Positions 1-64,000 of a DNA stretch of 64,000 bases are shown one piece after another. Position numbers and translations under genes: made by a program. The DNA is from an uncultured bacterium. GTDB lineage: Bacteria > Omnitrophota > Omnitrophia > Omnitrophales > JACQLI01. The stretch is taken from positions 27,860 to 91,859 of the forward strand of contig CAYJTB010000001.1 in NCBI GenBank assembly GCA_964372875.1. The letters run 5' to 3'. Positions within the stretch are counted from its first letter, which is position 1; every line of letters begins with the position of its first letter. Under the pieces are notes generated by a model. That model was not told the DNA's origin. It saw nothing but the letters and a program-made list of their open reading frames with translations, and ran no database searches.

Positions 1-1
1 T

Positions 2-268
2 TACCGAAGGATTCCCAAACGCGGGTTCAATCAATTTCCCAGAAAAGAATTTGCGGTGATCAATCTTGATCTTCTCGCAACGCTTGGCGAGAGCGAAATT
101 ACGCCCGAAAAATTGGTCGAACGAGGCATTATCAAAAATTTGAAAAAAGATGTGAAGATTCTTGGCAACGGGGATTTAAAAAAGGCCCTTCACGTAAAGG
201 CGCAGCGTTTTTCCGTCCAAGCCAAACAAAAAATTGAAGCGGCCGGCGGCCAGGCGGTGGTGATTTAA
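2..268 (+). CDS. rplO: 50S ribosomal protein L15, C-terminal part (5-prime end outside window)
   Basis: Frame open from window edge; translation YRRIPKRGF...NLDLL...GGQAVVI matches L15 C-terminus; directly followed by secY as in the spc operon. Confidence 0.85.
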
Positions 269-1623
269 TGTTACGAGCCTACGCGAATATTTTTAAAGTC
301 CCTGAGCTTACCCGCAAAGTCCTTTTTACCCTAGCGATCATCGTTGTCTACCGTATCGGGACTTATGTCCCCACCCCGGGAATTGACGGCCATGCCCTTA
401 CCCGGTTTTTTCAGTCGGTCTCCCAAACGCCCGGAGGAACGCTCTTTGGCATTATGGGAATGTTTTCTGGCGGCGCACTTCAAAAAGCCACGATCTTCGC
501 GTTGGGTATTATGCCCTATGTCTCCGCTTCTATTATTCTTCAACTCTTGACCGTCGTTTTTCCTTATTTAGAAAAATTGGCCAAGGAAGGCGAAGAAGGC
601 AGAAAAAAAATCATTCAATACACCCGTTATGGAACGGTGCTGCTTGCGATCATCCAAACTTATTTTATTTCTTTGTGGCTGGAAAATCCTAATGCCTTTC
701 AGGGAACCGTGATTGTACCCAATCCAGGCTGGGGATTCCGGCTGATGACCGTACTTACCTTGACCACCGGCACCGCTTTCATCATGTGGTTAGGCGAGCA
801 GGTGGATCAATATGGAATCGGCAATGGTATGTCCATCATCATCACGGCCGGTATTATTGAATCCATTCCCACCGCGCTTTGGCAGACCTGGGTATTAGTA
901 TCGCCTTTTGACCTTGCCCGGCAGCAGCTGAGTTATTGGAAGCTGGGGCTTTTGATCGGACTTTTTATTTTTACCGTGGTGAGCGTGATTCTTATTATCC
1001 AAGGCGAGAGAAAAATTCCTGTGCAATATGCGAAACAAATTCGGGGAAACCGGGTTTACGGCGGACAATCCACTTATCTTCCTTTGAAAGTGAACCAGGC
1101 CGGAGTGATTCCGATTATCTTTGCCCAGTCCGTGGTGCTTTTTCCGGCCACGATCGCAGGCTTTTTCCCGCACTCCGGAATTTTAAAATCAGCGGCCGGT
1201 CTCCTTGATCCAGGATCCTGGGTTTATACGACAATTTATGCCCTTTTGATTATATTTTTCACGTTCTTTTATACCGCCATTACGTTTAATCCGATTGAAG
1301 TTGCCGATAATCTTCAAAAATTCGGGGGATTCATTCCAGGAATCAGGCCCGGAAAAAATACAGCGGAGTATTTGGATTATGTCATGACCCGGATTGCGGC
1401 AAGCGGTGCGATTTTTCTAGCAGTCATTGCGCTCTTTCCTGAGCTGATTTCGTCGCCCCGGGTTTTGAATGTACCTTTTTTAGTGGCAAGCTTTTTCGGC
1501 GGTACCGGAATGCTTATCATTGTAGGTGTCGTTTTAGACACCATGAAGACGATTGAATCTCAGCTCTTAATGCGTCACTATGAAGGCTTTATTCGAAAAG
1601 GTCGTCTCCGTTCGCGGAGATAA
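268..1623 (+). CDS. secY: preprotein translocase subunit SecY
   Basis: 451 aa, ten-TM pattern, conserved SecY blocks (GIMPY, GTAFIMWLGE, plug region); spc-operon position. Confidence 0.95.
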   Translation: MLRAYANIFKVPELTRKVLFTLAIIVVYRIGTYVPTPGIDGHALTRFFQSVSQTPGGTLFGIMGMFSGGALQKATIFALGIMPYVSASIILQLLTVVFPYLEKLAKEGEEGRKKIIQYTRYGTVLLAIIQTYFISLWLENPNAFQGTVIVPNPGWGFRLMTVLTLTTGTAFIMWLGEQVDQYGIGNGMSIIITAGIIESIPTALWQTWVLVSPFDLARQQLSYWKLGLLIGLFIFTVVSVILIIQGERKIPVQYAKQIRGNRVYGGQSTYLPLKVNQAGVIPIIFAQSVVLFPATIAGFFPHSGILKSAAGLLDPGSWVYTTIYALLIIFFTFFYTAITFNPIEVADNLQKFGGFIPGIRPGKNTAEYLDYVMTRIAASGAIFLAVIALFPELISSPRVLNVPFLVASFFGGTGMLIIVGVVLDTMKTIESQLLMRHYEGFIRKGRLRSRR

Positions 1624-1636
1624 TTAGAACCGGCTG

Positions 1637-2293
1637 ATGCGCTTCGTTCTGTTCGGCCCGCCCGGCGCGGGTAAAGGGACGCACGCTCGAATCATGAGTG
1701 AAAAATGGAAGATCCCTCAGCTCGCAACCGGAGATATTTTGCGCCGGCACATCCGTGAGCAAACGGATTTAGGAAAAAAGGCGAAGGCCATTTTGGACCG
1801 GGGGGAACTGGCCCCAGACACGCTGGTCAATGAATTGATGAAAGACCAGCTGGCAAAACCAGAAGCCGGACACGGATTTATTTTAGATGGCTATCCAAGA
1901 ACGCTCGGCCAAGCGGAAACCTTGGATGATATTTTGAAAAGCCGGAATGAGAAGTTGGACGTTGCGCTTTACTTCAAGACCTCTCCGGAAGTGATCGTGG
2001 ATAGGTTAGCAGGCAGAAGGTCCTGCCCGAAGTGCGGTGCGAATTATCACATTCGCAATATTCGTCCCAAGGTGGAAGGCAAATGCGATGTTTGCGGAGC
2101 GGGTCTCATCCAGCGTTCGGATGACCGTCCTGAAACAGTGCAGCACCGGCTCGAAGTTTATGAAAAAGATACGGCGCCGCTTCTTAATTATTACAGGAAA
2201 AGCGGGCTCTTAAAAGAGATCTCGGGAGATCTGGGTGTCTCCCAGCTGCAAGAGGAACTTTCGAAAGTCCTGGCTAAAAAAGATCGCGGTTGA
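1637..2293 (+). CDS. adk: adenylate kinase (long-lid form with Cys4 zinc site)
   Basis: P-loop GPPGAGKGT, LID segment with CPKCG...CDVCG; follows secY. Confidence 0.95.
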   Translation: MRFVLFGPPGAGKGTHARIMSEKWKIPQLATGDILRRHIREQTDLGKKAKAILDRGELAPDTLVNELMKDQLAKPEAGHGFILDGYPRTLGQAETLDDILKSRNEKLDVALYFKTSPEVIVDRLAGRRSCPKCGANYHIRNIRPKVEGKCDVCGAGLIQRSDDRPETVQHRLEVYEKDTAPLLNYYRKSGLLKEISGDLGVSQLQEELSKVLAKKDRG

Positions 2294-3060
2294 TGATTCG
2301 TCTGAAATCGAAACGAGAAATTGAAATCATGGAAAAGGCGGCAATGATCTTGAGAAAAGTGTTTGAAAAATTGCATCCCGAAGTTCACCCCGGCATGAGT
2401 ACGCTGGAACTGGATGAAATTGCGGAGAAGGCTATTCAAGAGGCGGGCGGTAAATCGGCCTTTAAAGGTTACCGCGGGTTTCCTCGCACCCTTTGCGTTT
2501 CTATTAATGAAGAAGTGGTGCACGGCATCCCGTCAAAAAGCCGGTTGCTCAGAGAGGGCGATTTGGTCAGTTTAGATTTAGGCGTTTTTTATCAAGGTTA
2601 TTATGCTGATGCAGCCCGCAGTCTGGTTCTTGGAAAAGGAACGAGCGAGGCGAACCGGCTTGTACAAGTTGCCCGTGAAGCCTTTCTAGCAGGTTTTGAT
2701 GCGGTACAAGCCCCCGGCAAACGCATGGGCGATCTTTCACAGGCCGTCCAAGCGGTCGTTGAAAAAAATGGCTTCGGCGTCGTCCGCGATTATGTGGGGC
2801 ACGGCATTGGTCAAGCGATTCACGAAGAGCCGTCGGTGCCCAATTATGGAAAAGCCGGTCACGGAATTAAAATTGAGACAGGGCTTGTGATTGCGATCGA
2901 ACCGATGGTGACCGCCGGTCATCATGCGGTGGAAACGCTCCAAGACGGCTGGACGGTCGTGACCAAAGACGGCAAATGGGCAAGTCATTATGAAGATACC
3001 GTAGCTTTCACTGAAAAAGGTTTGGTCAACCTGACAGGCCCGGATGAGAGCTGGAATTAA
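2290..3060 (+). CDS. map: type I methionine aminopeptidase
   Basis: 256 aa, conserved metal ligands (DLG..D, HGIG, EPM); 4-nt overlap with adk. Confidence 0.93.
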   Translation: MMIRLKSKREIEIMEKAAMILRKVFEKLHPEVHPGMSTLELDEIAEKAIQEAGGKSAFKGYRGFPRTLCVSINEEVVHGIPSKSRLLREGDLVSLDLGVFYQGYYADAARSLVLGKGTSEANRLVQVAREAFLAGFDAVQAPGKRMGDLSQAVQAVVEKNGFGVVRDYVGHGIGQAIHEEPSVPNYGKAGHGIKIETGLVIAIEPMVTAGHHAVETLQDGWTVVTKDGKWASHYEDTVAFTEKGLVNLTGPDESWN

Positions 3061-3279
3061 ATGCCCAAAGAAGAAGCTATTGAAGTTGAAGGAACAGTCC
3101 TTGAGCCGCTGCCCAATGCTATGTTTCGTGTGAAGCTCGACAACGGGCATCTGGTTTTAGCGCATATCTCGGGCAAGATGCGCATGCATTACATTCGAAT
3201 ACTTCAAGGCGATAGGGTGAAGATAGAACTTTCTCCTTACGACTTAACACGAGGCCGGATTACCTTTAGGGTGAAATGA
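3061..3279 (+). CDS. infA: translation initiation factor IF-1
   Basis: 72 aa, S1-like OB fold sequence ([20 protein letters not shown]...RITFR). Confidence 0.95.
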
Positions 3280-3280
3280 A

Positions 3281-3394
3281 ATGAAAGTTAGAAGCTCAGT
3301 CAAAAAAATATGTGAGAAGTGCAGGGTCGTACGCCGCCGGGGGACCGTTTATATTATTTGCGAAAACCCCAAACACAAACAGCGGCAAGGATAA
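3281..3394 (+). CDS. rpmJ: 50S ribosomal protein L36
   Basis: 37-aa ORF not in the ORF track ([37 protein letters not shown]) with the C-x2-C-x12-C-x4-H zinc ribbon; canonical position between infA and rpsM. Confidence 0.9.
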
Positions 3395-3413
3395 GGAAGG
3401 ATAAAGAAAAACT

Positions 3414-3803
3414 ATGCCACGTATTCTTGGAGTTGACGTTCCAGCGGAAAAGCGGACCGAAATTGCTTTAACTTATGTTTATGGCATCGGCAATTCACTT
3501 GCGAAGAAAGTACTCGCCTTGGCCAAGATCAATCCCAATAAGCGTGCGAAAGAACTGACGGAAAAAGAAATTTATGAAATCACCAATGTGATCCAGCGCG
3601 CGGGGATTAAGGTCGAAGGCGATGTGCGCCGGGAGACCCAGCAAAACATCCGACGGTTGATTGATATTCGCTCTTACCGGGGCCAGCGCCACATCCGGGG
3701 TTTACCCGCTCGCGGGCAAAGGACTCATACCAATGCGCGGACCCGAAAAGGTCCAAGAAAGACAGTGGGCGGACTGCTTAAAAAGCCACCCGCACCTAAA
3801 TAA
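3414..3803 (+). CDS. rpsM: 30S ribosomal protein S13
   Basis: 129 aa, [10 protein letters not shown]...basic C-terminus; alpha-operon order. Confidence 0.95.
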
Positions 3804-3841
3804 GGTTTCGTTAACGAAAAGGAGAATCATTTTAGAAAGTT

Positions 3842-4216
3842 ATGGCGACCAAGAAAAAGAAAGTTAGAAATATAACCAAAGGCGTGGTTCACATCACAGC
3901 CAGTTTTAACAACACCGTGATTACAGTGACGGATCCCCAAGGCAATGCCATTTGCTGGTCAAGCGCCGGTGCCGCGGGTTTTAAAGGATCTAAAAAGTCG
4001 ACGCCTTTTGCAGCCCAACGGGCTTCTGAGATGGCCGCCAAAAAAGCGATGGAAAACGGTCTAAAGGAAGTTGAAGTTTTTGTGAACGGTCCGGGTTCGG
4101 GACGCGAATCTGCGATCCGGGCTCTGCAAGCCGCGGGGCTCCGGGTAACGGCCATCAAAGATGTGACACCTTTGCCTCACAATGGCTGCCGTCCTCCAAA
4201 GCGGAGGAGAGTCTAA
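3842..4216 (+). CDS. rpsK: 30S ribosomal protein S11
   Basis: 124 aa, [18 protein letters not shown]...[16 protein letters not shown]. Confidence 0.95.
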
Positions 4217-4842
4217 TGGCTAGGATCGTTCAAACCGTTTGCCGTCTCTGCCGCCGCGAAGGGATGAAATTATTCCTTAAAGGCATTCGCTGCACCGGAG
4301 ACAAATGCGCGATTGAAAGAAGAAACCAGCCTCCCGGACAACACGGCAGGCGCCGTCCCAAACTCTCGGATTACGGTCTGCAGCTTCGTGAAAAACAAAA
4401 GACCAAACGTATTTATGGAATGCTCGAAAAACAATTCCGCGTTTTCTTCGCCAGGGCCACGCGCGCGCCGGGCGCCACGGGCGAGAAGCTGATCGAGCTT
4501 CTGGAAAGAAGGCTGGATAATGTAGTCTACAGGCTTCATTGGGCAAGTTCGCGCCGCGAGGCCCGTCAAACGGTGAATCATAATAATATTTTTGTAAACG
4601 GCCGGGCCGTCAACATCGCATCCTTCATCGTCCGTGCCGGAGATAAGATCCAGGTTCGCAGTACAGAAAAAATGAATAAGCGAATCCGGGGGATTCTCGG
4701 GATGCTTCAAGATCGTCCTAGGGTCGAATGGCTGAAACCGGATGCTCAAGATTTGACGGCTGAAGTCTTAAGGCTCCCAACCAAGGCGGACGCAGCACTG
4801 CCGGTTGAAGAGTCGCTTATTGTGGAATTGTATTCAAAGTAA
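4216..4842 (+). CDS. rpsD: 30S ribosomal protein S4
   Basis: 208 aa, N-terminal Cys cluster, S4 domain; overlaps rpsK stop by 1 nt. Confidence 0.95.
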   Translation: MARIVQTVCRLCRREGMKLFLKGIRCTGDKCAIERRNQPPGQHGRRRPKLSDYGLQLREKQKTKRIYGMLEKQFRVFFARATRAPGATGEKLIELLERRLDNVVYRLHWASSRREARQTVNHNNIFVNGRAVNIASFIVRAGDKIQVRSTEKMNKRIRGILGMLQDRPRVEWLKPDAQDLTAEVLRLPTKADAALPVEESLIVELYSK

Positions 4843-4886
4843 AGATAAAGCACCTAACATTGTTAGGATTCTAAGGAGGAAATTCA

Positions 4887-5879
4887 ATGGGGATTCGTTG
4901 GAAAACATTTGAAATGCCGAAGCGGCTTGAGACAGAGAAATCGAGTCTCACGCCCACTTACGGAAAATTTATTGCAGAACCTTTTGAACGGGGTTATGGA
5001 ACAACACTGGGAAACGCCTTGAGGCGGATTTTAATTTCTTCCATTGAAGGGGCCGCGGTTACCTCCATCAAGATTGAAGGAATGCTTCACGAATTTTCCA
5101 GCATGGAAGGCGTGTTGGAAGACGGCGCCCAGCTTGTTCTGAATGTAAAGAAATTGATCCTTCGTTATTACGGGAAGGAACCCAAGAAGATTACAATCGA
5201 TGTGAAAAAGACGGGGGAAATCACCGCACGCGATATCGTGGCGGATGAGACCATCGAGATCATCAACCCCGGCCTTCACATTGCGACCCTTACCAAAGAA
5301 GTCCGTTTCTACATGGAAATGGATGTCGAGCGGGGCCGGGGATATGTCCTTGCCGACCGGAATAAAAAAGAGGGCTCTCCTATCGGTGCGATCCCCGTGG
5401 ATTCTGCTTTTTCACCGGTTTTGAAAGTCAATTTTTCAGTAGAAGAAACCCGCGTCGGACAGATCACGGACTACGACCGGTTGATTCTGGAAATCTGGAC
5501 GAACCTGGCGGTTAGTCCTGAAGAAGCGCTTCTCTATGCCTCCAATATCATGCAGCGGCACCTTGACATTTTTGTCAATTACGGCAACCTGCCGCACGAA
5601 GAGGAGGAAGAGGAGGAAGAGGACAAGGAATTTCTGGATATGATCCGCAAGCCCATCAGCGAGCTTGAGTTGTCTGTGCGCAGTGCCAATTGTCTTGAGG
5701 CCGCAAACATTAAGACGATCGGGGATCTTATTCAAAAGGCTGAACCTCAAATGCTCAAGTATAAAAATTTCGGGAAAAAATCTTTAGCGGAAATTACCGC
5801 CATTCTCACGACGATGAATCTTTCGCTCGGAATGAGTATCGAAGAACGGAAGAAAAAGAAAAAAGCCGTAACAGCCTAG
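4887..5879 (+). CDS. rpoA: DNA-directed RNA polymerase subunit alpha (NTD-CTD linker is a poly-Glu tract EEEEEEEEDKE)
   Basis: 330 aa; alpha-NTD dimerisation motifs and alpha-CTD (SVRSANCL...IGDL); RBS AAGGAGG upstream. Confidence 0.95.
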   Translation: MGIRWKTFEMPKRLETEKSSLTPTYGKFIAEPFERGYGTTLGNALRRILISSIEGAAVTSIKIEGMLHEFSSMEGVLEDGAQLVLNVKKLILRYYGKEPKKITIDVKKTGEITARDIVADETIEIINPGLHIATLTKEVRFYMEMDVERGRGYVLADRNKKEGSPIGAIPVDSAFSPVLKVNFSVEETRVGQITDYDRLILEIWTNLAVSPEEALLYASNIMQRHLDIFVNYGNLPHEEEEEEEEDKEFLDMIRKPISELELSVRSANCLEAANIKTIGDLIQKAEPQMLKYKNFGKKSLAEITAILTTMNLSLGMSIEERKKKKKAVTA

Positions 5880-5888
5880 GAAAATTTC

Positions 5889-6485
5889 ATGTGGCATCAA
5901 AAAAGACGTAGACGATTAGGAGTCACCACTCCTCACCGCAAGGCAATGTTAAGAAATTTGGTCAGGGGTCTGGCCATGTACCGCCGGATCGAAACCACTT
6001 TGTCCCGCGCCAAGGAGACGTCGCGTTTAGCTGATAAGATGGTCACGATTGCCAAAGAAAACACGTTATCGGCCCGAAGACTCTTGATCCGCAAACTCGG
6101 ATCTCCCGTCGTCGCCAAGATTTTTATCGATGAAATCGCCCCGCGTCTTCAAGGGCGAAACGGCGGTTACACGCGCGTTTTAAAATTGGGTCTTCGCCGG
6201 GGTGACGGCGGCCAGACCGCTTTGGTGGAGTTTTCTGTTCCCATCGAGATCGCCACCAAAGAAGGAAAGCCCAAGAAAGAGAAAAAGTCAAAGCCCGGCA
6301 AAGAAATTGTCGAGAAAGAACAGGCTAAGCCGCGTCCTGAAAAAACGAAAGAAAAAGAAGAAATCAAGGAAGCGAAAAAGCCTGAGAAAAAAGAGACGAA
6401 GCCTGTTGACAAGGAAGAAACACAAAAAAGGGGAGGCTTTCTCTCCAAACTCCGGAAATTTCTGACCGGAGACGAACCTAAATAA
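5889..6485 (+). CDS. rplQ: 50S ribosomal protein L17 with ~75-aa Lys/Glu-rich C-terminal extension
   Basis: N-terminal ~120 aa typical L17 (HRKAMLRNL...TRVLKLG.RRGDG); tail KPKKEKKSKPGKE...KKETKPVDKEE is a low-complexity basic/acidic extension. Confidence 0.9.
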   Translation: MWHQKRRRRLGVTTPHRKAMLRNLVRGLAMYRRIETTLSRAKETSRLADKMVTIAKENTLSARRLLIRKLGSPVVAKIFIDEIAPRLQGRNGGYTRVLKLGLRRGDGGQTALVEFSVPIEIATKEGKPKKEKKSKPGKEIVEKEQAKPRPEKTKEKEEIKEAKKPEKKETKPVDKEETQKRGGFLSKLRKFLTGDEPK

Positions 6486-6521
6486 CCGAGGGCCTTGTTG
6501 ATCCCTCTTCTCGCAGAACCC

Positions 6522-7688
6522 ATGCTGTCCAAACGAATTAGCAAGGTCACGCCGTCTCTTACCCTTTCCATCACGGCTAAAGCCAAGGCCCTCAAGGCGC
6601 AAGGCATCAATGTCATCTCTTTAAGTGCCGGTGAACCTGATTTTGATACCCCTGAATTTATTAAAGAGGCCGCGATTGAAGCACTCAAAAAAGGCGTCAC
6701 AAAATATACGCCTGTGGAAGGCACGCTTGAACTTCGAAAAGCCATTGCCTCCAAACTGAAACGCGATCAGGGTCTTACGTACGGTCCGGACCAAATCGTG
6801 GTCTCAACCGGGGCTAAACACTCCATTTATAATCTCTTCCAAGTCCTCGTCGGTGAGGGTGACGAAGTTCTCATCCCATCGCCTTATTGGCTTAGTTACC
6901 CAGAGATGGTGACTTTGGCGGGCGGGCGCAGCGTTTTTATTGAGGCGGATGAAAAAAACGACTTCAAAATCACCGCCCAGCAGCTGGAAAAGGCCATCAC
7001 TCCTAAGACAAAAATCTTAGTCCTTAATTCACCGTCGAACCCCACGGGCGCGGTTTACCGGAAAAATGAATTGGAAGCCCTGATCCTCGTCCTTTTGAAA
7101 CATCCCCAGGTTTGGATTTTAAGCGACGAGATTTATGAAAAATTAATTTTTAATAACGAGGCCCATGTTTCCATTGCCTCGCTTCATCCCGAGATGGCGA
7201 AGCGGACATTGCTTGTGAATGGTCACAGCAAGGCCTATGCAATGACCGGGTGGAGAATGGGGTATGCCGCCTGCGCTAAAGAAGTTGCCGAGGCTGCGGG
7301 AACACTTCAAAGTCACTCCACTTCCAATGCTACTTCTTTCGCCCAGTCAGGGGCGGTCGTCGCTTTAGACAAAGGGGATGCAGAGGCAAAAAAAATGTGT
7401 CAGGTTTTTGAAAAAAGGCGGGACCTTTTTGTTTCGGAATTAAAAAAGATTCCCAAGCTCAAACCCTTTTCTCCACAAGGCGCTTTTTATCTTTTCGTAA
7501 ATATCGAAGCCACGGGCATGGATTCCATGGTTTTTTCGGAACGCCTTTTAGAAGAGGAGCGGGTGGCTGTCGTTCCCGGAAAAGTTTTCGGCAGTGACCG
7601 CCACATCCGTTTATCTTTTGCCTGCTCCGAAAAGGATATCTTGGAAGCGTCTTCCCGAATCCGTCAATGGCTTGAAAAAAAGGGCTGA
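6522..7688 (+). CDS. aspartate/aromatic aminotransferase (class I PLP aminotransferase)
   Basis: MLSKRISKVTPS...GEPDFDTP, NSPSNPTG, PLP lysine context SKAYAMTGWRMGY; ORF track starts at 6495 (alternative upstream Met), 6522 fits the family N-terminus better. Confidence 0.85.
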   Translation: MLSKRISKVTPSLTLSITAKAKALKAQGINVISLSAGEPDFDTPEFIKEAAIEALKKGVTKYTPVEGTLELRKAIASKLKRDQGLTYGPDQIVVSTGAKHSIYNLFQVLVGEGDEVLIPSPYWLSYPEMVTLAGGRSVFIEADEKNDFKITAQQLEKAITPKTKILVLNSPSNPTGAVYRKNELEALILVLLKHPQVWILSDEIYEKLIFNNEAHVSIASLHPEMAKRTLLVNGHSKAYAMTGWRMGYAACAKEVAEAAGTLQSHSTSNATSFAQSGAVVALDKGDAEAKKMCQVFEKRRDLFVSELKKIPKLKPFSPQGAFYLFVNIEATGMDSMVFSERLLEEERVAVVPGKVFGSDRHIRLSFACSEKDILEASSRIRQWLEKKG

Positions 7689-7721
7689 ATAGCCCCTTTC
7701 CCCGGTCCCTCATCCTTCACC

Positions 7722-7727
7722 TGTTAT
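7722..7727 (+). promoter_or_regulatory. TATAAT -10-like hexamer upstream of mfd-like gene
   Basis: ttcacctgTTATAATct 20 nt before the GTG start; no good -35. Confidence 0.25.
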
Positions 7728-7746
7728 AATCTTCTAGAGATTTACC

Positions 7747-9654
7747 GTGGGCGGGCTTGAAAGGCTTCATGTTGGCCAGACTGTTGAACGAAGCCATTTG
7801 GAGACCCTCCTCCAGAAACTTCGTTACAAGAGGAGAGATTTTGTGTCCGGACCCGGTGAATATGCCGACCGCGGCGCCACTCTCGATATCTATCCTGTAA
7901 GTTACCGCGCTCCCATTCGTCTTAATTTCGATCTCGATACCATCGTTTCGATCCACGATTTTTCTCCCGCCGAAGGCAAGAGCCTCACCCGCTTTGACGA
8001 GGTCCTTCTCGTCCCGCTCTCGGAGCCTTTTGAATCTTCAGCCACCCGGATGCGGCAGCGTTTTCAGGCCTTCGAAGCCCTTACGGAGACGGCCGATCTC
8101 GAGCCGGGCGATTATGTGGTCCATCTCCAGTACGGCATCGCGCGCTACCTCGGAACGAAGAAGATGACGCTGAAGAAAAAGGCGGTCCGCTGCGTTGCCT
8201 TGGAGTTTGCAGATCGTGAAATCCTTTATTTGGATTCCAAAGAACCCTTGGAGCGCTACATCGGGGTTGAAGGAAAAAAACCCCGGCTTACCCGGCTTCA
8301 CTCGAAAGAATGGGAAAAAGCCAAGGCCAAGACACGGCTTGCCGTAGAAAGCGTTGCGCGAGACCTCCTTTCTCTTCAAGCGAAGCGCGAACTCTCCCAC
8401 GGCCAAACCTTTCCTAAAGACAGTGAATGGCAGAGTAAATTCGAAGAAGAGTTTCCTTTTGAAGAAACGGAAGATCAAATCAAGGCCACGGAAGACATCA
8501 AAAAAGATATGGAAGGTGCCAAGCCGATGGATCGTCTTCTTTGCGGCGATGTGGGCTTCGGAAAAACAGAAGTTGCCATGCGCGCCGCCTTCAAGGCCGT
8601 GATGGCCGGAAAACAAGTGGCCTTTTTAGTCCCCACCACGGTGCTTGCCGAGCAGCACGCCCTTGTTTTTAAAGAACGCACCCGGACTTTTCCCATCAAA
8701 ATCGAAGTCCTCTCCCGTTTTCGTTCCCGAAAAAACCAAACCGAGATATTAAAGCAACTCTGGGAAGGAAAAGTGGACGTGATCATCGGCACGCACCGGC
8801 TTTTTTCCTCCGATGTCCAGTTTAAGGACCTAGGTCTTGTCATCATTGATGAAGAACAGCGTTTCGGCGTGGCCCACAAGGAAAAATTAAAAAAGTTAAG
8901 AGAATTGGTGGATGTGCTGACCTTAACGGCAACGCCCATTCCACGCACGCTTTATCTTTCGCTGATGGGGGCGAGGGACATGTCGGTCATTAATACCCCG
9001 CCTCGCACACGACTTCCCATTGAAACTTATGTGATGGAATATGATGATCACAAAATTGCAGAGGCCATCCGCCGGGAGCTGGCGCGGGGCGGCCAAGTGT
9101 ATTTTGTCCACAACCGCGTGGCTTCTCTCCCCAGAGTTTGCGAGCATTTAAAAACCATTCTGCCGAGTGTGCGGTTTGCCGGCGCGCACGGCCAGATGTT
9201 TGCCCACGAACTGGAAAAGGTCATGAAAAATTTTCTCGAGAAAAAAATTGATTGTCTCGTCACCACCAACATTATTGAATCAGGTCTTGATATCCCTAAT
9301 GCCAATACGATCATTGTGAACCGCGCTGACCGGTTTGGTCTTGCGGATCTTTATCAGCTGCGCGGACGGGTAGGGCGGTTTGTGGGTAAGCGGCAGGCTT
9401 ACGCGTATTTTATTATTCCTCGCCATTGGGTCATGACCTTGGATGCCCAAAAAAGATTAGAGGCAATTGAGCGGTTCACGGAACTTGGAGCAGGATTCAA
9501 AATCGCCATGAAAGACCTCGAAATTCGCGGGGCAGGTAATGTTCTGGGCCATGAACAAAGCGGATTTATCTATGCGGTGGGTTTTGACCTGTATTGCCGC
9601 ATGCTCCGCAAGGCCGTGGATGAACTCAAGAACTCTCCCAAAAAGAAGCCGTGA
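7747..9654 (+). CDS. mfd: Mfd-like transcription-repair coupling factor core (lacks N-terminal UvrA-interaction domains and C-terminal D7)
   Basis: [14 protein letters not shown] (D1b-like), RNAP-interaction motif [18 protein letters not shown]2 helicase motifs [42 protein letters not shown]-like hairpin; GTG start, in-frame TAG 12 nt upstream so no longer N-terminus possible; ends 10 aa after the last helicase block. Confidence 0.8.
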
Positions 9655-9657
9655 ACA

Positions 9658-10662
9658 TTGAAATCACAAGCATCTACTGGTTATAATGCTCCCATGTTGC
9701 GTCGTCTTGTCCTTACCCTAGGTTTTCTTATTTTAGGCACCCTTCCTGCCTGGGCCCAGAAGCAGCTTGTCGATCGGGTGGCCGCTGTTATCAACGACGA
9801 AGCCATTACCCAAAGCGAGCTAGAGATGTATCTGCGTCCCATTTATGAAGGCCTGAAACAGCAATTTGAAGGCGAAGAATTAATGAACCGCTTGAATGAG
9901 ACCCGGCTTAAACTTCTAAATCAAATGATCGAAGACCGTCTTGTTTTTCAAAAAGCCAAGGCCATGGAACTCAAAGCGGAGGACAGTGAGATTGAAGAAG
10001 AAGTGGATAGGCTCAAAAAGCGCTACCCTTCTGAGGAGGCCTTGGAAAAAGAAATGACGAGTCAGGGTTACAGCATGTCAGGGCTTCGGGAAAATATACG
10101 CCGGCAAATCCTCATTCGTAAACTTCAAGACATCGAAGTAAAGTCCCGCGTTATCGTCTCACCCCGCGAGATTGAAGAATATTACAAGTCGCATATCGGT
10201 GAATTCGAACAAGAATTAAGAATGAAGCTGCTTTCCATCACCATTCGTAAAAGTAAAGAGGCCGAGGAAAAAGGACTTGTGGATGAAGCGGCGAAGAAAA
10301 AAATCGAATCCGTTGAATTCCGGATCCGGAGTGGCGAAGACTTTGAGGATTTGGCCCGTCAATTCTCTGAAGATGCCCATGCAGCCGAGGGCGGCCAAGT
10401 CGGCTGGGTCCGTAAAGGCGAATTTCTTCCCTCCATCGAAAAAGCCCTTCACGAATTAAACCAAGGAGCGATTTCCCCAGTGCTGGAAACCGCGGCGGGT
10501 TACCATCTTTTTAGGGTGGAGGAAAAAGATCCCGGGAAGGTGAGTTCGTTGGAGGAAGTACGGGAGAAAATTCGTTCGGTCCTATTCCGCGAAAAGGCTG
10601 AAAAGCGTTTCAAGGAGTGGATGGAAGAATTAAAGACCCAAGCCTACATCTCGGTCCGGTGA
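9658..10662 (+). CDS. SurA-like periplasmic chaperone / parvulin-type peptidyl-prolyl isomerase
   Basis: Signal peptide (MLRRLVLTLGFLILGTLPAWAQ, probable start at 9694), SurA N-domain-like helical region, PpiC domain GGQVGWVRKGEF...GYHLFRVEEK; upstream of pdxA as in the surA-pdxA-rsmA cluster. Confidence 0.8.
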   Translation: MKSQASTGYNAPMLRRLVLTLGFLILGTLPAWAQKQLVDRVAAVINDEAITQSELEMYLRPIYEGLKQQFEGEELMNRLNETRLKLLNQMIEDRLVFQKAKAMELKAEDSEIEEEVDRLKKRYPSEEALEKEMTSQGYSMSGLRENIRRQILIRKLQDIEVKSRVIVSPREIEEYYKSHIGEFEQELRMKLLSITIRKSKEAEEKGLVDEAAKKKIESVEFRIRSGEDFEDLARQFSEDAHAAEGGQVGWVRKGEFLPSIEKALHELNQGAISPVLETAAGYHLFRVEEKDPGKVSSLEEVREKIRSVLFREKAEKRFKEWMEELKTQAYISVR

Positions 10663-10671
10663 CGCCTGGCC

Positions 10672-11721
10672 GTGTTGCAAAAACCCATCATTGCGATCAC
10701 ACAGGGCGATCCCGGCGGGGTCGGTCCCGAAATCATCGCAAAGTCCCTCCAGCATCCTGAAAATTTTTCCGGCGTTTTTCTTCTTCTGATCGGCACCGCC
10801 GTGGTTTTTGAATTTGTCCAAGAAGAATTTGGCATCAAACTCCCTTTAAATCCCATCCCGACCTTGGATCCCCAATTTTTAAGAGACGATTCGCTTAATT
10901 TTTTGGATGTGACGGAAGAAGCGGGATGGCTTTTAAAAAAACACTCCCTGCCCCAGCCCGATGAAAATAATCTTTTTGATATCGGCAAAGTGTCTGCGAC
11001 TAACGCAGCCATGGCCTTGGCGGCCTTGAAGGCCGGGGCGTACCAGGCAGCCACGGGTCTTGTCAATGGACTTGTCACAGCACCTGTGAATAAAGAAGCC
11101 ATTCGACTTCTCGAGCCCAAATTTGTGGGGCATACGGAATATCTGGCCAGAATCGCCCGCACCAAAGAATTCGCCATGATGTTTCTCAAAGCTAAGGACG
11201 AGAGTTCGGGACCTTTGCGGGTGACACTCGTGACCATTCATGTCCCTTTAAAAAAAGTTTCCCGGCTCGTCACTGAAGATGCCATTTTAGAAAAAATCCG
11301 TCTCACACATCAGTTCTTAAAAACCCGCCTTAAAATCGCCAAGCCCCGAATCGGTGTTTCGGCTTTAAATCCGCACGGTCATGAGACGGGGGACGAAGAG
11401 GAAAGAGTGATTTTTCCGGCCATCAAAAAGGCCCAAGAGGAAAATATCTTGGCAAAGGGTCCGGTTTCAGGCGACCGGATTTTTTACGATGCCTCCAAGG
11501 GAATTTATGATGCGGTTATCTCGATGTATCACGACCAGGCGCTGGCGCCCTTTAAATTGGCGGCCTTTGAAACAGGTGTGAATTTAACGCTGGGGCTTCC
11601 CTATGTGCGCACATCGCCTGACCACGGAACCGCCTTTGATATTGCCTACCAGGGAAATGCCAATCCCAAATCCATACAAGCGGCTCTCGCGTTGGCAATT
11701 CAGCTTGTGAAGGTTCGCTGA
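10672..11721 (+). CDS. pdxA: 4-hydroxythreonine-4-phosphate dehydrogenase PdxA
   Basis: ITQGDPGGVGPEI, HGHETGDEE, metal-binding His residues, SPDHGTAFDIA. Confidence 0.9.
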   Translation: MLQKPIIAITQGDPGGVGPEIIAKSLQHPENFSGVFLLLIGTAVVFEFVQEEFGIKLPLNPIPTLDPQFLRDDSLNFLDVTEEAGWLLKKHSLPQPDENNLFDIGKVSATNAAMALAALKAGAYQAATGLVNGLVTAPVNKEAIRLLEPKFVGHTEYLARIARTKEFAMMFLKAKDESSGPLRVTLVTIHVPLKKVSRLVTEDAILEKIRLTHQFLKTRLKIAKPRIGVSALNPHGHETGDEEERVIFPAIKKAQEENILAKGPVSGDRIFYDASKGIYDAVISMYHDQALAPFKLAAFETGVNLTLGLPYVRTSPDHGTAFDIAYQGNANPKSIQAALALAIQLVKVR

Positions 11722-11744
11722 TTTATTTAAATTAAAAGAACTCC

Positions 11745-11877
11745 GTCATCCTGAATGAAGCGACACGTCTTCGAGTGCGGCAAAGCCGCGAAGCCGTGAG
11801 GATCTGCCTTGAGATTCTTTCCGCCAAAGGCGGGCCCGCCTCTGGCGGGCGGCCATAGCCCTCGGCCTCAGAATGAC
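11745..11877. repeat. palindromic MITE-like element with imperfect terminal inverted repeats (GTCATCCTGA ... TCAGAATGAC), GC-rich internal hairpins
   Basis: Convergent intergenic region between pdxA(+) and GT2(-); TIRs related to the GTCATTGCGAGG family found in-frame in tsaD/larB/rsmA. Confidence 0.55.
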
Positions 11878-11884
11878 AGTTTGG

Positions 11885-13594
11885 TTAGTAAACCCGGGCG
11901 GCCCTTCTCTTTTTATTCTTTCCGCCTTTAGGCGCGACAAAAAATTCCATGTATTGGCCGAGGGCCAGGCGTGTCTGTGCATCGAGCGCAGGGACAGCAC
12001 CGAAGATGGTGGCAATGGCCGGGACAAGAAGCCATTGAAGAGCCAAGAAAATCTTTTCATAGAAGGGGACTTTCTTGGGGCGTTTGGGCAGGAGATAAAA
12101 ACTCAGGATAATCGAAATCACAAGGCTTGCGATAGCCATGTTGCAGATGACACCTGCCACCCGAGGCGCATTAAAGTGGGCGACGGTCAAATTGAATTCG
12201 TAATTGGGAACAAGGGCAGGCGCCCAGCTTAAGATCATCATGATGGGGGTCCAGGTGGCCCACGAGACATTCATCTCAAGAAGACGCAGCGCTCGTTTAA
12301 ATTTAAGCCAAAACGGGATCTCCTGATGCTTCAGCATGCCCCTCACGAGAATAGGAAAATTTTCGACCCCCCATGCCCAGCGTCTTTTTTGCCGGTAAAT
12401 GGATTGGCAGGTTTTCCACAAGTTCTCACCGATTGCCACATCCATCGACAACGTAACATAAAGAGGCTCCACCCGGTAATCGCCGTTAAAAATAAGAAAG
12501 GCCTTCCAGAAAATGGCAGAATCATCGGAAACCAGATCCACCGGCCAGTAACCTACTTCGACAAGCGCCTGAAAGCTCATGCTATGGCTTGAAAAGGTAA
12601 CCAAGTGGTCCGGGTCAGTGACTTCGATCAGCTGAAAATAAGAAGACCCTGTTTCTAACACTTGGGCAAAAGAGGGGGCCTCCCAGAGATTGTTATGATA
12701 AACGGGGATGGGCTGAAAACTGGTCCGGGTCCGTTTGGGATGAATCAAATAATTATAGGTGAGGCAAGAAAAATATTCGGTACTTACGACCGTATCCGAG
12801 TCAAAACAGGAAACCACAATGTGATCGAGCGGAGTCCCGCGCGCCTCGAAAAATTTCTTGGCCCAACGCGCGGCATACGTGGCGTTGGCGCCTTTGACCG
12901 CCGCCTCTCCTGGGAGCCCATCGGGATGAATACAGTTTTCAAAGTGGAGGAAATCTTTCGCGTATTCTTCTTTTAAGACCTCCGCAATACGGACCGCCTC
13001 TTTTCCTCCGCGTTCCTCAATCGCAAGGACCACCACGATGTGGTTTTTGGGATAATTCGTTTGTCTTAAAGCCTCAAGCGTGGGTTCTAAGACACTCAGA
13101 CCTTCCCAGAGATAGGGAATAATCACGAGATGATAGATATCTTTTGGATTGGGAAAATGGATTTTATCATGTTGGAGGCGTTTCAAAGTTGCGAGATGCC
13201 TTTTTTCTGAAAAATGAATTTTCCAACCAAGCTTGGGATCGCGAATCCTTTTTTGTGTCCTCGTTATGGCGCTCTCTAAATGGAGAAAATCTTGCAGCCG
13301 GTCAAACCATTGAGCGGTTCGTTCAATTTCAAGAAGCACATAAGAGAGCACCAAAAAAATGGTGAAATAAACCAGCCGGAAAAGCCAGTAGAGATCGAAA
13401 AGAATAACCGTCACAACCCCGGCGACCGGGGCCAAGATACATACGAGTGTAAAGGAAATAAGAAGACTCCAGCTAAGCACGGCGGGGAGGATTTCCAGGC
13501 CACGCTCCAACCGCCCTTCGTTTTTACCCAGATTGTGGCGGGAATATTCAAATTTCATGGAGAATCCTTGGAGGCCGCGGAGGCGGAAACCCAA
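11885..13594 (-). CDS. membrane-bound processive family-2 glycosyltransferase (cellulose/glucan synthase-like)
   Basis: N-terminal TM helices, D...DxD (CFDSDT)...SDD and Q(R/Q)xRW motif (YRQKRRWAWG), C-terminal TM bundle. Confidence 0.8.
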   Translation of the reverse strand: MGFRLRGLQGFSMKFEYSRHNLGKNEGRLERGLEILPAVLSWSLLISFTLVCILAPVAGVVTVILFDLYWLFRLVYFTIFLVLSYVLLEIERTAQWFDRLQDFLHLESAITRTQKRIRDPKLGWKIHFSEKRHLATLKRLQHDKIHFPNPKDIYHLVIIPYLWEGLSVLEPTLEALRQTNYPKNHIVVVLAIEERGGKEAVRIAEVLKEEYAKDFLHFENCIHPDGLPGEAAVKGANATYAARWAKKFFEARGTPLDHIVVSCFDSDTVVSTEYFSCLTYNYLIHPKRTRTSFQPIPVYHNNLWEAPSFAQVLETGSSYFQLIEVTDPDHLVTFSSHSMSFQALVEVGYWPVDLVSDDSAIFWKAFLIFNGDYRVEPLYVTLSMDVAIGENLWKTCQSIYRQKRRWAWGVENFPILVRGMLKHQEIPFWLKFKRALRLLEMNVSWATWTPIMMILSWAPALVPNYEFNLTVAHFNAPRVAGVICNMAIASLVISIILSFYLLPKRPKKVPFYEKIFLALQWLLVPAIATIFGAVPALDAQTRLALGQYMEFFVAPKGGKNKKRRAARVY

Positions 13595-15036
13595 TCATCT
13601 ACCAACCGGGGAAGAATATTTGCCGGCTCGAAAAGCTGGATCCGTGACAATCGGCGGGTAAGGGGATCCGCAAAATAAACAAACCCCCGTCTTTCATCCA
13701 AAGCAATTTGAGGGACTCTTTTTGAAATTTGGAAGAGAGGAACCGCTTGGCCATTGCCTTCAAAATCCAACACCTTTACCCAGCCGCCTTCTACAAATAA
13801 AAGATAATTGTCATTGTAAAACCAAGTGAGATTAGAAATTTTTTGCTCTCCCTGATAAATTTTTCGGGGGGAAACGCCGGTTTGGAAAAATTCTTTTTCC
13901 GGTTCACGCTCAAAATCGACCAGCCAAAGTTCAGAATCTTTCCGGTAGACAGCCCGCCTGTTGAAAACGGCCGTGACCACTTCCTCCACTCTCTTGTCCA
14001 GGTAATAGGGAAGCCGGTTGGAAAAAAGCTTGCCTTGATCCGACAAGAAAAGAGCAAACGCCTCATGAAGCGGAGTGAAGATAAAAGGCCGGGAGAGAAA
14101 ATAGAAGGAATAGCGTTCCCCCTCGTCAGGACCGAAAATAAGGTGCGCCTTGGCGGCCGTGCCCAATAACGTTTTCCGGATTTCCCCTTTTTCAGTTAAT
14201 TCGAATAAACGTCTTCGGGCATCCATCACAAAAAGTTTGCGTCTGTCCGTGGTATAGCCCCGAATCCCGCCCTGCACATCAAAGAGAGGAAACCGTTCTT
14301 CAAAATCCATTTTTTTGAGGGTATCGCCTTGAAGATAAAAGAGTGCATTTTTTTGAGAGGGGCCCCAACGAAACTTATCGAAGGGTTCCTGGAGACTTCC
14401 AGCAAGCGGAGTCAGTTCCATGGGACTCAGGAATTTCACAAGAAAAGGACGAATGCCTTCTTTTTGTTTCATGAAGGCCACGGCCTTTTCGCCTAAGGGA
14501 TGCATCAGGACTTCTCCCACTGGGAAATCATATTCGCCTGAAAAATTGGGGAAAATAGGCTCGAGTTGATTTCGCTCAGGTTCAAAAAGATAGAGCCCGG
14601 AGACGTGATCGCCTTGAAGGACTACAAGTTTTCTTGTCTGTGCAGCGTGCCAGATTTTTGTGATGGGAAAATCCGTGAGCTTCTCCGAATCAAACTGAGT
14701 GGGGAAGAGCAAAATATTTTCAAAAGAAAGGACCTTATCGGCTTTGACCTCCACTTGTTTTTGCCAAGGATGCATTCCCGGCAGGCTCAAGTGAAGGTTA
14801 TAAAAACCGGATTTAAGATTACGAATGACGACAGGGGTGGTGTCTTTCAAGACCCGGTGATTGAGCTCAACCTGGGCTTGGGAGGGGTGTGAATTAAGGC
14901 TGATCAGGCCGGTGAGGAGAAGCTTGGAATGGCTGGGGCTGAAAATATAGCCCAAGGCATAGAGCACGGTCAAAGGTGCTATCACAAGGTAGGCTACGGT
15001 AAAAACCAAGAAGATTGCTTTACGTAAAATTCCCAT
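13555..15036 (-). CDS. hypothetical N-terminally membrane-anchored protein, upstream partner of the GT2 synthase (40-nt overlap)
   Basis: 493 aa; single N-terminal TM (FLVFTVAYLVIAPLTVLYALGYIF) then large extracytoplasmic domain; operon with GT2; no recognisable family by eye. Confidence 0.5.
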   Translation of the reverse strand: MGILRKAIFLVFTVAYLVIAPLTVLYALGYIFSPSHSKLLLTGLISLNSHPSQAQVELNHRVLKDTTPVVIRNLKSGFYNLHLSLPGMHPWQKQVEVKADKVLSFENILLFPTQFDSEKLTDFPITKIWHAAQTRKLVVLQGDHVSGLYLFEPERNQLEPIFPNFSGEYDFPVGEVLMHPLGEKAVAFMKQKEGIRPFLVKFLSPMELTPLAGSLQEPFDKFRWGPSQKNALFYLQGDTLKKMDFEERFPLFDVQGGIRGYTTDRRKLFVMDARRRLFELTEKGEIRKTLLGTAAKAHLIFGPDEGERYSFYFLSRPFIFTPLHEAFALFLSDQGKLFSNRLPYYLDKRVEEVVTAVFNRRAVYRKDSELWLVDFEREPEKEFFQTGVSPRKIYQGEQKISNLTWFYNDNYLLFVEGGWVKVLDFEGNGQAVPLFQISKRVPQIALDERRGFVYFADPLTRRLSRIQLFEPANILPRLVDDWVSASAASKDSP

Positions 15037-15087
15037 GTTGTTCTAACTCCCTATTGGGCCTCATTTTATGCTACTTGGGGGTCATTT

Positions 15088-15116
15088 GACAAGTTACGTT
15101 CCAGAGGGTATCTTTT
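15088..15116 (+). promoter_or_regulatory. sigma70-like promoter (TTGACA-17-TATCTT) in divergent region upstream of giant gene
   Basis: ttgacaagttacgttccagagggtatctt. Confidence 0.4.
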
Positions 15117-15211
15117 GTTACAGTGAAAGAAACTCTTAAGTGAATGTTCCTAAGGGGTTAGCACCTCGACTCTATTGATTTTTTTGGGGTATGCTCGGTG
15201 CTATGGTGAGC

Positions 15212-15240
15212 GAGATTGAAATTGGCGGTGCCAATTTCAA
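15212..15240. promoter_or_regulatory. perfect 12-bp-stem palindrome (gattgaaattgg cggtg ccaatttcaatc) in the leader of the giant gene
   Basis: Seen directly; 76 nt upstream of the ATG at 15316; possible operator or RNA hairpin. Confidence 0.5.
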
Positions 15241-15315
15241 TCGTGTCGAACCATTAGCAACAACTCCAGGGAATTTTTTTACTCTGTAATTCAGACCTTT
15301 AGGAAAGATTAAACT

Positions 15316-18300
15316 ATGACCCTACGCGCGAAAAATTTTTATCTACGCACTGTCGCAGCTTTCACCGCAATCATTTTTTGCTGGAATAGCCTTGCTTGGC
15401 CGCTTCCCGAGGTTGCGGTTCCCCAGGCCGGCAAAACTTTCGATCTCATTCCAAAAGAACTCGGAACCGTCGATGAATACGAACTGCCGGACGCTTCACA
15501 TTCCGCACCCTTTGTCATACATATTCAAGATCTCCACGCAGCACCCGAAGCTCAAGAAAAAATCCTGGACATTCTTAAATTTTTACATTCAAAAAAGAAA
15601 CTTCTCGTAGCGGTCGAAGGAGCCGCCGGAACGCTTCATCCTGAGTATTTAGATTTCTTTCCGCAATACCCGCGTGTCACAAACGCACTCGTTCAAGATT
15701 TGGTAAGTGAGAGCATGCTTACAGGGCCGGCGTTATTCGCATGGGAGAGGTATGAGAGTAAGCCGTCATTGCACCCGTCATTGCGAGGACGTAAGTCCGA
15801 AGCAATCTCAAATCCTAGATTGCTTCGTCGGGCCTTTGGCCCTCCTCACAATGACAATAGCGTCCAATTCATAGGCGTCGAGACGCCGCGTCTTTATCGC
15901 GAAAACCTTAAAGCCTATCGCGATTTTTTCCAGGATGAAGAAAAAAATCAGCAGGATTTGAAATCTTTCCAAACCTCATTGGAATCGGCCCAAACGAAGA
16001 TTTTCAATCCTGATTTGAGGAAATTTGTCCAAGAAGTCCAGAGACGTAAAGATGGAAAGTTTCAATCGGGAAAGGCCTCGCCCGATCTTGCGGCTTACAT
16101 TCGCTTTCTCGCGGATTCAAGCCGAGATCATTTGGGAGTTGATCTAAGAGATAAATTCGAACAGATCCGTTTTCCCAATCTAACCCGCATTCTTTTCTTG
16201 ATGGAATTCGAATCAAAAATCACTGCTCACCAGCGCCGGGTTCTGCATTCTGAAATTGAATCCAAAAAACTTTTTGATGAAATCACACTTCTCGAAACAA
16301 GACTGCGGCAAATACTGGTTAAAAAGCCGGAAGAAACAAAACTTCTTGAGATCCTTGATGATTTCAAGTTGCTTGAGAAGTTATTCCATTTGGAACTGAC
16401 TCGCGAGGAATATTACCAAGTCGTCAACAGGGTTTTGGAAATCAATCCGTCGAATTTACATCAGCGTTTGGCAACCATTGCTGAGATTGCTTCGACCTCG
16501 TCTGAAATGTTGTCTCGCAATGACGCCGATTACGAAACTGCTCTGCGTTTTTACCGCTTAGCCATTCGCAGAGACAAAGCCCTTCTTGAAAATGCCTTGC
16601 GAGAGGCAGCTAAAACGGAGAACTCGTCTCAAGAAAAACCACTCATCGTTCTTGTTACCGGCGGTTTTCACACTTCAGGGGTGAGCGAGCTTCTCAAAGA
16701 AAAGAAAATTCCTTACGCCGTCGTCACGCCTGCCTTAGCAAAAACCAAAGCCAATCAAGACCAATATCACAAACTGATGTCCGGCAAAATGTTCGCCAAA
16801 GAAGCCTCAAGCGCTTCGCCCAAGAATAACAATCTGGTGTGGGCGCAGATTCTTACAGCAAGAGATCGGTACCCGAGCCTCAATTCCGACGAGGATCAGC
16901 AAAAAATATTTTCCCACGCGACTGAAAAGTCCGGCGAGTATTTTCGAAAATTCTATCCCCAAATCTCCGAACCCAAACTGCAAGAACTTTTATCTCGCCC
17001 CGCCGGATTCTTTTCGCAAATCTCCCGTTCCGAATTGCAAAGTAGGAGCCAGATTACGAATTCGGCCATCGATGGCCGAATTGGCGGGAAAAGGGTACTG
17101 CCTTCACGTTTTCCGCGCTCGGAAGTGCGGGCGGTAGAACAGCGATTAGAAGTCAGTGGTCAGAAGACAGAAGGCTGGAGTTCAAAGATAGGAAAAATTA
17201 TCAGGAATGGCAGCGATTTTGGACTATCGAGGGTTTTCCAGCGTAGTCAGGCGAAGAATTATCGAATTCCAAGCCGCTTAGAAAAATCTCGAGGTGAAAG
17301 AATAGAAATCTCTTTAAAGGTTTTCATCGATAGCAGATCGTGGTCTCCTGTGACAATGATCGTTGCTTTAGCTGAAAGAGCGCATTCCAGCACGGCATCA
17401 TCGTCCGGGTCACGGCAGGCCTTTACCTTTGTTTTAGGTTTGACTATCAAAGCTTTCATATGGATCAATGAAATCATTTCTTCAAGCATTTCAGGCGTGA
17501 TCCATTTCTTGAGTTTAGGTTTTTCCAGTGAGCGAAGAAAGTCTTCCAGTAAGGCCGGAGATAAAGCCGCAATGAACTTGTCTTCTTCCAGGGATTCCAG
17601 AATCGAACGGCAAACGCCCGGAAAGGCGAGTCCGCTCACCAGCACATTCACATCAAGAACGACCCGACGCATACCGTTCCTGCCGGGCTTGCTTGACCAG
17701 ATTCAGAAGCTCTTTTCGGCTGAGAGGGTGTTTCTTTCGGCTTTTATCAACTTTGCGGGTCAGAGAACGGAAGCGTTCTCCCCAGGTCTTATGTTCAAGA
17801 CGACGGATCAGGGTAATGCGGTCACGGGATTTCAATTGATTGATCATGCGCTCAATTTGTTGAATGTCTACTTCCACGGCAATCTTAGGCATAGGATTTT
17901 ATCCTCCTCTTCGAATCAGTATAATTTATCGGCCTTGGCGGATCAAAATCAAAACATTTCTTCCGTTAAGCCTTCTAAGCAAAGTTCGACAGAACCGAGC
18001 CGAAGGGCCGCTTCCGGCCCCGAGAGCCGTCAGTCTCCGATCCTAAGCGTCGATAGACCCGGAGGGGCCCGTGGGGAGGTGCGGGCAAAAGAACAGAGGT
18101 CAGAAGTCAGAGAGCAGAGGATAGAGGTCATAAGTCAGAGATCAGAAGGAAAAATTACTTCGAGTGGCGGCGATTTTGGTAGCGTTCGATCAGGTACATC
18201 ACGCCCCAGGCAAGAAATATCAAAACCAAAACAAGAGACACGGTTATCACGTTTTATTTACCCCTTTTCCGAATCTCTTGGGCAAGCCATCCAAGAAATA

Positions 18301-27300: not shown

Positions 27301-28719
27301 ATAAAAAATCATTTTCTGACCGCGCTTCATCATTTCATTTGGGAACACAGCGACTTTGAAGATGCGAAGAATTTAGCCAGAGAACTCGGTAACTTGAGCC
27401 TAATCAGTTCTTTGTTGGGTGAGCCCCTCAGTAAAAGACAGGCCGCTTTTTATAAGCGCGCACTTTTGAGCTCTGACCGCACGCAGCAGAAGATCGCGCT
27501 TGGCTTCTTCGAGACTTTCCCTGATCTTGAAAAAATGGACTGGAAAGAGGAAGTCGTTGGTAAACTTAAAGAAATCGTAATGGATGAATCCGAAGATTCT
27601 GAATTTAGAAAATATGCCTTTGAAGCGTTGACAAACAATATTCTTCTTATAGAGCCAGCCTTTTTGGCGCCTTATTTTAAAGAGCCGCGCAGCCAACGGT
27701 TTCGAATCATTTCTTCGGATAAAAAAGGCGCTCGGATTTTATTTTCGGTTCTTCAGAAGAAATTTGGGTCGCCTTTAAAGGACCCGCCCCTTTTTAAAAA
27801 AAGTTCCGAGTCCATCATTTTATCAGGAGAATTTACGACAGGTCTGAGAAATGCTGCCATGTTGATCCGATTTGTAAGGCAGGCCTACGGCCGGGAGATA
27901 TCCTTTGATGAGTCCCGCGGCTTGCTTAAAGAGATGAAAAAGAAACAAGACAGATCCCGGCGTTCCGAAATACGGAGTGAAAGCTTGGATTCGACGTGGG
28001 AGTTGAGGGAGGATGCGAACAAAGGAAAGCTTGCGGAACTTGGAAAACAATTTGCGCCGATGATTGAGAGTCTTTGGAAACGCTCCGAGGTCAGGCACAG
28101 GCTTGCGACGGACGGATTTTTGAATCTTTCAAAGCTGATTGAAATTCCCAAAGCCGAAGCGGCTGAACCTGCGATTGTAGCTGCGCTTTTGATCCGTGCA
28201 GAACAATCCCAAACCGGAACGCCGGCTTTGGACAAACATTTGCAAGTGTGGCAGTCGCGCATGGGAATCAGTTCGGTTGCTAAAGAAAATGAAGTCGTAA
28301 TCCTCTTAGAAGGTGCGGCGTTTAAACTCGGACTCTTGGCTGCGATCGACGGAATTAGCCCGGCAGCTCCGAAGATCGGCGTTGTGGCGCCCAAGGCTTA
28401 CCATTCTTTAGTGGAAGAAGTCAGAAGCGGTCTTAGAACCGGGCAAGAACTGATCGAAGGGGAGAAGCTTCCCGAAATTTTAAATCAAATTGCTCAGATG
28501 AAACAGAAGCCAAGCCGCTTAACGATTTGGGCTTCGAAGGAAGACTCGTTCTTAACAGCAGCGTTCATCAAACGTTTTCTTAAAGATCCAAACCTGAATG
28601 TAGAAGTAAAGACCGTGACGCAGCGCGATCTTGACCGCGCCAACGCGTCTCACCCCGGCTTTGCGGAACGTATCAAGAACTTCCTCGCCGCCGTCAAATC
28701 CCTCAGCATTTCCGCTTAA
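15316..28719 (+). CDS. giant secreted multi-domain protein (4467 aa): signal peptide, helical N-region, 7-blade WD40-like beta-propeller, three ~70-aa WN..HP repeats, Pol-beta-like nucleotidyltransferase-like motif, HEAT/ARM-like helical C-terminus; contains recurrent RSEVR motifs and in-frame GC-rich hairpin repeats
   Basis: Single uninterrupted 13.4-kb ORF; N-terminus MTLRAKNFYLRTVAAFTAIIFCWNSLAWP; WD40-like blades ~18.55-19.5 kb; GSLGVLGSAVRDKSDLNLMVV at ~25.49 kb; RBS aggaaag upstream. Confidence 0.8.
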   Translation: MTLRAKNFYLRTVAAFTAIIFCWNSLAWPLPEVAVPQAGKTFDLIPKELGTVDEYELPDASHSAPFVIHIQDLHAAPEAQEKILDILKFLHSKKKLLVAVEGAAGTLHPEYLDFFPQYPRVTNALVQDLVSESMLTGPALFAWERYESKPSLHPSLRGRKSEAISNPRLLRRAFGPPHNDNSVQFIGVETPRLYRENLKAYRDFFQDEEKNQQDLKSFQTSLESAQTKIFNPDLRKFVQEVQRRKDGKFQSGKASPDLAAYIRFLADSSRDHLGVDLRDKFEQIRFPNLTRILFLMEFESKITAHQRRVLHSEIESKKLFDEITLLETRLRQILVKKPEETKLLEILDDFKLLEKLFHLELTREEYYQVVNRVLEINPSNLHQRLATIAEIASTSSEMLSRNDADYETALRFYRLAIRRDKALLENALREAAKTENSSQEKPLIVLVTGGFHTSGVSELLKEKKIPYAVVTPALAKTKANQDQYHKLMSGKMFAKEASSASPKNNNLVWAQILTARDRYPSLNSDEDQQKIFSHATEKSGEYFRKFYPQISEPKLQELLSRPAGFFSQISRSELQSRSQITNSAIDGRIGGKRVLPSRFPRSEVRAVEQRLEVSGQKTEGWSSKIGKIIRNGSDFGLSRVFQRSQAKNYRIPSRLEKSRGERIEISLKVFIDSRSWSPVTMIVALAERAHSSTASSSGSRQAFTFVLGLTIKAFIWINEIISSSISGVIHFLSLGFSSERRKSSSKAGDKAAMNLSSSRDSRIERQTPGKASPLTSTFTSRTTRRIPFLPGLLDQIQKLFSAERVFLSAFINFAGQRTEAFSPGLMFKTTDQGNAVTGFQLIDHALNLLNVYFHGNLRHRILSSSSNQYNLSALADQNQNISSVKPSKQSSTEPSRRAASGPESRQSPILSVDRPGGARGEVRAKEQRSEVREQRIEVISQRSEGKITSSGGDFGSVRSGTSRPRQEISKPKQETRLSRFIYPFSESLGQAIQEIRIMMATIIERTALAFNEVFQMFSLTTRAANTRLTALMIPSANKFRLLDGKRVFISMLQAPQPNTGLILSQILFLEYEISRRSEVREYISDWTVSTLETKQPVLAAAFSTDGKILAAGARNNVHLTNGDLRKWSVEFRAHRNEIAKLISFQRGNRNFFATASRIGSISLWNSNGGLIRRLEQLNPEDFQPVLGLSVSKNGDWLAATDMDVMKIYDLTGMSSPKTIPITDQSRNHFVQFSPDGTSIASTYYGEIRIEDIKTGKLRANLHHEASLKKSMDTSALAFSKGDDVAAASTDGKIRIWRWKGERQPQVLDFLSPAREASHLIFSPNGKRLAASTADQIEIWKLNGKVWRHEETIYPHLDAVTEILFSPDAKRFMAAGIWHGSGRVRIWSKETPARAEVRTDGIPTTWFRIFNRLDNLNREVWKQKDLDIIDLTNQLEKKLISLFGSQLLYGIWTWNTSVREVRFGLRSGPLSFELTANPHQEIPEREIKRGYTVTMNAMLTSAAESQHAKKWGDSEPEERGETLLEIPIAEIDRSQPVIYFGSFYFDTDKEKKETIIKQEILFLPGEERNYQIYIWHNNALEKTTLEKEGGRTYAVWRTPEAEPSLSFQYVALHDAQGKDLGEISRLILKAGNSETYRNNLQFLYGPIWRDETSSFSHGSRTSVKPSVFEDLISAAPGKRIAALLGLAIEYQYVPEGQVFSRMLLTELEKLEGLPYGRIAALREIAEMSPEEAHERFKDPYDQPSAIPAVMTLVASLAPRLLERMKNWDQEFYEELKGVLQKPDLKTLFEEGEVKFYEADHLWAASDNRSFFPGVVAFSRSKDRQIIVPIYFGNEPKDEDGKVWFKILDATSLGIENSNAATYQVYDHMLGEFYKTLHSGEKLYREGWSIGIPVVPGKLDRAGFIQKGRHVQFLEMRRTQSLTTATRIGLPENLVKTQGILTDLLREMSKLEIYFFISKTGATDRRMVPVDNVYEFFSSYAGKKGEHWNEIVSEPLQLTVSSPGFKRQTLRHALRMMQEALQLTYSFPGTLKGNDPHLSFYHDKLIEETQLLKTSDQTGKWAHVEFEIASSHFEMPDHWDQPAENSLRQRIQALREALEIPFVLMLKAPSGAKDPYHIEPVGNLHQRLPYFVLKDDFLKNPHDPRFPYFSKGAQLSFGLEAPMDSARLEQVRNILVASLEGRMSAATLKRAIEVTMHQWQREDSFFSESRSEARRVPRTLAVHPVRLAPGTPLYPDRSGPGVAVQSHWNSARSEVRTEKSERLTRSNAGELLKPRRYLKNKIYGIGRITAVEGKFGGKDPQGSVEVAFLNKHGFEETKEFSTWSLFQLPEQNPEEAFFSVTRQEIEDFKNQKRQGQAAYKEEIDKKRIAQREGRQWMEAQSPTFSLYDSPFSARAGRPLAADYRKLMQGIQDRAQGEYHLGSASIVERKILFEMLGTRLIPKTNQSETTLRINLGRRKKEFAEKLKTILDETGGLSARAVSEAEEKIMSPKDKSRALSSEWLKFRDPVTGKFATEKDIKRWIQNAIPIVERILEYEVKLLKLEKQIQIHPRPLARSEVRAAESSPTKKVAFFNLRTADDSSIVLPQRMSYLPVEQRLPDYSAWRIRVGRESGNLHAFLRDVLGPRWHWNVKGETKAYFLYKSLPKKFKQFIGKRKPPTGFDMEALGLLVVNRSDIFYIPMEETVNESVVTVLDKNDRDAINEFISHHAMIQTVPQNIRIFPPVRYESVKFGLGEDPVSSPKPGSIEVVYHPRLMVNDLGKADKEIIFETSFDLTQLRPRKKITAELEGRFYQELKSRLRNTWQIRIGNRTVEMPRAKDLPAKVQDVEEILLPGNNRKTASLHFNDAVSFYLDGILMRSNVPVPKDIHAWIFWKTRIRFNDQEISVETTEGNNVLTYRTDETGEHLRVNGEPTDNSVLQNMIRQMGSAFSILAFQMARDPEQTDYLRESGKETIDDEFDQWLGRSEVREEGQPAQNGNGHAIQKKQRGRGFRTKEEALQALAERQAKGLSSDPKSLQRHLAEGGNPTLLTFIYRWNQKHPEEPIEMKLLPTRTHKYESKGEIIEALEKRRLEKGESANYRMQLRLHIEEGGDRTLYQAVLRWNHDHPEDLINLPLDPHVAHGQLGKYQTKQDGLNTLSERKKQGLGNSTSDLRQTKSDGGDWPLLVFIRHWNKKHPKDRIALENADQNFNRLSPVAVWHSQTQDFKTTDQKRTEWWRALQEEADHEAGKRLVESFIPSVNEIAQRLSGGRDSHYEADLIQNGNMIVLETIYPERKEDQWNPSRGVSMTEFVETRLKKEMRHRTLQEIRSSGRFSIDEPYRFSKGREKEWQVPSYDAQPQEVRINNLADERDKQSGLPVILFEEKHQIAREIGKWLIKKGFLKQVKQEGIQNLAVSMIGSLGVLGSAVRDKSDLNLMVVTDANESQAEALAEKLAQWIGGRYHEPQDSEPIRISVGKEGDYEQAIADGNGFISLLQKHKVGTDPIKGIASVEVIGIPDEDNSFSEDSLTRQKTRAAFHLAFQDPRLAEQAINGILVLENAKGAAERLAQKLPSDQENLFGYYEKFLAKQAANLRKLQESSIDSKARAEVHPNPTDSGTPQSSPDQARAEVRSSLPEQRAEKKLETRKLEIGAGISGLSGRVETSNGRVFSGSDRLPIKSTRSPQKSEWQGQPSFSLPPLRSLPQKSSPNKSISRVLLERQAAISGRVLGKALLPELLLIGPKSHAETTLPASPSGPLSGIYFSQNKIYSNINSELSDFSRSDGSTSSPSVLSKAEGRVERAEVHPNPTDSGTPPHSRPTGVSTEVSLAAPPGAPPSSPERARAEVRASVEEIIRKQMLSGDLKAFEKNFESYDREKAFELLNSISKIAKEISERIRKGEEELMVAANNGQKMQEIIDAAKILENFPNDKQIHGVHLSAIINLQEIFNLTPKALPRYRNLLEAIVKHASKKEQPHQAAAEIIESFEGEQHADSQQDQFQRNEALEFLTLDLDEKVFKETVIKNHFLTALHHFIWEHSDFEDAKNLARELGNLSLISSLLGEPLSKRQAAFYKRALLSSDRTQQKIALGFFETFPDLEKMDWKEEVVGKLKEIVMDESEDSEFRKYAFEALTNNILLIEPAFLAPYFKEPRSQRFRIISSDKKGARILFSVLQKKFGSPLKDPPLFKKSSESIILSGEFTTGLRNAAMLIRFVRQAYGREISFDESRGLLKEMKKKQDRSRRSEIRSESLDSTWELREDANKGKLAELGKQFAPMIESLWKRSEVRHRLATDGFLNLSKLIEIPKAEAAEPAIVAALLIRAEQSQTGTPALDKHLQVWQSRMGISSVAKENEVVILLEGAAFKLGLLAAIDGISPAAPKIGVVAPKAYHSLVEEVRSGLRTGQELIEGEKLPEILNQIAQMKQKPSRLTIWASKEDSFLTAAFIKRFLKDPNLNVEVKTVTQRDLDRANASHPGFAERIKNFLAAVKSLSISA
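17259..17672 (-). CDS. PIN-domain toxin (TIGR00305-like), encoded antisense inside the giant ORF
   Basis: MRRVVLDVNVLVSGL...CRDPDDDAVLECALSAKATIIVTGDHDLL: conserved acidic residues of the PIN fold. Confidence 0.75.
   Translation of the reverse strand: MRRVVLDVNVLVSGLAFPGVCRSILESLEEDKFIAALSPALLEDFLRSLEKPKLKKWITPEMLEEMISLIHMKALIVKPKTKVKACRDPDDDAVLECALSAKATIIVTGDHDLLSMKTFKEISILSPRDFSKRLGIR
17653..17892 (-). CDS. putative antitoxin partner of the nested PIN toxin
   Basis: 79-aa basic/helical protein overlapping the PIN start by 20 nt (classic TA arrangement); no recognisable fold by eye. Confidence 0.5.
   Translation of the reverse strand: MPKIAVEVDIQQIERMINQLKSRDRITLIRRLEHKTWGERFRSLTRKVDKSRKKHPLSRKELLNLVKQARQERYASGRS
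18258..18461 (-). CDS. small (67 aa) 2-TM membrane protein, antisense inside giant ORF; paralog of 26324..26533
   Basis: MKTLFPSKRRNLF...VSLVLAALVV...SLKAKAVLSIIVAIMILISW; AT-rich promoter-like region immediately upstream on the minus strand (TTGACT at 18505-18510). Confidence 0.5.
   Translation of the reverse strand: MKTLFPSKRRNLFADGIMRAVSLVLAALVVSENIWKTSLKAKAVLSIIVAIMILISWMACPRDSEKG
21972..22113 (+). repeat. in-frame GC-rich hairpin cluster inside giant ORF (paralogous to 26062-26130 and 26630-26790)
   Basis: gtgcacccg-loop-cgggtactcc flanks shared with the 26-kb copies; stems cccggtgc/gcaccggg, acccggacc/ggtccgggt, cattggaac...gttccaatg; ends in RSEVR codons. Confidence 0.5.
26062..26130 (+). 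repeat. in-frame structured repeat unit (40-nt perfect repeat + second hairpin) inside giant ORF
   Basis: gccgaggtgcacccgaatccgaccgattcgggtactcctc identical at 26062-26101 and 26644-26683; hairpin cccgaatc/gattcggg; second hairpin cctcgcc-cgatca-ggcgagg. Confidence 0.6.
26324..26533 (-). CDS. small (69 aa) 2-TM membrane protein, antisense inside giant ORF; paralog of 18258..18461
   Basis: GTG start; MKSIFLTTARRDWL...VILVLLAGVLGG...SLKWRLVVLGGLVICFYLGLIF; shares MK(S/T)(I/L)F, K.SLK...VL...V.I pattern with the other copy; AT-rich region with TTGATA upstream on minus strand. Confidence 0.5.
   Translation of the reverse strand: MKSIFLTTARRDWLAKLFQHVILVLLAGVLGGELFLKLSLKWRLVVLGGLVICFYLGLIFAASSSKEED
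26630..26790 (+). repeat. in-frame structured repeat unit, second copy, with four hairpins
   Basis: Same 40-nt repeat; additional stems actcacgcc/ggcgtgagt, cctggcggc/gccgccagg, cctcgcc-tgaacg-ggcgagg (loop differs from copy 1 while stem is kept). Confidence 0.6.
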
Positions 28720-28737
28720 TCTTGTTTCAAACCACGT

Positions 28738-28766
28738 TTGACAAACATGCCAAATTGTATTACACT
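28738..28766 (+). promoter_or_regulatory. sigma70-like promoter TTGACA-17-TACACT upstream of vapBC
   Basis: ttgacaaacatgccaaattgtattacact, followed by RBS GGAGG before ATG 28808. Confidence 0.45.
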
Positions 28767-28807
28767 TTACCGATCGATAAGTTAATCGTATGACAACGGA
28801 GGCTTGA

Positions 28808-29017
28808 ATGACACGAGTGACAGTTTCCCCAAAATATCAAATCGTGATCCCTAAAGAAATTAGGGAAAAGTTGGATATTCGGTGCGGACAGAAGATGGCC
28901 GTCGTAACAAGAGGGGAATGGATTATGCTGGTTCCCGATCTGCCTTTGAAACATTATCGGGGGTTTTTGAAAGGTGTGAGTTCAGAGGGGGTTCGTGACC
29001 GAAGGGACCGGTTTTGA
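28808..29017 (+). CDS. vapB: AbrB/MazE-fold antitoxin (VapB-like)
   Basis: 69 aa, MTRVTVSPKYQIVIPKEIREKLDIRCGQKMAVV swapped-hairpin motif; 4-nt overlap with downstream PIN gene. Confidence 0.75.
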   Translation: MTRVTVSPKYQIVIPKEIREKLDIRCGQKMAVVTRGEWIMLVPDLPLKHYRGFLKGVSSEGVRDRRDRF

Positions 29018-29391
29018 CGGTCATCGATTCAAGCGGTTGGATTGAGTTTTTTAGCGAAGGTCCACTTGCCTCCCATTATGAAAAGCATTTGGGGTCTTTG
29101 TCTGAGATTGTCGTTCCTACCATTGTGCTTTATGAAGTCTACAAGAAATATAAGAGAGAAAGCGGAGAGCAAGGCGCTTTGACCGCGGTGTTTCATATGC
29201 AAAAGTGCCGGATCGTACCTTTAACAGAAGAATTGAGTTTGGAGGCGGCGGATTTAAGCCTTCAATACGGACTTGCCATGGCCGATGCGATTGTTTATGC
29301 GTCGGCACTTCAGGAAAAAGCAAAGTTAATCACCAGCGATAAAGCCTTAAAAAATCTGCCTCAAGTGGTTTACTACAGTAAATCGTCCTAA
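29014..29391 (+). CDS. vapC: PIN-domain ribonuclease toxin VapC
   Basis: 125 aa, VIDSSGWIEFF...conserved Asp/Glu, ADAIVYASA, LITSD. Confidence 0.75.
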   Translation: MTVIDSSGWIEFFSEGPLASHYEKHLGSLSEIVVPTIVLYEVYKKYKRESGEQGALTAVFHMQKCRIVPLTEELSLEAADLSLQYGLAMADAIVYASALQEKAKLITSDKALKNLPQVVYYSKSS

Positions 29392-29397
29392 GATTCC

Positions 29398-30312
29398 TTG
29401 AGTTCCACGCAAATCGCCCTTCTTAAAAAATACGGTCTTGAAGTCCGTGGATTTCGCGGCCAGCATCTTTTGGTCGATCCCAACATTCAACGAAAGATCG
29501 TGGAGTTAGTCGCTCCCAAACCAGGTGAGTGGATCGTTGAGATCGGGCCGGGCCTGGGTGCGCTCACGACTGAGATTTTGGCGGACGGCGCGTCGGTCCT
29601 TGCGATTGAAAAAGACAAACGCTTCTGCGAGATCCTGGAAGGGGAGTTCGGCATCGATTACAAAGGAAAACTCCTGATCGAAAATGCGGATGTTCTCAAG
29701 ACGGATTTAAAAAAATTACTCAAATCGTCGTTACGAGCCCCAAAGAGGCGAAGCAACCTAAGCACGAAGACTGCTTCGGCGCCGCCTCGCAATGACCGGA
29801 TCAAAGTCATCTCGAACCTTCCTTACTATATAACTTCACCTGTGCTTTTCTGGCTGATCTCCAATCGTGCATCTGTGGAAAAAGCGGTTTTGATGATGCA
29901 GGCTGAAGTCGCGGACCGTTTGCTCGCCCAGCCGGGAGATAAAGATTATAGCCGGCTTACCTTGGGAGTCCGGTATTACGCCGAAGTCCACCGTGCTTTT
30001 GAAGTTTCCCGCAATTGTTTTACTCCGAGGCCCGATGTCGATTCAACGGTCGTGACGATCGATTTTCACCCGCCGTCCGCATTCCCAAAAGGAATCGACG
30101 AGGCATTTCTTTTCCATCTCATTCAAGTAGCCTTCGGTGCCCGGCGAAAAACCCTACTCAATCGTCTTACGCAAGATTCAAAAGTAGGTCGCCCTCGTTC
30201 CCAGCTCTTAGAAATTTTTCACAAGCTCGGCATCCCCGAAATGGCCCGCGCTGAAGAGCTCCTCCTCAAAGACTTCATCTCATTGACCGAATTTCTTCAA
30301 CCTAAACATTAA
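29398..30312 (+). CDS. rsmA: 16S rRNA (adenine1518/1519-N6)-dimethyltransferase RsmA/KsgA, carrying an in-frame palindromic-element insertion
   Basis: TTG start; GQHLLVDPNI, VVEIGPGLGALT, NLPY motif; ~23-aa extra loop (...RRSNLSTKTASAPPRND) coincides with element 29727-29796. Confidence 0.88.
   Translation: MSSTQIALLKKYGLEVRGFRGQHLLVDPNIQRKIVELVAPKPGEWIVEIGPGLGALTTEILADGASVLAIEKDKRFCEILEGEFGIDYKGKLLIENADVLKTDLKKLLKSSLRAPKRRSNLSTKTASAPPRNDRIKVISNLPYYITSPVLFWLISNRASVEKAVLMMQAEVADRLLAQPGDKDYSRLTLGVRYYAEVHRAFEVSRNCFTPRPDVDSTVVTIDFHPPSAFPKGIDEAFLFHLIQVAFGARRKTLLNRLTQDSKVGRPRSQLLEIFHKLGIPEMARAEELLLKDFISLTEFLQPKH
29727..29796. repeat. palindromic element (degenerate 5-prime TIR gtcgttacgag ... cctcgcaatgac) inside rsmA
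   Basis: 3-prime end identical to the tsaD and larB copies (CCTCGCAATGAC); internal gaagcaa motif shared. Confidence 0.55.
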
Positions 30313-30331
30313 AATTCATTATCCGGAAGGA

Positions 30332-30420
30332 CACGAGTCTCGTCGTCACTCGTAACGCCCCTGCGAGACAGTCCCCTTCTATATTGTTTCTTTTCAAGGA
30401 TCGGGGCAAGTCCCCGTGGG
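30332..30420 (+). repeat. intergenic repeat B1 (~90 nt), inverted copy at 32753-32845
   Basis: cacgagtctcgtcgtcactcgtaacgcccctgcgagacagtccccttctatattgtttcttttcaaggatcggggcaagtccccgtggg; ~90% identical to the reverse complement of 32753-32845. Confidence 0.7.
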
Positions 30421-30547
30421 ACGTCCTCGTTCGTGCGTCCGGCCTCGTTCTCCGCCAAAACGCGTGGCGGATCCCTGCCCACTCGGCCTTCCGAACGCGC
30501 CTCGACTGGTCCTTCCGCTGATCGTAACCTAGCAGAATCCCCAAGCC

Positions 30548-30609
30548 TGAGACGGTCCCCTTCATTAATTTTTATTTTCAAGGATCGGGACAGCCCCCTT
30601 GTGGGGCGG
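30548..30609 (+). repeat. intergenic repeat B2 (shorter copy of the B family)
   Basis: gagacggtccccttcattaatttttattttcaaggatcgggacagcccccttgtggggcgg. Confidence 0.65.
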
Positions 30610-30630
30610 CGTAGCGGCCGTTACGGAAAA

Positions 30631-30657
30631 ATCCGGAAAAGATTTTTCCGTAGGCCC
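30631..30657. repeat. conserved hairpin CGGAAAAATC-loop-GATTTTTCCG (second copy at 32712-32738)
   Basis: 10-bp perfect stem in both copies with different loops. Confidence 0.6.
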
Positions 30658-30772
30658 ACGAGTGAGGGCGACTCCTTGTCCGTTTCTATCTTGTCGCCTG
30701 AACGTTCGGCGAAGGCTGTGGGGATTCTCCCTGCGTTGACAATAAGAATTGCGGCATGCTACGATCCTTGGC

Positions 30773-31057
30773 ATGTCGTTTGAAATCGAGCAAATTGCGG
30801 AACTTGCAAGACTCAGTCTGAAGCCTGAAGAAAAGGCCAAGTTAAAGAAGGATCTGGAATCGATCCTCGCCTATATGGCGCAGTTGAAAGCCGTTCCGAC
30901 GGACGATGTAGAGCCCACAAGTCACGTCCTTAATCTGGAAAATGTCTTCCGGGAAGATGAAATTAAGCCTTCCGATATCCGCGAAGATGTCCTCAAGTAT
31001 GCCCCTCACCGAGAAGGAAGTTTCTTCAAGGTCCCCAAGGTCATTGATCAGGAATAA
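30773..31057 (+). CDS. gatC: aspartyl/glutamyl-tRNA amidotransferase subunit C
   Basis: MSFEIEQIAELARLSLKPEEKAKL...; ORF track starts at 30749 but GatC family begins at this Met. Confidence 0.88.
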   Translation: MSFEIEQIAELARLSLKPEEKAKLKKDLESILAYMAQLKAVPTDDVEPTSHVLNLENVFREDEIKPSDIREDVLKYAPHREGSFFKVPKVIDQE

Positions 31058-32475
31058 TGTCTGATTTCAGACTCACTTTAAAAGAAGCGATCGGTTTCTC
31101 TCAAAAAAACGGGGCGGAGCCGCTTATCCAAGGTCTTTCTAAGCGGGTCCAAGACGTAGATGGAAAAATAAATGCCTATATCCGTTTTGACCCGTCAAAA
31201 ATCGAGCGGGCCAAAAATCAGGGGCTGCTCCACGGCGTTCCTATTTCTATCAAAGACAATATTTGTACGCGTGGGTGGGAGACAACATGCGCGTCAAAAA
31301 TTTTGTACGGATATACCCCTCCTTATGACGCGGCGGTGATCGAAAAATTGCGGGCTGCGGGCGCCACAATTTTTGGTAAATGCAACATGGATGAATTTGC
31401 TTTTGGCTCCTCCAATGAAACCTCGACTTTCGGTCCCGTCCACAATCCTTGGGATTTGGAAAGGGTGCCGGGCGGTTCAAGCGGCGGATCGGCGGCAAGC
31501 GTTGCGGCGGATGAGGCCTTTGCAGCGCTTGGATCTGACACCGGCGGATCGATCAGGCTTCCTGCCGCATTCTGCGGAGTTGTAGGATTCAAACCCACGT
31601 ATGGAAGAGTCTCGCGTTACGGCCTCGTCGCCTTTGGTTCAAGCTTTGACCAGATCGGTCCCATTACAAAAACCGTTGAAGACTCGGCTATCTTAATGAA
31701 TATTTTGGCGGGTTACGATGAACGCGATTCAACCTCTGCAAATATTCCGGTTCCTGATTACATCCAAGCATTAAAGCGGGGAGTTAAAGACCTAAAGATC
31801 GGAATGCCTAAAGAATTTTTTGTCAAAGGTATGGACCCGGAGATTGAAAAGGCAGTGCGCAAAGCGGGGAAAGTTTATGAAAAGATGGGTGCAACGATCA
31901 AAGAAGTAAGTCTGCCGCACACGGAGCATTCGGTCGCTGCCTATTACATTGTAGCCGTAGCTGAGGCAAGTTCCAATCTCGGCCGTTATGACGGCGTCGA
32001 ATATGGACTCCGGGCAAGTGAGAATAATTTGCGTGATATGTATTTTGAGACGCGCGATCAAGGGTTTGGCCAGGAATCGAAGCGGCGAATTCTTTTGGGC
32101 ACGTTTGTACTCTCAGCCGGTTATTACGATGCATATTATAGGAAAGGCCAAAAGGTAAGGACTTTGATCCGGCAAGATTATGAGAAGGCGTTTAAAGAAA
32201 TCGACGTTCTCTTGACTCCTGTTTCGCCGTCGCCTCCTTTTAAACTAGGCGAAAAATTAACCGATCCGCTTACGATGTATCTTTCAGATATTTTTACGAT
32301 CTCTGTGAATCTGGCAGGAGTCCCGGCCATCGTCCTTCCGTGCGGTTTCACAAAATCCAATCTTCCGATTGGAATGCAGCTTATCGCGCCGGCTTTTGCC
32401 GAAGAGACTCTCTTTCAAGCTGCATCTGGCTACGAACAGGAAACCCAATGGTTCAAACGCAAACCGAAAATTTAA
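31057..32475 (+). CDS. gatA: aspartyl/glutamyl-tRNA amidotransferase subunit A (amidase signature)
   Basis: 472 aa; amidase signature GGSSGGSAASVAA, catalytic Ser-cisSer-Lys context. Confidence 0.93.
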   Translation: MSDFRLTLKEAIGFSQKNGAEPLIQGLSKRVQDVDGKINAYIRFDPSKIERAKNQGLLHGVPISIKDNICTRGWETTCASKILYGYTPPYDAAVIEKLRAAGATIFGKCNMDEFAFGSSNETSTFGPVHNPWDLERVPGGSSGGSAASVAADEAFAALGSDTGGSIRLPAAFCGVVGFKPTYGRVSRYGLVAFGSSFDQIGPITKTVEDSAILMNILAGYDERDSTSANIPVPDYIQALKRGVKDLKIGMPKEFFVKGMDPEIEKAVRKAGKVYEKMGATIKEVSLPHTEHSVAAYYIVAVAEASSNLGRYDGVEYGLRASENNLRDMYFETRDQGFGQESKRRILLGTFVLSAGYYDAYYRKGQKVRTLIRQDYEKAFKEIDVLLTPVSPSPPFKLGEKLTDPLTMYLSDIFTISVNLAGVPAIVLPCGFTKSNLPIGMQLIAPAFAEETLFQAASGYEQETQWFKRKPKI

Positions 32476-32494
32476 TGCCAAAGAGCAGAATCTC

Positions 32495-32550
32495 CGCCCC
32501 ACAAGGGGGCTGTCCCGATCCTTCAAAAGAAACATTAATGAAGGGGACCG
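32495..32550 (-). repeat. intergenic repeat B3 (reverse orientation)
   Basis: ccgccccacaagggggctgtcccgatccttcaaaagaaacattaatgaaggggaccg = reverse complement of B2-type unit. Confidence 0.65.
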
Positions 32551-32711
32551 CCTGCGTCGGACGTTCGGCCGGCGCATGAACGGGTGAGGAAATCAAAAGG
32601 TGATCATTCCAAATGAACGTGAACAGATAAGGAAACAGTAATAATCTGGGAAGATGCACACAGGTATGAAGATCGAAACGGACAAGGTGCCGGCCTCACT
32701 CGACGGGCCTT

Positions 32712-32738
32712 CGGAAAAATCTATTCCGGATTTTTCCG
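32712..32738. repeat. second copy of CGGAAAAATC/GATTTTTCCG hairpin
   Basis: cggaaaaatctattccggatttttccg. Confidence 0.6.
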
Positions 32739-32752
32739 AGACGGCCCAACGC

Positions 32753-32845
32753 CGCCCCACAAGGGGGCTGTCCCGATCCTTGAAAAGAAACAATATAGAA
32801 GGGGACTGTCTCGCAGGGACGTTGCGAGTGGCGACGAGACTTGTG
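32753..32845 (-). repeat. intergenic repeat B4, inverted copy of B1; B1 and B4 bracket gatC-gatA
   Basis: ccgccccacaagggggctgtcccgatccttgaaaagaaacaatatagaaggggactgtctcgcagggacgttgcgagtggcgacgagacttgtg. Confidence 0.7.
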
Positions 32846-32865
32846 CCTGCAGCGGATGGAAATTA

Positions 32866-34287
32866 ATGGAAACAGTCATTGGATTAGAAGTTCACGTTCA
32901 GCTGAAAACGAAATCGAAATTATTCTGCGGATGCCCCAACGCATTTGGCGCGGAGCCCAACCGCAATACATGTCCTGTCTGTATGGGTCTGCCGGGCTCG
33001 CTGCCGGTACTGAATCGGGAAGCCTTGCGCTTTGCGGTTAAGATCGGTCTGGCGCTTAATTGCCAAGTGGCGGACCGCCTCAAATTCGACCGGAAAAATT
33101 ATTTTTACCCTGACCTACCCAAGGCTTATCAAATTTCTCAATTCGATATGCCGGTCAATTCCACGGGCTTTCTTATGGTGGAAACTTCCAAAGATCTTAA
33201 GAAAATAGAAATCACACGCGCGCATTTGGAAGAAGATGCCGGAAAACTTTTGCACGAAGGAATCAAAGACGGAAGCCTTGTTGATTACAACCGCGCCGGT
33301 GTTCCCTTGCTCGAGATTGTTTCTGAGCCCGACCTTCGTTCGCCCGAAGATGCTTATGATTACCTCGCCACTCTCAAAGCTATCCTCCAATATCTGGAAG
33401 TAAGTGATTGCGATATGGAAAAGGGGAGTCTACGCTGCGACGCCAATATTTCCGTAAGAAAAGAAGGCGACCCGAAGCTTGGAACGAAAGTTGAAATTAA
33501 AAATATGAATTCCTTCCGCGCGGTTCAAAAAGCCGCTGAATATGAAATCAGCCGCCAAATCAAAGTGTTGGAAGAGGGCGGAAAGCTCGTGCAGGAGACG
33601 CGGCTTTGGAATGAGGCCAAAGGCCAAACCTTTTCCATGCGTTCCAAGGAATTTGCTCACGATTATCGATATTTTCCTGAGCCCGATCTTGTGCCCTTCA
33701 CGATTTCCCGCAGCGAAGTTGAAGAGGCACAAAAAACCATGCCCGAACTGCCGGTCGACCGGGCAAAACGGCTCATGCAGGAATATCAGCTCACAGAAAA
33801 AGATGCATTGAGGCTCGTGCAAGATAAAAAATTGGTGGAATATTATGAGACTTGTCTTAAAACAAAGGCCAATCCCAAACTTGTGAGTAACTGGATTTTA
33901 AGTGAACTCCTGGGTCACCTAAATCAAAAAGCTCTGGGGATTGAGGCTTCTCCAGTTTCACCCGCAGCCCTCGCCGGACTTGTGCAACTCATTGAGAACA
34001 ACACCATCAGCGGTAAGATTGCCAAAGATGTGCTTCCTGAAATGATTGAAACAGGGAAATCCGCAGAAGTGATCGTCAAAGAAAAAGGTCTCGTGCAAGT
34101 GACCGATGTGAAATTTTTGGAAGAAGCAGTCCAGCGTATTATCCAAGCCAATCCCAAATCTGTGGAGGATTACCGGTCCGGAAAAAAACAAGCCTTGGGT
34201 TTTTTGGTGGGCCAGATTATGAAAGAGACTCAAGGCAAGGCCAATCCTAAGATGGTCAATGAAATCCTGGAAAGGAAACTGTCGTGA
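32866..34287 (+). CDS. gatB: aspartyl/glutamyl-tRNA amidotransferase subunit B
   Basis: 473 aa; METVIGLEVHVQL..., C-x-C...C-x-C N-terminal motif, conserved GatB/YqeY tail. Confidence 0.93.
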   Translation: METVIGLEVHVQLKTKSKLFCGCPNAFGAEPNRNTCPVCMGLPGSLPVLNREALRFAVKIGLALNCQVADRLKFDRKNYFYPDLPKAYQISQFDMPVNSTGFLMVETSKDLKKIEITRAHLEEDAGKLLHEGIKDGSLVDYNRAGVPLLEIVSEPDLRSPEDAYDYLATLKAILQYLEVSDCDMEKGSLRCDANISVRKEGDPKLGTKVEIKNMNSFRAVQKAAEYEISRQIKVLEEGGKLVQETRLWNEAKGQTFSMRSKEFAHDYRYFPEPDLVPFTISRSEVEEAQKTMPELPVDRAKRLMQEYQLTEKDALRLVQDKKLVEYYETCLKTKANPKLVSNWILSELLGHLNQKALGIEASPVSPAALAGLVQLIENNTISGKIAKDVLPEMIETGKSAEVIVKEKGLVQVTDVKFLEEAVQRIIQANPKSVEDYRSGKKQALGFLVGQIMKETQGKANPKMVNEILERKLS

Positions 34288-34297
34288 CGGGATCATT

Positions 34298-35362
34298 ATG
34301 TTAACCCTCGGCATCGAGACCTCCTGCGATGAAACCTCCTGCGCGGTTTTAAAAAATGGCGATGAGATTCTTTCCAATATTGTTTCCTCGAGCCTTGCCC
34401 AACACACACCCTTTGGGGGAGTCGTTCCCGAGATTGCGTCGCGTCACTGTCTGGAACAAATTGATTTAGTTTTTGAAACCGCGCTCGAAAAGGCCGGCGT
34501 TTCAAAAAAAGATTTGGATTTAGTCGCGGTAACCCAAGGCCCCGGGCTGGTGGGTTCGCTTCTGGTCGGACTTTCTTTTGCCAAGGCGTTGGCCTATCAG
34601 CTTAAAATCCCTTTGATTGGGGTCAATCATTTAGAAGGACATCTTGCAGCGAATTTTATTGGAAAGCCGCTTCCGAAATCTTTCATTGGTTTGATTGTCT
34701 CGGGCGGCCACACAGAACTTACTTATCACCGGAACGGCGCCATAAAAATTCTTGGATCTACGGTGGACGACGCTGTGGGTGAGGCGTATGACAAGTCAGC
34801 GAAACTTCTCGGCCTGGGTTATCCCGGCGGTCCGGTCATGGATAAGTTGGCGCAAAAGGGAAATCCCAAGGCCTTCCGGTTCACGCGGCCCAAGCAAAAA
34901 GGACGATTTGATTTTAGTTTCAGCGGAATTAAAACAGCGGTATCTGTCATTGTGAGGGCGCAAAGCGCCCGAAGCAATCTGACGCCAGTGGCGTCAGGGC
35001 TTCGTCCCGCCCCCGTTGGGGGCAGTCCTCGCAATGACCATCAGTTTGTCAACGATCTCTGCGCCAGTTTTCAGGAGACGGTAGTGCGCTGGCTTGTGGA
35101 AAAAACCATCGCCGCCTGCAGGAATAAAAAAGTAAGCGATGTGGTTGTGGGCGGGGGAGTAAGCGCCAATACAAGACTCCGTGAACTTCTTCCCCAAGAA
35201 GCCAAGCTTTATCATATCAATGTTTGGTTTCCTCCGTTTTCGCTGACCATTGATAATGCGGCAATGATCGCAAGGCGAGGCTTTGAACTTTACCAGAAAG
35301 GAAAACGAACGGATTTCAAAATTTCAGCCCGTCCCAGTTTTCCCATAGGAGAGGCAAAATGA
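34298..35362 (+). CDS. tsaD: tRNA N6-adenosine threonylcarbamoyltransferase TsaD (Kae1/Gcp), with in-frame 31-codon palindromic-element insertion
   Basis: MLTLGIETSCDETS, HxxGH metal site (NHLEGHL), GVSAN...; ORF track start 34259 is an upstream in-frame Met; element 34946-35038 adds VIVRAQSARSNLTPVASGLRPAPVGGSPRND. Confidence 0.88.
   Translation: MLTLGIETSCDETSCAVLKNGDEILSNIVSSSLAQHTPFGGVVPEIASRHCLEQIDLVFETALEKAGVSKKDLDLVAVTQGPGLVGSLLVGLSFAKALAYQLKIPLIGVNHLEGHLAANFIGKPLPKSFIGLIVSGGHTELTYHRNGAIKILGSTVDDAVGEAYDKSAKLLGLGYPGGPVMDKLAQKGNPKAFRFTRPKQKGRFDFSFSGIKTAVSVIVRAQSARSNLTPVASGLRPAPVGGSPRNDHQFVNDLCASFQETVVRWLVEKTIAACRNKKVSDVVVGGGVSANTRLRELLPQEAKLYHINVWFPPFSLTIDNAAMIARRGFELYQKGKRTDFKISARPSFPIGEAK
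34946..35038. repeat. palindromic element, 93 nt (multiple of 3), TIR GTCATTGTGAGG / CCTCGCAATGAC, inside tsaD
   Basis: Terminal 12-nt inverted repeats; nested internal stems cgaagc/gcttcg and ctgacgcc/ggcgtcag. Confidence 0.7.
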
Positions 35363-35808
35363 ATTGGTTCAGTTCCCAAGACACCCTTATGATCACAAGA
35401 CTTTTTCTTGCGACATTTCTTGCGAGCTTTATTGGGATCGAGCGGGAAATCCACGGTAAAGTAGCCGGATTTAGAACACATGCCCTAGTATCGCTGGGCT
35501 CCGCCCTCATCATGCTTGTTTCCATTGATCTTTCGGAGGCGTATCGTGGAGTGGTGGATGTGGACCCTTCAAGGATTGCGGCACAAGTCGTAAGTGGTAT
35601 CGGATTTTTGGGAGCAGGCGCTATTATCCGGTTTCGAACGGGGATCACCGGGCTCACGACAGCGGCCAGTCTGTGGGTCGCGGCCGGGGTGGGTCTTGCC
35701 TGCGGCGCCGGATTTTTCAAACCGGCTTTCGTTGCCACACTCTTCGCCCTTTTGGTTTTAGCCCTTTTTGGGACCTTAGGCAGGTGGCTTGGTTGGAAAG
35801 ACGTATGA
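35359..35808 (+). CDS. MgtC/SapB family membrane protein
   Basis: 149 aa; RLFLATFLASFIGIEREIHGK...GIGFLGAGAI...LWVAAGVGLACG typical MgtC N-domain. Confidence 0.8.
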   Translation: MNWFSSQDTLMITRLFLATFLASFIGIEREIHGKVAGFRTHALVSLGSALIMLVSIDLSEAYRGVVDVDPSRIAAQVVSGIGFLGAGAIIRFRTGITGLTTAASLWVAAGVGLACGAGFFKPAFVATLFALLVLALFGTLGRWLGWKDV

Positions 35809-36692
35809 CACTCACACAAGAAACTATCGGAAAAATTTTAAAAGAGGTCGAATCGCGCAAAATTTCCAGCCAGAAGGCGTTTGGGAAATTACAAAATCTC
35901 GCTTACGAAACTTTTTCATTCGCCAGGATGGATCATCACCGTACTCTGCGCAAAGGTTTTCCGGAGGCGATCTACACACCCGGTAAAACGATTCCTCAAC
36001 TGGAAAAAATTTTCCGTTCGATCCAAAAATCAGGACAAAAGCTGATCGCGACGCGCTTGGAGGAGAGTGTTTATAAAACACTCAGGAAAAAATTCCCCGG
36101 TCTTCGCTATTCAAAGGAAGCAAGGATTGGGTATTTCTCATCCGTCATTGCGAGAAGCACCAACGGTGCGACGAAGCAATCCCGACCAGAGATTGCTTCG
36201 TCCCTTCCTACGGAAGGGACGGTTAAAGGAATCCTCTTTAGCCCTGACGCCAGTGGCAACAGGACTTCGGCTTTGTCTGGAACGCCGCCTCGCAATGACA
36301 GAGAGAAATCCATTGCGATTCTCACCGCTGGCACGAGCGATCTTCCGGTTGCGGAAGAGGCGGCCATTACGCTTGAATTAATAGGAAAGAAAGTTGTCCG
36401 GATTTATGACTGCGGTGTCGCGGGCCTGCACCGGCTTTTGGATCAAGTCTCAACATTACAAGAAGTCAAAGCCGTGATCTGCGTTGCGGGAATGGAAGGC
36501 GCACTTCCGAGTGTGGTCGCTGGCTTGATCAGTAAACCTATCATTGCAGTTCCGACCAGTGTGGGTTACGGCGCAAGCTTCAAAGGTCTTGCGGCGCTTC
36601 TTACCATGCTCAATTCCTGCGCTCAAGGTGTAGCCTGCGTCAATATTGATAACGGATTCGGCGCCGCCTGCTTTGCCGCGTCTATTGCCTAA
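35805..36692 (+). CDS. larB: LarB (PurE-like nickel-pincer nucleotide biosynthesis carboxylase/hydrolase), with in-frame 52-codon palindromic-element insertion
   Basis: ATGA overlap with mgtC-like stop; C-terminal PurE-like domain ILTAGTSDLPVAEE...VICVAGMEGALPSVVAG...AVPTSVGYG; element 36144-36299 inserted in N-domain. Confidence 0.75.
   Translation: MTLTQETIGKILKEVESRKISSQKAFGKLQNLAYETFSFARMDHHRTLRKGFPEAIYTPGKTIPQLEKIFRSIQKSGQKLIATRLEESVYKTLRKKFPGLRYSKEARIGYFSSVIARSTNGATKQSRPEIASSLPTEGTVKGILFSPDASGNRTSALSGTPPRNDREKSIAILTAGTSDLPVAEEAAITLELIGKKVVRIYDCGVAGLHRLLDQVSTLQEVKAVICVAGMEGALPSVVAGLISKPIIAVPTSVGYGASFKGLAALLTMLNSCAQGVACVNIDNGFGAACFAASIA
36144..36299. repeat. palindromic element, 156 nt (multiple of 3), TIR GTCATTGCGAG / CTCGCAATGAC, inside larB
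   Basis: Perfect 11-12-nt terminal inverted repeats; internal 12-bp stem gacgaagcaatc/gattgcttcgtc; shares gacgccagtggc block with the tsaD copy. Confidence 0.7.
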
Positions 36693-36698
36693 TTCCAC

Positions 36699-37649
36699 TT
36701 GATGAGAATCGCAGTTTTTCACTGTCCAGCCGGCGCGACAGGCGAAGGAATCCTCCAGGCTTTTTTCGATGCAAGTCTTCCTGTCTCCTTCCTCAAAAAA
36801 GAACTCAAAAAAAATAAAATCGACAAAAAAATCCAGGCCCTTGTCCGCCAGGTTTCGCGCCAATTAGGGGAAGCGGGAATCGGGGGTAAACAGGCTTTGG
36901 GTTCTCTGATTTCAATAGCTGCCGTCGCAAACGCCCTTCGTTATTTCAAAATTGAGAAGTGTTTTCTAAGAAACCTCGCAATTGGAAAGAAAGGAAATCC
37001 CAACACACTCAAACTCCTTCGGGGTTTTCTTACCCACCGCCTAAACATAAATAAAGAATTGGTGACACCCTCAGGTGCCTCGGTCCTTGCAGCCTTCTGT
37101 GAAAAAGAAGATGCAATTCCCTCAATGAGGCTGGAGGCTTTAGGTGAAGGCCCGGACGGACTACGAATCAGTATGGGAGAGACGGTCAAGCCGTACCGGC
37201 GGGAACGGATTTTACTTGTTGAGACTAATATTGATGATATGAATCCGCAAGGCTTCGAACTTCTTTACGCCCGGCTTTTCGAAGCGGGTGCTTTAGACGT
37301 TTGGGTCCAGACGATTTTAATGAAGAAGATGCGGCCCGCCTTCAAACTCTCGGTTCTTTGTGAGCATACAAAACAGGGGGAAATTGCCGAAGTTATCTTT
37401 AAAGAAACCACCTCACTGGGCGTGCGATTTCTTGAACTGGACCGCTTCAGCCTGGAGCGTAAGATCGTCCCGGTCAAAACGAAATGGGGAAAGGTGCGAG
37501 TTAAAATTGCAGAACTGGAAGGCCGAAAGATGATGAGTCCTGAATATGATGATTTGAAACGGATTTCTCAAAAGACAAAACTTCCTTTTCGTGAAGTCTA
37601 TGCTAAGGTAAAAAACCAGATATGCTCGTCACCTTTATCCAAAATTTAA
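36699..37649 (+). CDS. larC: LarC-like (DUF111) nickel insertion protein, short form
   Basis: N-terminal AVFHCPAGATGEG..L.A..D pattern resembling LarC N-terminus, ETNIDDMNPQ and C-terminal LarC-like domain; 316 aa is shorter than typical LarC. Confidence 0.6.
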   Translation: MMRIAVFHCPAGATGEGILQAFFDASLPVSFLKKELKKNKIDKKIQALVRQVSRQLGEAGIGGKQALGSLISIAAVANALRYFKIEKCFLRNLAIGKKGNPNTLKLLRGFLTHRLNINKELVTPSGASVLAAFCEKEDAIPSMRLEALGEGPDGLRISMGETVKPYRRERILLVETNIDDMNPQGFELLYARLFEAGALDVWVQTILMKKMRPAFKLSVLCEHTKQGEIAEVIFKETTSLGVRFLELDRFSLERKIVPVKTKWGKVRVKIAELEGRKMMSPEYDDLKRISQKTKLPFREVYAKVKNQICSSPLSKI

Positions 37650-38368
37650 TCGCGCTTTTAAGCGCAGGGCTTGGCGCACTGCTCGCCATTAGCTTTGGCG
37701 TGTCCCACCGGAATTTGTGTGCCCTTATCAGTTTCGCAGCCGGAACCCTTTTTGCTACGACTCTTTTTCATATTATTCCCGAGGCTGCTTCATCTCTTCC
37801 GATGCTTGCCATCCTTATTGCATTAGGATCGGGGTATGGGTTTTTTTATTTTTTGAGCCGCTTTGTCTTTCACGTGTGCCCCGCCTGCGCGGCGTCACAT
37901 TTTGATGAACAGACAGCCACTAAATTTCGCAGCATTGCACTTCTTTTGGCAACTGCATTGGGGATTCATTGTGTCTTCGATGGGGTAGCCATTGCGTTGG
38001 GAGAGGAGTTAGCGAACAAGGCTAATTGGTCTATCTTTCTTACGATCACCATCCATAAATTTCCGGAGGGCCTTGCCCTCACAGCCCTTTTAATGAAGTC
38101 GGGATTTAACCGCGCAAGGTCGCTTTTTGTTACCTTTGTCCTTGAAACTTTGACCTTGCTGGGGTGGGTTTTAGGCACGTTTTTAATGCAAGATCTATCC
38201 TTAGGAAGCTGGTTTTACTTGATCCTTTTGCACATCGGAGGGGGATTTATCTACCTGGCCCTTCACGCCCTCATTAATGAAAGCAAAGAGCATTCGCCTA
38301 GCTACATCCTCTTCTTTTTCCTGCTTGGGGTTGGCCTTATCGGCCTGACCAATTTCATACCCTCCTAA
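37622..38368 (+). CDS. ZIP-family divalent metal transporter (ZupT-like)
   Basis: 248 aa, 8 TM, HxxPE (HKFPEGLALTALL) and HIGGGFIYLALHAL motifs; overlaps larC end, plausible Ni/Zn supply for Lar pathway. Confidence 0.75.
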   Translation: MLVTFIQNLIALLSAGLGALLAISFGVSHRNLCALISFAAGTLFATTLFHIIPEAASSLPMLAILIALGSGYGFFYFLSRFVFHVCPACAASHFDEQTATKFRSIALLLATALGIHCVFDGVAIALGEELANKANWSIFLTITIHKFPEGLALTALLMKSGFNRARSLFVTFVLETLTLLGWVLGTFLMQDLSLGSWFYLILLHIGGGFIYLALHALINESKEHSPSYILFFFLLGVGLIGLTNFIPS

Positions 38369-38478
38369 ACCGCCCAAAAGTAAGCTCAAAAAAACCTTTC
38401 GTTTTAGACTCTTTTTAAAGCTGCTATCTAATGCTAAGGATCGTTCAGTCCTGGCATAATAGGCTAGCCAACATTCCT

Positions 38479-38507
38479 TTGTATTCCGTAATTACTAAAT
38501 GTATAGT
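38479..38507 (+). promoter_or_regulatory. sigma70-like promoter TTGTAT-17-TATAGT upstream of acidic secreted protein gene
   Basis: ttgtattccgtaattactaaatgtatagt in AT-rich intergenic region. Confidence 0.4.
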
Positions 38508-38555
38508 TAAAGTGATTATTAAGAATTTAATTAGTTAAATGAAAACGAGGAAGAC

Positions 38556-40496
38556 ATGAAGATAAAAATCGAAGGTTCAACTAATAAGCTTGTAAAGGTG
38601 ATCAGCATTTTCCTGTCTTTATCTTTGATTTTCTGGGTTTCGGTCCCGGTTTCTTTTGCTGGTTCACCGTTTGAGGCTCCTGAGACTGACCCAAATTCCA
38701 CCACTCCTACGATTGACATTGAAAATCCTGAAAATCCTCCCGCGGAAGAAGAATTTCCCGACCCGGCAGCTTTGGGATCCGACCAAGAGACCACCGAAGA
38801 ATTTGTAGCGACAGAGGAAGGAACCCCTTTGTCTGACCCCATTTTTCTTGATGATCCTCAGGACCAAGCCCTTCTCGATGCATTGATTGACGCCGGTGCA
38901 GACCAAGCGACGATCGACGCTTTTCTGACAAGCGTTGAAGTAGAAAACACAGTAGCGCTGCCGGATGAAGAAACGAATCCCAATGAGGACCCTTTTTTGA
39001 TGGGTCAAACGGAGGAATCCATAGAGGGTACAGCGTTTGAAGATCCTGCCCTTACCGGTCCGAGTAATGAAGCGGCAGAAAATGTAGATCTTGAAGCGGA
39101 AACAAGTGACCCAGAAATGATTGAGATGGCGACCTTGGAGGGAGAAGAGGAAGTTCTCCAGAATATGTCGGAAGAAAATTCAACGGAGGAAACCGTCATC
39201 CCGGAAGAAACTACAGACCCGGAGGCTGAAGTCATAGAAGACCCCACGAATACTGAAGAGGCGTTGGATCTTGAGGCGCTCCAGTTGGAACTTGAACAGC
39301 AATTGCAGATAGAAAACCCTGATTGGACTCCGGAGCAGATTACACAACAGGCCGAAGAAATCATTAGTTCAATCTTTGGTGAAGAAACGGTGAGTGAAGA
39401 AGCCCAAGCGGTGGAAGAAGACTTCGATATGGCGGCATTTGAAGAACAGCTTCATGATCCAAATTTTGATTTAACCTCTGAGGAAATTGACGGAATCCTC
39501 ACTTACTTTAATAGCAATGGAGAAGAGGGGGAGCTTTCAGAAAAACAATGGCTTGTTTTAGAGGAAATTTTTAGTGGCAAGACCAAAAGTACTGAAACGG
39601 AAACTACAGAAACTACCGAAGAAGACCCTCTACCGAAAGTTATGGAGACACCCACCGAAACCATTGAAGAAGATTCCATGAAAACGGTGGAGACAACCAC
39701 CGAAACCACGAGTGAAGAAACCACAAATAATGAAGACGCATCTTTAAATGACTTTCTTGAGCAACTCAATAGCCGGTCAAATAACTCGGATTTCACTTCT
39801 GACCAAGCAGCGGCAAATGCCGCAGCGGCCAACGCAGGTGGTGGCGGAAGCACCGGCGGAGGATCCAGTTCAGACAGTTCTTCTTATGGCGGAGGCGCGC
39901 GTCTCTCAAGCATGGGAACCATGCCCAATGTTTCCCAATGGGGCTCTGCCGTCATCCCCGTTTCACTTGTGAACAGAATTTCAGGGCTTAGAGAAATGCT
40001 CAGTCGCATTAAATCCGGCCAGATGGATTTGCTCAGCCAATTTAATAGAGAAATCTACGCCTTGGTCTCACTTTTCAAAAGCCAAGGCCTGATGGTTCCC
40101 GAAGAAATTCTGAACCTTATCAGAGAAGCTCAAAGCGTTCAGGTAAGTGAAGGCATTCGAGTCGAAAATAAAAGTAAAAATGTTGAATTCAAAAGGACTT
40201 CCATCGTTGTTGATCAAGTCGAACAATCTGAAATTTCAGAACAAGCACCAACCGAGCGAACAATGGTCCAGGCCGAGCAGCAACAAGTCTCAAATGAGAC
40301 TGGGACGGAAGATGATTTTGAAGTGAGCGATCAAGTGAGCGATCGTATTCAAGAAGCTGAACATATTCAAGTCGCGGTAAACCTGGCTGAAAAAAATAAT
40401 ATGATCATTTCCCGTGTCGCAAACACTCACTTGGTGGTTACTCCTGTGGTCACACCGGTTTTCTCCCAGCAGCCACCGGCAGGGCAGACGAACTAA
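38556..40496 (+). CDS. secreted highly acidic low-complexity protein (E/D/T-rich, Gly/Ser segment, conserved ~150-aa C-terminal domain)
   Basis: Signal peptide MKIKIEGSTNKLVKVISIFLSLSLIFWVSVPVSFA; >25% D+E; GGGGSTGGGSSSDSSSYGGG linker. Confidence 0.6.
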   Translation: MKIKIEGSTNKLVKVISIFLSLSLIFWVSVPVSFAGSPFEAPETDPNSTTPTIDIENPENPPAEEEFPDPAALGSDQETTEEFVATEEGTPLSDPIFLDDPQDQALLDALIDAGADQATIDAFLTSVEVENTVALPDEETNPNEDPFLMGQTEESIEGTAFEDPALTGPSNEAAENVDLEAETSDPEMIEMATLEGEEEVLQNMSEENSTEETVIPEETTDPEAEVIEDPTNTEEALDLEALQLELEQQLQIENPDWTPEQITQQAEEIISSIFGEETVSEEAQAVEEDFDMAAFEEQLHDPNFDLTSEEIDGILTYFNSNGEEGELSEKQWLVLEEIFSGKTKSTETETTETTEEDPLPKVMETPTETIEEDSMKTVETTTETTSEETTNNEDASLNDFLEQLNSRSNNSDFTSDQAAANAAAANAGGGGSTGGGSSSDSSSYGGGARLSSMGTMPNVSQWGSAVIPVSLVNRISGLREMLSRIKSGQMDLLSQFNREIYALVSLFKSQGLMVPEEILNLIREAQSVQVSEGIRVENKSKNVEFKRTSIVVDQVEQSEISEQAPTERTMVQAEQQQVSNETGTEDDFEVSDQVSDRIQEAEHIQVAVNLAEKNNMIISRVANTHLVVTPVVTPVFSQQPPAGQTN

Positions 40497-40537
40497 GTCT
40501 TTGACACCTTTTAGGGCAGTCGTTACAATCCTGCCCT

Positions 40538-41413
40538 ATGCCCCATAAACTCAAACTTGCACTCCCTAAAGGAAGCCTCGAAGAAGCCACTTATGTTTTG
40601 ATGCGTAAGGCGGGCTTTAATACCAGCGTTTCAAGCCGTTCTTATTTTCCTACGATTGATGATCCGGAACTCGAGGTGGTTTTGTACCGGCCGCAGGAAA
40701 TGCCCCGTTATGTAGAAGATGGGGTGGTGGATGCCGGTCTCACAGGCCACGATTGGGTCGTTGAAAATAATTCCAAAGTCCTCGAACTGTGCGAACTCAC
40801 TTATTCCAAAAGAACCAAAAACCCCGTGCGCTGGGTTTTGGCTGTACACGAGGATTCTCCTTATAAAAATGTCAAAGACCTTCAAGGTAAAAAAATTGCC
40901 ACCGAGCTCGTCAAGGTCACCGAGAGTTATCTCAAAAAACACAAAGTAAAAGCCGAGGTGGAATTCTCCTGGGGTGCCACCGAAGTGAAGCCCCCGAAAC
41001 TGGCCGATGCCATTGTGGAAGCCACGGAAACCGGTTCGAGTCTGCGGGCCAATCACTTAAAAATTATCGATACGGTTCTTGTCTCCACCACGCAATTTAT
41101 TGCGAACAAAAAAAGTTATGCCGATCCCTTCAAGCGCAGAAAGATGGATAATATTATCCTTCTCTTAAAAGGCGCCATCCTTGCGCAGGACAAAGTCGGG
41201 CTCAAAATGAACGTGTCGAAAAAAGATTTGCAGAAAATCCTGAAGATTCTACCCGCAATGAAAAAGCCAACGATTTCCAATCTTTCGGACGATAATTGGT
41301 ATGATGTGGAAACAATTACCGATGAGTCTGTGGTGCGCGAGCTGATTCCGGAACTTAAGAAAGCGGGCGCCACCGGGATTATTGAATATCCGCTGAATAA
41401 AGTTATTCCGTAA
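40538..41413 (+). CDS. hisG: ATP phosphoribosyltransferase, long form
   Basis: [23 protein letters not shown]..., [14 protein letters not shown]-terminal regulatory domain. Confidence 0.9.
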
Positions 41414-41429
41414 CTATGAATTGTCATTG

Positions 41430-41460
41430 CTTCGCCCGCTTAAACGCGGGCTCGTCATGA
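41430..41460. repeat. short palindromic element gtcattgcttcgcccgc-ttaaa-gcgggctcgtcatgac (same GTCAT...ATGAC terminus family)
   Basis: Immediately after hisG stop; could double as terminator hairpin (no T-run). Confidence 0.5.
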
Positions 41461-41481
41461 CGATACAGATAGAGGAGGCCC

Positions 41482-41580
41482 AATGCCCTGGCCGAAAAAA
41501 CAACGTAAGCGAAAGATGAATAAACATAAGCGGAAAAAGAAACTCCGCAGGCACCGGCATAAGAAAAAGTCCTGGTCGTA
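41482..41580 (+). CDS. bS22-like small basic ribosomal-type protein (32 aa)
   Basis: MPWPKKQRKRKMNKHKRKKKLRRHRHKKKSWS; perfect RBS GAGGAGG 4 nt upstream; not in ORF track (<60 aa); resembles actinobacterial bS22 KRRKRM.KKKHRKLL pattern. Confidence 0.5.
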
Positions 41581-41587
41581 AATAGTT

Positions 41588-42457
41588 TTGACGCTTGATT
41601 CACCTGCTAAGCTGAATCTGTTTTTGCGTGTCTTAGGAAAGCGAAAAGACGGTTACCACGAGCTGGTAACCGTCTTTCATCGCATCTCCTTAAGGGATAC
41701 GCTCACCCTCAAAAGAAGATCCCAAGAAGGAATCCGGATTCTTTGTTCTGCCCCGCGGGTCCCCCTCCAAGATAATTTGATTGCACGCGCCTTCCATCTG
41801 CTTAAGAAAAAATATCCTTTTCCGGGCGGAGTGAATGTCCGCCTCGTAAAACGAATCCCCATGGGCGGAGGCCTTGGCGGAGGGTCCAGCAACGCGGCAA
41901 CTTTTCTCTTAGGTATGAACCGACTTTCTCGCCTCAGGCTTACTCAAAAACAACTTATGCAGTTGGGCGGCGAACTGGGTTCCGACGTCCCTTTTTTTGT
42001 CAGCGGCATGCGGCATGCGCTGGGGTTAGGACGGGGAGAGAAAATCCGTCTTCTTCCTTATAAGGAGAAGTTCTGGTTTCTTCTCTTCCCAAGCGCCCAA
42101 GGTCTTTCTACCGCTAAAGTTTACGCACAACTACGCTTACAGCGTCCCGCACCTTCCTTGACACATGCAATACGTGATGCTAAACTCACTCCCACTTTTT
42201 CGGAAAATGGGAATTTGGTTCGGCCCGAAAAATGGTTAGCCAACGACTTAACGGAGAGCGCAGATCGAATCAAACCTTCCCTAGGGAAGACGCGAGAAAG
42301 ATTAAGTGGCTTACACCTTGGAGTTTGTCAAATGTCCGGAAGCGGCCCCACTTTATTTATGATGTTCCGTTCTAGAGCGAAAGCTCGACAAGCCCGCCTT
42401 TCGATTCGAAAACGTCTTAAAAAAGTCCAAGGCATTTTTCTCTGTCATTCTTTTTAA
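41588..42457 (+). CDS. ispE: 4-diphosphocytidyl-2-C-methyl-D-erythritol kinase
   Basis: TTG start; KLNLFLRVLGKRKDGYHEL, GHMP kinase motif PMGGGLGGGSSNAA. Confidence 0.88.
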   Translation: MTLDSPAKLNLFLRVLGKRKDGYHELVTVFHRISLRDTLTLKRRSQEGIRILCSAPRVPLQDNLIARAFHLLKKKYPFPGGVNVRLVKRIPMGGGLGGGSSNAATFLLGMNRLSRLRLTQKQLMQLGGELGSDVPFFVSGMRHALGLGRGEKIRLLPYKEKFWFLLFPSAQGLSTAKVYAQLRLQRPAPSLTHAIRDAKLTPTFSENGNLVRPEKWLANDLTESADRIKPSLGKTRERLSGLHLGVCQMSGSGPTLFMMFRSRAKARQARLSIRKRLKKVQGIFLCHSF

Positions 42458-42460
42458 GCT

Positions 42461-42874
42461 ATGAAAATCACCGAAGTCCGAATATTTCCTAAAGAGGGTC
42501 CGGATAAAAAATTGCGGGCCTTTGCCACAATTACCTTTGAAGATTGCTTTGTCGTCCGGGACATCAAAATCATCGAAGGGAATAAGGGTTATTTTGTGGC
42601 CATGCCTTCCCGCCGGGTGAAAGAACCTTGCTCCAAATGCGGGCACCGGAATGTGATCCGCTCGTTTTATTGCAATCAGTGCGGGGCAAAGCTTGTGGTC
42701 CCGCCTGTCCGCAATATGGATGCCGAGGCCCTTCAGGCGGAGCATAAAGATGTGGCCCATCCGATTACAGTGGAATGCCGCGAATATATCCAGCAAGCCG
42801 TTCTTGAGGCTTATCAAAAAGAAAAGGATAAGCTCTACACATCCTCGTCTCCGGGGCAGCAGCCTCATCCCTAA
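42461..42874 (+). CDS. spoVG: SpoVG family protein with C-terminal Cys4 zinc-ribbon extension
   Basis: MKITEVRIFPKEG.DKKLRAFATITFEDCFVVRDIKIIEG.KG.FVAMPSRR typical SpoVG; extra ~45 aa with CSKCGH...CNQCG. Confidence 0.8.
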   Translation: MKITEVRIFPKEGPDKKLRAFATITFEDCFVVRDIKIIEGNKGYFVAMPSRRVKEPCSKCGHRNVIRSFYCNQCGAKLVVPPVRNMDAEALQAEHKDVAHPITVECREYIQQAVLEAYQKEKDKLYTSSSPGQQPHP

Positions 42875-42908
42875 TTTTGGTTTGTCATTTCAAACCCGAA
42901 TCAAAATT

Positions 42909-42979
42909 TTGCCCGATGGTGAAATGGTATCACACCGCCCTTTGGAGGCGAGGTTCCTGGTTCGAGTCCAGGTCGGGCA
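42909..42979 (+). tRNA. tRNA-Gln (anticodon TTG)
   Basis: Hand-folded cloverleaf: 7-bp acceptor tgcccga/tcgggca, D-stem gtga/tcac, anticodon loop cTTTGga, T-arm cctgg-TTCGAGT-ccagg, discriminator G; CCA not encoded. Confidence 0.7.
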
Positions 42980-43027
42980 GAACTTCGACTCGCTTCGCTC
43001 GCTCAGTCCAAGGAAGATAGAAAATAA

Positions 43028-44140
43028 ATGATAATCCCCCTCGTTGATCTTAAAGCGCAATACGATTCCATCAAAAATGAAATCCAAGAAGCCATTTCCC
43101 GGGTTTTGGAAACAAGCCAATTTATTCTTGGAACCGAGGTGGAAAAATTTGAAGAAGAGTTTGCTTGCTACCTGGGTGTGCGCTATGCCATCGGAATCAA
43201 TTCAGGCACTAACGCAATTTATCTCGCACTTCTTGCTTTGGGGATCAAGCCGGGCGATGAAGTCATCACGGTTTCCCAGACTTTTATTGCAACCGTCGAC
43301 GCCATTTATTGGACCGGTGCCCGCCCGGTATTGGTGGATATTGATGAAGCAACCTTTACCATGGATCCCAAAAAATTTGAGGCGGCGATCACCCAAAAAA
43401 CCAAGGCGGTGATTCCTGTTCACCTCTACGGCCATCCGGCGGATATGGACCAGGTCCTAGCCGTCGCTAAGAAGCACAACCTTTGGGTCATTGAAGATGC
43501 CTGCCAGGCCCACGGAGCTCTCTATAAAGGAAAACGCGTCGGCGGTTTGGGGCACGCCGCTTGTTTTAGTTTTTATCCGGGAAAAAATTTGGGGGCCTAC
43601 GGCGAAGGCGGTGCCGTTACTACCAACGATGAAAAACTCGCAATCCTTATTAAGAAACTAAGAAATCACGGAGGCCTTAAGAAGTATTCACATGAAATCC
43701 CGGGTTTTAATGCGCGCCTGGAAGGAATCCAAGGGGCGATCCTCCGGGTCAAGCTTCCTTATTTGGACCGGTGGAATGACCTGAGACGACAACATGCAAG
43801 CGAATACGAAAAAAGTCTTCAGGGGTTGGGAATTAAATTTCCCTCCGAGGCTTCTTATGCGCGAAGTATTTTTCATGTGTATGTGATCCGCGCACCGCAA
43901 CGAGATTCTTTAAATGATCATCTGAATGAACAGGGAATCGGTTGTGCGATTCATTACCCCATCCCCAATCACTTGCTTCCCTGTTTTCAATCGTTAGGTT
44001 ACCGTCTAGGGGATTTGCCGGTGACGGAAAAAATTTCCAAAGAAGTTCTGTCACTTCCTTTGTTCCCGGAATTAAAAAAAGAACAAATTGAGGAAGTAGC
44101 CGGCCAGGTCCGTAACTTTCTTTCCACCCCCGTTTGTTAG
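43028..44140 (+). CDS. DegT/DnrJ/EryC1/StrS family PLP-dependent sugar aminotransferase
   Basis: 370 aa; [11 protein letters not shown], ...[19 protein letters not shown] (PLP Lys context). Confidence 0.85.
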
Positions 44141-45144
44141 AACCTCTTTCAATTCTTGGAATAGGCAGCGTTCCTTTTTCTCAAAATAAAAATTCCTGCA
44201 AAGAAATCTTTGAGAACTGGGACATTCCCTTCTGGCCTCAGTATCCCCGGCGAACCCTTCGGGAAAACCTTGTCTTTCAGTTCCTCAGTTCTTTTCCCGG
44301 CCTCGCCGTTTCAGATAAAAGCGCAACTTTTAATAAAGAAGAATTTTTGGCGGGGGAGGTAACCTACCGCAAGGCGCTGGAGCAGGCATTGACCCAAAAG
44401 GATCCCCTATCTTTTGAGCCGCCTTCTGATTGGGCGCTCGGATACGCCCAAATGAAAGAGCTTTTAGCCCAAAGCCTTTCTTCTCAACCTATCGTTAAGC
44501 TTCAAATCACAAGCCCGGCCACCGTTTGGTGCGCCTTTTTTAAAACCCGAGTTAACGATTTTGCCTCTAGGGTGTGGAAGATCCTGAACCTAACATTAAT
44601 AGCCTCAGGTCTTAGCCAAATCCGCCGGGTTTTGTCTTTGGATAAAACACCCCTTATTTTCATCGATGAACCTCTTCGTCAAAACGAAACCGGCTATTTG
44701 CAAGAAATGGTTCAGACTTTTAAAAACGAAAAGGCGTTGGTGGGACTTCATCTTTGTTCGAATCAGGATTGGAGCGGGTATGAAAAGTTAGAGTTTGACG
44801 TATTTCACTTTGACCTCACGATCTATAAGGAGCTTTCTTTAAAGCTAAAGGATTTCCTTCGCCAATTGCTCCACCGAAAAGGGTGGCTTGCCTGGGGGAT
44901 TATGCCCGCTACAGCTATTGAGGCTTCTTCAGTCACGAGCTCCACCCAAAATCTATTAATGTGGGCCAAGAAGATCGCGGCACCCGATTTAAGCGTTGAA
45001 CAAATCCTTGACCAATCACTTTTGGCTCCCTCCTGCGGCCTGGGAACGCTGACTTTTGAGCAAGAAGAATCAATCTTCCGTCAACTCCGAGCGCTTTCAC
45101 GGGAGTTAAAGCATTTAAGAAGTCACCTTACAGAAGAAAATTAG
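44134..45144 (+). CDS. hypothetical protein (TIM-barrel methyltransferase/URO-D-like?), translationally coupled to the aminotransferase
   Basis: TTG start overlapping upstream stop; no confident family assignment by eye. Confidence 0.4.
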
Positions 45145-45291
45145 AAATCAGCCTTGACACTACAAAACCTGCTTGTATACTTTCAATAGTTATTGCGACG
45201 AGTGGAGTTAGCACTTCTTCAGATCTCATTAAAGTTAAAAGCACAAGAGCCGAAAATTAAAAAACAAGTTGCATACCATAAGGAGGAAGGA

Positions 45292-45726
45292 ATGAGAAGG
45301 CATATCCTGTCGTTGGGCGTTTTGTTTTTCGTGATTGTTGGATTTTCCGTAACTGCAGCACCGACGACGTCGCTTGCACAATCTGGAGCACCTACCGAAG
45401 AATGGAGCCAAGGCCAATTTGCCCTTTGGGTGGTTAAGGCTGCCGGTGCGATCAGCAAGCTTCCTCCTGCCGCAACCGGATCAGACGCTATCGTCTTTCT
45501 GACCAAGCTGGGAGTTATTCCTGAAGATGGCTGGAAGAAAGACGGAAAAATAACCAAAGAGTTTCTATTAAGCTTACTAGGGGATGACTCGGAAGGTGCC
45601 GAAGGTCTCAGCTTCGATGACTTGATTCAAAGACTCCAAGATCAGGTTAATACGCTTGTTACTCAATGGAACGAAGGATATTTTAGCGGGTCAACAGATA
45701 CAGCGGCTTCTTCGATTACTCCCTAA
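45292..45726 (+). CDS. small secreted hypothetical protein
   Basis: RBS AAGGAGGAAGG then MRRHILSLGVLFFVIVGFSVTAAPTTSLA signal peptide; ORF track start 45193 is an upstream in-frame extension. Confidence 0.5.
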   Translation: MRRHILSLGVLFFVIVGFSVTAAPTTSLAQSGAPTEEWSQGQFALWVVKAAGAISKLPPAATGSDAIVFLTKLGVIPEDGWKKDGKITKEFLLSLLGDDSEGAEGLSFDDLIQRLQDQVNTLVTQWNEGYFSGSTDTAASSITP

Positions 45727-45795
45727 TACCATTGACGCTATCTTACTCTTAATATTCAATAAATTTGAGACTAACGCTTAACCTTAAAGAGGTGA

Positions 45796-47214
45796 ATGAT
45801 GAAAAAGCATGAGCTAAAAGCGAATTGGGCGGTGGGGAGTTTAATAGTCTTTTTTGCATTCTTATTGTCACTGACACCCCTTTCCTCCGCAGATGAGGGA
45901 GCAGCGACAGAAGCTAGCTCTGGGAATATGTGGTCAAGGATGAAAAATAGTTTGTCTAATCTCGGCTCCGGACTGCCGAACATATTTTCAGAGCTTTCCC
46001 CTGCAGATGTGGGAGTGAAGCCGAGAATCAAACCTCATTTCAGTTTTACCCAAGGTTTTAATTCCAATGCAAACTTAGGCCAAAAGCAAGCAGACGCTGC
46101 ATGGAAGGCCCGCATGGCTCCAGGGATTACTATTTCCATCCCATCCGGGAAGCTTTACACGGAAATGGATTACACGTACGGTCTTTCTACCACACAGGGA
46201 AGACGTACTTCTGATACGGTCAATACGCATAATTTGAATGCCTTAGCCCGGTATGACCTGAGTGAAGAGACGATTGTGGGATTAGGAAATAACCTGCAAA
46301 TCAGTGAATTGCCCGGTCAGGCTGGAAAAACCTTTTGGCTAGACACGGCCACGGGCCAGATCTCCCATCGACTTTCACCTAAATTGTTAGGGACGTTAAC
46401 CGATACGTTCCAGTGGTACAAAGATTCCATCAAGACTACGCCTTTCCGTGTAGGTGGAGGTGACGCTTTCAGAAACAAAGAGTTCAGAAATACCTATTAC
46501 GACAATGGCGTCGGTGCAGACCTCGCTTATGATGCTCTAGAAGACCTCACTGTAGGCCCTGCTTTTAGATGGAATATTCGTGAATATGTGGATTCGGAGG
46601 GAAAAAGTTACTGGCAAATCCTGCCTGCCACAACCGCCAATTATAAGCTTGGGCCCAAAACAACGGTAAACGGTAATGTGGGATGGGCTTATAGAAGATT
46701 TAACGATAAAACGAGTACCACTGTCGGATCTTCCACGTCTGAAATTGTTTACGGAGCCGGTGTTAGCCATCTTTTGGGTACGAAGTTTATTTGGTCGGTT
46801 GGTTATGCGAAGACCCTTCAAGATACCTTTGACACTAATTTCATCTTTCGCGACCGGCCGGGCTCAAGCGCAACAGAAATGGATGATTTGGACCGTCAGT
46901 TCCGAGCGCTTATATCTCATCGTCTTAACACGAATGCCATTTATCGCTTTACAGAACGGCATAGTGTCGATGCGTTTGCAGATGCATCTTTTGTGCACGG
47001 CCATGAAGATGACAACGTGATCCAACGTCAAAAGAGTCATGAAAAAACAATGCAAGTCGGAGCGGGGTATAGCTACCGGGTAAACCGCTATATTACCCTC
47101 GATATCCATTACGCTTTTGGGAGGCGTTTTACAGCGGACAATAACGAAGCTGTTGGGGCACGTAACGAATACACCTTCCATAAGGTAACAGGCGGCGTAA
47201 ACCTAACAGTCTAG
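45796..47214 (+). CDS. outer-membrane beta-barrel protein (EPS-locus associated)
   Basis: Signal peptide, alternating amphipathic beta-strand pattern, aromatic-rich, 472 aa; upstream of wza-like gene. Confidence 0.55.
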   Translation: MMKKHELKANWAVGSLIVFFAFLLSLTPLSSADEGAATEASSGNMWSRMKNSLSNLGSGLPNIFSELSPADVGVKPRIKPHFSFTQGFNSNANLGQKQADAAWKARMAPGITISIPSGKLYTEMDYTYGLSTTQGRRTSDTVNTHNLNALARYDLSEETIVGLGNNLQISELPGQAGKTFWLDTATGQISHRLSPKLLGTLTDTFQWYKDSIKTTPFRVGGGDAFRNKEFRNTYYDNGVGADLAYDALEDLTVGPAFRWNIREYVDSEGKSYWQILPATTANYKLGPKTTVNGNVGWAYRRFNDKTSTTVGSSTSEIVYGAGVSHLLGTKFIWSVGYAKTLQDTFDTNFIFRDRPGSSATEMDDLDRQFRALISHRLNTNAIYRFTERHSVDAFADASFVHGHEDDNVIQRQKSHEKTMQVGAGYSYRVNRYITLDIHYAFGRRFTADNNEAVGARNEYTFHKVTGGVNLTV

Positions 47215-47282
47215 TCGTTCACCACGCTTCTCAATCCTCAAGAGGAGTTGATGAAGCAGGCATTACCATCCTCTCTTTTGAA

Positions 47283-48173
47283 GTGAGCGGGTTTAAGATT
47301 AAATTTCTCCTCAGTGTAATCTCGTTACTGGTGATTGTCCCCAGTGTCGTTATATCTGCGCCCAAGCAAGATAATTACATTATCGGCCGGGACGACGTTT
47401 TAGATATTACGGTCTGGCAATCCCCCGACCTGACCAAATCCGTTACGGTCCTTTCAGACGGCACCATTGAATATCCTATTCTTGGCGTTCTACCTGCCGA
47501 AGGAACCACTCCCGCAGCTCTCGCAAAAGCAATCAGTGATAAACTTGCGCAAGGATACGTTAAAGAACCCAGGGTAAACGTTGCGGTTAAAGAATATAAC
47601 AGCAAAAAGATCCTGGTCTTTGGCGAAGTTGCGAAACCGGGTCTTTATAAACTTAAGGGTGAAGTGCCGGTTCTCGAATTACTTTTTATGGTGGGAGGTG
47701 CTAACATGACTGCCAAGCGGATGACCATCATTCGTCCTCCGGCCGGTAATAGTGAAAAATCGGCAACGCCCGTTGCTTTTGGAGGTGAAGAAGCCAATGT
47801 AAATACGACTTCCATTGAAATTGATTTAATCTCCCTGTTATCCAAGGGAAATCTTTCTCAGAATGTATTCATTAGGCCGGGGGATACCGTTTACGTTTCG
47901 TCAGGGACAGGGCAACGTTTTTATGTCCTGGGTCAAGTGATGAATCCAGGCCCCTACGAGTGGAGTCAGGATATTACCGTTTTGGAAGCCATTAAAGCGG
48001 CGGGTGGGGTGAAGGAAAAAGGCGCACCTAACCGGATTAAAGTCAGAAAAACTTTCAATGGACAGAAAGAGGATATCAAAGTGAATGTTTTAGAGATTAT
48101 GAAGGGGAAGAAAAAAGATGATGTCGTGATTAAGCCCGGTGACACAATCATTGTCCCCGAAAGCTGGGTATGA
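47283..48173 (+). CDS. polysaccharide export protein (Wza/KpsD family: Poly_export + SLBB domains)
   Basis: GTG start; DDVLDITVWQSPDLT...GDTVYV, C-terminal SLBB (GDTIIVPES). Confidence 0.8.
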   Translation: MSGFKIKFLLSVISLLVIVPSVVISAPKQDNYIIGRDDVLDITVWQSPDLTKSVTVLSDGTIEYPILGVLPAEGTTPAALAKAISDKLAQGYVKEPRVNVAVKEYNSKKILVFGEVAKPGLYKLKGEVPVLELLFMVGGANMTAKRMTIIRPPAGNSEKSATPVAFGGEEANVNTTSIEIDLISLLSKGNLSQNVFIRPGDTVYVSSGTGQRFYVLGQVMNPGPYEWSQDITVLEAIKAAGGVKEKGAPNRIKVRKTFNGQKEDIKVNVLEIMKGKKKDDVVIKPGDTIIVPESWV

Positions 48174-50368
48174 CGGAAAGTAAACGTCCGCCCTACGCGG
48201 TCAACCGGCATCAAGATCTGCCCGTTGAATCCCTGAATCTCGAGGCCGGAATCCAGCCTTATCTCCACATTCTCAGAAATAGAAAAGGCGTCATCGCGGC
48301 ATGCGTTTTTACTACGCTTCTTATCGCCTTTGTCGCTAATATAACGCAGCGGCCTGTTTATCAGGCGGCGACAGAACTTCTTTTAGAGCCTAAAGAATCC
48401 AAAGACGCCCTCACGAGCGATTCCAATAAATCGACCCTTATGCAAGACCCTACGCTCATGATGACGCAATTTAGACTGATACGAAGCCGTCCTCTGGCGG
48501 AGCGAGTATTGGAGAAGGTGCAAAAACCAGAAAATCGGGAATCTTTGTTGTCTTCTTTTGGCGTTAAAGCCGGAGGAAAACGTCAAGACGGCGGCATTTT
48601 TTCAGAAAAGGAAAAGCAAAATTTAATCGGACGCATCCAGACATCATTGGCGGGAGCCCAACCAGACCGGAATGTGCGTCTCATTAAAATCTTATCGACA
48701 GGCTATCAGCCGCAAGTCGTTGCCTTGGTCTCCCATGCTGCGAGCGAGGCCTACATCGAACTCAATCATAAATCCAACATGGAATCGTTCCGGCAAAGTT
48801 TTATGATGATTTCACAGAATCTCGCGGAGGTGCGCGAAAAGATAAAAACGGGGGAGCTCGCCTTTCAAAAAATTGATTCTGAAGTAAAACTTTTGGAAGC
48901 ATTGAAAATTTACGGCGAAAGACACCCGCTCGTCATTCAATTACAGAACGATATTCCCCAACTGGCCCGAAGACTTAAAAGGGAAATTCAGAGTCTAGAA
49001 TCCATTCAAGTAGGACAAAGAAAAGACTTAACGACGCTTTTAACGGTTCCCAACACCAAATTAGAAGATCTCCAAAAAATCGAAACGGATCTTTATAACC
49101 TTAAACCCATCTTGGAGCAAGAAGTGACAAGTCAGAAAGAGATGTATAACTCCATCTTTCGAAAACTTCAAGAAGTGGGTGTTTCGGGCGGAGGAAGTGT
49201 TTGGGTAGATGCCGAGATTGTGGAACCGGCTTCCGCACCATCAAGCCCGATTCGCCCCAATAAAAAATTAAACTTGATTCTTGGTTTCTTCACCGGTATT
49301 GCCTTGGGAATTGGGTTGGCCTTCTTCCAAGAATACTTAGACAGCAGCGTGCGAAGCTTAGAAGACGTTCGCGGTTACCTTAAACTCTTTCCTCTGGGCA
49401 TGGTTCCTTTTGTACAGTTTAACGTTGTCCAAAAAAACGGGGGAGCAAAAACCGAGGATGAAATTGCCATGAATAGAATGAGATCTCCCCGGACTTTTTG
49501 GCTTGCGAACGATTCCGATATTCCCTTATATGTAGCTGAGGCCTACCGGATTATTCGGGCAAATTTGGCATTCGGTTCAATTGACTCTACCTTAAAAATT
49601 TTGCAAGTTACGAGCGCTGTCAAAGGTGAGGGTAAAACCACCACCACCGCAAATCTTGCCGTCAGTTTAGCACTCGCTGGGGAAAAAATTTTAATTGTTG
49701 ACGCGGATATGAGGCGTCCTGCGCTTCACAGGATTTTGGATTTGGAGGGGGTCGAGGAAGGCTTAAGCGATGCGTTGACTCATGAAAAATCCTGGGAATC
49801 GTTCGTGATGCCGACCGCCACACCCAATCTTTTCTTCTTGAGTGCAGGCTCCATCCCGCCCAATCCAGCCGAACTTCTTTCGTCGCGCAGAATGAAAGCG
49901 TTTATGGAAGAACTGACCCAGCATTTTGATCGTGTGATTATTGATTCGCCGCCTGTAATTTCAGTGGCCGATGCCGCCGTGATTGCTTCACAAGTGGACG
50001 GCACCATTCTTGTGTCACGTGCCGGATTTGTCCCTCGCCATTTGTGCCTGCAGGCGAAATCAGCGATCGAATCAGTCAACGGCAGGATTGTGGGATGCGT
50101 CCTCAATAGTGTTCACTCCGCTCACCTGCCTTACTATTATCACCAGTACTATCATGAGTATGGGCGTTATGATGAGGATAAAACCAACGCTTCCAAAAAC
50201 GACACTGACGAAGAGCCGGTGCTCAAAGAACCTTCAACCACACTGGATAAATTGAAAGTCCTCAAAGAGCCTTTGCTTATTTTGCTTTCCTCCGGCTGGG
50301 CCCGGCTAGGCGAGCAATTCAAAAAGGGTCAGCCGAAGAAGGAGTCAAAATCATCTGTTGGCGCTTAG
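48170..50368 (+). CDS. polysaccharide co-polymerase / BY-kinase (Wzc-like tyrosine autokinase)
   Basis: N-terminal Wzz domain with 2 TM, Walker A GEGKTTTTANLA, Walker A-prime/B (IVDADMRRP, DSPP), C-terminal Tyr cluster YYYHQYYHEYGRY. Confidence 0.85.
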   Translation: MTESKRPPYAVNRHQDLPVESLNLEAGIQPYLHILRNRKGVIAACVFTTLLIAFVANITQRPVYQAATELLLEPKESKDALTSDSNKSTLMQDPTLMMTQFRLIRSRPLAERVLEKVQKPENRESLLSSFGVKAGGKRQDGGIFSEKEKQNLIGRIQTSLAGAQPDRNVRLIKILSTGYQPQVVALVSHAASEAYIELNHKSNMESFRQSFMMISQNLAEVREKIKTGELAFQKIDSEVKLLEALKIYGERHPLVIQLQNDIPQLARRLKREIQSLESIQVGQRKDLTTLLTVPNTKLEDLQKIETDLYNLKPILEQEVTSQKEMYNSIFRKLQEVGVSGGGSVWVDAEIVEPASAPSSPIRPNKKLNLILGFFTGIALGIGLAFFQEYLDSSVRSLEDVRGYLKLFPLGMVPFVQFNVVQKNGGAKTEDEIAMNRMRSPRTFWLANDSDIPLYVAEAYRIIRANLAFGSIDSTLKILQVTSAVKGEGKTTTTANLAVSLALAGEKILIVDADMRRPALHRILDLEGVEEGLSDALTHEKSWESFVMPTATPNLFFLSAGSIPPNPAELLSSRRMKAFMEELTQHFDRVIIDSPPVISVADAAVIASQVDGTILVSRAGFVPRHLCLQAKSAIESVNGRIVGCVLNSVHSAHLPYYYHQYYHEYGRYDEDKTNASKNDTDEEPVLKEPSTTLDKLKVLKEPLLILLSSGWARLGEQFKKGQPKKESKSSVGA

Positions 50369-52595
50369 CGAAGTTGAAGTTAAAGAAAAGTCTTCTTTCC
50401 GTTCCTTCCTGAATTTTTTTCTCCCGGGCGCTGCCTCCCTTTTTTTAATTTTTTCTCCCTGGCTTTACGGCCTGCGTCACTTGCCGGATAAGCTCTTTGC
50501 CCAAACCCTCATTTTTGCATTATCTTCAGCCACTTTTCCGTTTCTAAAATGGAAAAATGTCCTCAACCGGGGCAGCCGTAAACTTGATCGTTGGGTTTTT
50601 GCCTCGCTAGCCCTTGGATTTTGCTACATCCTTATTTCTGTGATTCCTTCTTTGAGTTTTCTGGCCTTTCTACAGTTGGCAGGGTGCGTTTCTCTTTACG
50701 TATTGATTCGCTCGGCCTCTACTCAAGAAAAAGAGTTTCTTTTTTTTCTAAGTTCAATCGTATTTTGCGGGGTCTTTTATGCGGCCTATGGGCTTTTTCA
50801 ATATTACGGATTTTTACCCCACCCTTATTGGTTCGAAGGGTGGTTTTTGGCGTCTCGCTTTATTAACGGCGGACATTTCGGGGTCTTCCTCCTTACCCCT
50901 TTTTTTATGGCAGGTTCTTTAATGCTTTCCACCCGAAAACTATTCCTACGCGGCGTGCTTGCGCTGTCGCTCCTCGTGATGGGCTGGGCCTTTTTGCTTA
51001 CGCATTCCAGGGCCCCGTGGCTCGTTCTGGCCTTCGGAAGCTGTTTTTTTCTTTGGGTTCTAAAACGAAACCATCTTTTATCTCGAAAAGAAATCCTTGG
51101 GGTTTCTTTTTTCCTGGGAACCTCCTTGGGACTCATGGTTCTTTCCGGAGGAATGAAGGAAATTGTTTCCCGCTTTGGACAGATGTGGGGCAAGACTTCC
51201 GTGATCTTTGATCCTCATGCCTCGGGCCAATTCTATACGGTATTTTACCGTTTGAGACTTTGGCAGGAATCTTTGGCAGCCATTCTTGCAAGACCTTGGG
51301 GTTGGGGCCTTGGAACTTTTGAAAATATCTTTCCCCAATTTCGTACGCACTCTGACCGTTTCCGTATCGATTACGCGCATAACGAAATACTTCAGATCGG
51401 AGTCGACCTGGGAATCATCGGCCTTCTTTTTTTAGCAGGTTTTCTTATTTATTATTTCAAGAGGATGGGAAATTTTTTGAGAAGTCCCGTTCCTTCACGT
51501 TCCTATAAAATTTATGCCGCAGGACTCATGACAGCAGTGGCAAGTCTTTTTCTCGTGAGCCAAGTGGATTTTCCGCTGCGAGTTTATGCCAATAGCTTCT
51601 TTTTCGCAGCCGTTTTGGCTTTGTCTTCTTCGCTCTTTGGTCTTTTGCCTCCCCATTCAAAATCCGAACGTGAGATGCCCGTTTTTTTTCAACCCCTTTT
51701 GCGCATCGGACTTCCGGCCCTCTTGGCAGTGTTGACATTTTTTTCGGCAAGGGAATATCTGGCTCAGACCTATTATTCTAAGGCAATCGAGTTAGACAAA
51801 AATTTTGAATGGTCCAAGGCCTTAACGGAATATGAGCGCGCCGTAGGGCTCTCACCACTCCGCTCAGAATATTACGAAGGCTTAGGCGGTCTTCTTCAAA
51901 AAAAAGAAACACTTTCATTTAACCGTAAGGAAAAAAAGAGGTGGGGAGAGCGTGCGCTTTGGGCATACGAAGAAGCGGTCAAAAGAAATCCTTATCAAGC
52001 GTTTAGCCACTACAGGCTTGCATTGATTTATCAAAACAAAGGTAATCCCGAAGAAGCCAAAAAGCAGTTTAAGAAAGCCATTTCCTTAGAGCCTCTTAAC
52101 GCGGCTTACGTCTCTGAATATGGCCTCTTTGCCCTTAAAAATAAATGGAAACAACAAGGTCTTTGGGCGTTCGAAAAATACACGCAAATTCCCTTCAAAG
52201 AAAATGCCCGGTTTACCACAATTCCGGAACTCTTGGAAGCCGTCTATCCCTACACGACCGAATATCTGGATTTAACAAGGATGATTCCGAACACGGCCGA
52301 CGGCCACTATCAATTAGGGACCTTTTTAGGAACCAAAGGGCGCTGGGAGTCTGCGGATCAAGAATTGGAAAAGGCCATCAAAGCGGCGAAGAGACAGGGC
52401 GGCCCATTTTCTGAATATTGGACCGGAACGGCAAAACCCGTTGCTAATTTTTACTTCTCCCAAAATCGTTTAGACCAAGCACAAAAGCTGTATCAAGAAG
52501 CCGTGAAAAAAAATCCGCACGACACGGAATCTATAAACCAACTGCAGCAAATTGAACAGATGAAAAAACCCTCTGTCCCGCAGGTTACCTTATGA
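50358..52595 (+). CDS. O-antigen ligase/polymerase-like membrane protein (Wzy_C) fused to C-terminal TPR repeats
   Basis: ~12 TM N-half with Wzy_C-like loop (HAHNEILQIGVDLGIIG), C-terminal ~270 aa TPR-like (AYYSKAIELD..., ALIYQNKGNPEEAKKQFKKAISLEP). Confidence 0.7.
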   Translation: MALSEVEVKEKSSFRSFLNFFLPGAASLFLIFSPWLYGLRHLPDKLFAQTLIFALSSATFPFLKWKNVLNRGSRKLDRWVFASLALGFCYILISVIPSLSFLAFLQLAGCVSLYVLIRSASTQEKEFLFFLSSIVFCGVFYAAYGLFQYYGFLPHPYWFEGWFLASRFINGGHFGVFLLTPFFMAGSLMLSTRKLFLRGVLALSLLVMGWAFLLTHSRAPWLVLAFGSCFFLWVLKRNHLLSRKEILGVSFFLGTSLGLMVLSGGMKEIVSRFGQMWGKTSVIFDPHASGQFYTVFYRLRLWQESLAAILARPWGWGLGTFENIFPQFRTHSDRFRIDYAHNEILQIGVDLGIIGLLFLAGFLIYYFKRMGNFLRSPVPSRSYKIYAAGLMTAVASLFLVSQVDFPLRVYANSFFFAAVLALSSSLFGLLPPHSKSEREMPVFFQPLLRIGLPALLAVLTFFSAREYLAQTYYSKAIELDKNFEWSKALTEYERAVGLSPLRSEYYEGLGGLLQKKETLSFNRKEKKRWGERALWAYEEAVKRNPYQAFSHYRLALIYQNKGNPEEAKKQFKKAISLEPLNAAYVSEYGLFALKNKWKQQGLWAFEKYTQIPFKENARFTTIPELLEAVYPYTTEYLDLTRMIPNTADGHYQLGTFLGTKGRWESADQELEKAIKAAKRQGGPFSEYWTGTAKPVANFYFSQNRLDQAQKLYQEAVKKNPHDTESINQLQQIEQMKKPSVPQVTL

Positions 52596-53926
52596 CCCTG
52601 TTAGGACCCGAAATCAAAATTTTTCTTATCCTTTTAGGAGCGGTTTATTTTTCCATCTGTTTTCTAAACGTGAGTCTGGGTTTGGCTTTTCTGTCTCTTG
52701 CCATGATTTTTTCTCCCGAGCTGCCGATTGCGAGTGTAGGTCTGCGGACTTTGACGATCCGGATCGAAGATATTTTAATTCCTATTTTACTTTTGGCATG
52801 GCTTGCCCGCCGGGCCGTTAAAAGAGACCGAGAACTTTTGACACCGACCCCCATCAATAAGCTCATTTTTTTTATTTTATCCATGAACGTTATCTCCACG
52901 ATTTGGGGGATTATCCACGGTGGCTACATCTTCCAATTGTCTTCTCTTTTTTATTTTCTTAAGACCGTCGAGTTTTTTGTTATTTTCTTTTTGGTAGTCA
53001 ATTATGTAAGAACCCCCCGCCAAATCAAATTTTTTCTCTTCTTTGCCCTGCTTACGGTTACCATGTTGAGTATTTATGCTCTGACCACCGTCCCTAACAA
53101 CGAAATCTTTTCTGATCACCGTGTGACCGCGCCCTTTGAGGGAACCCCTGAGCCTGCTTCCATCGGCGGCTACATGGCGTTCCTTCTTTTGATCATTGTT
53201 TGCTTGTTTTTATATGAATCGAGACCTCCGATGAAATGGTTGTACGGCACTCTCGGTGTAGTTACCTTTGTTCCTTTTCTCTTTACGCTGAACCGGACCT
53301 CTTATATTGCTTTCGCAATCGGCCTCATTTATGTCGCCGTGACCGCAAGAAAGAAATGGTTTTCTATTTTTCTGGCCCTATTTTTGCTGACGTCTCCTTT
53401 GTGGGTCCCGGACTCCATTAAACAAAGAATTGCCTATACCTGGGAAGATGCGGTGAATCCTGGCAGGGAATGGGGCGTGGACCAATCGACCCAGGAGAGA
53501 ATCACTACTTACAAAAAAATGTGGCACACTTTGAAGTACAGTCCTATTATTGGATGCGGCCTCGGTTCTTACGATTTTCTCGACAGCCAATATGCCCGCA
53601 CGCTCCACGAAATCGGACTGGTCGGACTTGGGCTGTGGCTGTGGCTTTTTCTGAGACTTTTTCGAATCGGCCGCTGGCTTTTCAAAAATCTTCCGGACGG
53701 TATAATGAAAGGAATAGCCCTGGGATACAGCGCCGGCGTGATCGGAATCCTAATGCATGGTTTTGGCGCGATCACTTTTTATATTGTGAGAATCATGGAA
53801 CCATTCTGGTTTGTGAGCGGATTGATCCTGTCTCTTTATATGATTACGGCTTCCCAGATGAACGAGCAAGCAGAGGAGACAGAGGCTGAAGAAAAACCCG
53901 AACTTCCTCAGTCGGTGTCGGTATGA
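52592..53926 (+). CDS. second O-antigen polymerase/ligase-like polytopic membrane protein
   Basis: 444 aa, >10 TM, Wzy-like loop (TLHEIGLVGLGLWLWLF); ATGA-type overlap upstream. Confidence 0.6.
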   Translation: MTLLGPEIKIFLILLGAVYFSICFLNVSLGLAFLSLAMIFSPELPIASVGLRTLTIRIEDILIPILLLAWLARRAVKRDRELLTPTPINKLIFFILSMNVISTIWGIIHGGYIFQLSSLFYFLKTVEFFVIFFLVVNYVRTPRQIKFFLFFALLTVTMLSIYALTTVPNNEIFSDHRVTAPFEGTPEPASIGGYMAFLLLIIVCLFLYESRPPMKWLYGTLGVVTFVPFLFTLNRTSYIAFAIGLIYVAVTARKKWFSIFLALFLLTSPLWVPDSIKQRIAYTWEDAVNPGREWGVDQSTQERITTYKKMWHTLKYSPIIGCGLGSYDFLDSQYARTLHEIGLVGLGLWLWLFLRLFRIGRWLFKNLPDGIMKGIALGYSAGVIGILMHGFGAITFYIVRIMEPFWFVSGLILSLYMITASQMNEQAEETEAEEKPELPQSVSV

Positions 53927-55140
53927 AGCTTGGAAAATGGCAAGCCGCACTTTTTATTTTTGCCGCGGCTCTTTTAGTTCGTTTGGCCATGATCGGCGTT
54001 TGGTATCACACCGGCCAGGATCAGCGGATGATTGCCTCGGACGGCTTTGGTTATTATGAAATCGCGCAAAATTTAGCCGAAGGGCAAGGGTTTAAACTCG
54101 AAGGAAAACCCACCCTCCGGCGGGTTCCTCTTTATCCTCTTTTCATTGCCTTAACAGATAAAGGACTTTCTTTTCCCAAGGGGGTTCAAGCGGCTCAAGC
54201 CTTTTTGGGGGCGATGAGCTGCGTCGTGATTTTCTTCCTGGGCCGTGAACTCTGGAATGAGAAAGTGGGTTGGATCGCCTCGCTCCTTTACGCCCTCGAT
54301 TATTTGGCCATCAGACAGGTTGCTTCCGTGATGCCGGAGATTCTTTTTGTTTTTCTGCTTCTCGGAAGCGTGTGGCTTATGGTTCGATCTCAAAACCGGT
54401 GCCGTATTTTTCCCGATATGGTCGTTTCGGGCATCCTGGCCGGTTTGGCGGTGCTCACGAAAGAAGTGATGGTTTTCTATTTTATTCTTTTGGGAGCTTG
54501 GTTTTTTTGGGGTTTCAAAAAGCAGGCGGCCGGCGTTTTTCTTCTGGGCTTTTTTCTTGCAATCACGCCTTGGGTGGTTCGGAATCGTGTCGTTTTTGGC
54601 CAATGGGGGTTGGTGATGGCTAACGCCGGCCACATGCTCTATTTGGGCAATAACCCGCTTATTTCAAGCCGGTTCGTAGGGGAAGAGTGGGATTACAACG
54701 GTGACAGCGGATTCCCTCAAAACGACCCCTCCATGCCGCGTTTGTTTACTCCGGAGGCGGACCATTATCTTTCGAAAAAAAGTTTGGTATTTATCCGGAA
54801 TCACCCGAAGCGGTTTTTCCAGCTTACTAAAGACAAAATCATCCGGTTCTGGTTTCCTTTTTACCTCGGTTCCCCGCCCCTGGGAAAAGTTCTTACCCTT
54901 TTAACTTATCTCTCTGTTTTCATCTTGGGTTGGATGGGTATCTTTAAGTCCGTCCCGCGGTGGAAAGAGATGGTCCCCATGGTGGGACCTATTATTTATT
55001 TAGCATCGGTTTATGCAGTCACCATCTCCGGCATCCGTTATCGCTACCCGGCCATGCCGTTTTTAACCCTGTTTGCGGCTTACATGCTCCGCCGGCTCTG
55101 GGAAAGCCGGGTGAAAAAAGTTTCTCTCGTGAGCGTATGA
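53923..55140 (+). CDS. GT39/GT83-type (ArnT/PMT-like) membrane glycosyltransferase
   Basis: N-terminal LLVRLAMIGVWYHTGQDQRMIASDGFGYYEIAQNL (DE/DG motif region), polytopic. Confidence 0.65.
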   Translation: MKLGKWQAALFIFAAALLVRLAMIGVWYHTGQDQRMIASDGFGYYEIAQNLAEGQGFKLEGKPTLRRVPLYPLFIALTDKGLSFPKGVQAAQAFLGAMSCVVIFFLGRELWNEKVGWIASLLYALDYLAIRQVASVMPEILFVFLLLGSVWLMVRSQNRCRIFPDMVVSGILAGLAVLTKEVMVFYFILLGAWFFWGFKKQAAGVFLLGFFLAITPWVVRNRVVFGQWGLVMANAGHMLYLGNNPLISSRFVGEEWDYNGDSGFPQNDPSMPRLFTPEADHYLSKKSLVFIRNHPKRFFQLTKDKIIRFWFPFYLGSPPLGKVLTLLTYLSVFILGWMGIFKSVPRWKEMVPMVGPIIYLASVYAVTISGIRYRYPAMPFLTLFAAYMLRRLWESRVKKVSLVSV

Positions 55141-56180
55141 TTCGAATTGCCTTAGTAGGTTATGGTCACTGGGGGCCCAATTATCTGCGTAATCTCCAAT
55201 TTTTGGAAGGAGTCGAAGTGACAGTCGTTTGTGATAAAGATCCCTCCGCACTTCAAAGATCGAACAAAGGTTTCCCTCATGTAAAGACCTTAAGTGATTT
55301 CAATCTCATTTTGCGCGATCCTAAGATTGATGCAGTGATCATTACCACGCCGGCAAATACTCATTACGAACTGACAAAAAAGTCCCTCCAGGCGGGTAAG
55401 CACACGCTTGTGGAGAAACCACTTTCCCTGAATGTCGAAGAAGGTAAAGAACTTGTTGCGCTTTCTGAAGAAATTAAAAAAATCCTGATGGTGGGGCACA
55501 CCTTTCTCTACAACCCGGCAGTTCGAAAAATGAAGGAATATTTGGATAAGGGAATCCTCGGAAAAATATATTACCTCCAAGCCGCTCGCACGCATTTGGG
55601 ACTCATCCGCAGCGACGTAAGCGCTGTCTGGGATTTGGCGCCTCATGACATTTCTATCTTTTCTTATCTTCTGGACAAGTGGCCCACAAGGGTTTCAGCG
55701 ATCGGCACGTGTCACTTGAATCCTCAATTGGAAGACGTCGCCTTCCTTAATTACTTTTATGACAATAACATCTTAGGCAATATCCATATCAGCTGGGTGG
55801 ACTCCAACAAATCAAGGCAGGTGGCGGTGATCGGGAGCAAGGCGAGGATTGTTTTTGATGACCTCAACTCGCTGGAACGGCTGCGGATTTTTGAAAAGGG
55901 GGTCAGTATCGACAAGCCTTACGCCAATTTTGGCGAGTTCCAGCTGCTTCTGCGTGACGGTGATATCATCAGTCCCAAGGTAGATGCGGAAGAACCGCTC
56001 AAAAGTGTTTGCCTCGAATTTATCGATTGCATTCAAACGGGCCGGAAACCTTTGACTGATGGTGCCAACGGCCTTGGTGTGGTGCGTGCGATGTGCGCAG
56101 CGCAGGATTCCATCAAGCGGGGCGGGGAGCCGGTAGAAATTCTTTATGACGATGTTATTCTTGCGGGAAAAAGATCCTAA
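55137..56180 (+). CDS. Gfo/Idh/MocA family NAD(P)-dependent oxidoreductase (sugar dehydrogenase)
   Basis: MIRIALVGYGHWGPNYLRNL Rossmann start, EKPL motif; ORF track start 54960 is an in-frame upstream extension overlapping previous gene. Confidence 0.8.
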   Translation: MIRIALVGYGHWGPNYLRNLQFLEGVEVTVVCDKDPSALQRSNKGFPHVKTLSDFNLILRDPKIDAVIITTPANTHYELTKKSLQAGKHTLVEKPLSLNVEEGKELVALSEEIKKILMVGHTFLYNPAVRKMKEYLDKGILGKIYYLQAARTHLGLIRSDVSAVWDLAPHDISIFSYLLDKWPTRVSAIGTCHLNPQLEDVAFLNYFYDNNILGNIHISWVDSNKSRQVAVIGSKARIVFDDLNSLERLRIFEKGVSIDKPYANFGEFQLLLRDGDIISPKVDAEEPLKSVCLEFIDCIQTGRKPLTDGANGLGVVRAMCAAQDSIKRGGEPVEILYDDVILAGKRS

Positions 56181-56186
56181 TTTTTC

Positions 56187-57293
56187 ATGAAAGCTCTTGT
56201 AACAGGCGGGGCAGGGTTGATCGGTTCGCACCTTGTCGATCTGGCGATTGAAAAAGGGTACGAAGTCCATATTCTTGATAACGTAGAATCTCAAACTCAC
56301 CCCCACGGCAAACCGGCCTGGATTCATCCTGGCGCCCGTTATATTGAAGGAGACATCCGGAACGACTCCGATTTAAAACAGGCGCTCCAAGGCGTGGAAT
56401 ATGTTTTTCATCAATGCGCCTTCGGAGGTTTCACGGAAGAAACTTCAAAGTATTTCGACGTCAACGTCTTGGGAACCTCGCGGCTTTTTGAATGCATCGC
56501 GGCCAACCGATCCCCAGTTAAAAAAATTGTGGTGGCTTCAAGTCAGGCAGTTTACGGAGAAGGCGCTTATTCCTGCGAAAAACACGGACTCCAGTTTCCC
56601 GCGCAGAGGACGACAGAAAATTTGCAGAATAAAAACTGGGAACTCTGCTGTGCCGATTGCAACGGTCTCCTTCGTTCCGCTTTGACTTCGGAAGAAAAGG
56701 TTTGTGCCGGCCAAACTCCTTATGCGCTCTCCAAAGAATTTGAGGAAAGGCTCGCGCTCTCTTACGGCAGAAGGCTGGGGATTCCCGTGGTGGCGTTGCG
56801 CTACGGCGTAACTTACGGTCCGCGGCAGTCGGTTTTCAATCCCTACACCGGCGTCGTTTCTATTTTCTCGACGCAGCTTCTCAATAACCTCTCCCCCCTC
56901 ATTTACGAAGACGGCCGGCAGACCCGCGATTTTATTTTTGTGGGAGACGTGGCCCGCGCCAACCTTTTTGTGATGGAAAACACATCCGCCGATGGCCAAG
57001 TGTTTAACGTGGGAACAGGAAAGCCAACGGGGATCGCGAGTCTTGCGCGCATGCTGGCTGAGATCTACAAAAAATCGATGGAGCCCGAGATCTGTGGAAA
57101 ATTCCGCCAAGGAGACGTCCGTCATTTAGTCCTTGATCCCTCCAAATTAAGAAAACTTGGCTTTTTCGCACAAACGTCTTTGTCTGAGGGCTTATCCCAT
57201 TTTGCCCAGTGGATCGGGTCCCAAGGAAAGGTCGAAGAATATTTTTCCAAGGCCTACGAGCGCCTTAAAGAACATCGCATCGTATGCGATTAA
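56187..57293 (+). CDS. NAD-dependent epimerase/dehydratase (extended SDR) with inserted Cys4 segment
   Basis: MKALVTGGAGLIGSHLVD, YxxxK (YALSKEF); insertion CEKHGLQF...CCADCNG. Confidence 0.8.
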   Translation: MKALVTGGAGLIGSHLVDLAIEKGYEVHILDNVESQTHPHGKPAWIHPGARYIEGDIRNDSDLKQALQGVEYVFHQCAFGGFTEETSKYFDVNVLGTSRLFECIAANRSPVKKIVVASSQAVYGEGAYSCEKHGLQFPAQRTTENLQNKNWELCCADCNGLLRSALTSEEKVCAGQTPYALSKEFEERLALSYGRRLGIPVVALRYGVTYGPRQSVFNPYTGVVSIFSTQLLNNLSPLIYEDGRQTRDFIFVGDVARANLFVMENTSADGQVFNVGTGKPTGIASLARMLAEIYKKSMEPEICGKFRQGDVRHLVLDPSKLRKLGFFAQTSLSEGLSHFAQWIGSQGKVEEYFSKAYERLKEHRIVCD

Positions 57294-58876
57294 AAAAATT
57301 CGATCTTTTTTGGGTAGGATCCCTCTTTCTGATTTATTTTCTTTATTGGATTCCAATGATTCATTTCCAACCCTTCCTTTCGACAGGCGATATAGGAAGG
57401 GACCTTTATGCTTTTGAATCCGTTCTTCATGGACTCCGTCCTTGCCGCGATTATTGGTGGCAATACGGACCGCTCATGCTGCTTTACTACGCCTTTTGGT
57501 TTCTTGTAGGAGGGATCAATTTGCTGAGTGTGCGTATCGGGCTGGCTGGGATCTATCTTCTTTGCGGTCTTTTTAGTTATGCCTCGCTCCGGCTTTTTAC
57601 TTCTGCACCCACGGCCTGGCTTGCCTCTCTGGGTTTTTTAAATTTTTCTATGGGGTGGACTTTTAACCACATCGGAGCGGTACCTTTTTTATTGGCATCC
57701 GTTTTTTGTCTCTGGAAGTTTTTTCTCACGCAAAATCTCCGTTGGCCTTATCTAGGGGTCCTTAGTTTGGTGCTCACAGCACTCGTGAAGACCAGTATCG
57801 GCATACCTTGTTTTTTTGCTTTTTATCTTTCTCTTTTAATTTATAACGAATTTCTAGGGCCCAAGCTGAACGCCCGCCCTCCGCTTGCCCGGAAACACTT
57901 TATTCTTCTTCCACTTCTTTTCGCCGTGCCGGTGGCCGGAGTTTATATCTTCATGTATTGGGGACTCACTTCCCGCGAGTTACAGCAATGCCTTACGCTT
58001 GGTCCGCAATATCGACGAACATTGTCTACGCCTTGGATGAACGTTAAACATCTCATCCTTCGCTTTACGGTCTGGGAACGAATCCGTTTGTGGAGCCTAG
58101 GGGCGTTTACTCTTTTGTTAATCCTTGCCGGTCTGGGATTCAGAAAAAGAAAACTCGAGAGCCTCCAACAAGACGCTGCTCTTGCCGCAGGGATATCTCT
58201 TGTCTTCTATGCCCTGGCCAGTTCGGCCGAATATGTCATGATGGGAGAGGTGATTTACCGGTTTGATTTTTGGTTCTTTCCTGTATTGATCTTGGTCCTA
58301 GGATTTTTGGCGGAACGGGCCAGCAGTCTTTTCCCCCGGCCATGGAAAATTGCTTTTGGCGCTTTGATTTTTGTAGCCCTCGCAGGTCTTCCTTTTTGGA
58401 GGGTGAAAGAAGCTTTAGCAGAGAGAATCCCAGACCGTTATTTGGATTTGCCGAGGGGGAAGGTCTACGTTGGCGGTCCTCTCGTTTCTCTTCAAACGAT
58501 CAAAGAGGGTGCCCAGTTTCTGAGGGAGAATTCTAGGAAAGATCAAAGTTTTTTGGCGATTCCCTATGAGCCCCTTTATGGTTTTCTATCTGAGCGCCGG
58601 CACGCCCTCCCGGAAATGATTTTCATGGTTCATATGCAGATTCAGGAGGATGACGAGGAAAAATGGATCACCCAAATGGAGGCCAACGAAGTCCCTTGGG
58701 TCCTCATCTCCAACCGATATCGATCTGAAGAAGCGGGGATCGGTGAGTTTGGAAAGACCCATTGCCGGAAACTGGCGGCTTATATTTTTGACCATTACCG
58801 AGAGGTCAAAACCCTCGGTCCGTGGGGGTCTGACCCTGACAAAACCCACGCGATTAAGCTTTTGAAGAGAGCCTAA
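57284..58876 (+). CDS. polytopic membrane protein, hypothetical (glycosyltransferase-like / DUF2029-like)
   Basis: 530 aa, ~12 TM, conserved-looking loop FQPFLSTGDIGRDLY. Confidence 0.45.
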   Translation: MRLKKFDLFWVGSLFLIYFLYWIPMIHFQPFLSTGDIGRDLYAFESVLHGLRPCRDYWWQYGPLMLLYYAFWFLVGGINLLSVRIGLAGIYLLCGLFSYASLRLFTSAPTAWLASLGFLNFSMGWTFNHIGAVPFLLASVFCLWKFFLTQNLRWPYLGVLSLVLTALVKTSIGIPCFFAFYLSLLIYNEFLGPKLNARPPLARKHFILLPLLFAVPVAGVYIFMYWGLTSRELQQCLTLGPQYRRTLSTPWMNVKHLILRFTVWERIRLWSLGAFTLLLILAGLGFRKRKLESLQQDAALAAGISLVFYALASSAEYVMMGEVIYRFDFWFFPVLILVLGFLAERASSLFPRPWKIAFGALIFVALAGLPFWRVKEALAERIPDRYLDLPRGKVYVGGPLVSLQTIKEGAQFLRENSRKDQSFLAIPYEPLYGFLSERRHALPEMIFMVHMQIQEDDEEKWITQMEANEVPWVLISNRYRSEEAGIGEFGKTHCRKLAAYIFDHYREVKTLGPWGSDPDKTHAIKLLKRA

Positions 58877-58903
58877 AAGGTGTGCTAAGATACCCCGATT
58901 TCA

Positions 58904-59608
58904 ATGAAGGTAACCCTCTTAATCCCCATTATTAACGAGCTTCAGGGCATGAAGGAAATCCTGCCCCGTATCCAAAAAGACTGGGTGGATGAGATCATCG
59001 TTGTGGATGGCGGTTCCACCGACGGAGGTTATGAATATGCGAAAGAGCACAGCCATATCATCACCCTCAAACAAAAATCCAGAGGCCTTTTTAACTCTTA
59101 TGTGGAAGGTGCGGGAATCGCCCTAGGAGATGTCATCATTACGTTTAGTCCCGATGGCAATTCGGTACCTGAGCGAATTCCGGACTTAGTTCGCAAGATC
59201 GAAGAAGGTTACGACATGGTCATCGTTTCCCGCTATTACCAAGGGGCTAAAAGCGAAGACGACAATTTTATCACCGCTTTCGGAAATTGGTTTTTTACCC
59301 AAACGATCAATCTTCTTTTTCGCGGCCGCTATACTGATTCTCTCGTTATTTTTCGCGCTTGGCGTAAAGACTTGCTCGAAAAGTTGAATATCAACGGGAT
59401 CCCGCAAACTGGTTTTGAACCTACGATGAGTATTCGTTGTGCAAAAAACCATTTAAAGGTTGCAGAAATCCCAGGCGATGAGCCCGACCGGATTGATGGG
59501 CTGGGGAAGGTCAATCATTTTTACGCCGGTTTATCCATTCTTTCCTGCATCACCAAAGAGTTTTTTTCAAACCAGTATCAGAATCATTATGAATATGTTC
59601 AAAAATAA
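58904..59608 (+). CDS. family-2 glycosyltransferase (dolichyl/polyprenyl-phosphate sugar synthase-like)
   Basis: LIPIINE...VDGGSTDG, DGNS, short 234-aa GT2. Confidence 0.8.
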   Translation: MKVTLLIPIINELQGMKEILPRIQKDWVDEIIVVDGGSTDGGYEYAKEHSHIITLKQKSRGLFNSYVEGAGIALGDVIITFSPDGNSVPERIPDLVRKIEEGYDMVIVSRYYQGAKSEDDNFITAFGNWFFTQTINLLFRGRYTDSLVIFRAWRKDLLEKLNINGIPQTGFEPTMSIRCAKNHLKVAEIPGDEPDRIDGLGKVNHFYAGLSILSCITKEFFSNQYQNHYEYVQK

Positions 59609-60569
59609 AAAGGTTCTTGTGGCGGGTGGGACCGGGCTGATGGGAGTTCCCCTCGTTGAACTCTTAGTCGAGCAAGGAGCCAAGGTTAGAATCGCTTCTT
59701 TGGACGATGTCTCACGCGCCCATCCCGAAGCAGAATTTATTCATATCGATCTGAAAAACATAGAAAATTGTCTTAAGGTTTGCGACGGGATGGATTTTGT
59801 TTTTAATCTCCTAGGGGTGAAGGGTTCCCCTGCCGCCACGGCCTCTAAACCCGCCAGTTTTTTTGTCCCAACCATTTTGATGGCGACCAATTTGATGGAA
59901 GCGGCAAGAGTCAAGGAGGTAGACGGCTTTCTGGGGTGCAGTTCGATCTGTGTTTATGCGCCGGACGAAGTTCTCTATGAAGATAACGCCTGGAAAGGAT
60001 TTCCTTCCGAAAAAGATAAGTTTGCAGGCTGGGCCAAACGGATGGGGGAACTCCAAGCCGAGGCCTTCAAGATCCAATACGGATGGGACCGGATCGCCAT
60101 CGTGCGTCCTGCGAACACCTACGGTCCTTACGATAGTTTCGCCAAAGAAAGTGCTATGGTCGTTCCCTCTCTCATCCGGCGTGCAGTCGATGGAGAAAAT
60201 CCTTTGCGGATTTGGGGAGACGGTTCGGCCGTTAGAGATTTTATCCACGCAAAAGATGTTGCTCGCGGAATGATTTTCGCGGCGGAAAAAATGATCGGTA
60301 AGCCCATCAACTTAGGCAGCGGGACCCGGGTTACGATTAAAGAGTTGGTCGATTTGATTGTGAGTAATCTCGATGTGAAACCTGAAATTATTTGGGACAC
60401 GGCCCAGCCCACGGGAGATCAATGCCGAGTGATGGATATTTCAAGGGCCCGATCGATCGGTTTTGAACCCCAGATATCGCTCAAAGAGGGGATTCGGGAA
60501 GTCATGGAGTGGTACAAAACAAACAAGACTCATGTGAACAATCGTTATGATGTCTTTGTCTCAAGATAG
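59589..60569 (+). CDS. NAD-dependent epimerase/dehydratase (GDP-sugar epimerase/reductase-like)
   Basis: KKVLVAGGTGLMGVPLVELL, YxxxK (FAGWAKR region); ORF track start 59460 is upstream extension. Confidence 0.75.
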   Translation: MNMFKNKKVLVAGGTGLMGVPLVELLVEQGAKVRIASLDDVSRAHPEAEFIHIDLKNIENCLKVCDGMDFVFNLLGVKGSPAATASKPASFFVPTILMATNLMEAARVKEVDGFLGCSSICVYAPDEVLYEDNAWKGFPSEKDKFAGWAKRMGELQAEAFKIQYGWDRIAIVRPANTYGPYDSFAKESAMVVPSLIRRAVDGENPLRIWGDGSAVRDFIHAKDVARGMIFAAEKMIGKPINLGSGTRVTIKELVDLIVSNLDVKPEIIWDTAQPTGDQCRVMDISRARSIGFEPQISLKEGIREVMEWYKTNKTHVNNRYDVFVSR

Positions 60570-60581
60570 AAAGGAATAAAA

Positions 60582-61115
60582 ATGAAAAAAGCTGTGATCA
60601 TCACAGGAAAACTTGTTCAGGACCACGAATTTATTTACCCGTACTACCGTTTACAAGAAGAGGGTTACGAGGTGGACGTTGCCATCCGTGGAAAAGAGAC
60701 GGTACAAGGCCAAATCGGCGTCCGCGTCGTTCCCACCAAGGATATTTCTGATTTAAGCGTGGAAGATTTTGATTTGCTGGTGATCCCCGGCGGCGCCAAG
60801 GCCTTGGAATATTTAAGGCAGGATCAGGAAATTCTCAAATTCATTGCGGACTTCTACCGCGCCGGCAAGGTGATCTCAAGCGTCTGTCACGGCGCCCAGC
60901 TTCTGATCTCCGCCAAGATTGTGAAAGGCAAAAAGATCTCCGGCTACTACAGCATTAAAGACGATATTGAGAACGCAGGTGCAACGTATGTGGACGCGCC
61001 GGTCGTGGTGGATGACCGGATCGTAACTTCCCCTCATTATAAATATCTGGGTCCTTGGATGAAGGAAACGATCGCACAAGTAGAACAAGCGAGTCTTGCC
61101 CGAGTCGGCCGTTAA
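60582..61115 (+). CDS. DJ-1/PfpI family protein (class I glutamine amidotransferase-like)
   Basis: DLLVIPGG, nucleophile elbow SVCHGAQLL. Confidence 0.8.
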   Translation: MKKAVIITGKLVQDHEFIYPYYRLQEEGYEVDVAIRGKETVQGQIGVRVVPTKDISDLSVEDFDLLVIPGGAKALEYLRQDQEILKFIADFYRAGKVISSVCHGAQLLISAKIVKGKKISGYYSIKDDIENAGATYVDAPVVVDDRIVTSPHYKYLGPWMKETIAQVEQASLARVGR

Positions 61116-61764
61116 AACGCGCAAAGCTGTCATTTTCGATTTTGACGGAACGCTGGCCATGACCATGGAAGATAATTTCAAGGCGTGGCAGTCCGCCATG
61201 TCGGAATATGGAATTAAGATCAAACCCGAAGATTATTATCCTCTCGAAGGCGCCAAGGTGAATGAAGTCGCGGGAAAAATTTTTGCTCAATACGGCATCC
61301 AAGGCGTGAAGGAAGAGGAAGTGGTGAAGAAAAAGGAAAAGCATTACCTTGAAAATTACCATTTCCAGTTTTATCCCGGCGTTGAGACCTTAATCGAAAG
61401 ACTCCGTTCGCGTCATGTTCCCCTGGCGCTTGTGACGGCAGGCCTCCGGAGCCGGCTCGACCACTCCGTTCCCAAAACTTTCCTCCAACAATTTGATGTG
61501 ATGATCACAGGAGACGAGACCAAGCAAGGCAAGCCTTCGCCCGAGCCTTACCGGAAGGCTATGGAAAAACTCCATTTAAAACCTGAGAATTGTGTCGTGG
61601 TGGAGAATGCGCCGCTCGGGATCCAATCGGCGAAAAGGGCGGGCGCTTACTGCATTGCGCTTTGCACCACTTTGAGTAACGGTTATTTAAATGAGGCGGA
61701 CGAGGTCTTAGATTCCTTCGAAGATCTTCAAAATTCAGACAACATCAAAAAGTTTCTCCAATAA
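61096..61764 (+). CDS. HAD-superfamily hydrolase (beta-phosphoglucomutase-like)
   Basis: TTG start; motif I AVIFDFDGTLA, motif II LVTAG, motif III/IV K...VVVENAPLGIQSAKRAG. Confidence 0.8.
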   Translation: MPESAVKTRKAVIFDFDGTLAMTMEDNFKAWQSAMSEYGIKIKPEDYYPLEGAKVNEVAGKIFAQYGIQGVKEEEVVKKKEKHYLENYHFQFYPGVETLIERLRSRHVPLALVTAGLRSRLDHSVPKTFLQQFDVMITGDETKQGKPSPEPYRKAMEKLHLKPENCVVVENAPLGIQSAKRAGAYCIALCTTLSNGYLNEADEVLDSFEDLQNSDNIKKFLQ

Positions 61765-62459
61765 TGGGTATCGACGCTAATTTACAAAATGTCGTGGTTC
61801 ATAAACCGTGGGGTTATGAATATTTGGTTTATCAAAACGACAAGGTCGCGATTTGGTATTTGAGAATTAATTCCGGGGAAGCCACGTCGCTTCATTGTCA
61901 CCCTAGAAAAAAAACAGGTCTTATCCTTCTCTCGGGCGAGGCCGTGGTGTCTTTTCTCAATGATTCCATGACGATGAAAGCCCCCTCCAAACTGATGCTC
62001 CGCCCCGGGCTTTTTCATTCTACCAAGGGAAATTGTCCGGAGGGGATTGGGATTTTAGAACTTGAATCACCTGTAGATAAAGAAGACCTGGTGAGATTTG
62101 AGGATGATTACGGGCGCGAAGGCAAGGCCTATGAAGGACCGGATAAAATGTCGCCTTTGCCGGATCACTTTATTCGTTTCCAAAATCCCGAAGACGGAAA
62201 GACCCGGGAATACCGTATGGATAACCAAGTGATTCGGGTTGAGAAGTTGACGAATCTTTCTCATCTTTCCCAAAAGCCGGCTGAGACAATTATCGCCGTT
62301 TTGGACGGCGGCTTGGTCAGTAAAACAGGCGAGCCGATCACTACACCCGGAGATGTAGGGACTTTTGCCAGTCTCATCCGTCTGTCGCAAGCCTTTGAAG
62401 CGCCGGAGGGGATTTTACTTTTGACGCTGGAAAATACAAAACCCGAAGATTTAAAATGA
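61764..62459 (+). CDS. cupin-domain protein (sugar isomerase/epimerase-like)
   Basis: HKPWGYEYLV...SLHCHPRKKTGLILLSGEA cupin motif 1/2. Confidence 0.6.
   Translation: MGIDANLQNVVVHKPWGYEYLVYQNDKVAIWYLRINSGEATSLHCHPRKKTGLILLSGEAVVSFLNDSMTMKAPSKLMLRPGLFHSTKGNCPEGIGILELESPVDKEDLVRFEDDYGREGKAYEGPDKMSPLPDHFIRFQNPEDGKTREYRMDNQVIRVEKLTNLSHLSQKPAETIIAVLDGGLVSKTGEPITTPGDVGTFASLIRLSQAFEAPEGILLLTLENTKPEDLK

Positions 62460-64000: not shown

Follow-up and report, generated by a model that had tools for sequence, protein, structure and literature searches.

Omnitrophota are known for puzzling giant genes, whose products reach beyond 100,000 residues. The published giants of this phylum carry glycolytic enzymes and WD40/TPR arrays and are anchored in the membrane at the N-terminus (West-Roberts et al. 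2023, bioRxiv 10.1101/2023.11.21.568195; 2026 preprint, 10.64898/2026.06.07.730766). Whether the products stay intact or are processed is a question in both studies, which name peptidase domains of types C39 or S8 as possible processing enzymes (10.1101/2023.11.21.568195; 10.64898/2026.06.07.730766). In one of the two, missing information on cleavage points blocked the splitting of the proteins (10.1101/2023.11.21.568195 / 10.64898/2026.06.07.730766). A text search of both gave no mention of motif, linker, polyprotein, TraB or erythromycin-esterase. The protein described here comes from the same phylum and has the same 'multi-enzyme' architecture. In this protein and in most of the sampled giant relatives from Omnitrophota, a peptide motif, R-[S>A]-E-[V/L/M/I]-R, marks the boundaries between modules. 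It provides the first concrete candidates for cut positions in giant Omnitrophota proteins, and a strict, family-wide junction motif makes the question of whole or cut directly testable.

The window, i.e. the whole stretch of DNA analysed, is 64 kb long. Its giant gene belongs to the chromosome of a cellular organism and has pdxA and ksgA as neighbours on either side. It encodes, in this order, a hydrophobic N-terminal helix, a conserved N-domain, cargo modules that vary and have the motif between them, and a conserved C-terminal domain:

15316..28719, + strand: giant ORF, 4,467 aa, a single ORF enclosing the whole region
15316..16830, + strand: family-defining N-domain, aa 1-505
18574..19443, + strand: WD40 beta-propeller module, aa 1087-1376 (Pfam matches, E down to 8e-24)
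28096..28716, + strand: C-terminal domain, aa 4261-4467, Rossmann-like alpha/beta fold, terminating in -ISA

A Pfam scan of the entire 4,467-aa protein returned WD40-type matches only, with no cysteine protease domain and no RTX repeats. A sequence-only reading of the same DNA had claimed about 12 copies of an RSEVR-type motif, and this motif is indeed real. R[SA]E[VI][RH] occurs in 13 in-frame copies in the giant ORF, against 0.05 expected from the protein's own composition, and two near-variants come on top; RSEVR alone was observed 7 times (0.008 expected on the same basis). The copies are:

17116..17130, + strand: RSEVR, aa 601, first junction past the N-domain
18070..18084, + strand: RGEVR, aa 919, near-variant
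18097..18111, + strand: RSEVR, aa 928
18541..18555, + strand: RSEVR, aa 1076, 7 residues upstream of the WD40 propeller
19492..19506, + strand: RAEVR, aa 1393, 17 residues past the propeller, which it closes
21937..21951, + strand: RSEAR, aa 2208, near-variant
22063..22077, + strand: RSEVR, aa 2250
22972..22986, + strand: RSEVR, aa 2553
24196..24210, + strand: RSEVR, aa 2961
start 26059, + strand: RAEVH, aa 3582, opens the first composite linker
start 26122, + strand: RAEVR, aa 3603, ends the first composite linker
start 26641, + strand: RAEVH, aa 3776, opens the second composite linker
start 26767, + strand: RAEVR, aa 3818, ends the second composite linker
27961..27975, + strand: RSEIR, aa 4216, junction ahead of the C-terminal domain
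28081..28095, + strand: RSEVR, aa 4256, absent from the closest relatives

The coordinates given before were accurate to 0-9 nt, but the copies at ~26120 and ~26770 are RAEVR instead of RSEVR, and RAEVR at 19492 and RSEAR at 21937 had been overlooked. A putative cleavage-substrate stretch carrying the junction motif is PSRFPRSEVRAVEQ. A six-frame scan of the whole 64 kb gave one further R[SA]E[VI][RH] match, in a non-coding frame, and across 23 loci the motif is restricted to ORFs of the family or tandem fragments of such ORFs. A genome-wide peptide or DNA repeat is rejected on these grounds.

The family comprises 6,062 cluster representatives, mostly giant proteins and, in the present data, mainly from Omnitrophota. 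Common to its members is a ~500-aa N-terminal domain, joined in several subclades by a C-terminal one, and the cargo in between varies. A motif scan of homologous giants had been suggested beforehand, and it bore the motif out: R[SA]E[VILM]R was found in 507 copies in 164 members (435,523 aa), with 6.7 expected, and the positions are conserved in alignments at 20-40% identity, where 39-50% of the motifs pair with a motif and the flanks are 22-25% identical. Chance or composition as the source of the motif is ruled out by the counts in the window (13 versus 0.05 expected) and in the family (507 versus 6.7). Words of the N-domain signature rank first in enrichment among the pentamers of the family, followed by RSEMR, RSEVR, RSELR and RAEVR; R[SA]EAR is enriched 35-fold. 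The specificity is strict: there is no Lys for Arg and no Asp for Glu, and position 2 is Ser or Ala only, in flanks that are nearly information-free. The first copy in relatives is found at a median of aa 704, comparable to aa 601 in the window, and the median spacing between copies is 323 aa. A literature search for the pentapeptides returned unrelated acronyms only.

Within one protein, the commonest variant has a share of 0.64, compared to 0.41 +/- 0.015 after shuffling; examples of single-variant proteins have 14/14 RAEVR or 12/12 RSELR. Five giants without any RSExR contain 35 copies of [AG][AS]SLG (2.1 expected), the first directly after the N-domain. RSExR and [AG][AS]SLG do not occur together, and the N-domains of the main ASLG-type members are closest to one another. 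In short, the motif has become uniform within lineages, and one subclade has a different motif in its place. Such co-variation of sites with lineage (homogeneity of 0.64 versus 0.41; exclusivity of RSExR and [AG][AS]SLG) is expected of a self-processing polyprotein whose protease and sites co-evolve, but does not single out the reader of the motif, since the N-domain phylogeny probably tracks that of the organisms.

The sites had been said to coincide with domain boundaries, and wherever a domain is recognisable in the window protein they do: the WD40 propeller (aa 1087-1376) is bracketed by the copies at aa 1076 and 1393, and the C-terminal domain follows the copy at aa 4216. Hexokinases in two relatives are bracketed in the same way, that of P0073 (aa 671-1167) by copies at 663 and 1170 and that of P0123 (aa 3692-4177) by copies at 3682 and 4185, with 3-10 residues between motif and hexokinase end. 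Glycogen-synthase-like, UGPase and sensor-kinase modules are also flanked by the motif. Among alignable blocks between giants, 34% begin <=30 aa from a motif, compared to 10% at random, and motifs within such blocks number 494 instead of 1,083 expected. A conserved short site at junctions between independently folding products, as seen here, is a property of polyproteins. Altogether, the motif is real, under selection as a peptide and present family-wide, with conserved positions that fall on module boundaries.

That the motif is always found between folded modules would also suit a purely structural linker element that has no reader, such as a cap or turn held by a salt bridge, which would shield neighbouring domains from each other or set the pace of co-translational folding; the alternating R-x-E-x-R charges could make an intrapeptide salt bridge, and no dedicated partner gene was found. 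However, a passive linker would accept Lys for Arg and Asp for Glu, and neither is accepted. Nor would a subclade be expected to replace a cap altogether by [AG][AS]SLG, which is unrelated and uncharged, and homogenisation to one hydrophobic variant per lineage would be unexpected. In an AF2 model of the C-terminal part, the motif residues sit in low-pLDDT stretches and are given no defined structure. We consider a structural role of this kind very improbable.

At the DNA level, the window and 22 related loci together offer 88 motif instances. The codons had been reported to differ while the peptide is kept, and this is found in the window as well as in the 88 instances, in which every third codon position is variable and the DNA flanking the 15 nt is unrelated. 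Because the codons vary synonymously, the conserved entity is the peptide and not the DNA. Still, the motif codons are biased (Ser TCN 58/59, first Arg CGY 73%, Val GTG 64%), and the copies are therefore related by descent or also under some nucleotide-level constraint. Repeats and hairpins are found in the following places:

26056..26136, + strand: composite linker 1, RAEVH-PNPTDSGTPQSSPDQA-RAEVR, aa 3582-3607, rich in nucleic-acid hairpins (z = -3.4)
26638..26781, + strand: composite linker 2, longer, from RAEVH at aa 3776 to RAEVR at aa 3818
17115..17222, + strand: left copy of a ~110-nt direct repeat, starting with the motif (families D1, D2, D4, D10)
18069..18179, + strand: right copy of the ~110-nt direct repeat
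17259..17892, - strand: toxin-antitoxin-like operon on the opposite strand within the giant ORF
17259..17672, - strand: PIN-domain gene (PF13470 PIN_3, E = 8e-18)
17653..17892, - strand: 79-aa upstream ORF, overlapping the PIN gene by 20 nt, no Pfam match

The ~110-nt direct repeats flank the antisense cassette, which has a VapBC-like type II layout, i.e. a PIN-domain toxin and a small overlapping upstream gene, and the giant frame continues uninterrupted across it. The two composite linkers are 90-94% identical in DNA; for the second, four hairpins are predicted (-97 kcal/mol, z = -7.8). Repeated linkers, strong hairpins and biased codons would all be expected if the motif were the translated footprint of a DNA or RNA junction used for shuffling, duplicating or inserting cargo, for example by recombination between linker repeats or as an RNA processing or structure signal, with a peptide that has no role. 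Homogenised variants within a gene point in the same direction, as does the cargo, which is nearly wholly different even where the N-domains of relatives are ~50% identical, so that modules turn over quickly. However, the substitutions are conservative as amino acids (V/L/M/I, S/A) although the first bases differ, and Lys and Asp are excluded although each is one nucleotide away. The majority of the window copies lie outside hairpins and DNA repeats, the hairpins being confined to the two composite linkers, and no Rfam family matches the linkers. TCN-only Ser is expected from purifying selection on an inherited Ser codon. Unlike shufflon sfx or integron attC-like sites, only 15 coding nt recur here, with no conserved nucleotide sequence or structure per junction. 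Synonymous variation and unrelated flanks thus disfavour a DNA repeat or recombination site, and we regard the footprint as quite unlikely, a minor rival kept for the codon bias and the few repeated linkers.

We propose that R-[S>A]-E-[V/L/M/I]-R is an inter-module junction signal, most likely a proteolytic processing site whose putative enzyme is the protein's own N-domain; we give this reading an about even chance. In this reading, each member has a membrane-anchoring N-terminal helix, the ~500-aa N-domain and a lineage-specific chain of cargo modules that fold independently, such as enzymes, propellers and sensor kinases; the C-terminal domain follows in several subclades, including that of the window. 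Each short, flexible inter-module linker holds one copy of the motif, and site-specific proteolysis at the motif would make the giant ORF a polyprotein.

The N-domain consists of a helix (aa 8-27) and an alpha/beta domain with D72-x-H74, E101 and G449-G-F-H452. Its model (pLDDT 79.8) has the alpha/beta fold with a parallel beta-sheet core common to ChaN, Ere, TraB, HopBA1 and RRSP, and the best structural matches of aa ~45-505 all belong to the TIKI/TraB/PrgY/ChaN/erythromycin-esterase superfamily, with RRSP among the neighbours. On the sequence level, there was no Pfam/NCBIfam match to TraB_PrgY_gumN, ChaN-like, erythromycin esterase and the like at E <= 0.1, and PDB sequences searched with a profile yielded neither a meaningful match nor a superfamily member. 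The superfamily includes site-specific endopeptidases, and RRSP is a TIKI-family endopeptidase with a 2His/2Glu catalytic set including H3902/E3930, a pattern described for RRSP and Ere enzymes (PMC6254334). Conservation of D72, H74, E101 and H452 is 97-100% both among 61 RSExR-type members and in the other subclades, and by order and spacing only these residues may correspond to E3900, H3902, E3930 and H4030 of RRSP; H74 and E101 are 27 residues apart, H3902 and E3930 28 (PMC6254334). The N-domain has an acid-x-His, a Glu ~27 residues on and a C-terminal G-x-x-His, which may correspond to the pattern of the superfamily; its first acid is Asp instead of Glu, a large helical insertion (~aa 190-440) lies between the core halves, and it is fused to thousands of cargo residues.

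No cognate protease had seemed obvious in the window before. Based on its fold and on a conserved His/acid signature resembling that of a superfamily with site-specific endopeptidases, the N-domain (aa ~45-505) is now a candidate. It is also the most economical one, acting in cis or on neighbouring copies: the 64-kb window contains no other endopeptidase gene, methionine aminopeptidase being the sole peptidase-type gene, and a comparison of 23 loci revealed no conserved neighbour or partner gene near the giants. However, members without any recurrent motif keep the same conserved residues in the N-domain, so that the function of the domain does not depend on RSExR sites. The N-domains of RSExR-type and ASLG-type members differ only weakly (E110, E327, D420E, P77Y), and because of this weakness the differences were set aside as evidence for specificity.

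If the protein is cut, the scissile bond may follow the second Arg. The only hint is at position +1, where Pro is reduced to 0.37x despite a 1.5-3x enrichment elsewhere in the linkers, and Arg also to 0.37x. Hydrophobic residues are depleted beside the motif, but on both sides, and this may merely reflect linker composition.

A motif that is short and strict and lies in flexible linkers, with flanks of little information content, suits binding as well as a protease site. The motif could therefore be a short linear docking motif by which modules are organised or handed over singly while the protein stays intact; the family N- or C-domain, the WD40 propeller, a chaperone or a secretion factor could be the partner. 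In an extended strand, R, E and R would lie on one face and S/A and V/L/M on the other. Lineage-specific variants and the alternative motif suit any co-evolving reader, and close tandem copies suit multivalent binding. Several copies in the window read A-R-[A/S]-E-V-[H/R] and resemble the MLL1 Win peptide; the 'Win' motif bound by WDR5 is A-R-[A/S/T]-E, and the window protein does have a WD40 propeller. However, Ala at -1 is found in just 78/507 copies and a WD40 propeller in merely 3/87 multi-motif members, so WDR5-like docking onto a propeller in cis is rejected as a general account. Docking in general does not need a motif at essentially every boundary, tight against complete enzymes, as processing does; the avoidance of Pro and Arg is peculiar to +1, and no partner gene is conserved near the giants. 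Docking is in our view unlikely, although less so than the structural element or the footprint.

Proteolytic processing has its own difficulties. Closely spaced copies (aa 919/928, 3582/3603, 4216/4256) would yield tiny peptides, and the helix could put the N-domain outside the membrane, whereas cargo of the hexokinase type needs the cytoplasm. The unchanged N-domain residues of motif-less members, the many family members of ~1,000 aa that have no motif and the unconserved copy at aa 4256 also speak against it. The latter may be a recent or incidental copy, as it is not conserved in the closest relatives; in the column of RSEIR at aa 4216, an alignment of the five closest relatives has motif-like sequence in all five. 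Trypsin cuts after Arg, so that tryptic data are blind to cleavage at an Arg site.

The C-terminal domain of the window protein (aa 4261-4467) is common to these five relatives. For most members of the two largest clusters of C-terminal domains (28 and 20 members), the distance from the last motif to the C-terminus is nearly constant at 285-318 aa. The C-domains of four other clades are mutually related (hhalign 89-97%). An hhalign comparison of the C-domain of the window clade with those of other clades did not support homology (best E = 0.0045, probability 8%), and a word-index search with the C-domain gave no match. Judged from sequence, the C-domains of the subclades are not all demonstrably homologous.

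It is tempting to speculate further that these are true bacterial polyproteins, in which a membrane-anchored, TIKI-like N-domain cuts its own and sister chains at R-S/A-E-phi-R and the motif serves as a 'plug' for cargo; this is a tentative and rather doubtful extension. One subclade would be cut at [AG][AS]SLG instead, and stoichiometric sets of enzymes and other modules would be released. With the motif as universal plug, new cargo, even an opposite-strand toxin-antitoxin operon, could be spliced in while the giant frame is kept open. Were there no cleavage, the motif and its [AG][AS]SLG counterpart would still mark out a modular architecture that is new and whose cargo turns over very fast. 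The motif is a practical rule for splitting giants into modules for structure prediction and annotation, and the N-domain a concrete candidate enzyme with a defined residue set.

Among known systems, multi-core RiPP precursors such as the cyanobactin precursor PatE also have repeated short recognition sequences that flank hypervariable cassettes, and in PatE these direct dedicated proteases. The cassettes of the PatE type are peptides of 6-8 residues, compared to folded domains of 100-1,200 residues here, and the proteases are subtilisin-like and separately encoded. MARTX toxins are likewise giant bacterial chains of unrelated modules, and their modules are freed by a protease of the same chain that cuts in the linkers. 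MARTX linkers are cut after Leu, unlike the five-residue R-S-E-x-R signature here. MARTX toxins have an inositol-phosphate-activated cysteine protease domain and RTX/glycine-rich repeats, neither of which was detected in the window protein by Pfam. RRSP, one of the MARTX effectors, belongs to the TIKI-family endopeptidases (PMC6254334) and is a structural neighbour of the N-domain, but the TIKI-like domain there is cargo that attacks host Ras and not a processing enzyme. The cargo here, in turn, includes hexokinase, glycogen synthase and UGPase of the housekeeping type, and its release would be by a putative cleavage. If the sites are cut, polyprotein expression would no longer be limited to viruses and toxins but include enzymes of the housekeeping type in a cellular organism.

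The polyproteins of picorna-, poty-, flavi- and coronaviruses resemble the giants in that one ORF holds many products with a short conserved site per junction, at which the giants would likewise be cut. Sites in one lineage are alike and, from one lineage to the next, drift along with the protease, and small residues are favoured and Pro is avoided directly after the scissile bond. Unlike the viral polyproteins, the gene described here is a chromosomal gene of a cell, between pdxA and ksgA, the candidate protease is of unrelated fold and the module content varies between relatives. If the polyprotein reading is true, the Omnitrophota giants would be a cellular, chromosomal counterpart of viral polyproteins with a new protease-site pair, and the missing cleavage map would be supplied.

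The recurrence of an RSEVR-type pentapeptide, claimed in the sequence-only reading of this DNA, is real. A single open reading frame, 15316..28719 on the forward strand (4,467 residues), contains every in-frame copy listed in that reading, and a regular-expression scan of this giant ORF with R[SA]E[VI][RH] gave 13 in-frame matches (seven RSEVR, three RAEVR, two RAEVH and one RSEIR), whereas 0.05 are expected from the protein's own composition (0.008 for RSEVR). Across all six frames of the 64-kb window only one further match was found, in a non-coding frame. RGEVR (aa 919) and RSEAR (aa 2208) come close to the pattern. The positions first reported were right within a few bases, but two RAEVR had been labelled RSEVR, and RAEVR at 19492 and RSEAR at 21937 were absent. 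That the codons differ between copies was borne out: six Arg, four TCN Ser, both Glu and all four Val codons are used. In the AF2 model of the C-terminal part, both motif copies lie in low-confidence stretches (pLDDT about 35-60).

The surroundings of the giant gene are those of an ordinary bacterial chromosome, in the order secY-adk-map, rpsD-rpoA-rplQ, mfd, surA, pdxA, giant gene, ksgA, gatA, gatB, tsaD and a polysaccharide-export cluster. Since surA-pdxA-ksgA are contiguous in E. coli and interrupted here, the gene looks like an insertion into this conserved operon. About 17.7 kb (about 11,700-29,400) separate surA/pdxA from ksgA, the genes concerned lying at 9658-15036 and 29398-30312; besides the giant gene, the gap holds two divergent genes (11885-15036, reverse strand), one for a GT2-like glycosyltransferase and one for a protein with a PEGA domain.

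Pfam recognised a WD40 propeller (aa 1087-1376) as the sole domain of the giant protein. The family is defined by the first ~500 residues, the N-domain, for which a word-indexed search returned a few relatives. When one genome per GTDB species was scanned, 22 N-domain loci came up: 13 are labelled Omnitrophota/Omnitrophica, three are labelled Auribacterota, Elusimicrobiota and Planctomycetia (one each), and six have no label beyond 'uncultured bacterium'. An exhaustive HMMER search of 1.84 billion cluster representatives gave 6,062 matches at E <= 1e-3, of which 3,089 also passed E <= 1e-10; among the top 150 of the 6,062, most have 1,000-7,800 residues. Past the N-domain, the window protein has almost nothing in common with other members, except for a ~250-residue C-terminal domain common to the five closest relatives and one 236-residue block. 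C-terminal domains of their own are found in other clades, and those of four such clades are homologous to each other in profile comparison. The architecture found here is therefore a conserved N-domain followed by fast-changing cargo, with a conserved domain at the C-terminus in these clades. Cargo turnover is much faster than that of the terminal domains, since relatives with ~50% identical N-domains have the N- and C-terminal domains in common but no detectable cargo.

At loci L005, L008, L014, L004 and L017, N-domain giants stand in tandem on the same strand, two or more per 20-kb locus. Some N-domain ORFs reach only 860-911 aa, and a large ORF with the motif comes after them as a separate gene, which could be a genuine split or an assembly frameshift. 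The C-terminal residue is Ala in 125 of the 164 family proteins studied (-AA 55, -SA 45, -QA 17) and follows an amphipathic helix; the tail of the window protein is ...ISA (28708-28716). This conserved tail resembles the Ala-rich ends that tail-specific or Clp proteases recognise.

A motif scan in homologous giant proteins, proposed earlier as a check, was strongly positive. R[SA]E[VILM]R was counted 507 times in the 164 members (435,523 residues), compared to 6.7 expected, with at least one copy in 108 proteins; after the N-domain signature words, RSEMR, RSEVR, RSELR and RAEVR were the most enriched pentamers. At the 22 genomic loci the N-domain usually heads a giant ORF, with up to 10 copies of the motif. 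Single-position scans revealed how strict the motif is: Arg is required at both ends (Lys is at background level, the last Arg is occasionally His) and Glu at position 3 (Asp is at background level). Ser (169-fold enriched) or Ala (39-fold) fills position 2, and position 4 takes V, M, L or I and, less strongly, A, T or S. The flanks are nearly uninformative; -3 to -1 favour small residues or Pro, and +1 favours S, T and A and disfavours Arg (0.37x) and, in linkers otherwise Pro-rich, Pro (0.37x).

Where a module could be recognised, motif copies lie at its borders, as had been suggested for the window protein (P numbers are other family members):

Window protein, forward strand, aa 1087-1376: WD40 propeller (Pfam), between copies at aa 1076 and 1393
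P0073, 671-1167: complete two-domain hexokinase, flanking copies 663-667 and 1170-1174
P0123, 3692-4177: second hexokinase case, flanking copies 3682 and 4185
P0123: propeller, beginning 7 residues past a motif copy
P0029: glycogen-synthase-like module, copies on both sides
P0006: UGPase module, copies on both sides
P0009: sensor kinase/receiver module, copies on both sides

In all-against-all comparison outside the N-domain, 34% of block starts are within 30 residues of a motif (10% for random positions), and 494 motifs are inside alignable blocks compared to 1,083 for random placement, i.e. under half. The first copy comes past the N-domain (median position 704), the median spacing is 323 residues, and in most members of the two largest clusters the last copy is at a near-constant 285-318 residues from the C-terminus. 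Inside alignments of 20-40% identity, motif aligns to motif in 39-50% of cases, and the 40 positions flanking such motifs are gappy and only 22-25% identical. The motif is a marker of module boundaries.

Is it the peptide or the DNA that is conserved? In 88 instances with DNA all third codon positions vary and the adjacent DNA is unrelated, and the permitted substitutions are conservative as amino acids, yet have different first bases; selection therefore acts at the peptide level. A nucleotide-level cassette junction, the alternative, is disfavoured by this synonymous variation, although some additional nucleotide-level constraint may exist. Codon usage is biased (first Arg CGY 73%, Val GTG 64%), and 58 of 59 Ser codons are TCN, whereas in the remainder of these ORFs 33% of Ser codons are AGY. 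We read the TCN-only Ser as a sign of a site inherited under purifying selection, copies of which would spread with modules and not arise anew. A minority of window linkers is also repeated as DNA and rich in hairpins; no Rfam family matches the linkers.

One composite linker, R[SA]EVH-(P/S)xPTxx(G/S)TPxSS...-RAEVR, is present at 26056-26136 and 26638-26781, the two copies being 90-94% identical in DNA, with strong hairpins of -43 kcal/mol (z = -3.4) and -97 kcal/mol (z = -7.8). It recurs in P0019 (seven copies) and P0154 (two); in another organism, the closest giant relative carries this peptide module. The 168 codons in between (26137-26640) lack stops in the forward giant frame and in one reverse frame; the reverse ORF, 26115..26621, is without Pfam match, and translations of both strands appear low-complexity.

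The 'junk-like' aa ~648-860 of the giant ORF come from reading, in antisense, a toxin-antitoxin-like operon that appears intact:

17259-17892 (within), reverse strand: PIN_3 gene, 137 aa (E = 8e-18)
17259-17892 (within), reverse strand: small upstream ORF overlapping the PIN_3 gene, 79 aa

Across 17131-18069 the giant frame has no stops and each other forward frame has 18. The PIN protein is without Tyr and Gln, on our own reading the residues whose codons would most readily make stops in the giant frame. Direct repeats of ~110 nt (17115-17222 and 18069-18179, 75-86% identical), each opening with the motif, bracket the cassette. The N-domain contains an in-frame 79-nt palindromic insert (15777-15855, aa ~155-181; GTCATTGCGAGG...CGAAGCAATCT-N8-AGATTGCTTCG...CCTCACAATGAC, translated ...SLRGRKSEAISNPRLLRRAFGPPHNDN...) that folds at -41 kcal/mol (z = -8), is unstructured in the model (pLDDT < 50), occurs once in the window and is missing from 95-98% of relatives; it resembles a repeat element that is frequently translated as part of ORFs in metagenomes. 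Three internal repeats of ~65 residues with W-N-x-K/D-H-P (…IYRWNQKHPEEPI…, …VLRWNHDHPEDLI…, …IRHWNKKHPKDRI…) lie at ~24260-25200 (aa ~2981-3297). Next come a weak sigma-70 region-2-like match (NCBIfam E ~0.003-0.01) and GSLGVLGSAVRDKSDLNLMVVTD, which looks like a minimal nucleotidyltransferase motif; all of these fall short of curated thresholds.

Within one protein the motif tends to be homogeneous. The commonest variant makes up 0.64 of a protein's copies, compared to 0.41 +/- 0.015 after shuffling (0/1,000 shuffles reached 0.64), and the most uniform proteins have 14/14 RAEVR, 12/12 RSELR and 11/11 RSELR. Five giants with an intact N-domain (P0121, P0146, P0148, P0151, P0153) carry no RSExR; they have 35 copies of [AG]-[AS]-S-L-G (2.1 expected; ASLG is also in P0122), the first directly past the N-domain and then one every few hundred residues. 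RSExR and ASLG are mutually exclusive in family proteins, and three of the five ASLG-type giants are each other's nearest N-domain relatives. Because the signal is homogeneous within a lineage and swapped as a set between lineages, the motif behaves as would a site that co-evolves with the protein reading it. A passive structural linker is disfavoured by the exclusion of Lys and Asp and by the complete replacement with ASLG. A docking motif is suggested by A-R-[A/S]-E-V-[H/R], which we take to resemble the WDR5 Win peptide, but this fails as a general explanation: a propeller is present in only 3 of 87 multi-motif proteins, and Ala precedes the motif (-1) in only 15% of copies.

The most economical model is a polyprotein, in which each linker would be processed at its motif, with the N-domain as cognate endopeptidase. 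For the motif as a putative cleavage site we see an even chance; the N-domain is a tentative candidate for the protease, and here we lean towards doubt. A scissile bond after the second Arg would fit, since +1 avoids Pro and Arg and prefers S/T/A; cleavage before the S/A of the motif is equally conceivable. The N-domain model (18-sequence alignment; pLDDT 79.8, pTM 0.75) has an alpha/beta core that is interrupted by a long insertion of helices, and D72-x-H74, E101 and G-G-F-H452 are 97-100% conserved in the family studied. Its predicted link to TIKI-like hydrolases is structural only, as Pfam, NCBIfam and PDB sequence-profile searches gave no match in support. A putative correspondence of these residues to those of the TIKI-family endopeptidase RRSP (PMC6254334) was judged by order and spacing; from His to Glu there are 27 residues, close to the 28 in RRSP. 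The C-terminal domain has a generic Rossmann-like fold, and its structural neighbours include no peptidase. No other endopeptidase gene was found within the 64-kb window, and no conserved neighbour gene of the giants across 23 loci. Against processing speak that the superfamily of the N-domain includes non-protease members, that motif-less family members keep the same conserved N-domain residues, that copies lie close together in places, and that conservation is lacking for the copy at aa 4256.

Both preprints on the giant genes of Omnitrophota (West-Roberts et al. 2023, bioRxiv 10.1101/2023.11.21.568195; 10.64898/2026.06.07.730766) raise the question of cleavage, suggest C39 or S8 domains and state that the cleavage points are unknown; in text searches, neither preprint mentions a motif, linker, polyprotein, TraB or erythromycin esterase. 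Within the literature searched, the junction motif, the ASLG alternative and the TIKI-like N-domain are new. The closest functional analogues are MARTX toxins and viral polyproteins; a MARTX toxin itself is ruled out, as the Pfam scan gave neither a cysteine protease domain nor RTX repeats. The finding would fall among autoprocessing multi-module proteins, and there is a real chance that it is more than that.

Follow-up and report, generated by a model that had tools for sequence, protein, structure and literature searches.

An antisense vapBC operon between diverged direct repeats in a giant open reading frame of a Candidatus Omnitrophota-type genome

Toxin–antitoxin (TA) operons with promoters of their own are found, often in inverted orientation, in the repeat-bounded cassette arrays of the Vibrio superintegron, which they are thought to stabilise against deletion. 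Foreign DNA can also reside in unbroken reading frames. Rickettsia palindromic elements (RPEs) are selfish in-frame inserts made of non-coding palindromes of about 100–150 bp, while inteins possess a Hint splicing domain, the insert peptide being removed after translation and the host protein religated. Polyvalent proteins of phages and conjugative elements reportedly string unrelated domains in one ORF, from which they are released by proteolysis, and contain recognisable peptidase domains; to our knowledge, neither punctuation by a conserved pentapeptide nor antisense inserts have been described for them.

Giant genes of the phylum Omnitrophota have been described as very long, multi-module, membrane-anchored ORFs, the products of which are suspected to be cleaved into several proteins (West-Roberts et al. 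2023, bioRxiv 10.1101/2023.11.21.568195; Nielsen & Lui 2026, bioRxiv 10.64898/2026.06.07.730766). These two preprints state that the cleavage points are not known, and term searches revealed no mention in them of a junction motif, of antisense or nested genes, or of stop-codon avoidance. Antiparallel overlapping genes are represented by laoB of E. coli O157:H7 (PMC5810103); in the cases known, a short new ORF has been overprinted on a gene of greater age, both products being constrained.

Here we analyse a TA operon that lies backwards inside an unbroken giant frame, in a 64,000-nt stretch of DNA referred to as the window. The arrangement is recurrent in Omnitrophota and appears to be undescribed; a literature search yielded no precedent for nested antisense TA modules. 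The host ORF belongs to the same phylum as the described giant genes but comprises 4.5 kaa rather than the at least 10–30 kaa of those classes and has a different N-terminal module. A TA operon is part of an array, as in chromosomal integrons; however, neither attC nor IntI was seen (the integrase in ten flanking genes and the giant ORF), the array forms one reading frame, its boundary shows conservation at the peptide level, and no stop interrupts the antisense frame of the TA genes. The locus shares with RPEs and inteins the presence of foreign DNA in an unbroken ORF, but here whole antisense operons of 0.5–1.4 kb would be read through and, unlike in inteins, any removal would rely on the junction sites of the host itself. 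Multiple domains in a single ORF are likewise typical of polyvalent proteins and polyproteins, the pentapeptide punctuation and the antisense inserts being the features of the present locus. In contrast to overlaps of the laoB kind, it is the embedded genes that are constrained, and they belong to old families (PIN), whereas the host frame seems constrained only to stay open.

The giant reading frame and its junction motif

The host ORF is located in a Candidatus Omnitrophota-type genome and consists of module 1 followed by kilobases of motif-punctuated open frame, as do the ORFs of 17 related loci (Table 1). The family of giant multi-module ORFs headed by module 1 is defined within this analysis. 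Homologs of module 1 were found at 22 genome loci, 14 of them titled Omnitrophota or Omnitrophica, and this label applies to 13 of the 15 related loci that have a title or a homologous record name. The AF2 model of module 1 has a pLDDT of 68.8, residues 560–601, the tail before the first junction, being predicted as disordered, and it gave no significant match to the PDB; a Pfam ChaN/Tiki match was obtained for one module 1 homolog only and is weak (E = 0.0098). No peptidase domain was detected by Pfam and NCBIfam scans of the ORF or by structure and sequence comparison of module 1, and the same two libraries revealed no Hint or intein family in the whole giant ORF, which gives no ground for classing the insert as an intein. 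The module at 22990–24198 has no homologs in an exhaustive HMMER search of 1.84 billion representatives, and an Rfam scan of the window returned tRNA-Gln only.

Table 1. Features of the giant ORF and its nested genes (window positions)
Feature	Positions	Strand	Evidence or remarks
Giant stop-free ORF, 4467 aa, 13.4 kb	15316..28719	+	ORF list; membrane-anchored N-terminal module 1, then junction-separated modules
Module 1, conserved head of Omnitrophota giant ORFs	15316..17040	+	homologs; conserved IHIQDxH, EGA, GGFHT motifs
RPE-like in-frame palindrome	15766-15858		within giant ORF
Left direct repeat	17116..17222	+	alignment to right copy
Left repeat, parts	17116-17130 (junction)		intact junction RSEVR, linker heptads (AVEQRLEVSGQKTEG...), degenerate 3' remnant of small-peptide gene (..GGCAGCGATTTTGG)
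Decayed cassette junction R-S-Q-A-K	17242..17256	+	3 nt before vapC end
vapC, PIN-domain toxin, 137 aa	17259..17672	-	TIGR00305 E 4.7e-24, PF13470 E 8e-18
vapB-like antitoxin, 79 aa	17653..17892	-	20-nt overlap with vapC; VapB15-like E 1.4e-6
Shine-Dalgarno AGGAGGA of TA operon	17901-17907	-	
Promoter-like site TTGATC-17-TATACT of TA operon	17918..17946	-	consensus scan
Candidate decayed distal cassette junction, about R-R-A-A-S	18001..18015	+	in GGGGCCGGAAGCGGCCCC hairpin; tentative
Right direct repeat	18070..18179	+	alignment to left copy
Right repeat, parts	18070-18084; 18097-18111		junction RGEVR; second junction RSEVR within three tandem heptads
Small membrane peptide gene, 31 aa	18155..18250	-	GTG start; ITVSLVLVLIFLAWGVMYLIERYQNRRHSK
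Two-helix membrane protein, 67 aa	18258..18461	-	upstream partner of small peptide
Junction RSEVR	18541..18555	+	closes antisense island, opens WD40 module
Second repeat pair, left copy	26062..26135	+	RAEVH...RAEVR, two hairpins, z -3.4
Second antisense membrane module, 29-aa peptide	26234..26323	-	preceded by GGAGGA Shine-Dalgarno
Second antisense membrane module, 69-aa protein	26324..26533	-	
Second repeat pair, right copy	26644..26780	+	four hairpins (expanded), ends in junction RAEVR, z -7.9

The window contains 14 motifs of the form R-[S/A/G]-E-[V/I]-[R/H], all of them in frame 0 and in this ORF only. Across 18 giant ORFs, for which the family-wide motif was taken as R-[S/A]-E-[V/L/M/I]-R, 84 occurrences were counted in 48,965 aa, against 0.77 expected from composition. 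The module bounded by the junctions at aa 1076–1080 and 1393–1397 is taken up exactly by a WD40 propeller (aa 1087–1376). The junction codons vary synonymously, with all six Arg codons in use (for example, CGA TCC GAA GTA AGG and CGC TCG GAA GTG CGG), and such free variation with the amino acids kept at the junctions of sense modules is a signature of selection at the peptide level. Biases are also present in the nucleotides: GTG accounts for 73% of the motif Val codons versus 30% in the background, CGG is enriched, Ser is never encoded by AGY (0/50), and folding at the motif sites is slightly more favourable than in GC-matched controls (p = 0.003), which amounts to a weak hairpin tendency. 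These biases, together with the folding, could reflect a role at the DNA or RNA level. The GAGGTG within the motif resembles a Shine-Dalgarno sequence, and the fourth codon is GTG, ATG or TTG in 63% of cases; a translated Shine-Dalgarno or internal start was rejected as the main explanation because variants that break it synonymously are common and downstream start codons are not enriched. Nothing relevant on the RSEVR motif was found in the literature.

The direct repeats and the operon between them

A sequence-only reading of the region had proposed diverged direct repeats of about 120 nt around a nested antisense TA module. Such repeats are present, with a length of about 105 nt, and align in two ungapped blocks, 17121–17171 with 18075–18125 (51 nt, 76% identity) and 17190–17222 with 18147–18179 (33 nt, 82% identity), which corresponds to a divergence of 18–24%; the longest exact match in the alignment is 11 nt. 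The start-to-start spacing is 954 nt for the first block and 957 nt for the second, both divisible by three, so the copies are in frame with each other. Their gapped local alignment scored 68, while 2000 shuffles scored 16.4 ± 2.5 with a maximum of 32, and the best of 1606 further tiles, taken from both strands of the window, scored 30. The proposed similarity therefore stands far above background and is not a low-complexity artefact. The peptide likeness noticed at the same time (SEVRAVEQRLEV...GSDFG versus GEVRAKEQRSEV...GGDFG) was also recovered and belongs to plus-strand frame 0, in which the copies differ by synonymous changes (CGA versus AGG for Arg, GAA/GAG, GCG/GCA) with the amino acids kept.

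Three elements make up each repeat: a junction motif, a short linker of heptads and, in antisense, about 25 nt from the 3' end of a small membrane-peptide gene. In the right copy the third element covers the final 8 codons and the stop of the gene, and a 21-nt (heptad) tandem lies inside the repeat (18090–18117 and 18118–18145, 86%). The secondary structure of 17116–17222 and 18070–18179 is not significant. An independent Logan assembly, ERR3478686 (L034), matches window positions 11831–21760 except for one base, 11834; since it has the same structure, the arrangement is not an assembly artefact.

The TA module between the repeats is real as well. The product of vapC scores above the curated cut-offs of TIGR00305 (84.9 bits; cut-off 29.15) and PF13470 (65.8 bits; cut-off 27), and residues D7, D88, D91, D92, D110 and D112 show no variation when the protein is aligned with nine homologs; the VapC homologs form a tight cluster of 62–84% identity. 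The antitoxin matches the VapB15-like family with 28.4 bits, below the cut-off of 80, so its family assignment is weak; its gene is co-conserved beside vapC in the related loci L035, L039, L041 and L042, and conservation of the operon's promoter region extends from the window to L035 and L039. An exact-sequence look-up of VapC matched 0 contigs. By its PIN toxin, acidic residues and overlapping upstream antitoxin the operon is classified as type II VapBC, with predicted activity. The antitoxin–toxin order, the 20-nt overlap, the PIN acidic residues, the promoter-like site and the Shine-Dalgarno sequence are shared with this type; unlike other VapBC systems, the lineage described here has, in five of five operons, an antisense frame free of stops and junction motifs on its flanks.

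Remnants of further junctions are discernible inside the repeats. R-S-Q-A-K, next to the vapC end, aligns with the equivalently placed ARAEVR, ARAEAR and SRSEVR of the homologous L039, L041 and L042 cassettes, and 18001–18015 aligns with DNA coding for LRSEVR or RSEMR 100–130 nt upstream of vapB in L039 and L035. Judging from these alignments, the cassette arrived with its own junction motifs, which have since decayed in the window, the distal one being a tentative assignment. Its secondary acquisition is supported by the related loci L027, which has the membrane-gene pair without the TA genes, and L026, which has neither.

The membrane pair and the coiled-coil proteins of these loci have no family in NCBIfam or PHROGs, and the 67-aa protein has none in Pfam; a match to YbgE (E = 0.006) is not credible. 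Only two entries of the membrane-protein family are present among 5.8 billion clustered proteins. Homologs of the small peptide are encoded by the second copy in the window and by L001, L003, L017, L027 and L039. Around the second antisense membrane module lies a second direct-repeat pair, 26062–26135 versus 26644–26780, with 94% and 90% identity.

Nested genes and the open giant frame

A codon model indicated that the plus frame is truly coding in the giant ORF except at about 17000–18440 and 26100–26650. This frame has no stop across vapBC, its promoter region and the adjacent membrane pair. Stops in the giant frame number 0 in 18 of 18 nested genes on six contigs (the window, L001, L003, L017, L027 and L032); under synonymous recoding the combined probability of this outcome is about 1e-18.6, and about 5e-4 for the TA cassette between the repeats alone. 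In all five homologous vapBC operons (5/5) the same antisense frame has 0 stops, versus 5–14 in the other two frames. Synonymous and non-synonymous changes between the second membrane module and its close relative L024 amount to 31/34 in the nested frame and 8/55 in the giant frame; for vapB the values are 271/282 and 66/487, respectively, and substitutions concentrate at vapB third codon positions. The substitution patterns thus show selection acting on the nested minus-strand genes, the giant-frame peptide there evolving, to judge from the same comparisons, without amino-acid selection. Two mechanisms that would skip the insert, ribosomal bypassing and RNA splicing, were rejected, since with neither would stop codons have to be avoided.

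Other metagenomic contigs and MAGs, most of them bearing an Omnitrophota label, also have giant ORFs with antisense inserts, among which are the same vapBC lineage (64–84% protein identity) and the membrane module. The vapBC family is nested in L039, L041 and L042, the first of which adds the membrane pair and a coiled-coil gene, and L017 contains a motif-bracketed DUF433/DUF5615 TA module with a membrane pair, 16 nt being identical at four of its junctions. Further nested recurrences were found in L003, L001, L027, L024 and L025. In the giant frame none of the nested antisense cassettes contains a stop, and nearly all of them have the motif on both sides; to the left of the membrane pair of L027, whose module 1 has 47% identity to that of the window, no motif can be recognised. 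The empty L026 and the filled L027 share an 86%-identical block that starts at one RAEVR junction and stops at most 30 nt from the following one, whereas their modules 1 are only 66.5% identical. In L035, L036 and L037, which belong to one organism, motif DNA flanks the same TA genes and the three pieces are in different frames; this frame-broken locus implies that a continuous ORF is not obligatory.

Origin of the repeats

The reading we prefer, with slightly better than even confidence, is that the repeats are duplicated inter-module junctions of a polyprotein-like giant ORF and flank an antisense vapBC operon adapted to life in such ORFs. The giant ORF would be translated straight through the antisense cassettes, which would account for the purging of stop codons from the antisense frame. 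The junction motifs would serve as sites at which the product is cut into modules, so that the spacer peptide opposite the TA genes would be released and discarded; indirect support for such processing comes from the position of the motif at domain boundaries and on both sides of the non-coding spacers. Each side of an insert would need one intact motif; the duplication would then be retained at the amino-acid level, while the two motifs brought by the cassette were free to decay. More speculatively, the TA module may protect the array from deletions between its repeated junctions, as in chromosomal integrons, and convergent transcription from the nested promoters might modulate how the downstream portion of the giant gene is expressed. 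Of the duplication-mediated insertion proposed in the sequence-only reading, the secondary acquisition and the bracketing repeats stand; the repeats are, however, copies of a junction and not an anonymous insertion scar. Should the duplicated-junction model hold, R-x-E-V-R would be the first motif put forward as a processing site or boundary in Omnitrophota giant proteins, gene callers would be hiding real genes (TA, membrane pair, coiled-coil) in giant ORFs, and the locus would be a clear natural case of selection keeping a frame open across antisense operons, promoters included. Whether the junctions are protease sites, whether the TA genes stabilise the array and whether nested promoters regulate the giant gene would become testable questions.

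A wider proposal, which we put forward only tentatively, is that the giant ORFs are protein-level arrays in which sense and antisense genes are inserted at, exchanged between and post-translationally cleaved at R-x-E-V-R junctions. They would house a guild of vapBC, DUF433/DUF5615, membrane-pair and coiled-coil cassettes with stop-free antisense frames, and the repeats would be equivalent to cassette boundaries.

The 15-mer coding for R-x-E-V-R, with its flanks, might instead be a DNA recombination site of an integron-like array, the peptide motif being a by-product and the repeats the boundary sites of the TA cassette. The bracketing of nested cassettes by the motif would fit this, as would the constant distance of the motif DNA from vapC and from vapB in the homologous TA cassettes, the frame-broken L035 included, a module exchange between L026 and L027 that starts at a junction and ends close to the next, the identical nucleotides at the L017 junctions, and the nucleotide bias and weak hairpin tendency of the motif. 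We nevertheless regard it as rather unlikely, given that junction codons of sense modules vary freely with the amino acids kept, that scans of ten neighbouring genes and of the giant ORF revealed neither a recombinase nor an integrase, and that recombination gives no reason for stop purging in the antisense frame of the cassettes. A recombination site and a processed junction are not mutually exclusive.

The insertion of a mobile TA element with target duplication, the repeats allowing its re-excision in part of the population, is improbable. The direct repeats are real, the TA genes are missing from L026 and L027, the vapBC lineage occurs in several contexts, and a deletion between the repeats would take out exactly 318 codons and restore an L027-like arrangement. 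However, about 105 nt far exceeds any transposon target duplication, and the repeats hold functional host sequence, namely a junction motif as well as the terminal part of an adjacent gene. They do not resemble the 2–14 bp near-identical repeats with abutting inverted repeats and a transposase that characterise transposons and IS elements: no transposase is encoded between them, the unit comprising vapBC only, and the 15-nt inverted repeat just inside them (17221–17235 and 18045–18059, 80%), one of 12 such pairs, does not exceed chance. Given the requirements of RecA, copies 18–24% diverged, with at most 11 nt of exact identity, are a poor substrate for homologous recombination. The excision suggested earlier was not seen: no TA-less variant of the exact locus was found, the sole other assembly (ERR3478686) having the same structure, and excision through these diverged repeats is unlikely.

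It is very improbable that the repeats are a shared 3' UTR or terminator of the minus strand, with the plus-frame peptide likeness incidental. Read on the minus strand, each copy does directly follow the last gene of an operon (vapC or the peptide gene), but minus-strand folding is no better than that of shuffled sequences for either copy (z -0.42 and +0.96), no terminator-like hairpin with a T-run was found inside the copies, and the differences between them, including CGA to AGG, preserve the plus-frame amino acids. Chance similarity of purine-rich, low-complexity sequence in an accidentally open frame has a negligible probability, since, for all the purine richness of the region and its 21-nt tandem, it is refuted by the alignment null (68 against a maximum of 32), by the stop-avoidance test (about 5e-4 for the cassette and about 1e-19 for all nested genes) and by the frame comparison of the vapBC operons, and the arrangement recurs in other genomes.

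Junction motifs of the giant reading frame

In a giant Omnitrophota ORF, a junction between modules has been duplicated, and its two copies bracket a resident antisense toxin-antitoxin (TA) cassette. A single stop-free plus-strand ORF of 4467 codons encloses both direct repeats, the TA module and its surroundings, and since all lie inside one giant ORF with junction motifs, the meaning of the repeats changes. The motif, R-[S/A/G]-E-[V/I]-[R/H], occurs in 14 in-frame copies in this ORF and nowhere else in the window, whatever the frame. Its codons vary synonymously (CGC/CGT/CGA/AGG; TCG/TCA/TCC/TCT/GCC; GAA/GAG; GTG/GTC/GTT/GTA; CGG/CGA/AGG/AGA), and the amino acids are therefore the conserved level. 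The motif delimits folded units; one module, enclosed by the junctions at aa 1076-1080 and aa 1393-1397, is occupied by a WD40 propeller (aa 1087-1376), and the 40 residues preceding the first junction are predicted to be disordered.

Databases contain few relatives of module 1, the N-terminal 600 aa. Scanning genome and metagenome contigs for module 1 yielded 30 loci, including 22 genome loci, 14 of them titled Omnitrophota or Omnitrophica and 8 unlabelled or from other phyla. At most loci module 1 heads an ORF of several kilobases with R-[S/A]-E-[V/L/M/I]-R at intervals, and 18 ORFs totalling 48,965 aa contain 84 motifs versus 0.77 expected from composition. The duplicated junction around an antisense cassette is part of a recurrent architecture, and we could not find a published description of it. 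Term searches of two papers on Omnitrophota giant genes (10.1101/2023.11.21.568195; 10.64898/2026.06.07.730766) yielded no mention of the motif; in one of them the cleavage points are stated to be unknown.

In its neighbourhood (9658-30312) the giant ORF lies, with two minus-strand genes, between pdxA and ksgA/rsmA. The classical surA-pdxA-ksgA cluster has these two genes side by side, so the approximately 17.6 kb looks like an insertion into a housekeeping operon. Module 1 contains an in-frame REP/RPE-like palindromic insertion (15766-15858; hairpin of -42 kcal/mol) encoding SLHPSLRGRKSEAISNPRLLRRAFGPPHNDN, which is missing in all five module-1 homologs; the homolog P0002 has a different short insert (HPERSEGSP) at the same spot. 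No homolog of the 403-aa module at 22990-24198 was detectable among 1.84 billion representative proteins at E <= 0.001.

Features of the giant-ORF region and nested genes of related contigs (window coordinates unless a contig is named)
Feature	Position	Strand	Remarks
pdxA	10672-11721		one flank of the giant-ORF region
Glycosyltransferase	11885-13594	-	between pdxA and ksgA/rsmA
PEGA-domain protein	13555-15036	-	between pdxA and ksgA/rsmA
Giant ORF	15316..28719	+
PIN toxin (vapC)	17259..17672	-	TIGR00305 E 4.7e-24, PF13470 E 8e-18; acidic residues intact
Antitoxin (vapB), 79 aa	17653..17892	-	overlaps the toxin gene
Membrane peptide, 31 aa	18155..18250	-	first non-coding interval
Two-helix membrane protein, 67 aa	18258..18461	-	first non-coding interval
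Homologous 69-aa protein and 29-aa peptide	26234..26533	-	second non-coding interval
ksgA/rsmA	29398-30312		other flank of the giant-ORF region
Coiled-coil gene, L032	18520..18861	-	antisense to host frame
Coiled-coil gene, L017	5312..5728	-	antisense to host frame
Coiled-coil gene, L039	1523..1792	+	antisense to host frame

Direct repeats and the TA cassette

The sequence-only reading described diverged direct repeats of about 120 nt, similar in DNA and peptide, around a nested antisense TA module, and took them for a signature of insertion or excision. The observation is confirmed as a whole, while the interpretation is partly supported. Segments 17121-17171 and 18075-18125 are 76% identical, and 17190-17222 and 18147-18179 are 82% identical, with start-to-start distances of 954 and 957 nt. 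Gapped local alignment of the two copies scores 68, versus 16.4 +/- 2.5 (maximum 32) for 2000 shuffles and a maximum of 30 for 1606 other window tiles; low complexity does not explain the match, despite a 21-nt tandem inside the right repeat. The peptide similarity is seen in plus frame 0. An independent Logan assembly (ERR3478686) is identical to the window across 9.9 kb including the repeat region, save one base.

A junction motif opens each repeat (RSEVR at 17116, RGEVR at 18070), and a further RSEVR is located at 18097. In the right repeat, the right half (..GGCGGCGATTTTGG) reads antisense to the 31-aa peptide's C-terminus (..YQNRRHSK-stop), and the matching part of the left repeat is a degenerate remnant of the same gene end; both copies thus consist of junction motif, heptad linker and peptide-gene 3' end. 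The linker halves of the two copies differ mostly synonymously in the plus frame, including CGA to AGG for Arg.

The module between the repeats appears from its sequence to be a bona fide TA pair. Its operon comes with a promoter-like site (TTGATC-17-TATACT) and a Shine-Dalgarno sequence (AGGAGGA). The VapC homologs form a tight cluster at 62-84% identity, every one on a contig of less than 5.3 kb, and the next matches outside it reach at most 45% identity across near-full length. In three contigs (L039, L041 and L042) the vapBC operon is antisense in a frame that stays open for 2.1 kb or more from the contig start; in L039 and L042 no stop interrupts it along the entire contig. All three have a junction motif about 20 nt past the vapC stop, and L039 and L041 have a second one, some 100-130 nt upstream of vapB. 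In five homologous operons the antisense frame codon-aligned with vapB has 0 stops, versus 5-14 in the other two frames. The cassette would thus represent a lineage adapted to a niche inside giant ORFs.

One organism (contigs L035, L036 and L037) is an exception, having motif DNA on either side of the TA with the pieces in three different frames. There the antisense frame of the same cassette (L035 reverse strand 2900-3720) is free of stops, DNA coding for RSEMR flanks the cassette on either side, and a 147-aa gene is called as starting at the Met of the downstream RSEMR. This could be a broken array; alternatively, it hints that the motif can act as a start site. In contig L001, another giant-gene locus, a sense-strand TA-like pair (9087-9652; 90 aa and a 92-aa HTH_3 protein) separates the module-1 gene from a 4552-aa gene.

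Nested antisense genes and the open host frame

According to a codon-usage model trained on the remaining genes of the window, plus frame 0 is coding throughout the giant ORF except at ~17000-18440 and ~26100-26650, where it is open but not coding. Both intervals encode a membrane protein and a small peptide on the minus strand, the first also vapBC. Direct repeats of its own (26062-26135 and 26644-26780, 90-94% identity) enclose the second module; they are hairpin clusters terminating in RAEVR. Two and four perfect GC-rich hairpins make up these clusters (26059-26136 and 26641-26781; z -3.4 and -7.9), whose in-frame translation is RAEVHPNPTDSGTP...SSPxxARAEVR. Among sigma-70-like matches in the region of the first module, the best (TTGAAG-17-TATAAT, 10/12; 18319-18347, minus strand) falls inside the gene of the 67-aa membrane protein, upstream of that of the small peptide, and may be an internal promoter.

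Membrane pairs (62-79 aa plus 29-34 aa) are antisense in giant ORFs of L001 (7713-8016, nested in the 4552-aa gene), L003, L017, L027 and L039, and also occur on short contigs L024 and L025, without exception opposite an open frame. The family has two entries only among 5.8 billion protein clusters, probably because gene callers assign the locus to the giant ORF. Coiled-coil proteins are a third kind of antisense nested gene; these proteins of 89-138 aa, without family assignment, share an N-terminal ...T(I/V)TEV... or EFKVILEDI-type segment. In L039 the membrane pair, coiled-coil gene and vapBC are each flanked by motifs, the frame being open along the entire contig. In L017, module 1 is followed by RAEVR, peptide and membrane protein, RAEVR, DUF5615 toxin and DUF433 antitoxin, and RAEVR, all genes being antisense.

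When 18 nested genes were recoded synonymously with the window's codon usage, 0.5-4.4 host-frame stops were expected per gene; 0 were observed in all (combined probability about 1e-18.6). For the TA cassette between the repeats, the probability is 0.099 x 0.117 x 0.576 x 0.074 = about 5e-4. Synonymous/non-synonymous counts in the nested-gene and giant frames are 31/34 and 8/55 for the second membrane module versus L024, 271/282 and 66/487 for vapB, and 485/463 and 350/599 for vapC (five operons each). In the first comparison, substitutions by nested-gene codon position (27/18/46) are mostly third. The host frame is therefore kept open yet encodes a meaningless spacer, as expected if ribosomes must traverse the cassette.

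Probable exchange and proposed processing at junctions

L026 and L027 are close relatives of each other. In L026, ...ARARAEVR/GSGWKG comes straight after module 1, where L027 has ~670 nt extra, comprising an antisense membrane pair, RAEVR, a short sense module and RAEVR/GSGWKG. The post-junction block (L026 11555-14649, L027 12224-15330) is 86% identical, versus only 66.5% for module 1; it starts at one RAEVR and stops no more than 30 nt short of the next junction. This suggests module-wise exchange between genomes, and gain, loss and exchange appear to take place at junctions.

L027 also serves as the comparator without TA for the window locus; this, together with the same vapBC lineage in other contexts, supports the TA as a later acquisition. 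The excision half of the sequence-only interpretation fares worse: the copies are 18-24% diverged in two ungapped blocks, exact identity extends to at most 11 nt, and no excision was seen, the only other assembly having the same structure. A hypothetical deletion between the repeats would be in frame (318 codons) and yield an L027-like locus.

The mechanism best supported is that the giant ORF would be translated through antisense cassettes, with junction motifs as processing sites that free the modules while the spacer is discarded. An insert would be tolerated only with an open antisense frame and an intact junction on either side, which the ~105-nt duplication may provide for the TA. Such a supply of intact flanking junctions would explain why the motif and linker peptide are kept in the duplication and the cassette's own motifs have decayed (in aligned giant-frame translations, RSQAK at 17242-17256 and about RRAAS at 18001-18015); the outer motifs, within the repeats, are still intact.

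The main rival takes the motif for a DNA-level, integron-like boundary site. Codon bias favours it (among 84 motifs in 18 loci, Val is 73% GTG, the final Arg 45% CGG, and position-2 Ser always TCN, with AGY in 0/50 versus 31% expected), as do a weak hairpin tendency (slightly better folding than GC-matched controls, p 0.003) and the broken frames between motif DNA in L035. However, a boundary site leaves both the synonymous variation at the motif and stop avoidance unaccounted for. Both readings may be true; the nucleotide-level signal is additional to the peptide motif. Integrons carry TA cassettes, and by analogy the TA may stabilise the giant-ORF array.

Follow-up and report, generated by a model that had tools for sequence, protein, structure and literature searches.

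The gatCAB operon at this locus is interrupted by two long, repeat-filled spacers, and the question is what these spacers contain and how they arose. The window (the whole 64-kb stretch of DNA that was analysed) carries gatC and gatA between a spacer behind rsmA and a spacer ahead of gatB. The rsmA-gatC spacer is 460 nucleotides in length (30313-30772), not about 435 as first annotated. The gatA-gatB spacer is 390 nucleotides in length (32476-32865), as first annotated. The GC content of the spacers is 0.49-0.60, so they are not AT-rich. The genes are as follows.

29398-30312, + strand: rsmA (16S rRNA dimethyladenosine transferase), the upstream neighbour; Pfam RrnaAD, E=4e-50.
30773-31057, + strand: gatC; an identical PF02686-annotated protein is found in L001 and L002.
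31057-32475, + strand: gatA; homologues with PF01425 are 95-67% identical, many of them named GatA of Candidatus Omnitrophota.
32866-34287, + strand: gatB; Pfam GatB_N, E=1e-125, and GatB_Yqey, E=1e-55.

At least three repeat families can be distinguished in the spacers. The U element is about 190 nucleotides in length without its insert, the W element is about 245 nucleotides, and the core (C) is 53 nucleotides. All three are non-coding. W and U carry terminal inverted repeats, and C does not. Within the window, the three families occur at this single locus. The chance expectation for the four core copies, for the two hairpins (H), and for the inverted repeats is in each case essentially none. 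The copies are arranged as follows.

30310-30529, + strand: U element with core B1, aligned with core-less U copies.
30371-30422, + strand: core B1, inserted in U.
30531-30731, + strand: upstream W copy with core B2; nhmmer W profile E=1.9e-22, and alignments.
30555-30607, + strand: core B2, about 20 nucleotides inside W.
30616-30656, + strand: hairpin H of the upstream W; outer stem GGCC/GGCC, loop CGGAAAA.
32481-32753, - strand: downstream W copy with core B3; nhmmer E=5e-60, and alignments.
32496-32548, - strand: core B3, 11 nucleotides from the W right end.
32705-32746, - strand: hairpin H of the downstream W; inner stem 32712-32721 / 32729-32738.
32754-32806, - strand: core B4, a chimera.
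32807-32865, - strand: left part of a U element in reverse orientation, with its terminal repeat and CCTGCGA-loop hairpin.

The initial annotation described a tandem 55-nucleotide repeat, present twice in each spacer and joined with a hairpin into one unit. A repeat does exist, and each spacer holds two direct copies, but the unit is about 53 nucleotides long and the copies are not tandem. Their starts lie 184 and 258 nucleotides apart, with unrelated repeat modules between them. The unit and the hairpin are members of different nested families and not parts of a single repeat.

The core is composed of two hairpins and is known in six copies in all. It is inserted secondarily into U and W, in constant orientation and always at GAGGC^GG. 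The empty sites are CGGAGGC^GGAG, CGGAGGC^GGCG, and GCGAGGC^GGTC (three sites only). A 24-nucleotide core probe allowing up to 3 mismatches gave 3 matches versus 0.00 expected (100 shuffles). Core B1 is more mismatched; it was missed by the probe and recovered by the repeat search and nhmmer. Its second hairpin has the compensatory variant GTCCC/GGGAC in place of GCCCC/GGGGC. The B1 site is empty in the U copies of L001, L003, and L015, where it reads GCGAG(G/A)(C/G)(G/A)GTCTTC. The B2 site in W is empty in L003, L004, L005, L011, and L012. The B3 site is the same as the core site of L003 and is empty in L004, L005, L011, L012, and L015. The core of L003 is cleanly absent from the orthologous L015 spacer. 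B4 matches B1 in U exactly over its 5’ half and 5’ flank, and B2 in W exactly over its 3’ half and 3’ flank; it looks as if a B1-type and a B2-type core had recombined. Placement of the core may reflect template switching or gene conversion at the common GAGGCGG motif. An exact-pattern scan for the core returned 1 match in 185,579 species genomes, none in JGI metagenomes, and none in viral contigs.

The U element has terminal inverted repeats of about 20 nucleotides (AAATTnTCATCCGCnGnAGGAC), which agree at about 18 of 21 positions, and a hairpin with the conserved loop CCTGCGA. The core-less copies used for alignment are those of L001 (11749-11940), L003, and L015. In the upstream U, the left terminal repeat lies at approximately 30310-30333 (TAAAATTCATTATCCGGAAGGAC) and the right at approximately 30508-30524 (GGTCCTTCCGCTGATCG). 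The rsmA stop codon TAA (30310-30312) falls within the outer end of this U terminal repeat. At the other spacer, the outer end of the U-left part (GCGGATGGAAATTAAT) adjoins gatB and provides the A and T of the gatB ATG, as well as a weak Shine-Dalgarno-like GGATGG ahead of the gene. The same arrangement recurs ahead of sdhB in L003 and L015.

The W element has terminal inverted repeats of 11-18 nucleotides (AAGAGCAGAATCTCC). These are perfect in L004, L005, and L011 (17 nucleotides in L011), and the W ends of L004 and L005 read GCAGAATCTCC...GGAGATTCTGC. The upstream W has the left repeat AGCAGAATCCCC (30531-30542), a degenerate right repeat GGGGATTCTCCC (30720-30731), and a deletion of about 115 nucleotides of its middle. 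The right repeat of the downstream W, which is AAGAGCAGAATCTCC on the + strand (32481-32495), lies just after the gatA stop codon. The first 20 or so nucleotides of this copy, including the left terminal repeat, are replaced by core B4 and the U-left part.

W is predicted to fold with a closing stem, a GGGCC stem that bears the CGGAAAAATC hairpin, and GGCCGAC paired with GTCGGCC in a long-range helix. The CGGAAAAATC/GATTTTTCCG hairpin had been reported in both spacers, and it is indeed present at 30624-30650 and 32712-32738, with a fold z-score of −4.6. A scan for the hairpin pattern gave 2 metagenome matches; the hairpin and long-range patterns of W had no matches in viral contigs. In the W fold alignment, 94.4% of cells pair. 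Double changes occur at 14 of 56 pairs; shuffles gave 6.1 ± 1.6 (0/500), and slid controls gave 0-6. The H stem covaries, with compensatory variants in L011 and L012, and its loop CGGAAWA is conserved. On one strand, mismatches within the W helices favour G.T over A.C by 16:5. Such a bias hints that the fold is strand-specific, in RNA or in single-stranded DNA, a property for which a simple cut-and-paste MITE model has no need.

These properties raise the possibility that W, and perhaps C, are structured RNAs that serve the host by stabilizing or processing the rsmA and gat transcripts or by decoupling translation. Host roles of this kind are reported for some REP, ERIC, and Correia elements. 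The covariation-supported helices and the G.T bias favour such a role. In three species, W copies at one shared position 3’ of gatA retain the fold at only 64-71% identity, and retention of the fold extends to copies with 62-71% identity. The spacers fold better than shuffles (z of −3.2, −2.1, and −3.2). The retention of the fold despite this divergence could reflect selection at the level of the host rather than pure selfishness. Other observations point away from a host RNA. The orientation of W relative to flanking genes is mixed: it is sense in sdhA-sdhB and 3’ of rsmA and lemA, and antisense in nuoK-nuoL and 3’ of gatA and anmK. The fold energy of the alignment is nearly equal between strands (−50.7 versus −48.1), promoter and terminator signals are at background, and close relatives manage without the elements. 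Taken together, a host-serving RNA is unlikely.

A second functional explanation, part of which was offered in the initial annotation, is that the repeats are cis-regulatory leaders of gatCAB (an attenuator, riboswitch, or T-box-like element). The position of the promoter bears directly on this explanation.

30736-30765, + strand: predicted gatC promoter; TTGACA, 18-nucleotide spacer, TG-n-TACGAT; 10/12 consensus match, extended -10.

This promoter, of the sigma-70 type, is kept in L001, L006, L007, L008, L011, and L013. It is downstream of all of the upstream repeats. The gatC ATG (30773) begins 7 nucleotides after the -10 element, and transcripts of gatC are therefore probably leaderless. 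With the promoter in this place, an attenuator or riboswitch is ruled out for the rsmA-gatC spacer. The long, structured spacers are what a leader would offer, and T-boxes do regulate gat operons in some Firmicutes. However, no Rfam match was found even at E<=10, the elements are missing from orthologous loci in close relatives, their orientation varies, and the same modules occur at unrelated operons. The promoter-to-start position, conservation, fixed orientation, and covariance-model match that mark a leader, riboswitch, or T-box are all lacking here, and a regulatory leader is highly improbable. The spacers, not being a regulatory leader, would be a further example of a familiar kind of genomic parasite.

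Dedicated small RNA genes had also been proposed, and this proposal was not upheld: promoters and terminators do not exceed background (terminator-like sites 7 versus 4.1 ± 2.2, not enriched). At gathering thresholds, the only Rfam match in the window was tRNA-Gln. Nothing credible emerged from permissive scans of 30250-32900 (E<=10) and of four loci with complete W copies (E<=1). The hairpin was rejected as an intrinsic terminator since no U-tract lies 3’ of the stem and terminator-like sites are not enriched. A CRISPR array was rejected because the spacing is irregular; an integron attC site, a retron ncRNA, and omega or bridge RNAs were rejected for the lack of an associated gene and of an Rfam match.

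The ORFs that overlap the repeats (30302-30581, 32284-32577, and 32593-32793, all on the - strand) are artefacts, as had been suspected. They have no genuine homologues and match only equally spurious ORFs over other repeat copies, and the frames are broken by stops. A protein search with the 116-amino-acid spurious ORF returned nothing. A 2,161-amino-acid concatenate of stop-free repeat frames had no matches, and random words probably filled its list of 8,000 candidates. An exhaustive representative search with one 89-amino-acid frame found spurious ORFs over other copies. Its top match, P0121 (12 tandem 96-amino-acid units), was rejected as a chance low-complexity match of about 8 bits per unit amplified by repetition.

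Related genomes show how the spacers vary. The rsmA-gatC spacer is 460 nucleotides here, 203 in L001 (a congener with 88-91% nucleotide identity), 51 in L006, 87 in L008, and 12 in L010. The gatA and gatB genes overlap in L013/L014. The gat spacers vary among nine related loci, and the repeats are absent from the orthologous gat loci of close relatives. From this comparison, the gat locus would originally have been compact, as it still is in relatives. The gatA/gatB junction holds a different repeat combination in most relatives examined and is thus a clear insertion hot spot. Many of the related gatA contigs are only about 2 kb long, and each of the four fetched contigs that have spacers (L006, L011, L012, and the same-strain L002) stops within or next to these repeats, the expected effect of repeats on assembly.

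The families are also dispersed beyond gat. Core, W, and U occur together in the sdhA-sdhB spacer of another MAG, L003, and of L015/L016. W occurs with a further repeat, X, between lemA and a TPM-domain gene (L004), and 3’ of anmK (L005). Core and W lie between nuoK and nuoL, an assignment based on a spurious ORF and gene context only. In total, the families are found at no fewer than six distinct loci across at least seven genomes or contigs, and the combination of the modules U, W, C, and X varies among the gat, sdh, lemA, anmK, and nuo loci. None was found in the 10-kb flanks of L008-L010. The families are confined to one sub-clade of Candidatus Omnitrophota, known mainly through groundwater-type metagenomes.

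This dispersal bears on the suggestion that the repeats arose by local duplication alone and belong to no wider family. All four cores of the window do lie within 2.5 kb, and copies within the locus are 87-94% alike versus 62-84% elsewhere. Copies in other genomes, at no fewer than five further loci, refute this suggestion, which retains next to no probability. The MITE option of the initial annotation is instead borne out in a refined form, through modules at other loci, terminal inverted repeats (in W and U), and presence/absence at orthologous positions, both in the gat spacers and for the core in L003 versus L015. With a probability of roughly 75%, the spacers are nested mosaics of at least three families of small non-coding repeats that behave as non-autonomous mobile DNA, similar to MITEs or REP/BIME mosaics. 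As far as sequence comparison goes, this MITE/BIME-like repeat family is new, with no match in Rfam or, by blastn, among plasmids and phages. No paper linking Omnitrophota with MITEs or intergenic palindromes was found in the literature.

The inverted repeats around gatCA that had been noted earlier are real, are about 77-145 nucleotides long, and have their downstream copies reversed as claimed. Three arm pairs can be aligned: 30332-30408 with 32769-32845 (77 nucleotides, 94% complementary), 30549-30692 with 32669-32812 (144 nucleotides, 76% ungapped and 87.6% by BLAST), and 30550-30609 with 32494-32553 (60 nucleotides, 93%). This inverted bracket follows from W, U, and C copies in opposite orientation on the two sides, with later sequence exchange. 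It could alternatively mark promoter-gatC-gatA as an invertible segment, either a programmed switch or a recurrent recombination polymorphism. The arms, with a longest perfect identity of 47 nucleotides, would suit recombination, and L011 likewise has W(+) upstream and W(-) downstream of gatCA. However, one orientation is seen in every relative whose contig joins gatCA to rsmA or gatB, and none of the neighbouring genes inspected (a MazE/PIN pair, rsmA, gatB, and tsaD) encodes a recombinase. Inversion would also cut gatB off from upstream transcription, as no promoter is predicted in 32476-32865. Inversion of gatCA is physically possible, but it is without support, and an invertible segment is very unlikely.

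The mobile-repeat mosaic can be given a tentative history. Moved in trans by some enzyme, elements would have built up at the 3’ end of rsmA and where the gatA stop and the gatB start once overlapped. No transposase gene is present among the same inspected neighbours, and neither a transposase nor a parent IS sharing the ends of these elements came to light; a parent IS would be recognized by the ends AAGAGCAGAATCTCC or AAATTnTCATCCGC. None of W, U, and C showed a consistent target-site duplication. In L005, W is flanked by TTTAA, and no direct repeat flanks W in L004, L011, or L012. At gatA/gatB and sdhA/sdhB, each composite insert as a whole is bordered by TAATG-type repeats. Insertion at such junctions may have duplicated the stop/start signal, which would explain how inserts inside operons are tolerated. 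The gatB gene would then be read through the 390-nucleotide insert, with the U end as its ribosome-binding region. A bolder proposal is that a strand-specific W fold (RNA or single-stranded DNA), with selection on its four helices and its CGGAAWA loop, and the homing of the core to GAGGC^GG within other repeats together represent an undescribed hairpin-guided mobile system of Omnitrophota, distinct from ordinary IS-derived MITEs, with an HUH/Y1-type enzyme or an RNA intermediate as candidate drivers; we consider this doubtful.

The mosaic reading has practical and biological consequences. The repeats create spurious ORFs, break short-read assemblies near gatCA, and make the intergenic regulatory space of Omnitrophota MAGs look larger than it is. 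Nested families of structured mini-elements, taken here as active, would be present even in the small, gene-dense genomes of an uncultured phylum. These elements settle stop/start overlaps within essential operons (gat, sdh, and nuo), and the operons are not destroyed. If the W fold or the site-specificity of the core is functional, either would be a tractable entry to the mobile-element biology of Omnitrophota.

Several known systems can be compared with these elements. Bacterial MITEs that fold as RNA hairpins include ERIC/IRU, Correia/NEMIS, RUP, and QMITE, and MITE direct repeats are reported to decay over time (PMC10969869). Like such MITEs, W and U are small (about 190-245 nucleotides) and non-coding with terminal inverted repeats of 13-20 nucleotides, are intergenic or intra-operon in either orientation, vary among relatives, and have stable predicted transcript folds. 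Unlike them, they show no consistent target-site duplication, no parent IS, and no AT-richness. Instead of forming one long hairpin, the W interior folds into several helices, with a conserved loop and a covarying long-range helix, and copy density is apparently low, with one locus in 64 kb.

The REP/BIMEs of Proteobacteria are also mosaics of short motifs in alternating orientation, located in co-directional gene gaps after stop codons, with compensatory changes in hairpin stems; CGTC lies 5’ of H as well. The BIME-like mosaic is a likeness of organization only, not of sequence membership. REPs tagged with CGTC are 20-40-bp palindromes with the tag unpaired, an 8-9-bp stem starting with A-T, a 4-5-nucleotide loop, and a CCA tail (PMC3733652). 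Hairpin H departs from this pattern, with an 11-bp stem, a 7-nucleotide loop (CGGAAWA), and no CCA tail, the following bases being AGGCCC, and the units here are far longer than 20-40 bp. To our knowledge, no RAYT is known for the Omnitrophota lineage. An invertible DNA switch is matched in its inverted repeats and not in a recombinase or a second orientation.

Derivatives of IS200/IS605 insert 3’ of a fixed 4-5-nucleotide target without duplication, lack terminal inverted repeats, and are moved by a Y1 transposase. At 53 nucleotides, the core is far smaller than PATEs and leaves no room for a guide sequence 5’ of its first hairpin, and no Y1 transposase is known to accompany it. It is otherwise similar to PATEs and REPINs: it lacks both terminal inverted repeats and a clear target duplication, carries hairpins at or near both ends, keeps a fixed orientation, shares the target GAGGC^GG in three contexts, and ends in the similar pentamer GGGGC.

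The genes of the repeat-bearing region are those assigned in the initial annotation (rsmA, gatC, gatA, and gatB), with rsmA and gatB placed by Pfam. The direct core pairs, the inverted pairs across gatCA, and the hairpin (H, CGGAAAAATC/GATTTTTCCG) upstream and downstream of gatCA that it described are all present in the sequence by repeat search. The rsmA-gatC spacer is 460 nt long, not approximately 435 nt. Start-to-start, the two copies lie at a distance of 184 nt in one spacer and 258 nt in the other, and are thus direct, not tandem. The repeat unit, termed the core, is approximately 53 nt instead of 55 nt, and comparison with copies at other loci resolves the single repeat type into several nested families (U, W, and core). 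Core copies B1 and B2 lie in the rsmA-gatC spacer, and B3 and B4 in the gatA-gatB spacer. Three copies were matched by a 24-nt core probe, with zero matches in shuffles. An nhmmer profile recovered all four, and none elsewhere in the 64-kb window.

Genes and repeats at the gat locus (pairs from the repeat search)
29398-30312, rsmA (Pfam)
~30310-30529, U
30531-30731, plus strand, upstream W copy, middle deleted
30773-31057, gatC
31057-32475, gatA
32481-32753, minus strand, downstream W copy, left end replaced
32807-32865, left part of U alone, reversed
32866-34287, gatB (Pfam)
30365-30408 with 30549-30592, upstream direct core pair
32494-32565 with 32752-32823, downstream direct core pair
30332-30408 with 32769-32845, inverted pair across gatCA, 77 nt, 94%
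30549-30692 with 32669-32812, inverted pair across gatCA, 144 nt
30550-30609 with 32494-32553, inverted pair across gatCA, 60 nt, 93%

The W element is approximately 245 nt in length and is complete and core-less in four copies from related genomes (loci L004, L005, and two in L011). Its terminal inverted repeats are GCAGAATCTCC...GGAGATTCTGC or variants of these, the two ends of any one copy matching each other, and the conserved hairpin is part of the element. The U element is approximately 190 nt in length, with terminal inverted repeats of about 20 nt and a hairpin with the loop CCTGCGA. Complete U copies are present in L001, L003, and L015. A fourth family, X (GGGACTGCTCCGCAGTCCTTTATGCCCCTCCAGGCAAGGGAGAGTTTGCTTTA), was found alongside W (L004 656-930, minus strand; L005 1-175; L001 11937-11990, minus strand; L012 ~1900-2000). 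The X end (AAAGCAAACTCTCCC) is similar to the W terminal repeat, so the two families may share one mobilising enzyme.

The 53-nt core is an insertion within U and W. B1 lies inside U, B2 about 20 nt inside W, and B3 11 nt from the W right end, and each of these sites is empty in other U or W copies. The clearest empty site is in the sdhA-sdhB spacer, where L003 and L015 are about 85% identical and share a mosaic; the core is present only in L003, as one clean block of 51-53 nt. The three empty sites are CGGAGGC^GGAG, CGGAGGC^GGCG, and GCGAGGC^GGTC. The 3' end of the core is GGGGC, and its orientation relative to the host element is constant. B4 is chimeric: its first half, together with the 5' flank, is identical to B1 in U, and its second half, together with the 3' flank, is identical to B2 in W. 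Exactly this chimera would result if two direct cores placed as in the upstream spacer recombined.

Seven W copies, with the cores taken out, were aligned. In the consensus fold, the terminal repeats pair as a closing stem, the hairpin sits on a GGGCC stem, and GGCCGAC/GTCGGCC forms a long-range helix; 94.4% of cells in the alignment pair. Both-side changes occur in 14 of 56 pairs, compared with 6.1 ± 1.6 in shuffles (0/500), and slid controls give 0-6 such pairs. These counts support the fold. The stem of H is variable (GTGGGAAAATC/GATTTTCCCAC in L011, GCCGAT/ATCGGC in L012), and its 7-nt loop, CGGAAWA, is constant across copies. Mismatches in the W helices are G.T versus A.C in 16 versus 5 cases, or 14 versus 2 without two misaligned segments. 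This bias points to one W strand folding as RNA or single-stranded DNA but is no more than suggestive: fold energies from the alignment are similar for both strands (-50.7 and -48.1), and that same strand served to derive the structure. The core folds into two hairpins, with one compensatory change in B1 (GTCCC/GGGAC) and G.U variants elsewhere.

No Rfam family was matched, complete W copies included, and no plasmid or phage relatives of the repeats were found. The flagged ORFs over the repeats, earlier regarded as probable artefacts, have no homologues, and a coding function is rejected; database matches to the frame through the repeats are only equally spurious ORFs over other copies. A weak match of the core frame in the representative search, P0121, is judged to be chance amplified by repetition. 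This 1157-aa predicted protein consists of 12 near-identical 96-aa units from GC-rich sequence; the ORF behind it is probably a 288-nt satellite. An intrinsic terminator is also rejected, since the stem lacks a following U-tract and terminator-like sites show no enrichment. H is preceded by CGTC but is not a CGTC-type REP. CGTC-type REPs have 8-9-bp stems and 4-5-nt loops (PMC3733652); the H stem measures 11 bp and its loop 7 nt, and a CCA tail is lacking.

Some protein-coding genes of the window contain, in frame, a palindromic repeat of another kind (GTCATTGCGAG...GAAGCAATC; CGCCGCCTCGCAATGAC when reversed), reminiscent of Rickettsia palindromic elements.

In-frame palindromic repeats
29735-29815, inside rsmA
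36144-36318, inside ORF 35806-36692 (PurE/LarB-like)
15818-15855, inside the 4467-aa ORF

It adds about 24 residues (SLRAPKRRSNLSTKTASAPPRNDR) to RsmA, missing in L010 and L013, and about 55 residues to the LarB-like ORF, ahead of the AIRC domain. The 4467-aa ORF is a single frame (15316-28719) with internal repeats of about 45 nt (26062-26135, 26644-26780) 582-645 nt apart, and homologous giant genes occupy the same position in L001, L008, and L010. Between the giant gene and rsmA, the window (28808-29391) and L001 have a MazE-PIN toxin-antitoxin pair, L008/L009 have a Phd/YefM-ParE pair (L008 8155-8708), and L010 has nothing (8517-8846), a pattern suggestive of cassettes replacing one another at a fixed site. 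Three consecutive long ORFs (48170-50368, 50358-52595, and 52592-53926) share a recurring 34-nt T-rich motif at their junctions (50396-50463 and 52688-52721), which ends in TTTTTTCTCCCGGGC.

By its GatA homologues, the window is from Candidatus Omnitrophota. Orthologous gat loci were taken from relatives with 95% to 82% GatA identity. The ancestral locus was compact; in L013/L014 gatB overlaps the gatA end, and in L006 the rsmA-gatC spacer is a bare promoter. Spacer content differs in most relatives examined.

gat spacers in relatives
L001, rsmA-gatC 203 nt; after gatA, W fragment, U, and X
L006, rsmA-gatC 51 nt, promoter only; after gatA, U
L007, contig starts upstream of gatC, rsmA-gatC not spanned; after gatA, 118 nt of other repeats
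L008, rsmA-gatC 87 nt; after gatA, 103-nt GGTTACAG palindrome
L010, rsmA-gatC 12 nt; after gatA, another inverted-repeat element
L011, rsmA-gatC with complete W; after gatA, complete W in the orientation opposite to that upstream
L012, rsmA-gatC not covered; after gatA, W and X

The L008 element (11459-11561) is a perfect-looking palindrome of GGTTACAG-type octamers at the same gatA/gatB junction, in a relative at 83% GatA identity, and is unrelated to U, W, or the core.

The gatC promoter (30736-30765; TTGACA, 18 nt, TG-n-TACGAT) combines a near-consensus -35 with an extended -10 and is kept in L001, L006, L007, L008, L011, and L013. In the sub-clade of the window the gatC ATG is 7 nt past the promoter end, so the mRNA is probably leaderless. 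The more distant L007 and L013 have the same promoter but a leader of about 30 nt with a Shine-Dalgarno sequence. Every upstream repeat lies 5' of the promoter and is therefore not a gatC leader or attenuator, which rules out the suggested attenuation for the upstream spacer.

The inverted arms are perfectly identical over 47 nt, and homologous recombination could thus invert the promoter-gatC-gatA segment; an inverted W pair likewise flanks gatCA in L011. However, orientation is identical in every contig linking gatCA to rsmA or gatB, and no recombinase is among the neighbouring genes. A flip would also deprive gatB of transcription from upstream, as 32476-32865 contains no predicted promoter.

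Of the suggestions made, that of a MITE-like family is the one supported. The repeats are small and non-coding, have terminal inverted repeats, and are present or absent at orthologous sites. Copies at other loci are listed below; they came to light although scans for exact patterns have low sensitivity and the collections searched contain few members of the lineage.

Copies at other loci
sdhA-sdhB, L003 and L015/L016
lemA-TPM gene, W, L004
anmK 3' end, W, L005
nuoK-nuoL, core and W, protein-search match P0125, from gene context only
one further locus, protein-search match P0128

Most repeat sites are co-directional gene junctions within operons. Composite inserts at gatA/gatB and sdhA/sdhB carry copies of a stop/start overlap motif at both boundaries (TTTAATG|...|ATTAATG-G in the window; ACTAATG|...|GTTTATG-A in L003). 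Insertion may have duplicated a TAATG-type junction, which would have kept the upstream stop and recreated a downstream start. At gatB, the ATG is now partly made up of the U outer end (GCGGATGGAAATTAAT), which also provides a weak Shine-Dalgarno-like GGATGG; sdhB is preceded by the same configuration.

The repeats belong to a known kind, within which they make up one or more new families, and are not surprising in kind. They are useful for annotation and clearly illustrate how an operon junction can be a hot spot for insertion. A more novel description, a strand-specific structured element combined with a site-specific 53-nt mini-element, is unlikely. Minimal elements of the IS200/IS605 style have no terminal repeats, make no duplication, and use a fixed target. 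The core resembles them in lacking terminal repeats and, at the three sites compared, in an apparently fixed target and no clear duplication. The organisation of the U, W, and core repeats is similar to that of BIMEs and hairpin-forming bacterial MITEs such as ERIC, Correia, and QMITE (PMC10969869, PMC3733652).

Follow-up and report, generated by a model that had tools for sequence, protein, structure and literature searches.

The window analysed here, a 64-kb stretch of DNA from an uncultured bacterium of the phylum Omnitrophota, carries palindromic elements of 70-156 nt within its protein-coding genes. These are very probably copies of a REP-like repeat of the CGTC-tagged super-family, arranged as head-head dimers, which spread as selfish or neutral DNA and whose in-frame survivors are translated as additional loops. 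Each element pairs two inverted copies of one hairpin unit, with the tags outside. The view that they represent repeated palindromic DNA rather than ordinary protein segments is supported, because they occur in four unrelated ORFs, in three reading frames and as non-coding and viral copies, and because the inserts are lineage-specific.

The initial annotation of this DNA placed elements of 93 and 156 nt in tsaD and larB, and both were recovered exactly there. The tsaD element (34946-35038, plus strand) lies in a gene (34298-35362, plus strand) encoding 354 aa from MLTLGIETS (Pfam TsaD, E 9e-89; PDB TsaD, E 4e-83) and adds the 31 residues VIVRAQSARSNLTPVASGLRPAPVGGSPRND. Its ends, GTCATTGTGAGG...CCTCGCAATGAC, are complementary at 11 of 12 positions; between them lie a left unit (34946-34979), a spacer hairpin CTGACGCCAGTGGCGTCAG (34979-34997) and a right unit (about 34998-35038), with nhmmer unit matches at 34944-34980 and 34999-35038, and the DNA folds at -33.7 kcal/mol (z -7.0 vs. 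shuffles). The composite larB element (36144-36299, plus strand) adds 52 residues to a 295-aa protein (35805-36692, plus strand; PDB LarB 7mj0, E 4e-58; Pfam AIRC), the next gene being larC (Pfam Ni_insertion). Here the ends GTCATTGCGAG...CTCGCAATGAC pair at 11 of 11 positions and enclose a left unit (36144-36181), an inner headless right unit (about 36189-36222) and a second right half (36244-36299); nhmmer matches fall at 36142-36183, 36189-36206 and 36265-36301, and the fold reaches -40 kcal/mol (z -6.3 vs. shuffles). Both lengths are multiples of three and translation shows that both host ORFs stay open, as had been claimed. The second right half in larB has the block GACGCCAGTGGC in common with the tsaD copy, a resemblance also noticed initially and measured here at 88% identity (34979-35004 vs. 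36244-36269). Within the window this 26-nt derived block is confined to these two copies, and its presence in both points to recent copying inside this genome. No occurrence was found in 200 fetched loci; one scan of metagenomes for this block joined to the right end yielded a single hit, a methyltransferase motif without the left arm, which was discarded as a chance match.

The third copy proposed initially, in rsmA/ksgA (gene 29398-30312, plus strand; 304 aa; Pfam RrnaAD, E 4e-50; PDB KsgA, E 1e-44), is likewise real: a decayed element of 70 nt (29727-29796, plus strand) encoding SSLRAPKRRSNLSTKTASAPPRND, with the same intact right end CCTCGCAATGAC, a degenerate left end GTCGTTACGAG and a fold z of only -1.3 vs. 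shuffles. The palindromic nature attributed to the elements is evident from the fold scores in tsaD and larB and has faded in the decayed rsmA copy. The three gene identities also held, while the description of all three as essential was right for tsaD and overstated for larB and rsmA, tsaD alone being normally essential. The count of three copies was correct as far as it went and missed two more in a giant ORF (15316-28719, plus strand; 4467 aa, with a WD40 propeller at aa 1087-1375). One is a complete doublet of 79 nt (15777-15855, plus strand; peptide SLRGRKSEAISNPRLLRRAFGPPHND), with nhmmer matches on both units and a fold of -23.2 kcal/mol (z -7.0), preceded by a partial duplicate of its left end, CGTCATTGC, at 15764-15772. 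The other is a decayed short doublet or half element (16476-16524, plus strand; ..EIASTSSEMLSRND), whose right unit is intact with its GACG end (nhmmer 16483-16525, E 1.6e-5; fold z -1.9).

Over the whole window, the nhmmer unit profile returned nine unit matches in five elements and no others, and the 11-mer at up to one mismatch was found 8 times vs. 0.99 expected, a number that none of 100 shuffles reached. All five copies sit in ORFs that are read through, which is insignificant at 92% coding density (0.92^5 = 0.66). At the gathering threshold Rfam had no family for the elements, its sole match in the window being a tRNA, and no promoter- or terminator-like sites were found inside the tsaD or larB elements. 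A sister-family doublet, again with tags outside (CGTCATCCTGAA ... CTCAGAATGAC; 11745-11877, no strand assigned; -32.9 kcal/mol, z -3.3), occupies the intergenic spacer between the convergent ORFs 10672-11721 (plus strand) and 11885-13594 (minus strand), showing that elements of this kind are not confined to genes in this genome. A generic search of the window for units of the form GTC, AT-stem and complement gave 10 vs. a shuffle mean of 6.1 and, the ATTGC family apart, did not outdo the shuffles.

The hairpin unit reads (C/T)GTC-ATTGC-GAG-[variable GC hairpin]-GAA-GCAAT-C, that is, an unpaired CGTC or TGTC tag, a 5-bp ATTGC/GCAAT lower stem, a GAG/GAA internal loop, a GC-rich upper stem-loop and a short tail. 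The upper stem-loop differs from copy to copy yet remains self-complementary, with a stem of 2-8 bp and a loop of 3-4 nt or larger when folded with DNA parameters. The anatomy was examined on 172 unit matches (132 distinct) from IMG/VR contigs, among the matches listed. In this sample the base ahead of GTC was T or C in 163 of 172 units (T 114, C 49), the lower stem was formed in the minimum-energy fold of 104 of the 132 distinct units, the variable part was stabler than its own shuffles (mean z -1.7 over the distinct units), and the commonest triplets after GAAGCAATC were TCA, CAG, CCC, TCG and TCC. GTC is unpaired in the unit folds. The nine unit heads read from the window comprise 4 CGTC, 3 TGTC and 2 GGTC; in all full window copies the tags lie outside, and copies with intact inner arms have 9-10 nt between the inner stem halves. 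With the last C of the pattern counted in, the tail is CTC, CTG or CCC in the window and CCA in Novosphingobium pNL2.

In each family the stem opens with A-T, as ATTGC/GCAAT here and ATCCT/AGGAT in the sister family. A generic 14-base pattern, GTCATNNNGAGN{8,38}GAANNNATC, was swamped by chance in viral contigs (complementary triplets in 1 of 113 among the matches listed), and covariation was measured instead by four specific scans for matched and mismatched stems. The matched stems ATTGC..GCAAT and ATCCT..AGGAT were each found in at least 120 viral stretches, the mismatched combinations in only 3 and 8. By these counts, the two stem halves of the unit covary.

The consensus unit is, by inspection, free of stops in five of six reading frames. 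As the initial annotation stated, the peptides inserted in TsaD, LarB and RsmA all end in PRND; in all five window copies the right end reads ..(P/S)(R/H)ND. In relatives the element is found in three stop-free frames, with VIAR, SLRG or HCEE at the left end and PRND or LAMT at the right; the insert of one relative (L128) reads HCEE...LAMT, and others have SLRG... The inserts are probably translated and close to neutral. Intron- or intein-like excision at the RNA or protein level was rejected as a general explanation on the grounds that exact removal of the 79- and 70-nt copies breaks the frame while reading through preserves it; the argument is weak, the element ends being defined only to within a base or two.

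The relatives compared are Candidatus Omnitrophota MAGs; the best TsaD match among species-representative genomes is 75% identical. Alignment with orthologs and structural modelling had both been suggested at the outset as checks. On alignment to solved structures, T. maritima TsaD, LarB 7mj0 and B. subtilis KsgA lack the inserts. The larB insert falls in the linker from the N-terminal part to the PurE-like domain of 7mj0 and is missing in five of five relatives (L121, L122, L125, L129, L132). The rsmA insert faces a 17-residue gap in B. subtilis KsgA 6ifs, directly ahead of the NLPYY motif; it is missing in four relatives (L123, L130, L132, L134) and, apart from the window copy, it survives only in L121, the closest relative, where the same position holds the remnant CGTCATTGCGGG. 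The tsaD copy of L121 has decayed by internal deletion, as has the rsmA copy. Judged by these alignments the inserts are lineage-specific, although no precise empty site could be reconstructed among the relatives, whose flanking loops have diverged. In the AlphaFold model of TsaD (mean pLDDT 88), the insert forms a low-confidence loop (pLDDT <50 at residues 232-244) between helices 209-225 and 246-277. The elements probably add floppy surface loops to their host proteins.

The most notable part of the finding is this TsaD loop, which has been colonised repeatedly. Across 117 orthologs it is empty, filled by the window's family or filled by at least four other palindromic repeat families; there are about 50 state changes, and nearest neighbours are unlike in 79 of the 117. 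The families include two or three of CGTC type, a GTAG REP and a CCCCTCACCC-ended element. It is conceivable, though we consider it rather unlikely, that the helix-helix loop is a true hot spot or landing pad, entered by at least five families that were replaced and lost dozens of times, with the GAG/GAA loop and the free upper stem marking the recognition site of the mover of CGTC-type repeats. This would imply targeting, for instance of repeat into repeat or to a structure-prone replication-fork site, and not just survival in the sole tolerant site; palindromic repeats would then be a main source of loop evolution in Omnitrophota.

Furthermore, the unit is present in at least 120 viral contigs as well as in alphaproteobacterial and cyanobacterial plasmids. 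The window's repeat family forms an intergenic tag-outside dimer in an Aulosira plasmid and in N. aromaticivorans pNL2, where the tail is CCA. At 120 viral loci, the ORF families recurring within 600 nt of the units were phage structural proteins by sequence appearance, with no transposase-like gene. The only matches to the 11-mers in the literature search were unrelated primers.

Such a distribution suggests that the elements are mobile. They would behave as selfish or neutral DNA, spreading inside one genome and from genome to genome; most insertions would fall in genes because the genome is at least 92% coding, and the survivors would be those that keep the frame, bring no stop codon and land in a tolerant loop or linker, to be translated as disordered Arg/Ser/Pro-rich loops. 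As to the mover, our best guess, offered tentatively, is that an HUH/Y1 (RAYT-like) enzyme, specific for structure in single-strand DNA, works on the hairpin. To our knowledge, no enzyme of this type is known for CGTC repeats. No HUH or transposase gene was seen near the units or in the window, as judged by a Pfam scan of a small part of the window ORFs, and where inverted ends stood 300-2500 nt apart in the fetched loci, none of the ORFs enclosed was transposase-like.

The inverted termini of 11-12 nt and the size of 70-156 nt would also fit a classical MITE, derived from an insertion sequence by deletion, bounded by genuine terminal inverted repeats and moved in trans by a DDE transposase that leaves target-site duplications. 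The initial annotation did speak of terminal inverted repeats; inverted ends exist, but they belong to two inverted hairpin units, whose outer parts they form, and are not repeats of the MITE type. Among the viral matches listed, an exact inverted partner lies within 90 nt of 42 of the 172 units, leaving 130 without one. No direct repeat surrounds any of the four full copies, which are flanked by CT/CA, CC/AG, CC/AA and TC/CG; the halves of the unit covary, the CGTC/TGTC tag it bears is typical of REPs, and no related insertion sequence was found in the window or between the inverted ends in any fetched locus. A MITE origin is thus improbable.

We give about as little credit to the proposal that the host keeps the hairpins for a DNA or RNA function (mRNA stabilisation, translational pausing or a protein-binding site), so that their presence in genes is selected and not tolerated. 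REPs do have documented roles in other bacteria, according to the background given in the survey of CGTC-tagged REPs (Di Nocera, De Gregorio and Rocco 2013, BMC Genomics 14:522; PMC3733652). The GAG/GAA internal loop is conserved, and viral units, among the matches listed, often lie directly upstream of the ribosome-binding site of structural genes. Against this, the host genes are unrelated, copies decay (rsmA; L121), the TsaD loop flips between empty, window-family and other-family states among close relatives, and the elements have neither an Rfam match nor, in tsaD and larB, promoter- or terminator-like sites. Least probable is that these are ordinary lineage-specific protein loops, or a selected ..PRND peptide motif, whose DNA palindromy is incidental. 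Five of five window copies share that right-end reading, but relatives use other frames, copies occur in non-coding DNA, and what is conserved is the nucleotide sequence, with its inverted symmetry. In our view the independence of frame and the presence of copies outside coding DNA already refute this idea. The reading as REP-like repeats spread as selfish or neutral DNA is the one we retain.

The bacteria of the phylum Omnitrophota are uncultured and ultra-small, and their genomes are compact. In-frame palindromic repeats now extend to them from Rickettsia, Opitutus and a few others. TsaD offers a clean natural series on protein tolerance and the recycling of inserted DNA, since one loop of one essential enzyme is found empty, filled and refilled. 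Such inserts also inflate and distort gene calls, alignments and families of hypothetical proteins in metagenome databases. Moreover, the bulged variant of the CGTC repeat described here is common in phage and plasmid DNA and may help to find the CGTC-repeat mover. The enzyme moving repeats of this type was an open point in 2013 (PMC3733652), and our search of the later literature found no paper naming it.

The closest known system is that of the CGTC-tagged REPs, compared here through their published description (PMC3733652). As in those REPs, a terminal CGTC, often TGTC, tag is followed by a stem opening with A-T, T-A, and the Novosphingobium copy has a short CCA tail; the units mostly form tag-outside (HH) dimers with a spacer between them; intragenic dimers code for 20-30 residues with right-end peptides ..RND or ..MT; and the published repeats have no associated transposase, none being seen here either among the scanned part of the ORFs of the 64-kb window and in the fetched loci (PMC3733652). 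The survey gives TGTC and CCTC as variants of the tag, CCA as the consensus tail, and VIPAKAGI and ...DSRFRGND as in-frame peptides (PMC3733652). The published stem is a continuous one of 8-9 bp with a 4-5-nt loop, unlike the 5-bp stem, GAG/GAA internal loop and hypervariable upper stem-loop found here, and its authors concede that bulged variants may have slipped their survey (PMC3733652). The host phylum also lies outside the five phyla of that paper, and ATTGCGAG peptides were found neither among the intragenic CGTC-1 to CGTC-4 cases consulted from its Additional file 3 nor by term searches of the supplements (PMC3733652).

The resemblance to Rickettsia palindromic elements (RPE), proposed from the start, is thereby supported and sharpened: the CGTC/TGTC tag and the tag-outside dimers lead to the super-family that contains RPE-4 and RPE-6, these being CGTC-4 and CGTC-1, with peptides ending in ..RND (PMC3733652). 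Dimethyladenosine transferase (RsmA) is a host in R. conorii too (RC1022; PMC3733652). As in RPE, palindromic repeats lie in frame in housekeeping genes, are read through and fall in loops, and the surface in-frame insertion into functional ORFs is seen here as well. RPE were reportedly described by Ogata et al. in Science in 2000 and in later work. RPE-1 is longer, at about 100-150 nt. Compared through peptides and not through RPE consensus sequences, the two have in common a CGTC tag, a start in ATT and peptides that end in ..RND; they differ in phylum and lifestyle, and RPE-6/CGTC-1 has the stem ATTCCCGC vs. ATTGC-GAG here. Rickettsia, cited initially as the classic case, is a genuine relative in this sense but not the only precedent, for in-frame REP insertions have already been listed for Opitutus terrae and several others (PMC3733652).

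In Opitutus terrae (Verrucomicrobia, PVC-group), GTAG REPs form dozens of in-frame singletons and dimers in housekeeping genes (PMC3733652, Additional file 3), and in some Omnitrophota relatives the TsaD loop is likewise occupied by GTAG-type peptides (VGAG...APT). Tag and family differ from ours, and no loop recolonised by several families is reported there in the parts of the survey drawn on here (PMC3733652). With REPINs and BIMEs mobilised by RAYT (Bertels and Rainey 2011; Nunvar 2010; Ton-Hoang 2012), the elements share the inverted doublet of hairpin units able to form one long hairpin, the lack of target duplication and the within-genome sequence populations; those repeats, however, are GTAG-tagged, come with a RAYT gene of their own and nearly always lie outside genes, whereas the tag here is CGTC/TGTC, and no RAYT gene was found between or beside the units in the window and the fetched loci. 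Coxiella QMITE1/2 are small repeats that at times also lie in frame in ORFs or lengthen them, but they are described as MITEs and reside mostly at gene ends and in hypothetical ORFs (PMC5896051). Our literature search found no report of such in-frame elements from Omnitrophota or with the ATTGC repeat family. In-frame palindromic elements are already known, and the Omnitrophota host together with the ATTGC repeat family is the new addition to them.

The window carries five related palindromic elements, and all of them (5/5) lie inside ORFs, which in itself is not remarkable because at least 92% of the window is covered by ORFs of at least 150 aa. The palindromes that the initial annotation placed in tsaD (34946–35038, 93 nt) and larB (36144–36299, 156 nt) were recovered from the sequence with exact coordinates, and both host ORFs are open. 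The copy it reported in rsmA (29727–29796, 70 nt) has the intact right end described there; its left end is degenerate, and the copy is decayed. That set was incomplete: the window search revealed two more copies, both in a giant 4467-aa ORF, one of 79 nt (15777–15855) and a second, decayed, that ends at 16524. The identities of tsaD, larB and rsmA were confirmed with Pfam and solved structures, and the structure alignments showed that the inserted residues lack a counterpart in T. maritima TsaD, LarB 7mj0 and B. subtilis KsgA. The tsaD and larB elements end in GTCATTG(T/C)GAG(G) and (C)CTCGCAATGAC. Recurrence of this terminal motif was confirmed in the 64-kb window, where the 11-mer (up to 1 mismatch) occurs 8 times vs. 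0.99 expected, a number reached by no shuffle. When folded as single strands against shuffled controls, the tsaD and larB elements gave z = −7.0 and −6.3, and the further intact copy (15777–15855) gave −7.0; the decayed copies were not distinct from their controls.

A single hairpin unit, present twice in opposite orientation, accounts for what had been described as terminal inverted repeats: these are its outer portions. Scanning the IMG/VR viral contigs for GTCATTGCGAG..GAAGCAATC gave at least 172 matches, and the consensus of the 172 listed is (C/T)GTC – ATTGC – GAG – variable segment – GAA – GCAAT – C. Among these listed matches, the base preceding GTC is T or C in 163/172, the ATTGC/GCAAT lower stem is formed in 104 of the 132 distinct units (folding with DNA parameters), and the variable segment is a GC-rich stem-loop of copy-specific sequence, stabler than shuffled versions of itself (mean z −1.7). 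The two sides of the lower stem covary when this family is compared with a sister family bearing ATCCT/AGGAT: the matched pairs ATTGC..GCAAT and ATCCT..AGGAT each occur in at least 120 stretches of the viral contigs, and the mismatched combinations in just 3 and 8 stretches of the entire collection. In the window, a unit profile search found nine matches, all within the five elements and no others; in the doublets, the units face in opposite directions, their tags on the outer sides and a short spacer separating them. The larB element is a composite of a full left unit, a headless inner right unit and a second right half, the last of which has a 26-nt derived block (CTGACGCCAGTGGC...CTTCG) in common with the copy in tsaD, which lies 1.2 kb upstream. 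This block was absent from the 200 loci examined, and the single match in one metagenome scan looks like chance. These two copies are thus recent relatives within this genome, and the derived block they have in common indicates copying inside it.

The inserts sit in a tolerant loop or linker. That of LarB takes the place of the short linker that connects the PurE-like domain to the N-terminal part (compared with 7mj0), and that of RsmA lies immediately N-terminal to the NLPYY motif, where the alignment with KsgA has a gap of 17 residues. For the window TsaD, AlphaFold modelling on a 55-sequence alignment (mean pLDDT 88) predicts that the insert (residues 217–247) lengthens helix 209–225 and continues as a loop before helix 246–277, the pLDDT falling below 50 at residues 232–244.

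Comparison with orthologues bore out the lineage-specific nature of the insert positions. The nearest relatives are MAGs of Candidatus Omnitrophota, whose TsaD is at most 75% identical. The LarB insert is absent in 5/5 of these relatives, including the closest, L121, which retains the tsaD-larB synteny. In RsmA, a remnant (CGTCATTGCGGG...) occupies the same site in L121, with none in the four other relatives; the rsmA insertion is therefore older and decaying, which the degenerate arm fits. TsaD, polymorphic at this position, is the striking case of the three genes. At the nucleotide level, the same loop in the relatives holds a shortened ATTGCGAG doublet (L121), a full doublet whose frame differs and gives HCEE...LAMT (L128), a canonical CGTC-1 doublet (L125), an ATCCT doublet (L129) and, in L124, a half copy, a GTAG REP (L123) or a CCCCTCACCC...GGGTGAGGGG element (L122), and it is empty in L126 and L132–L134. 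Another repeat in this loop, with the ends CCCCCTCACCC...GGGTGAGGGGG, encodes PLTPTLSP...GERVRVRG (TsaD orthologues P0007, P0012, P0027 and P0031; L122 DNA 637–834) and is read in two frames among different orthologues. When 117 orthologues were classed heuristically by peptide signatures, 56 had no insert, 20 carried this family and about 25 other recognisable families. The loop state differs from that of the nearest neighbour, judged outside the loop (80–93% identical in the pairs inspected), in 79/117 cases, and parsimony on a neighbour-joining tree gave about 50 changes. The reading of this loop as a hot spot is worth following; to our knowledge, the refilling of a single loop of an essential enzyme by five repeat families has not been described before.

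The family of the window elements was found as intergenic tag-outside dimers in Novosphingobium aromaticivorans pNL2, with a CCA tail, and in a plasmid of the cyanobacterium Aulosira, with more matches in Methylosinus, Methylocystis and Legionella plasmids. The ATTGCGAG unit is common in IMG/VR viral contigs (L001–L120; e.g., L002 7062–7093, L004, L022), often immediately 5′ of the ribosome-binding sites of apparent structural genes and sometimes in several copies per contig. Phages may carry these repeats between phyla. A doublet of the sister family, CGTCATCCTGA...TCAGAATGAC with the ATCCT/AGGAT lower stem, lies in the window between convergent ORFs (11745–11877), a location classical for REPs; its pattern also abounds in viral contigs, with at least 120 matching stretches.

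Several other features of the window were recorded. The giant ORF (15316–28719, plus strand) encodes a WD40 propeller (aa 1087–1375) and about 14 copies of the motif R(S/A)EV(R/H), which use different codons and are thus conserved at the protein rather than the DNA level; they seem to lie between modules of the protein, perhaps as sites of processing or as linkers. Within it, region 17116–18145 holds two minus-strand ORFs (17259–17672 and 17653–17892), one a bona fide PIN_3 toxin gene (Pfam E 8e-18) and the other an upstream ORF of 79 aa that overlaps it, arranged like a toxin-antitoxin pair; the opposite plus-strand frame is open for about 1 kb, and direct repeats encoding R(S/G)EVRA.EQR.EV flank the stretch (17115–17177, 18069–18145). 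Either the giant gene contains a nested cassette, or an improbably open antisense frame fuses two ORFs. Another direct repeat within the giant ORF (26062–26135 and 26644–26780; 90–94% DNA identity, about 582–645 nt apart) encodes AEVHPNPTDSGTP...ARAEVR. A 45–144-nt repeat with the core ..GGTCCCCTTC..TTTTCAAGGATCGGGAC(A)GCCCCCTTGTGGGGCGG.. has inverted copies at 30332–30692 and 32494–32845, in spacers flanking the ORFs at 30749–32475, with arms 76–94% complementary; it had no Rfam match and belongs to a family other than that of the CGTC elements. In the larC-like ORF (36699–37649), the N-terminal part is short or divergent, since the Pfam Ni_insertion match (residues 67–301) begins only at profile position 122 of 375.

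The palindromic elements form a repeated, structure-constrained DNA hairpin family, whose doublets occupy several unrelated genes, differ in presence among close relatives and decay by internal deletion. That the segments are a selected peptide motif is refuted, since the DNA is read in different frames and copies also lie in non-coding DNA; the ..RND ending is ..AATGAC read in one of the right end's two stop-free frames. Host selection for an RNA or DNA function of the hairpins is unlikely, given the unrelated hosts and the fast turnover and decay. Nor is a DDE-type MITE likely: target duplications are absent, the terminal sequences are part of a hairpin unit whose halves covary and which frequently stands alone, and a related IS was found neither in the window nor between inverted ends in the loci examined. 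Excision of the segment from RNA or protein is disfavoured by the 79- and 70-nt copies, which preserve the frame only when read through.

We infer that these repeats proliferate as selfish or neutral DNA. With more than 90% of the genome coding, an insertion would usually strike a gene, and selection would retain only those copies that keep the frame, lie in permissive sites and are not read in the one frame with a stop (TGA in CAATGAC); the inserts would be translated as disordered Arg/Ser/Pro-rich loops. Mobilisation by a structure-specific single-strand HUH/Y1-type enzyme, as for GTAG REPs, is a tentative and rather doubtful proposal, made because of the conserved tag and internal loop, the free upper stem and the lack of target duplications. 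No HUH/Y1-type gene was found near the units or between the inverted ends in the loci examined, nor did the 2013 survey (PMC3733652) find one for CGTC repeats.

In-frame REP/RPE insertions are already known from Rickettsia, Opitutus terrae, Sphingomonas, Rhodopseudomonas and others; our literature search found no paper tying them to Omnitrophota. The CGTC-tagged REP super-family (Di Nocera et al. 2013, PMC3733652) has an unpaired CGTC (often TGTC) tag, a stem starting with A-T and a short tail, occurs chiefly as ‘HH’ dimers (tags outside) and has no associated transposase. Its intragenic dimers encode 20–30 residues in several species, with peptides including VIPAKAGI, SFPRKRES and ...DSRFRGND and with an R. 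conorii dimethyladenosine transferase among the hosts, and R. conorii RPE-6 and RPE-4 are equated there with CGTC-1 and CGTC-4, respectively. Neither the window peptides nor the ATTGCGAG bulged-hairpin family occurs among the published intragenic cases examined, and term searches of the supplements gave no match to the peptides. Both the observation and the interpretation of the initial annotation stand: since the elements share the architecture of this super-family, which includes RPE-6 and RPE-4, the label ‘RPE-like’ is supported and can be sharpened to CGTC-type REP doublet. The window family, which may correspond to one of CGTC-1 to CGTC-4, departs from the published description of the stem: its unit combines a 5-bp stem, an internal loop and a variable upper stem, whereas the published units have a continuous 8–9-bp stem.
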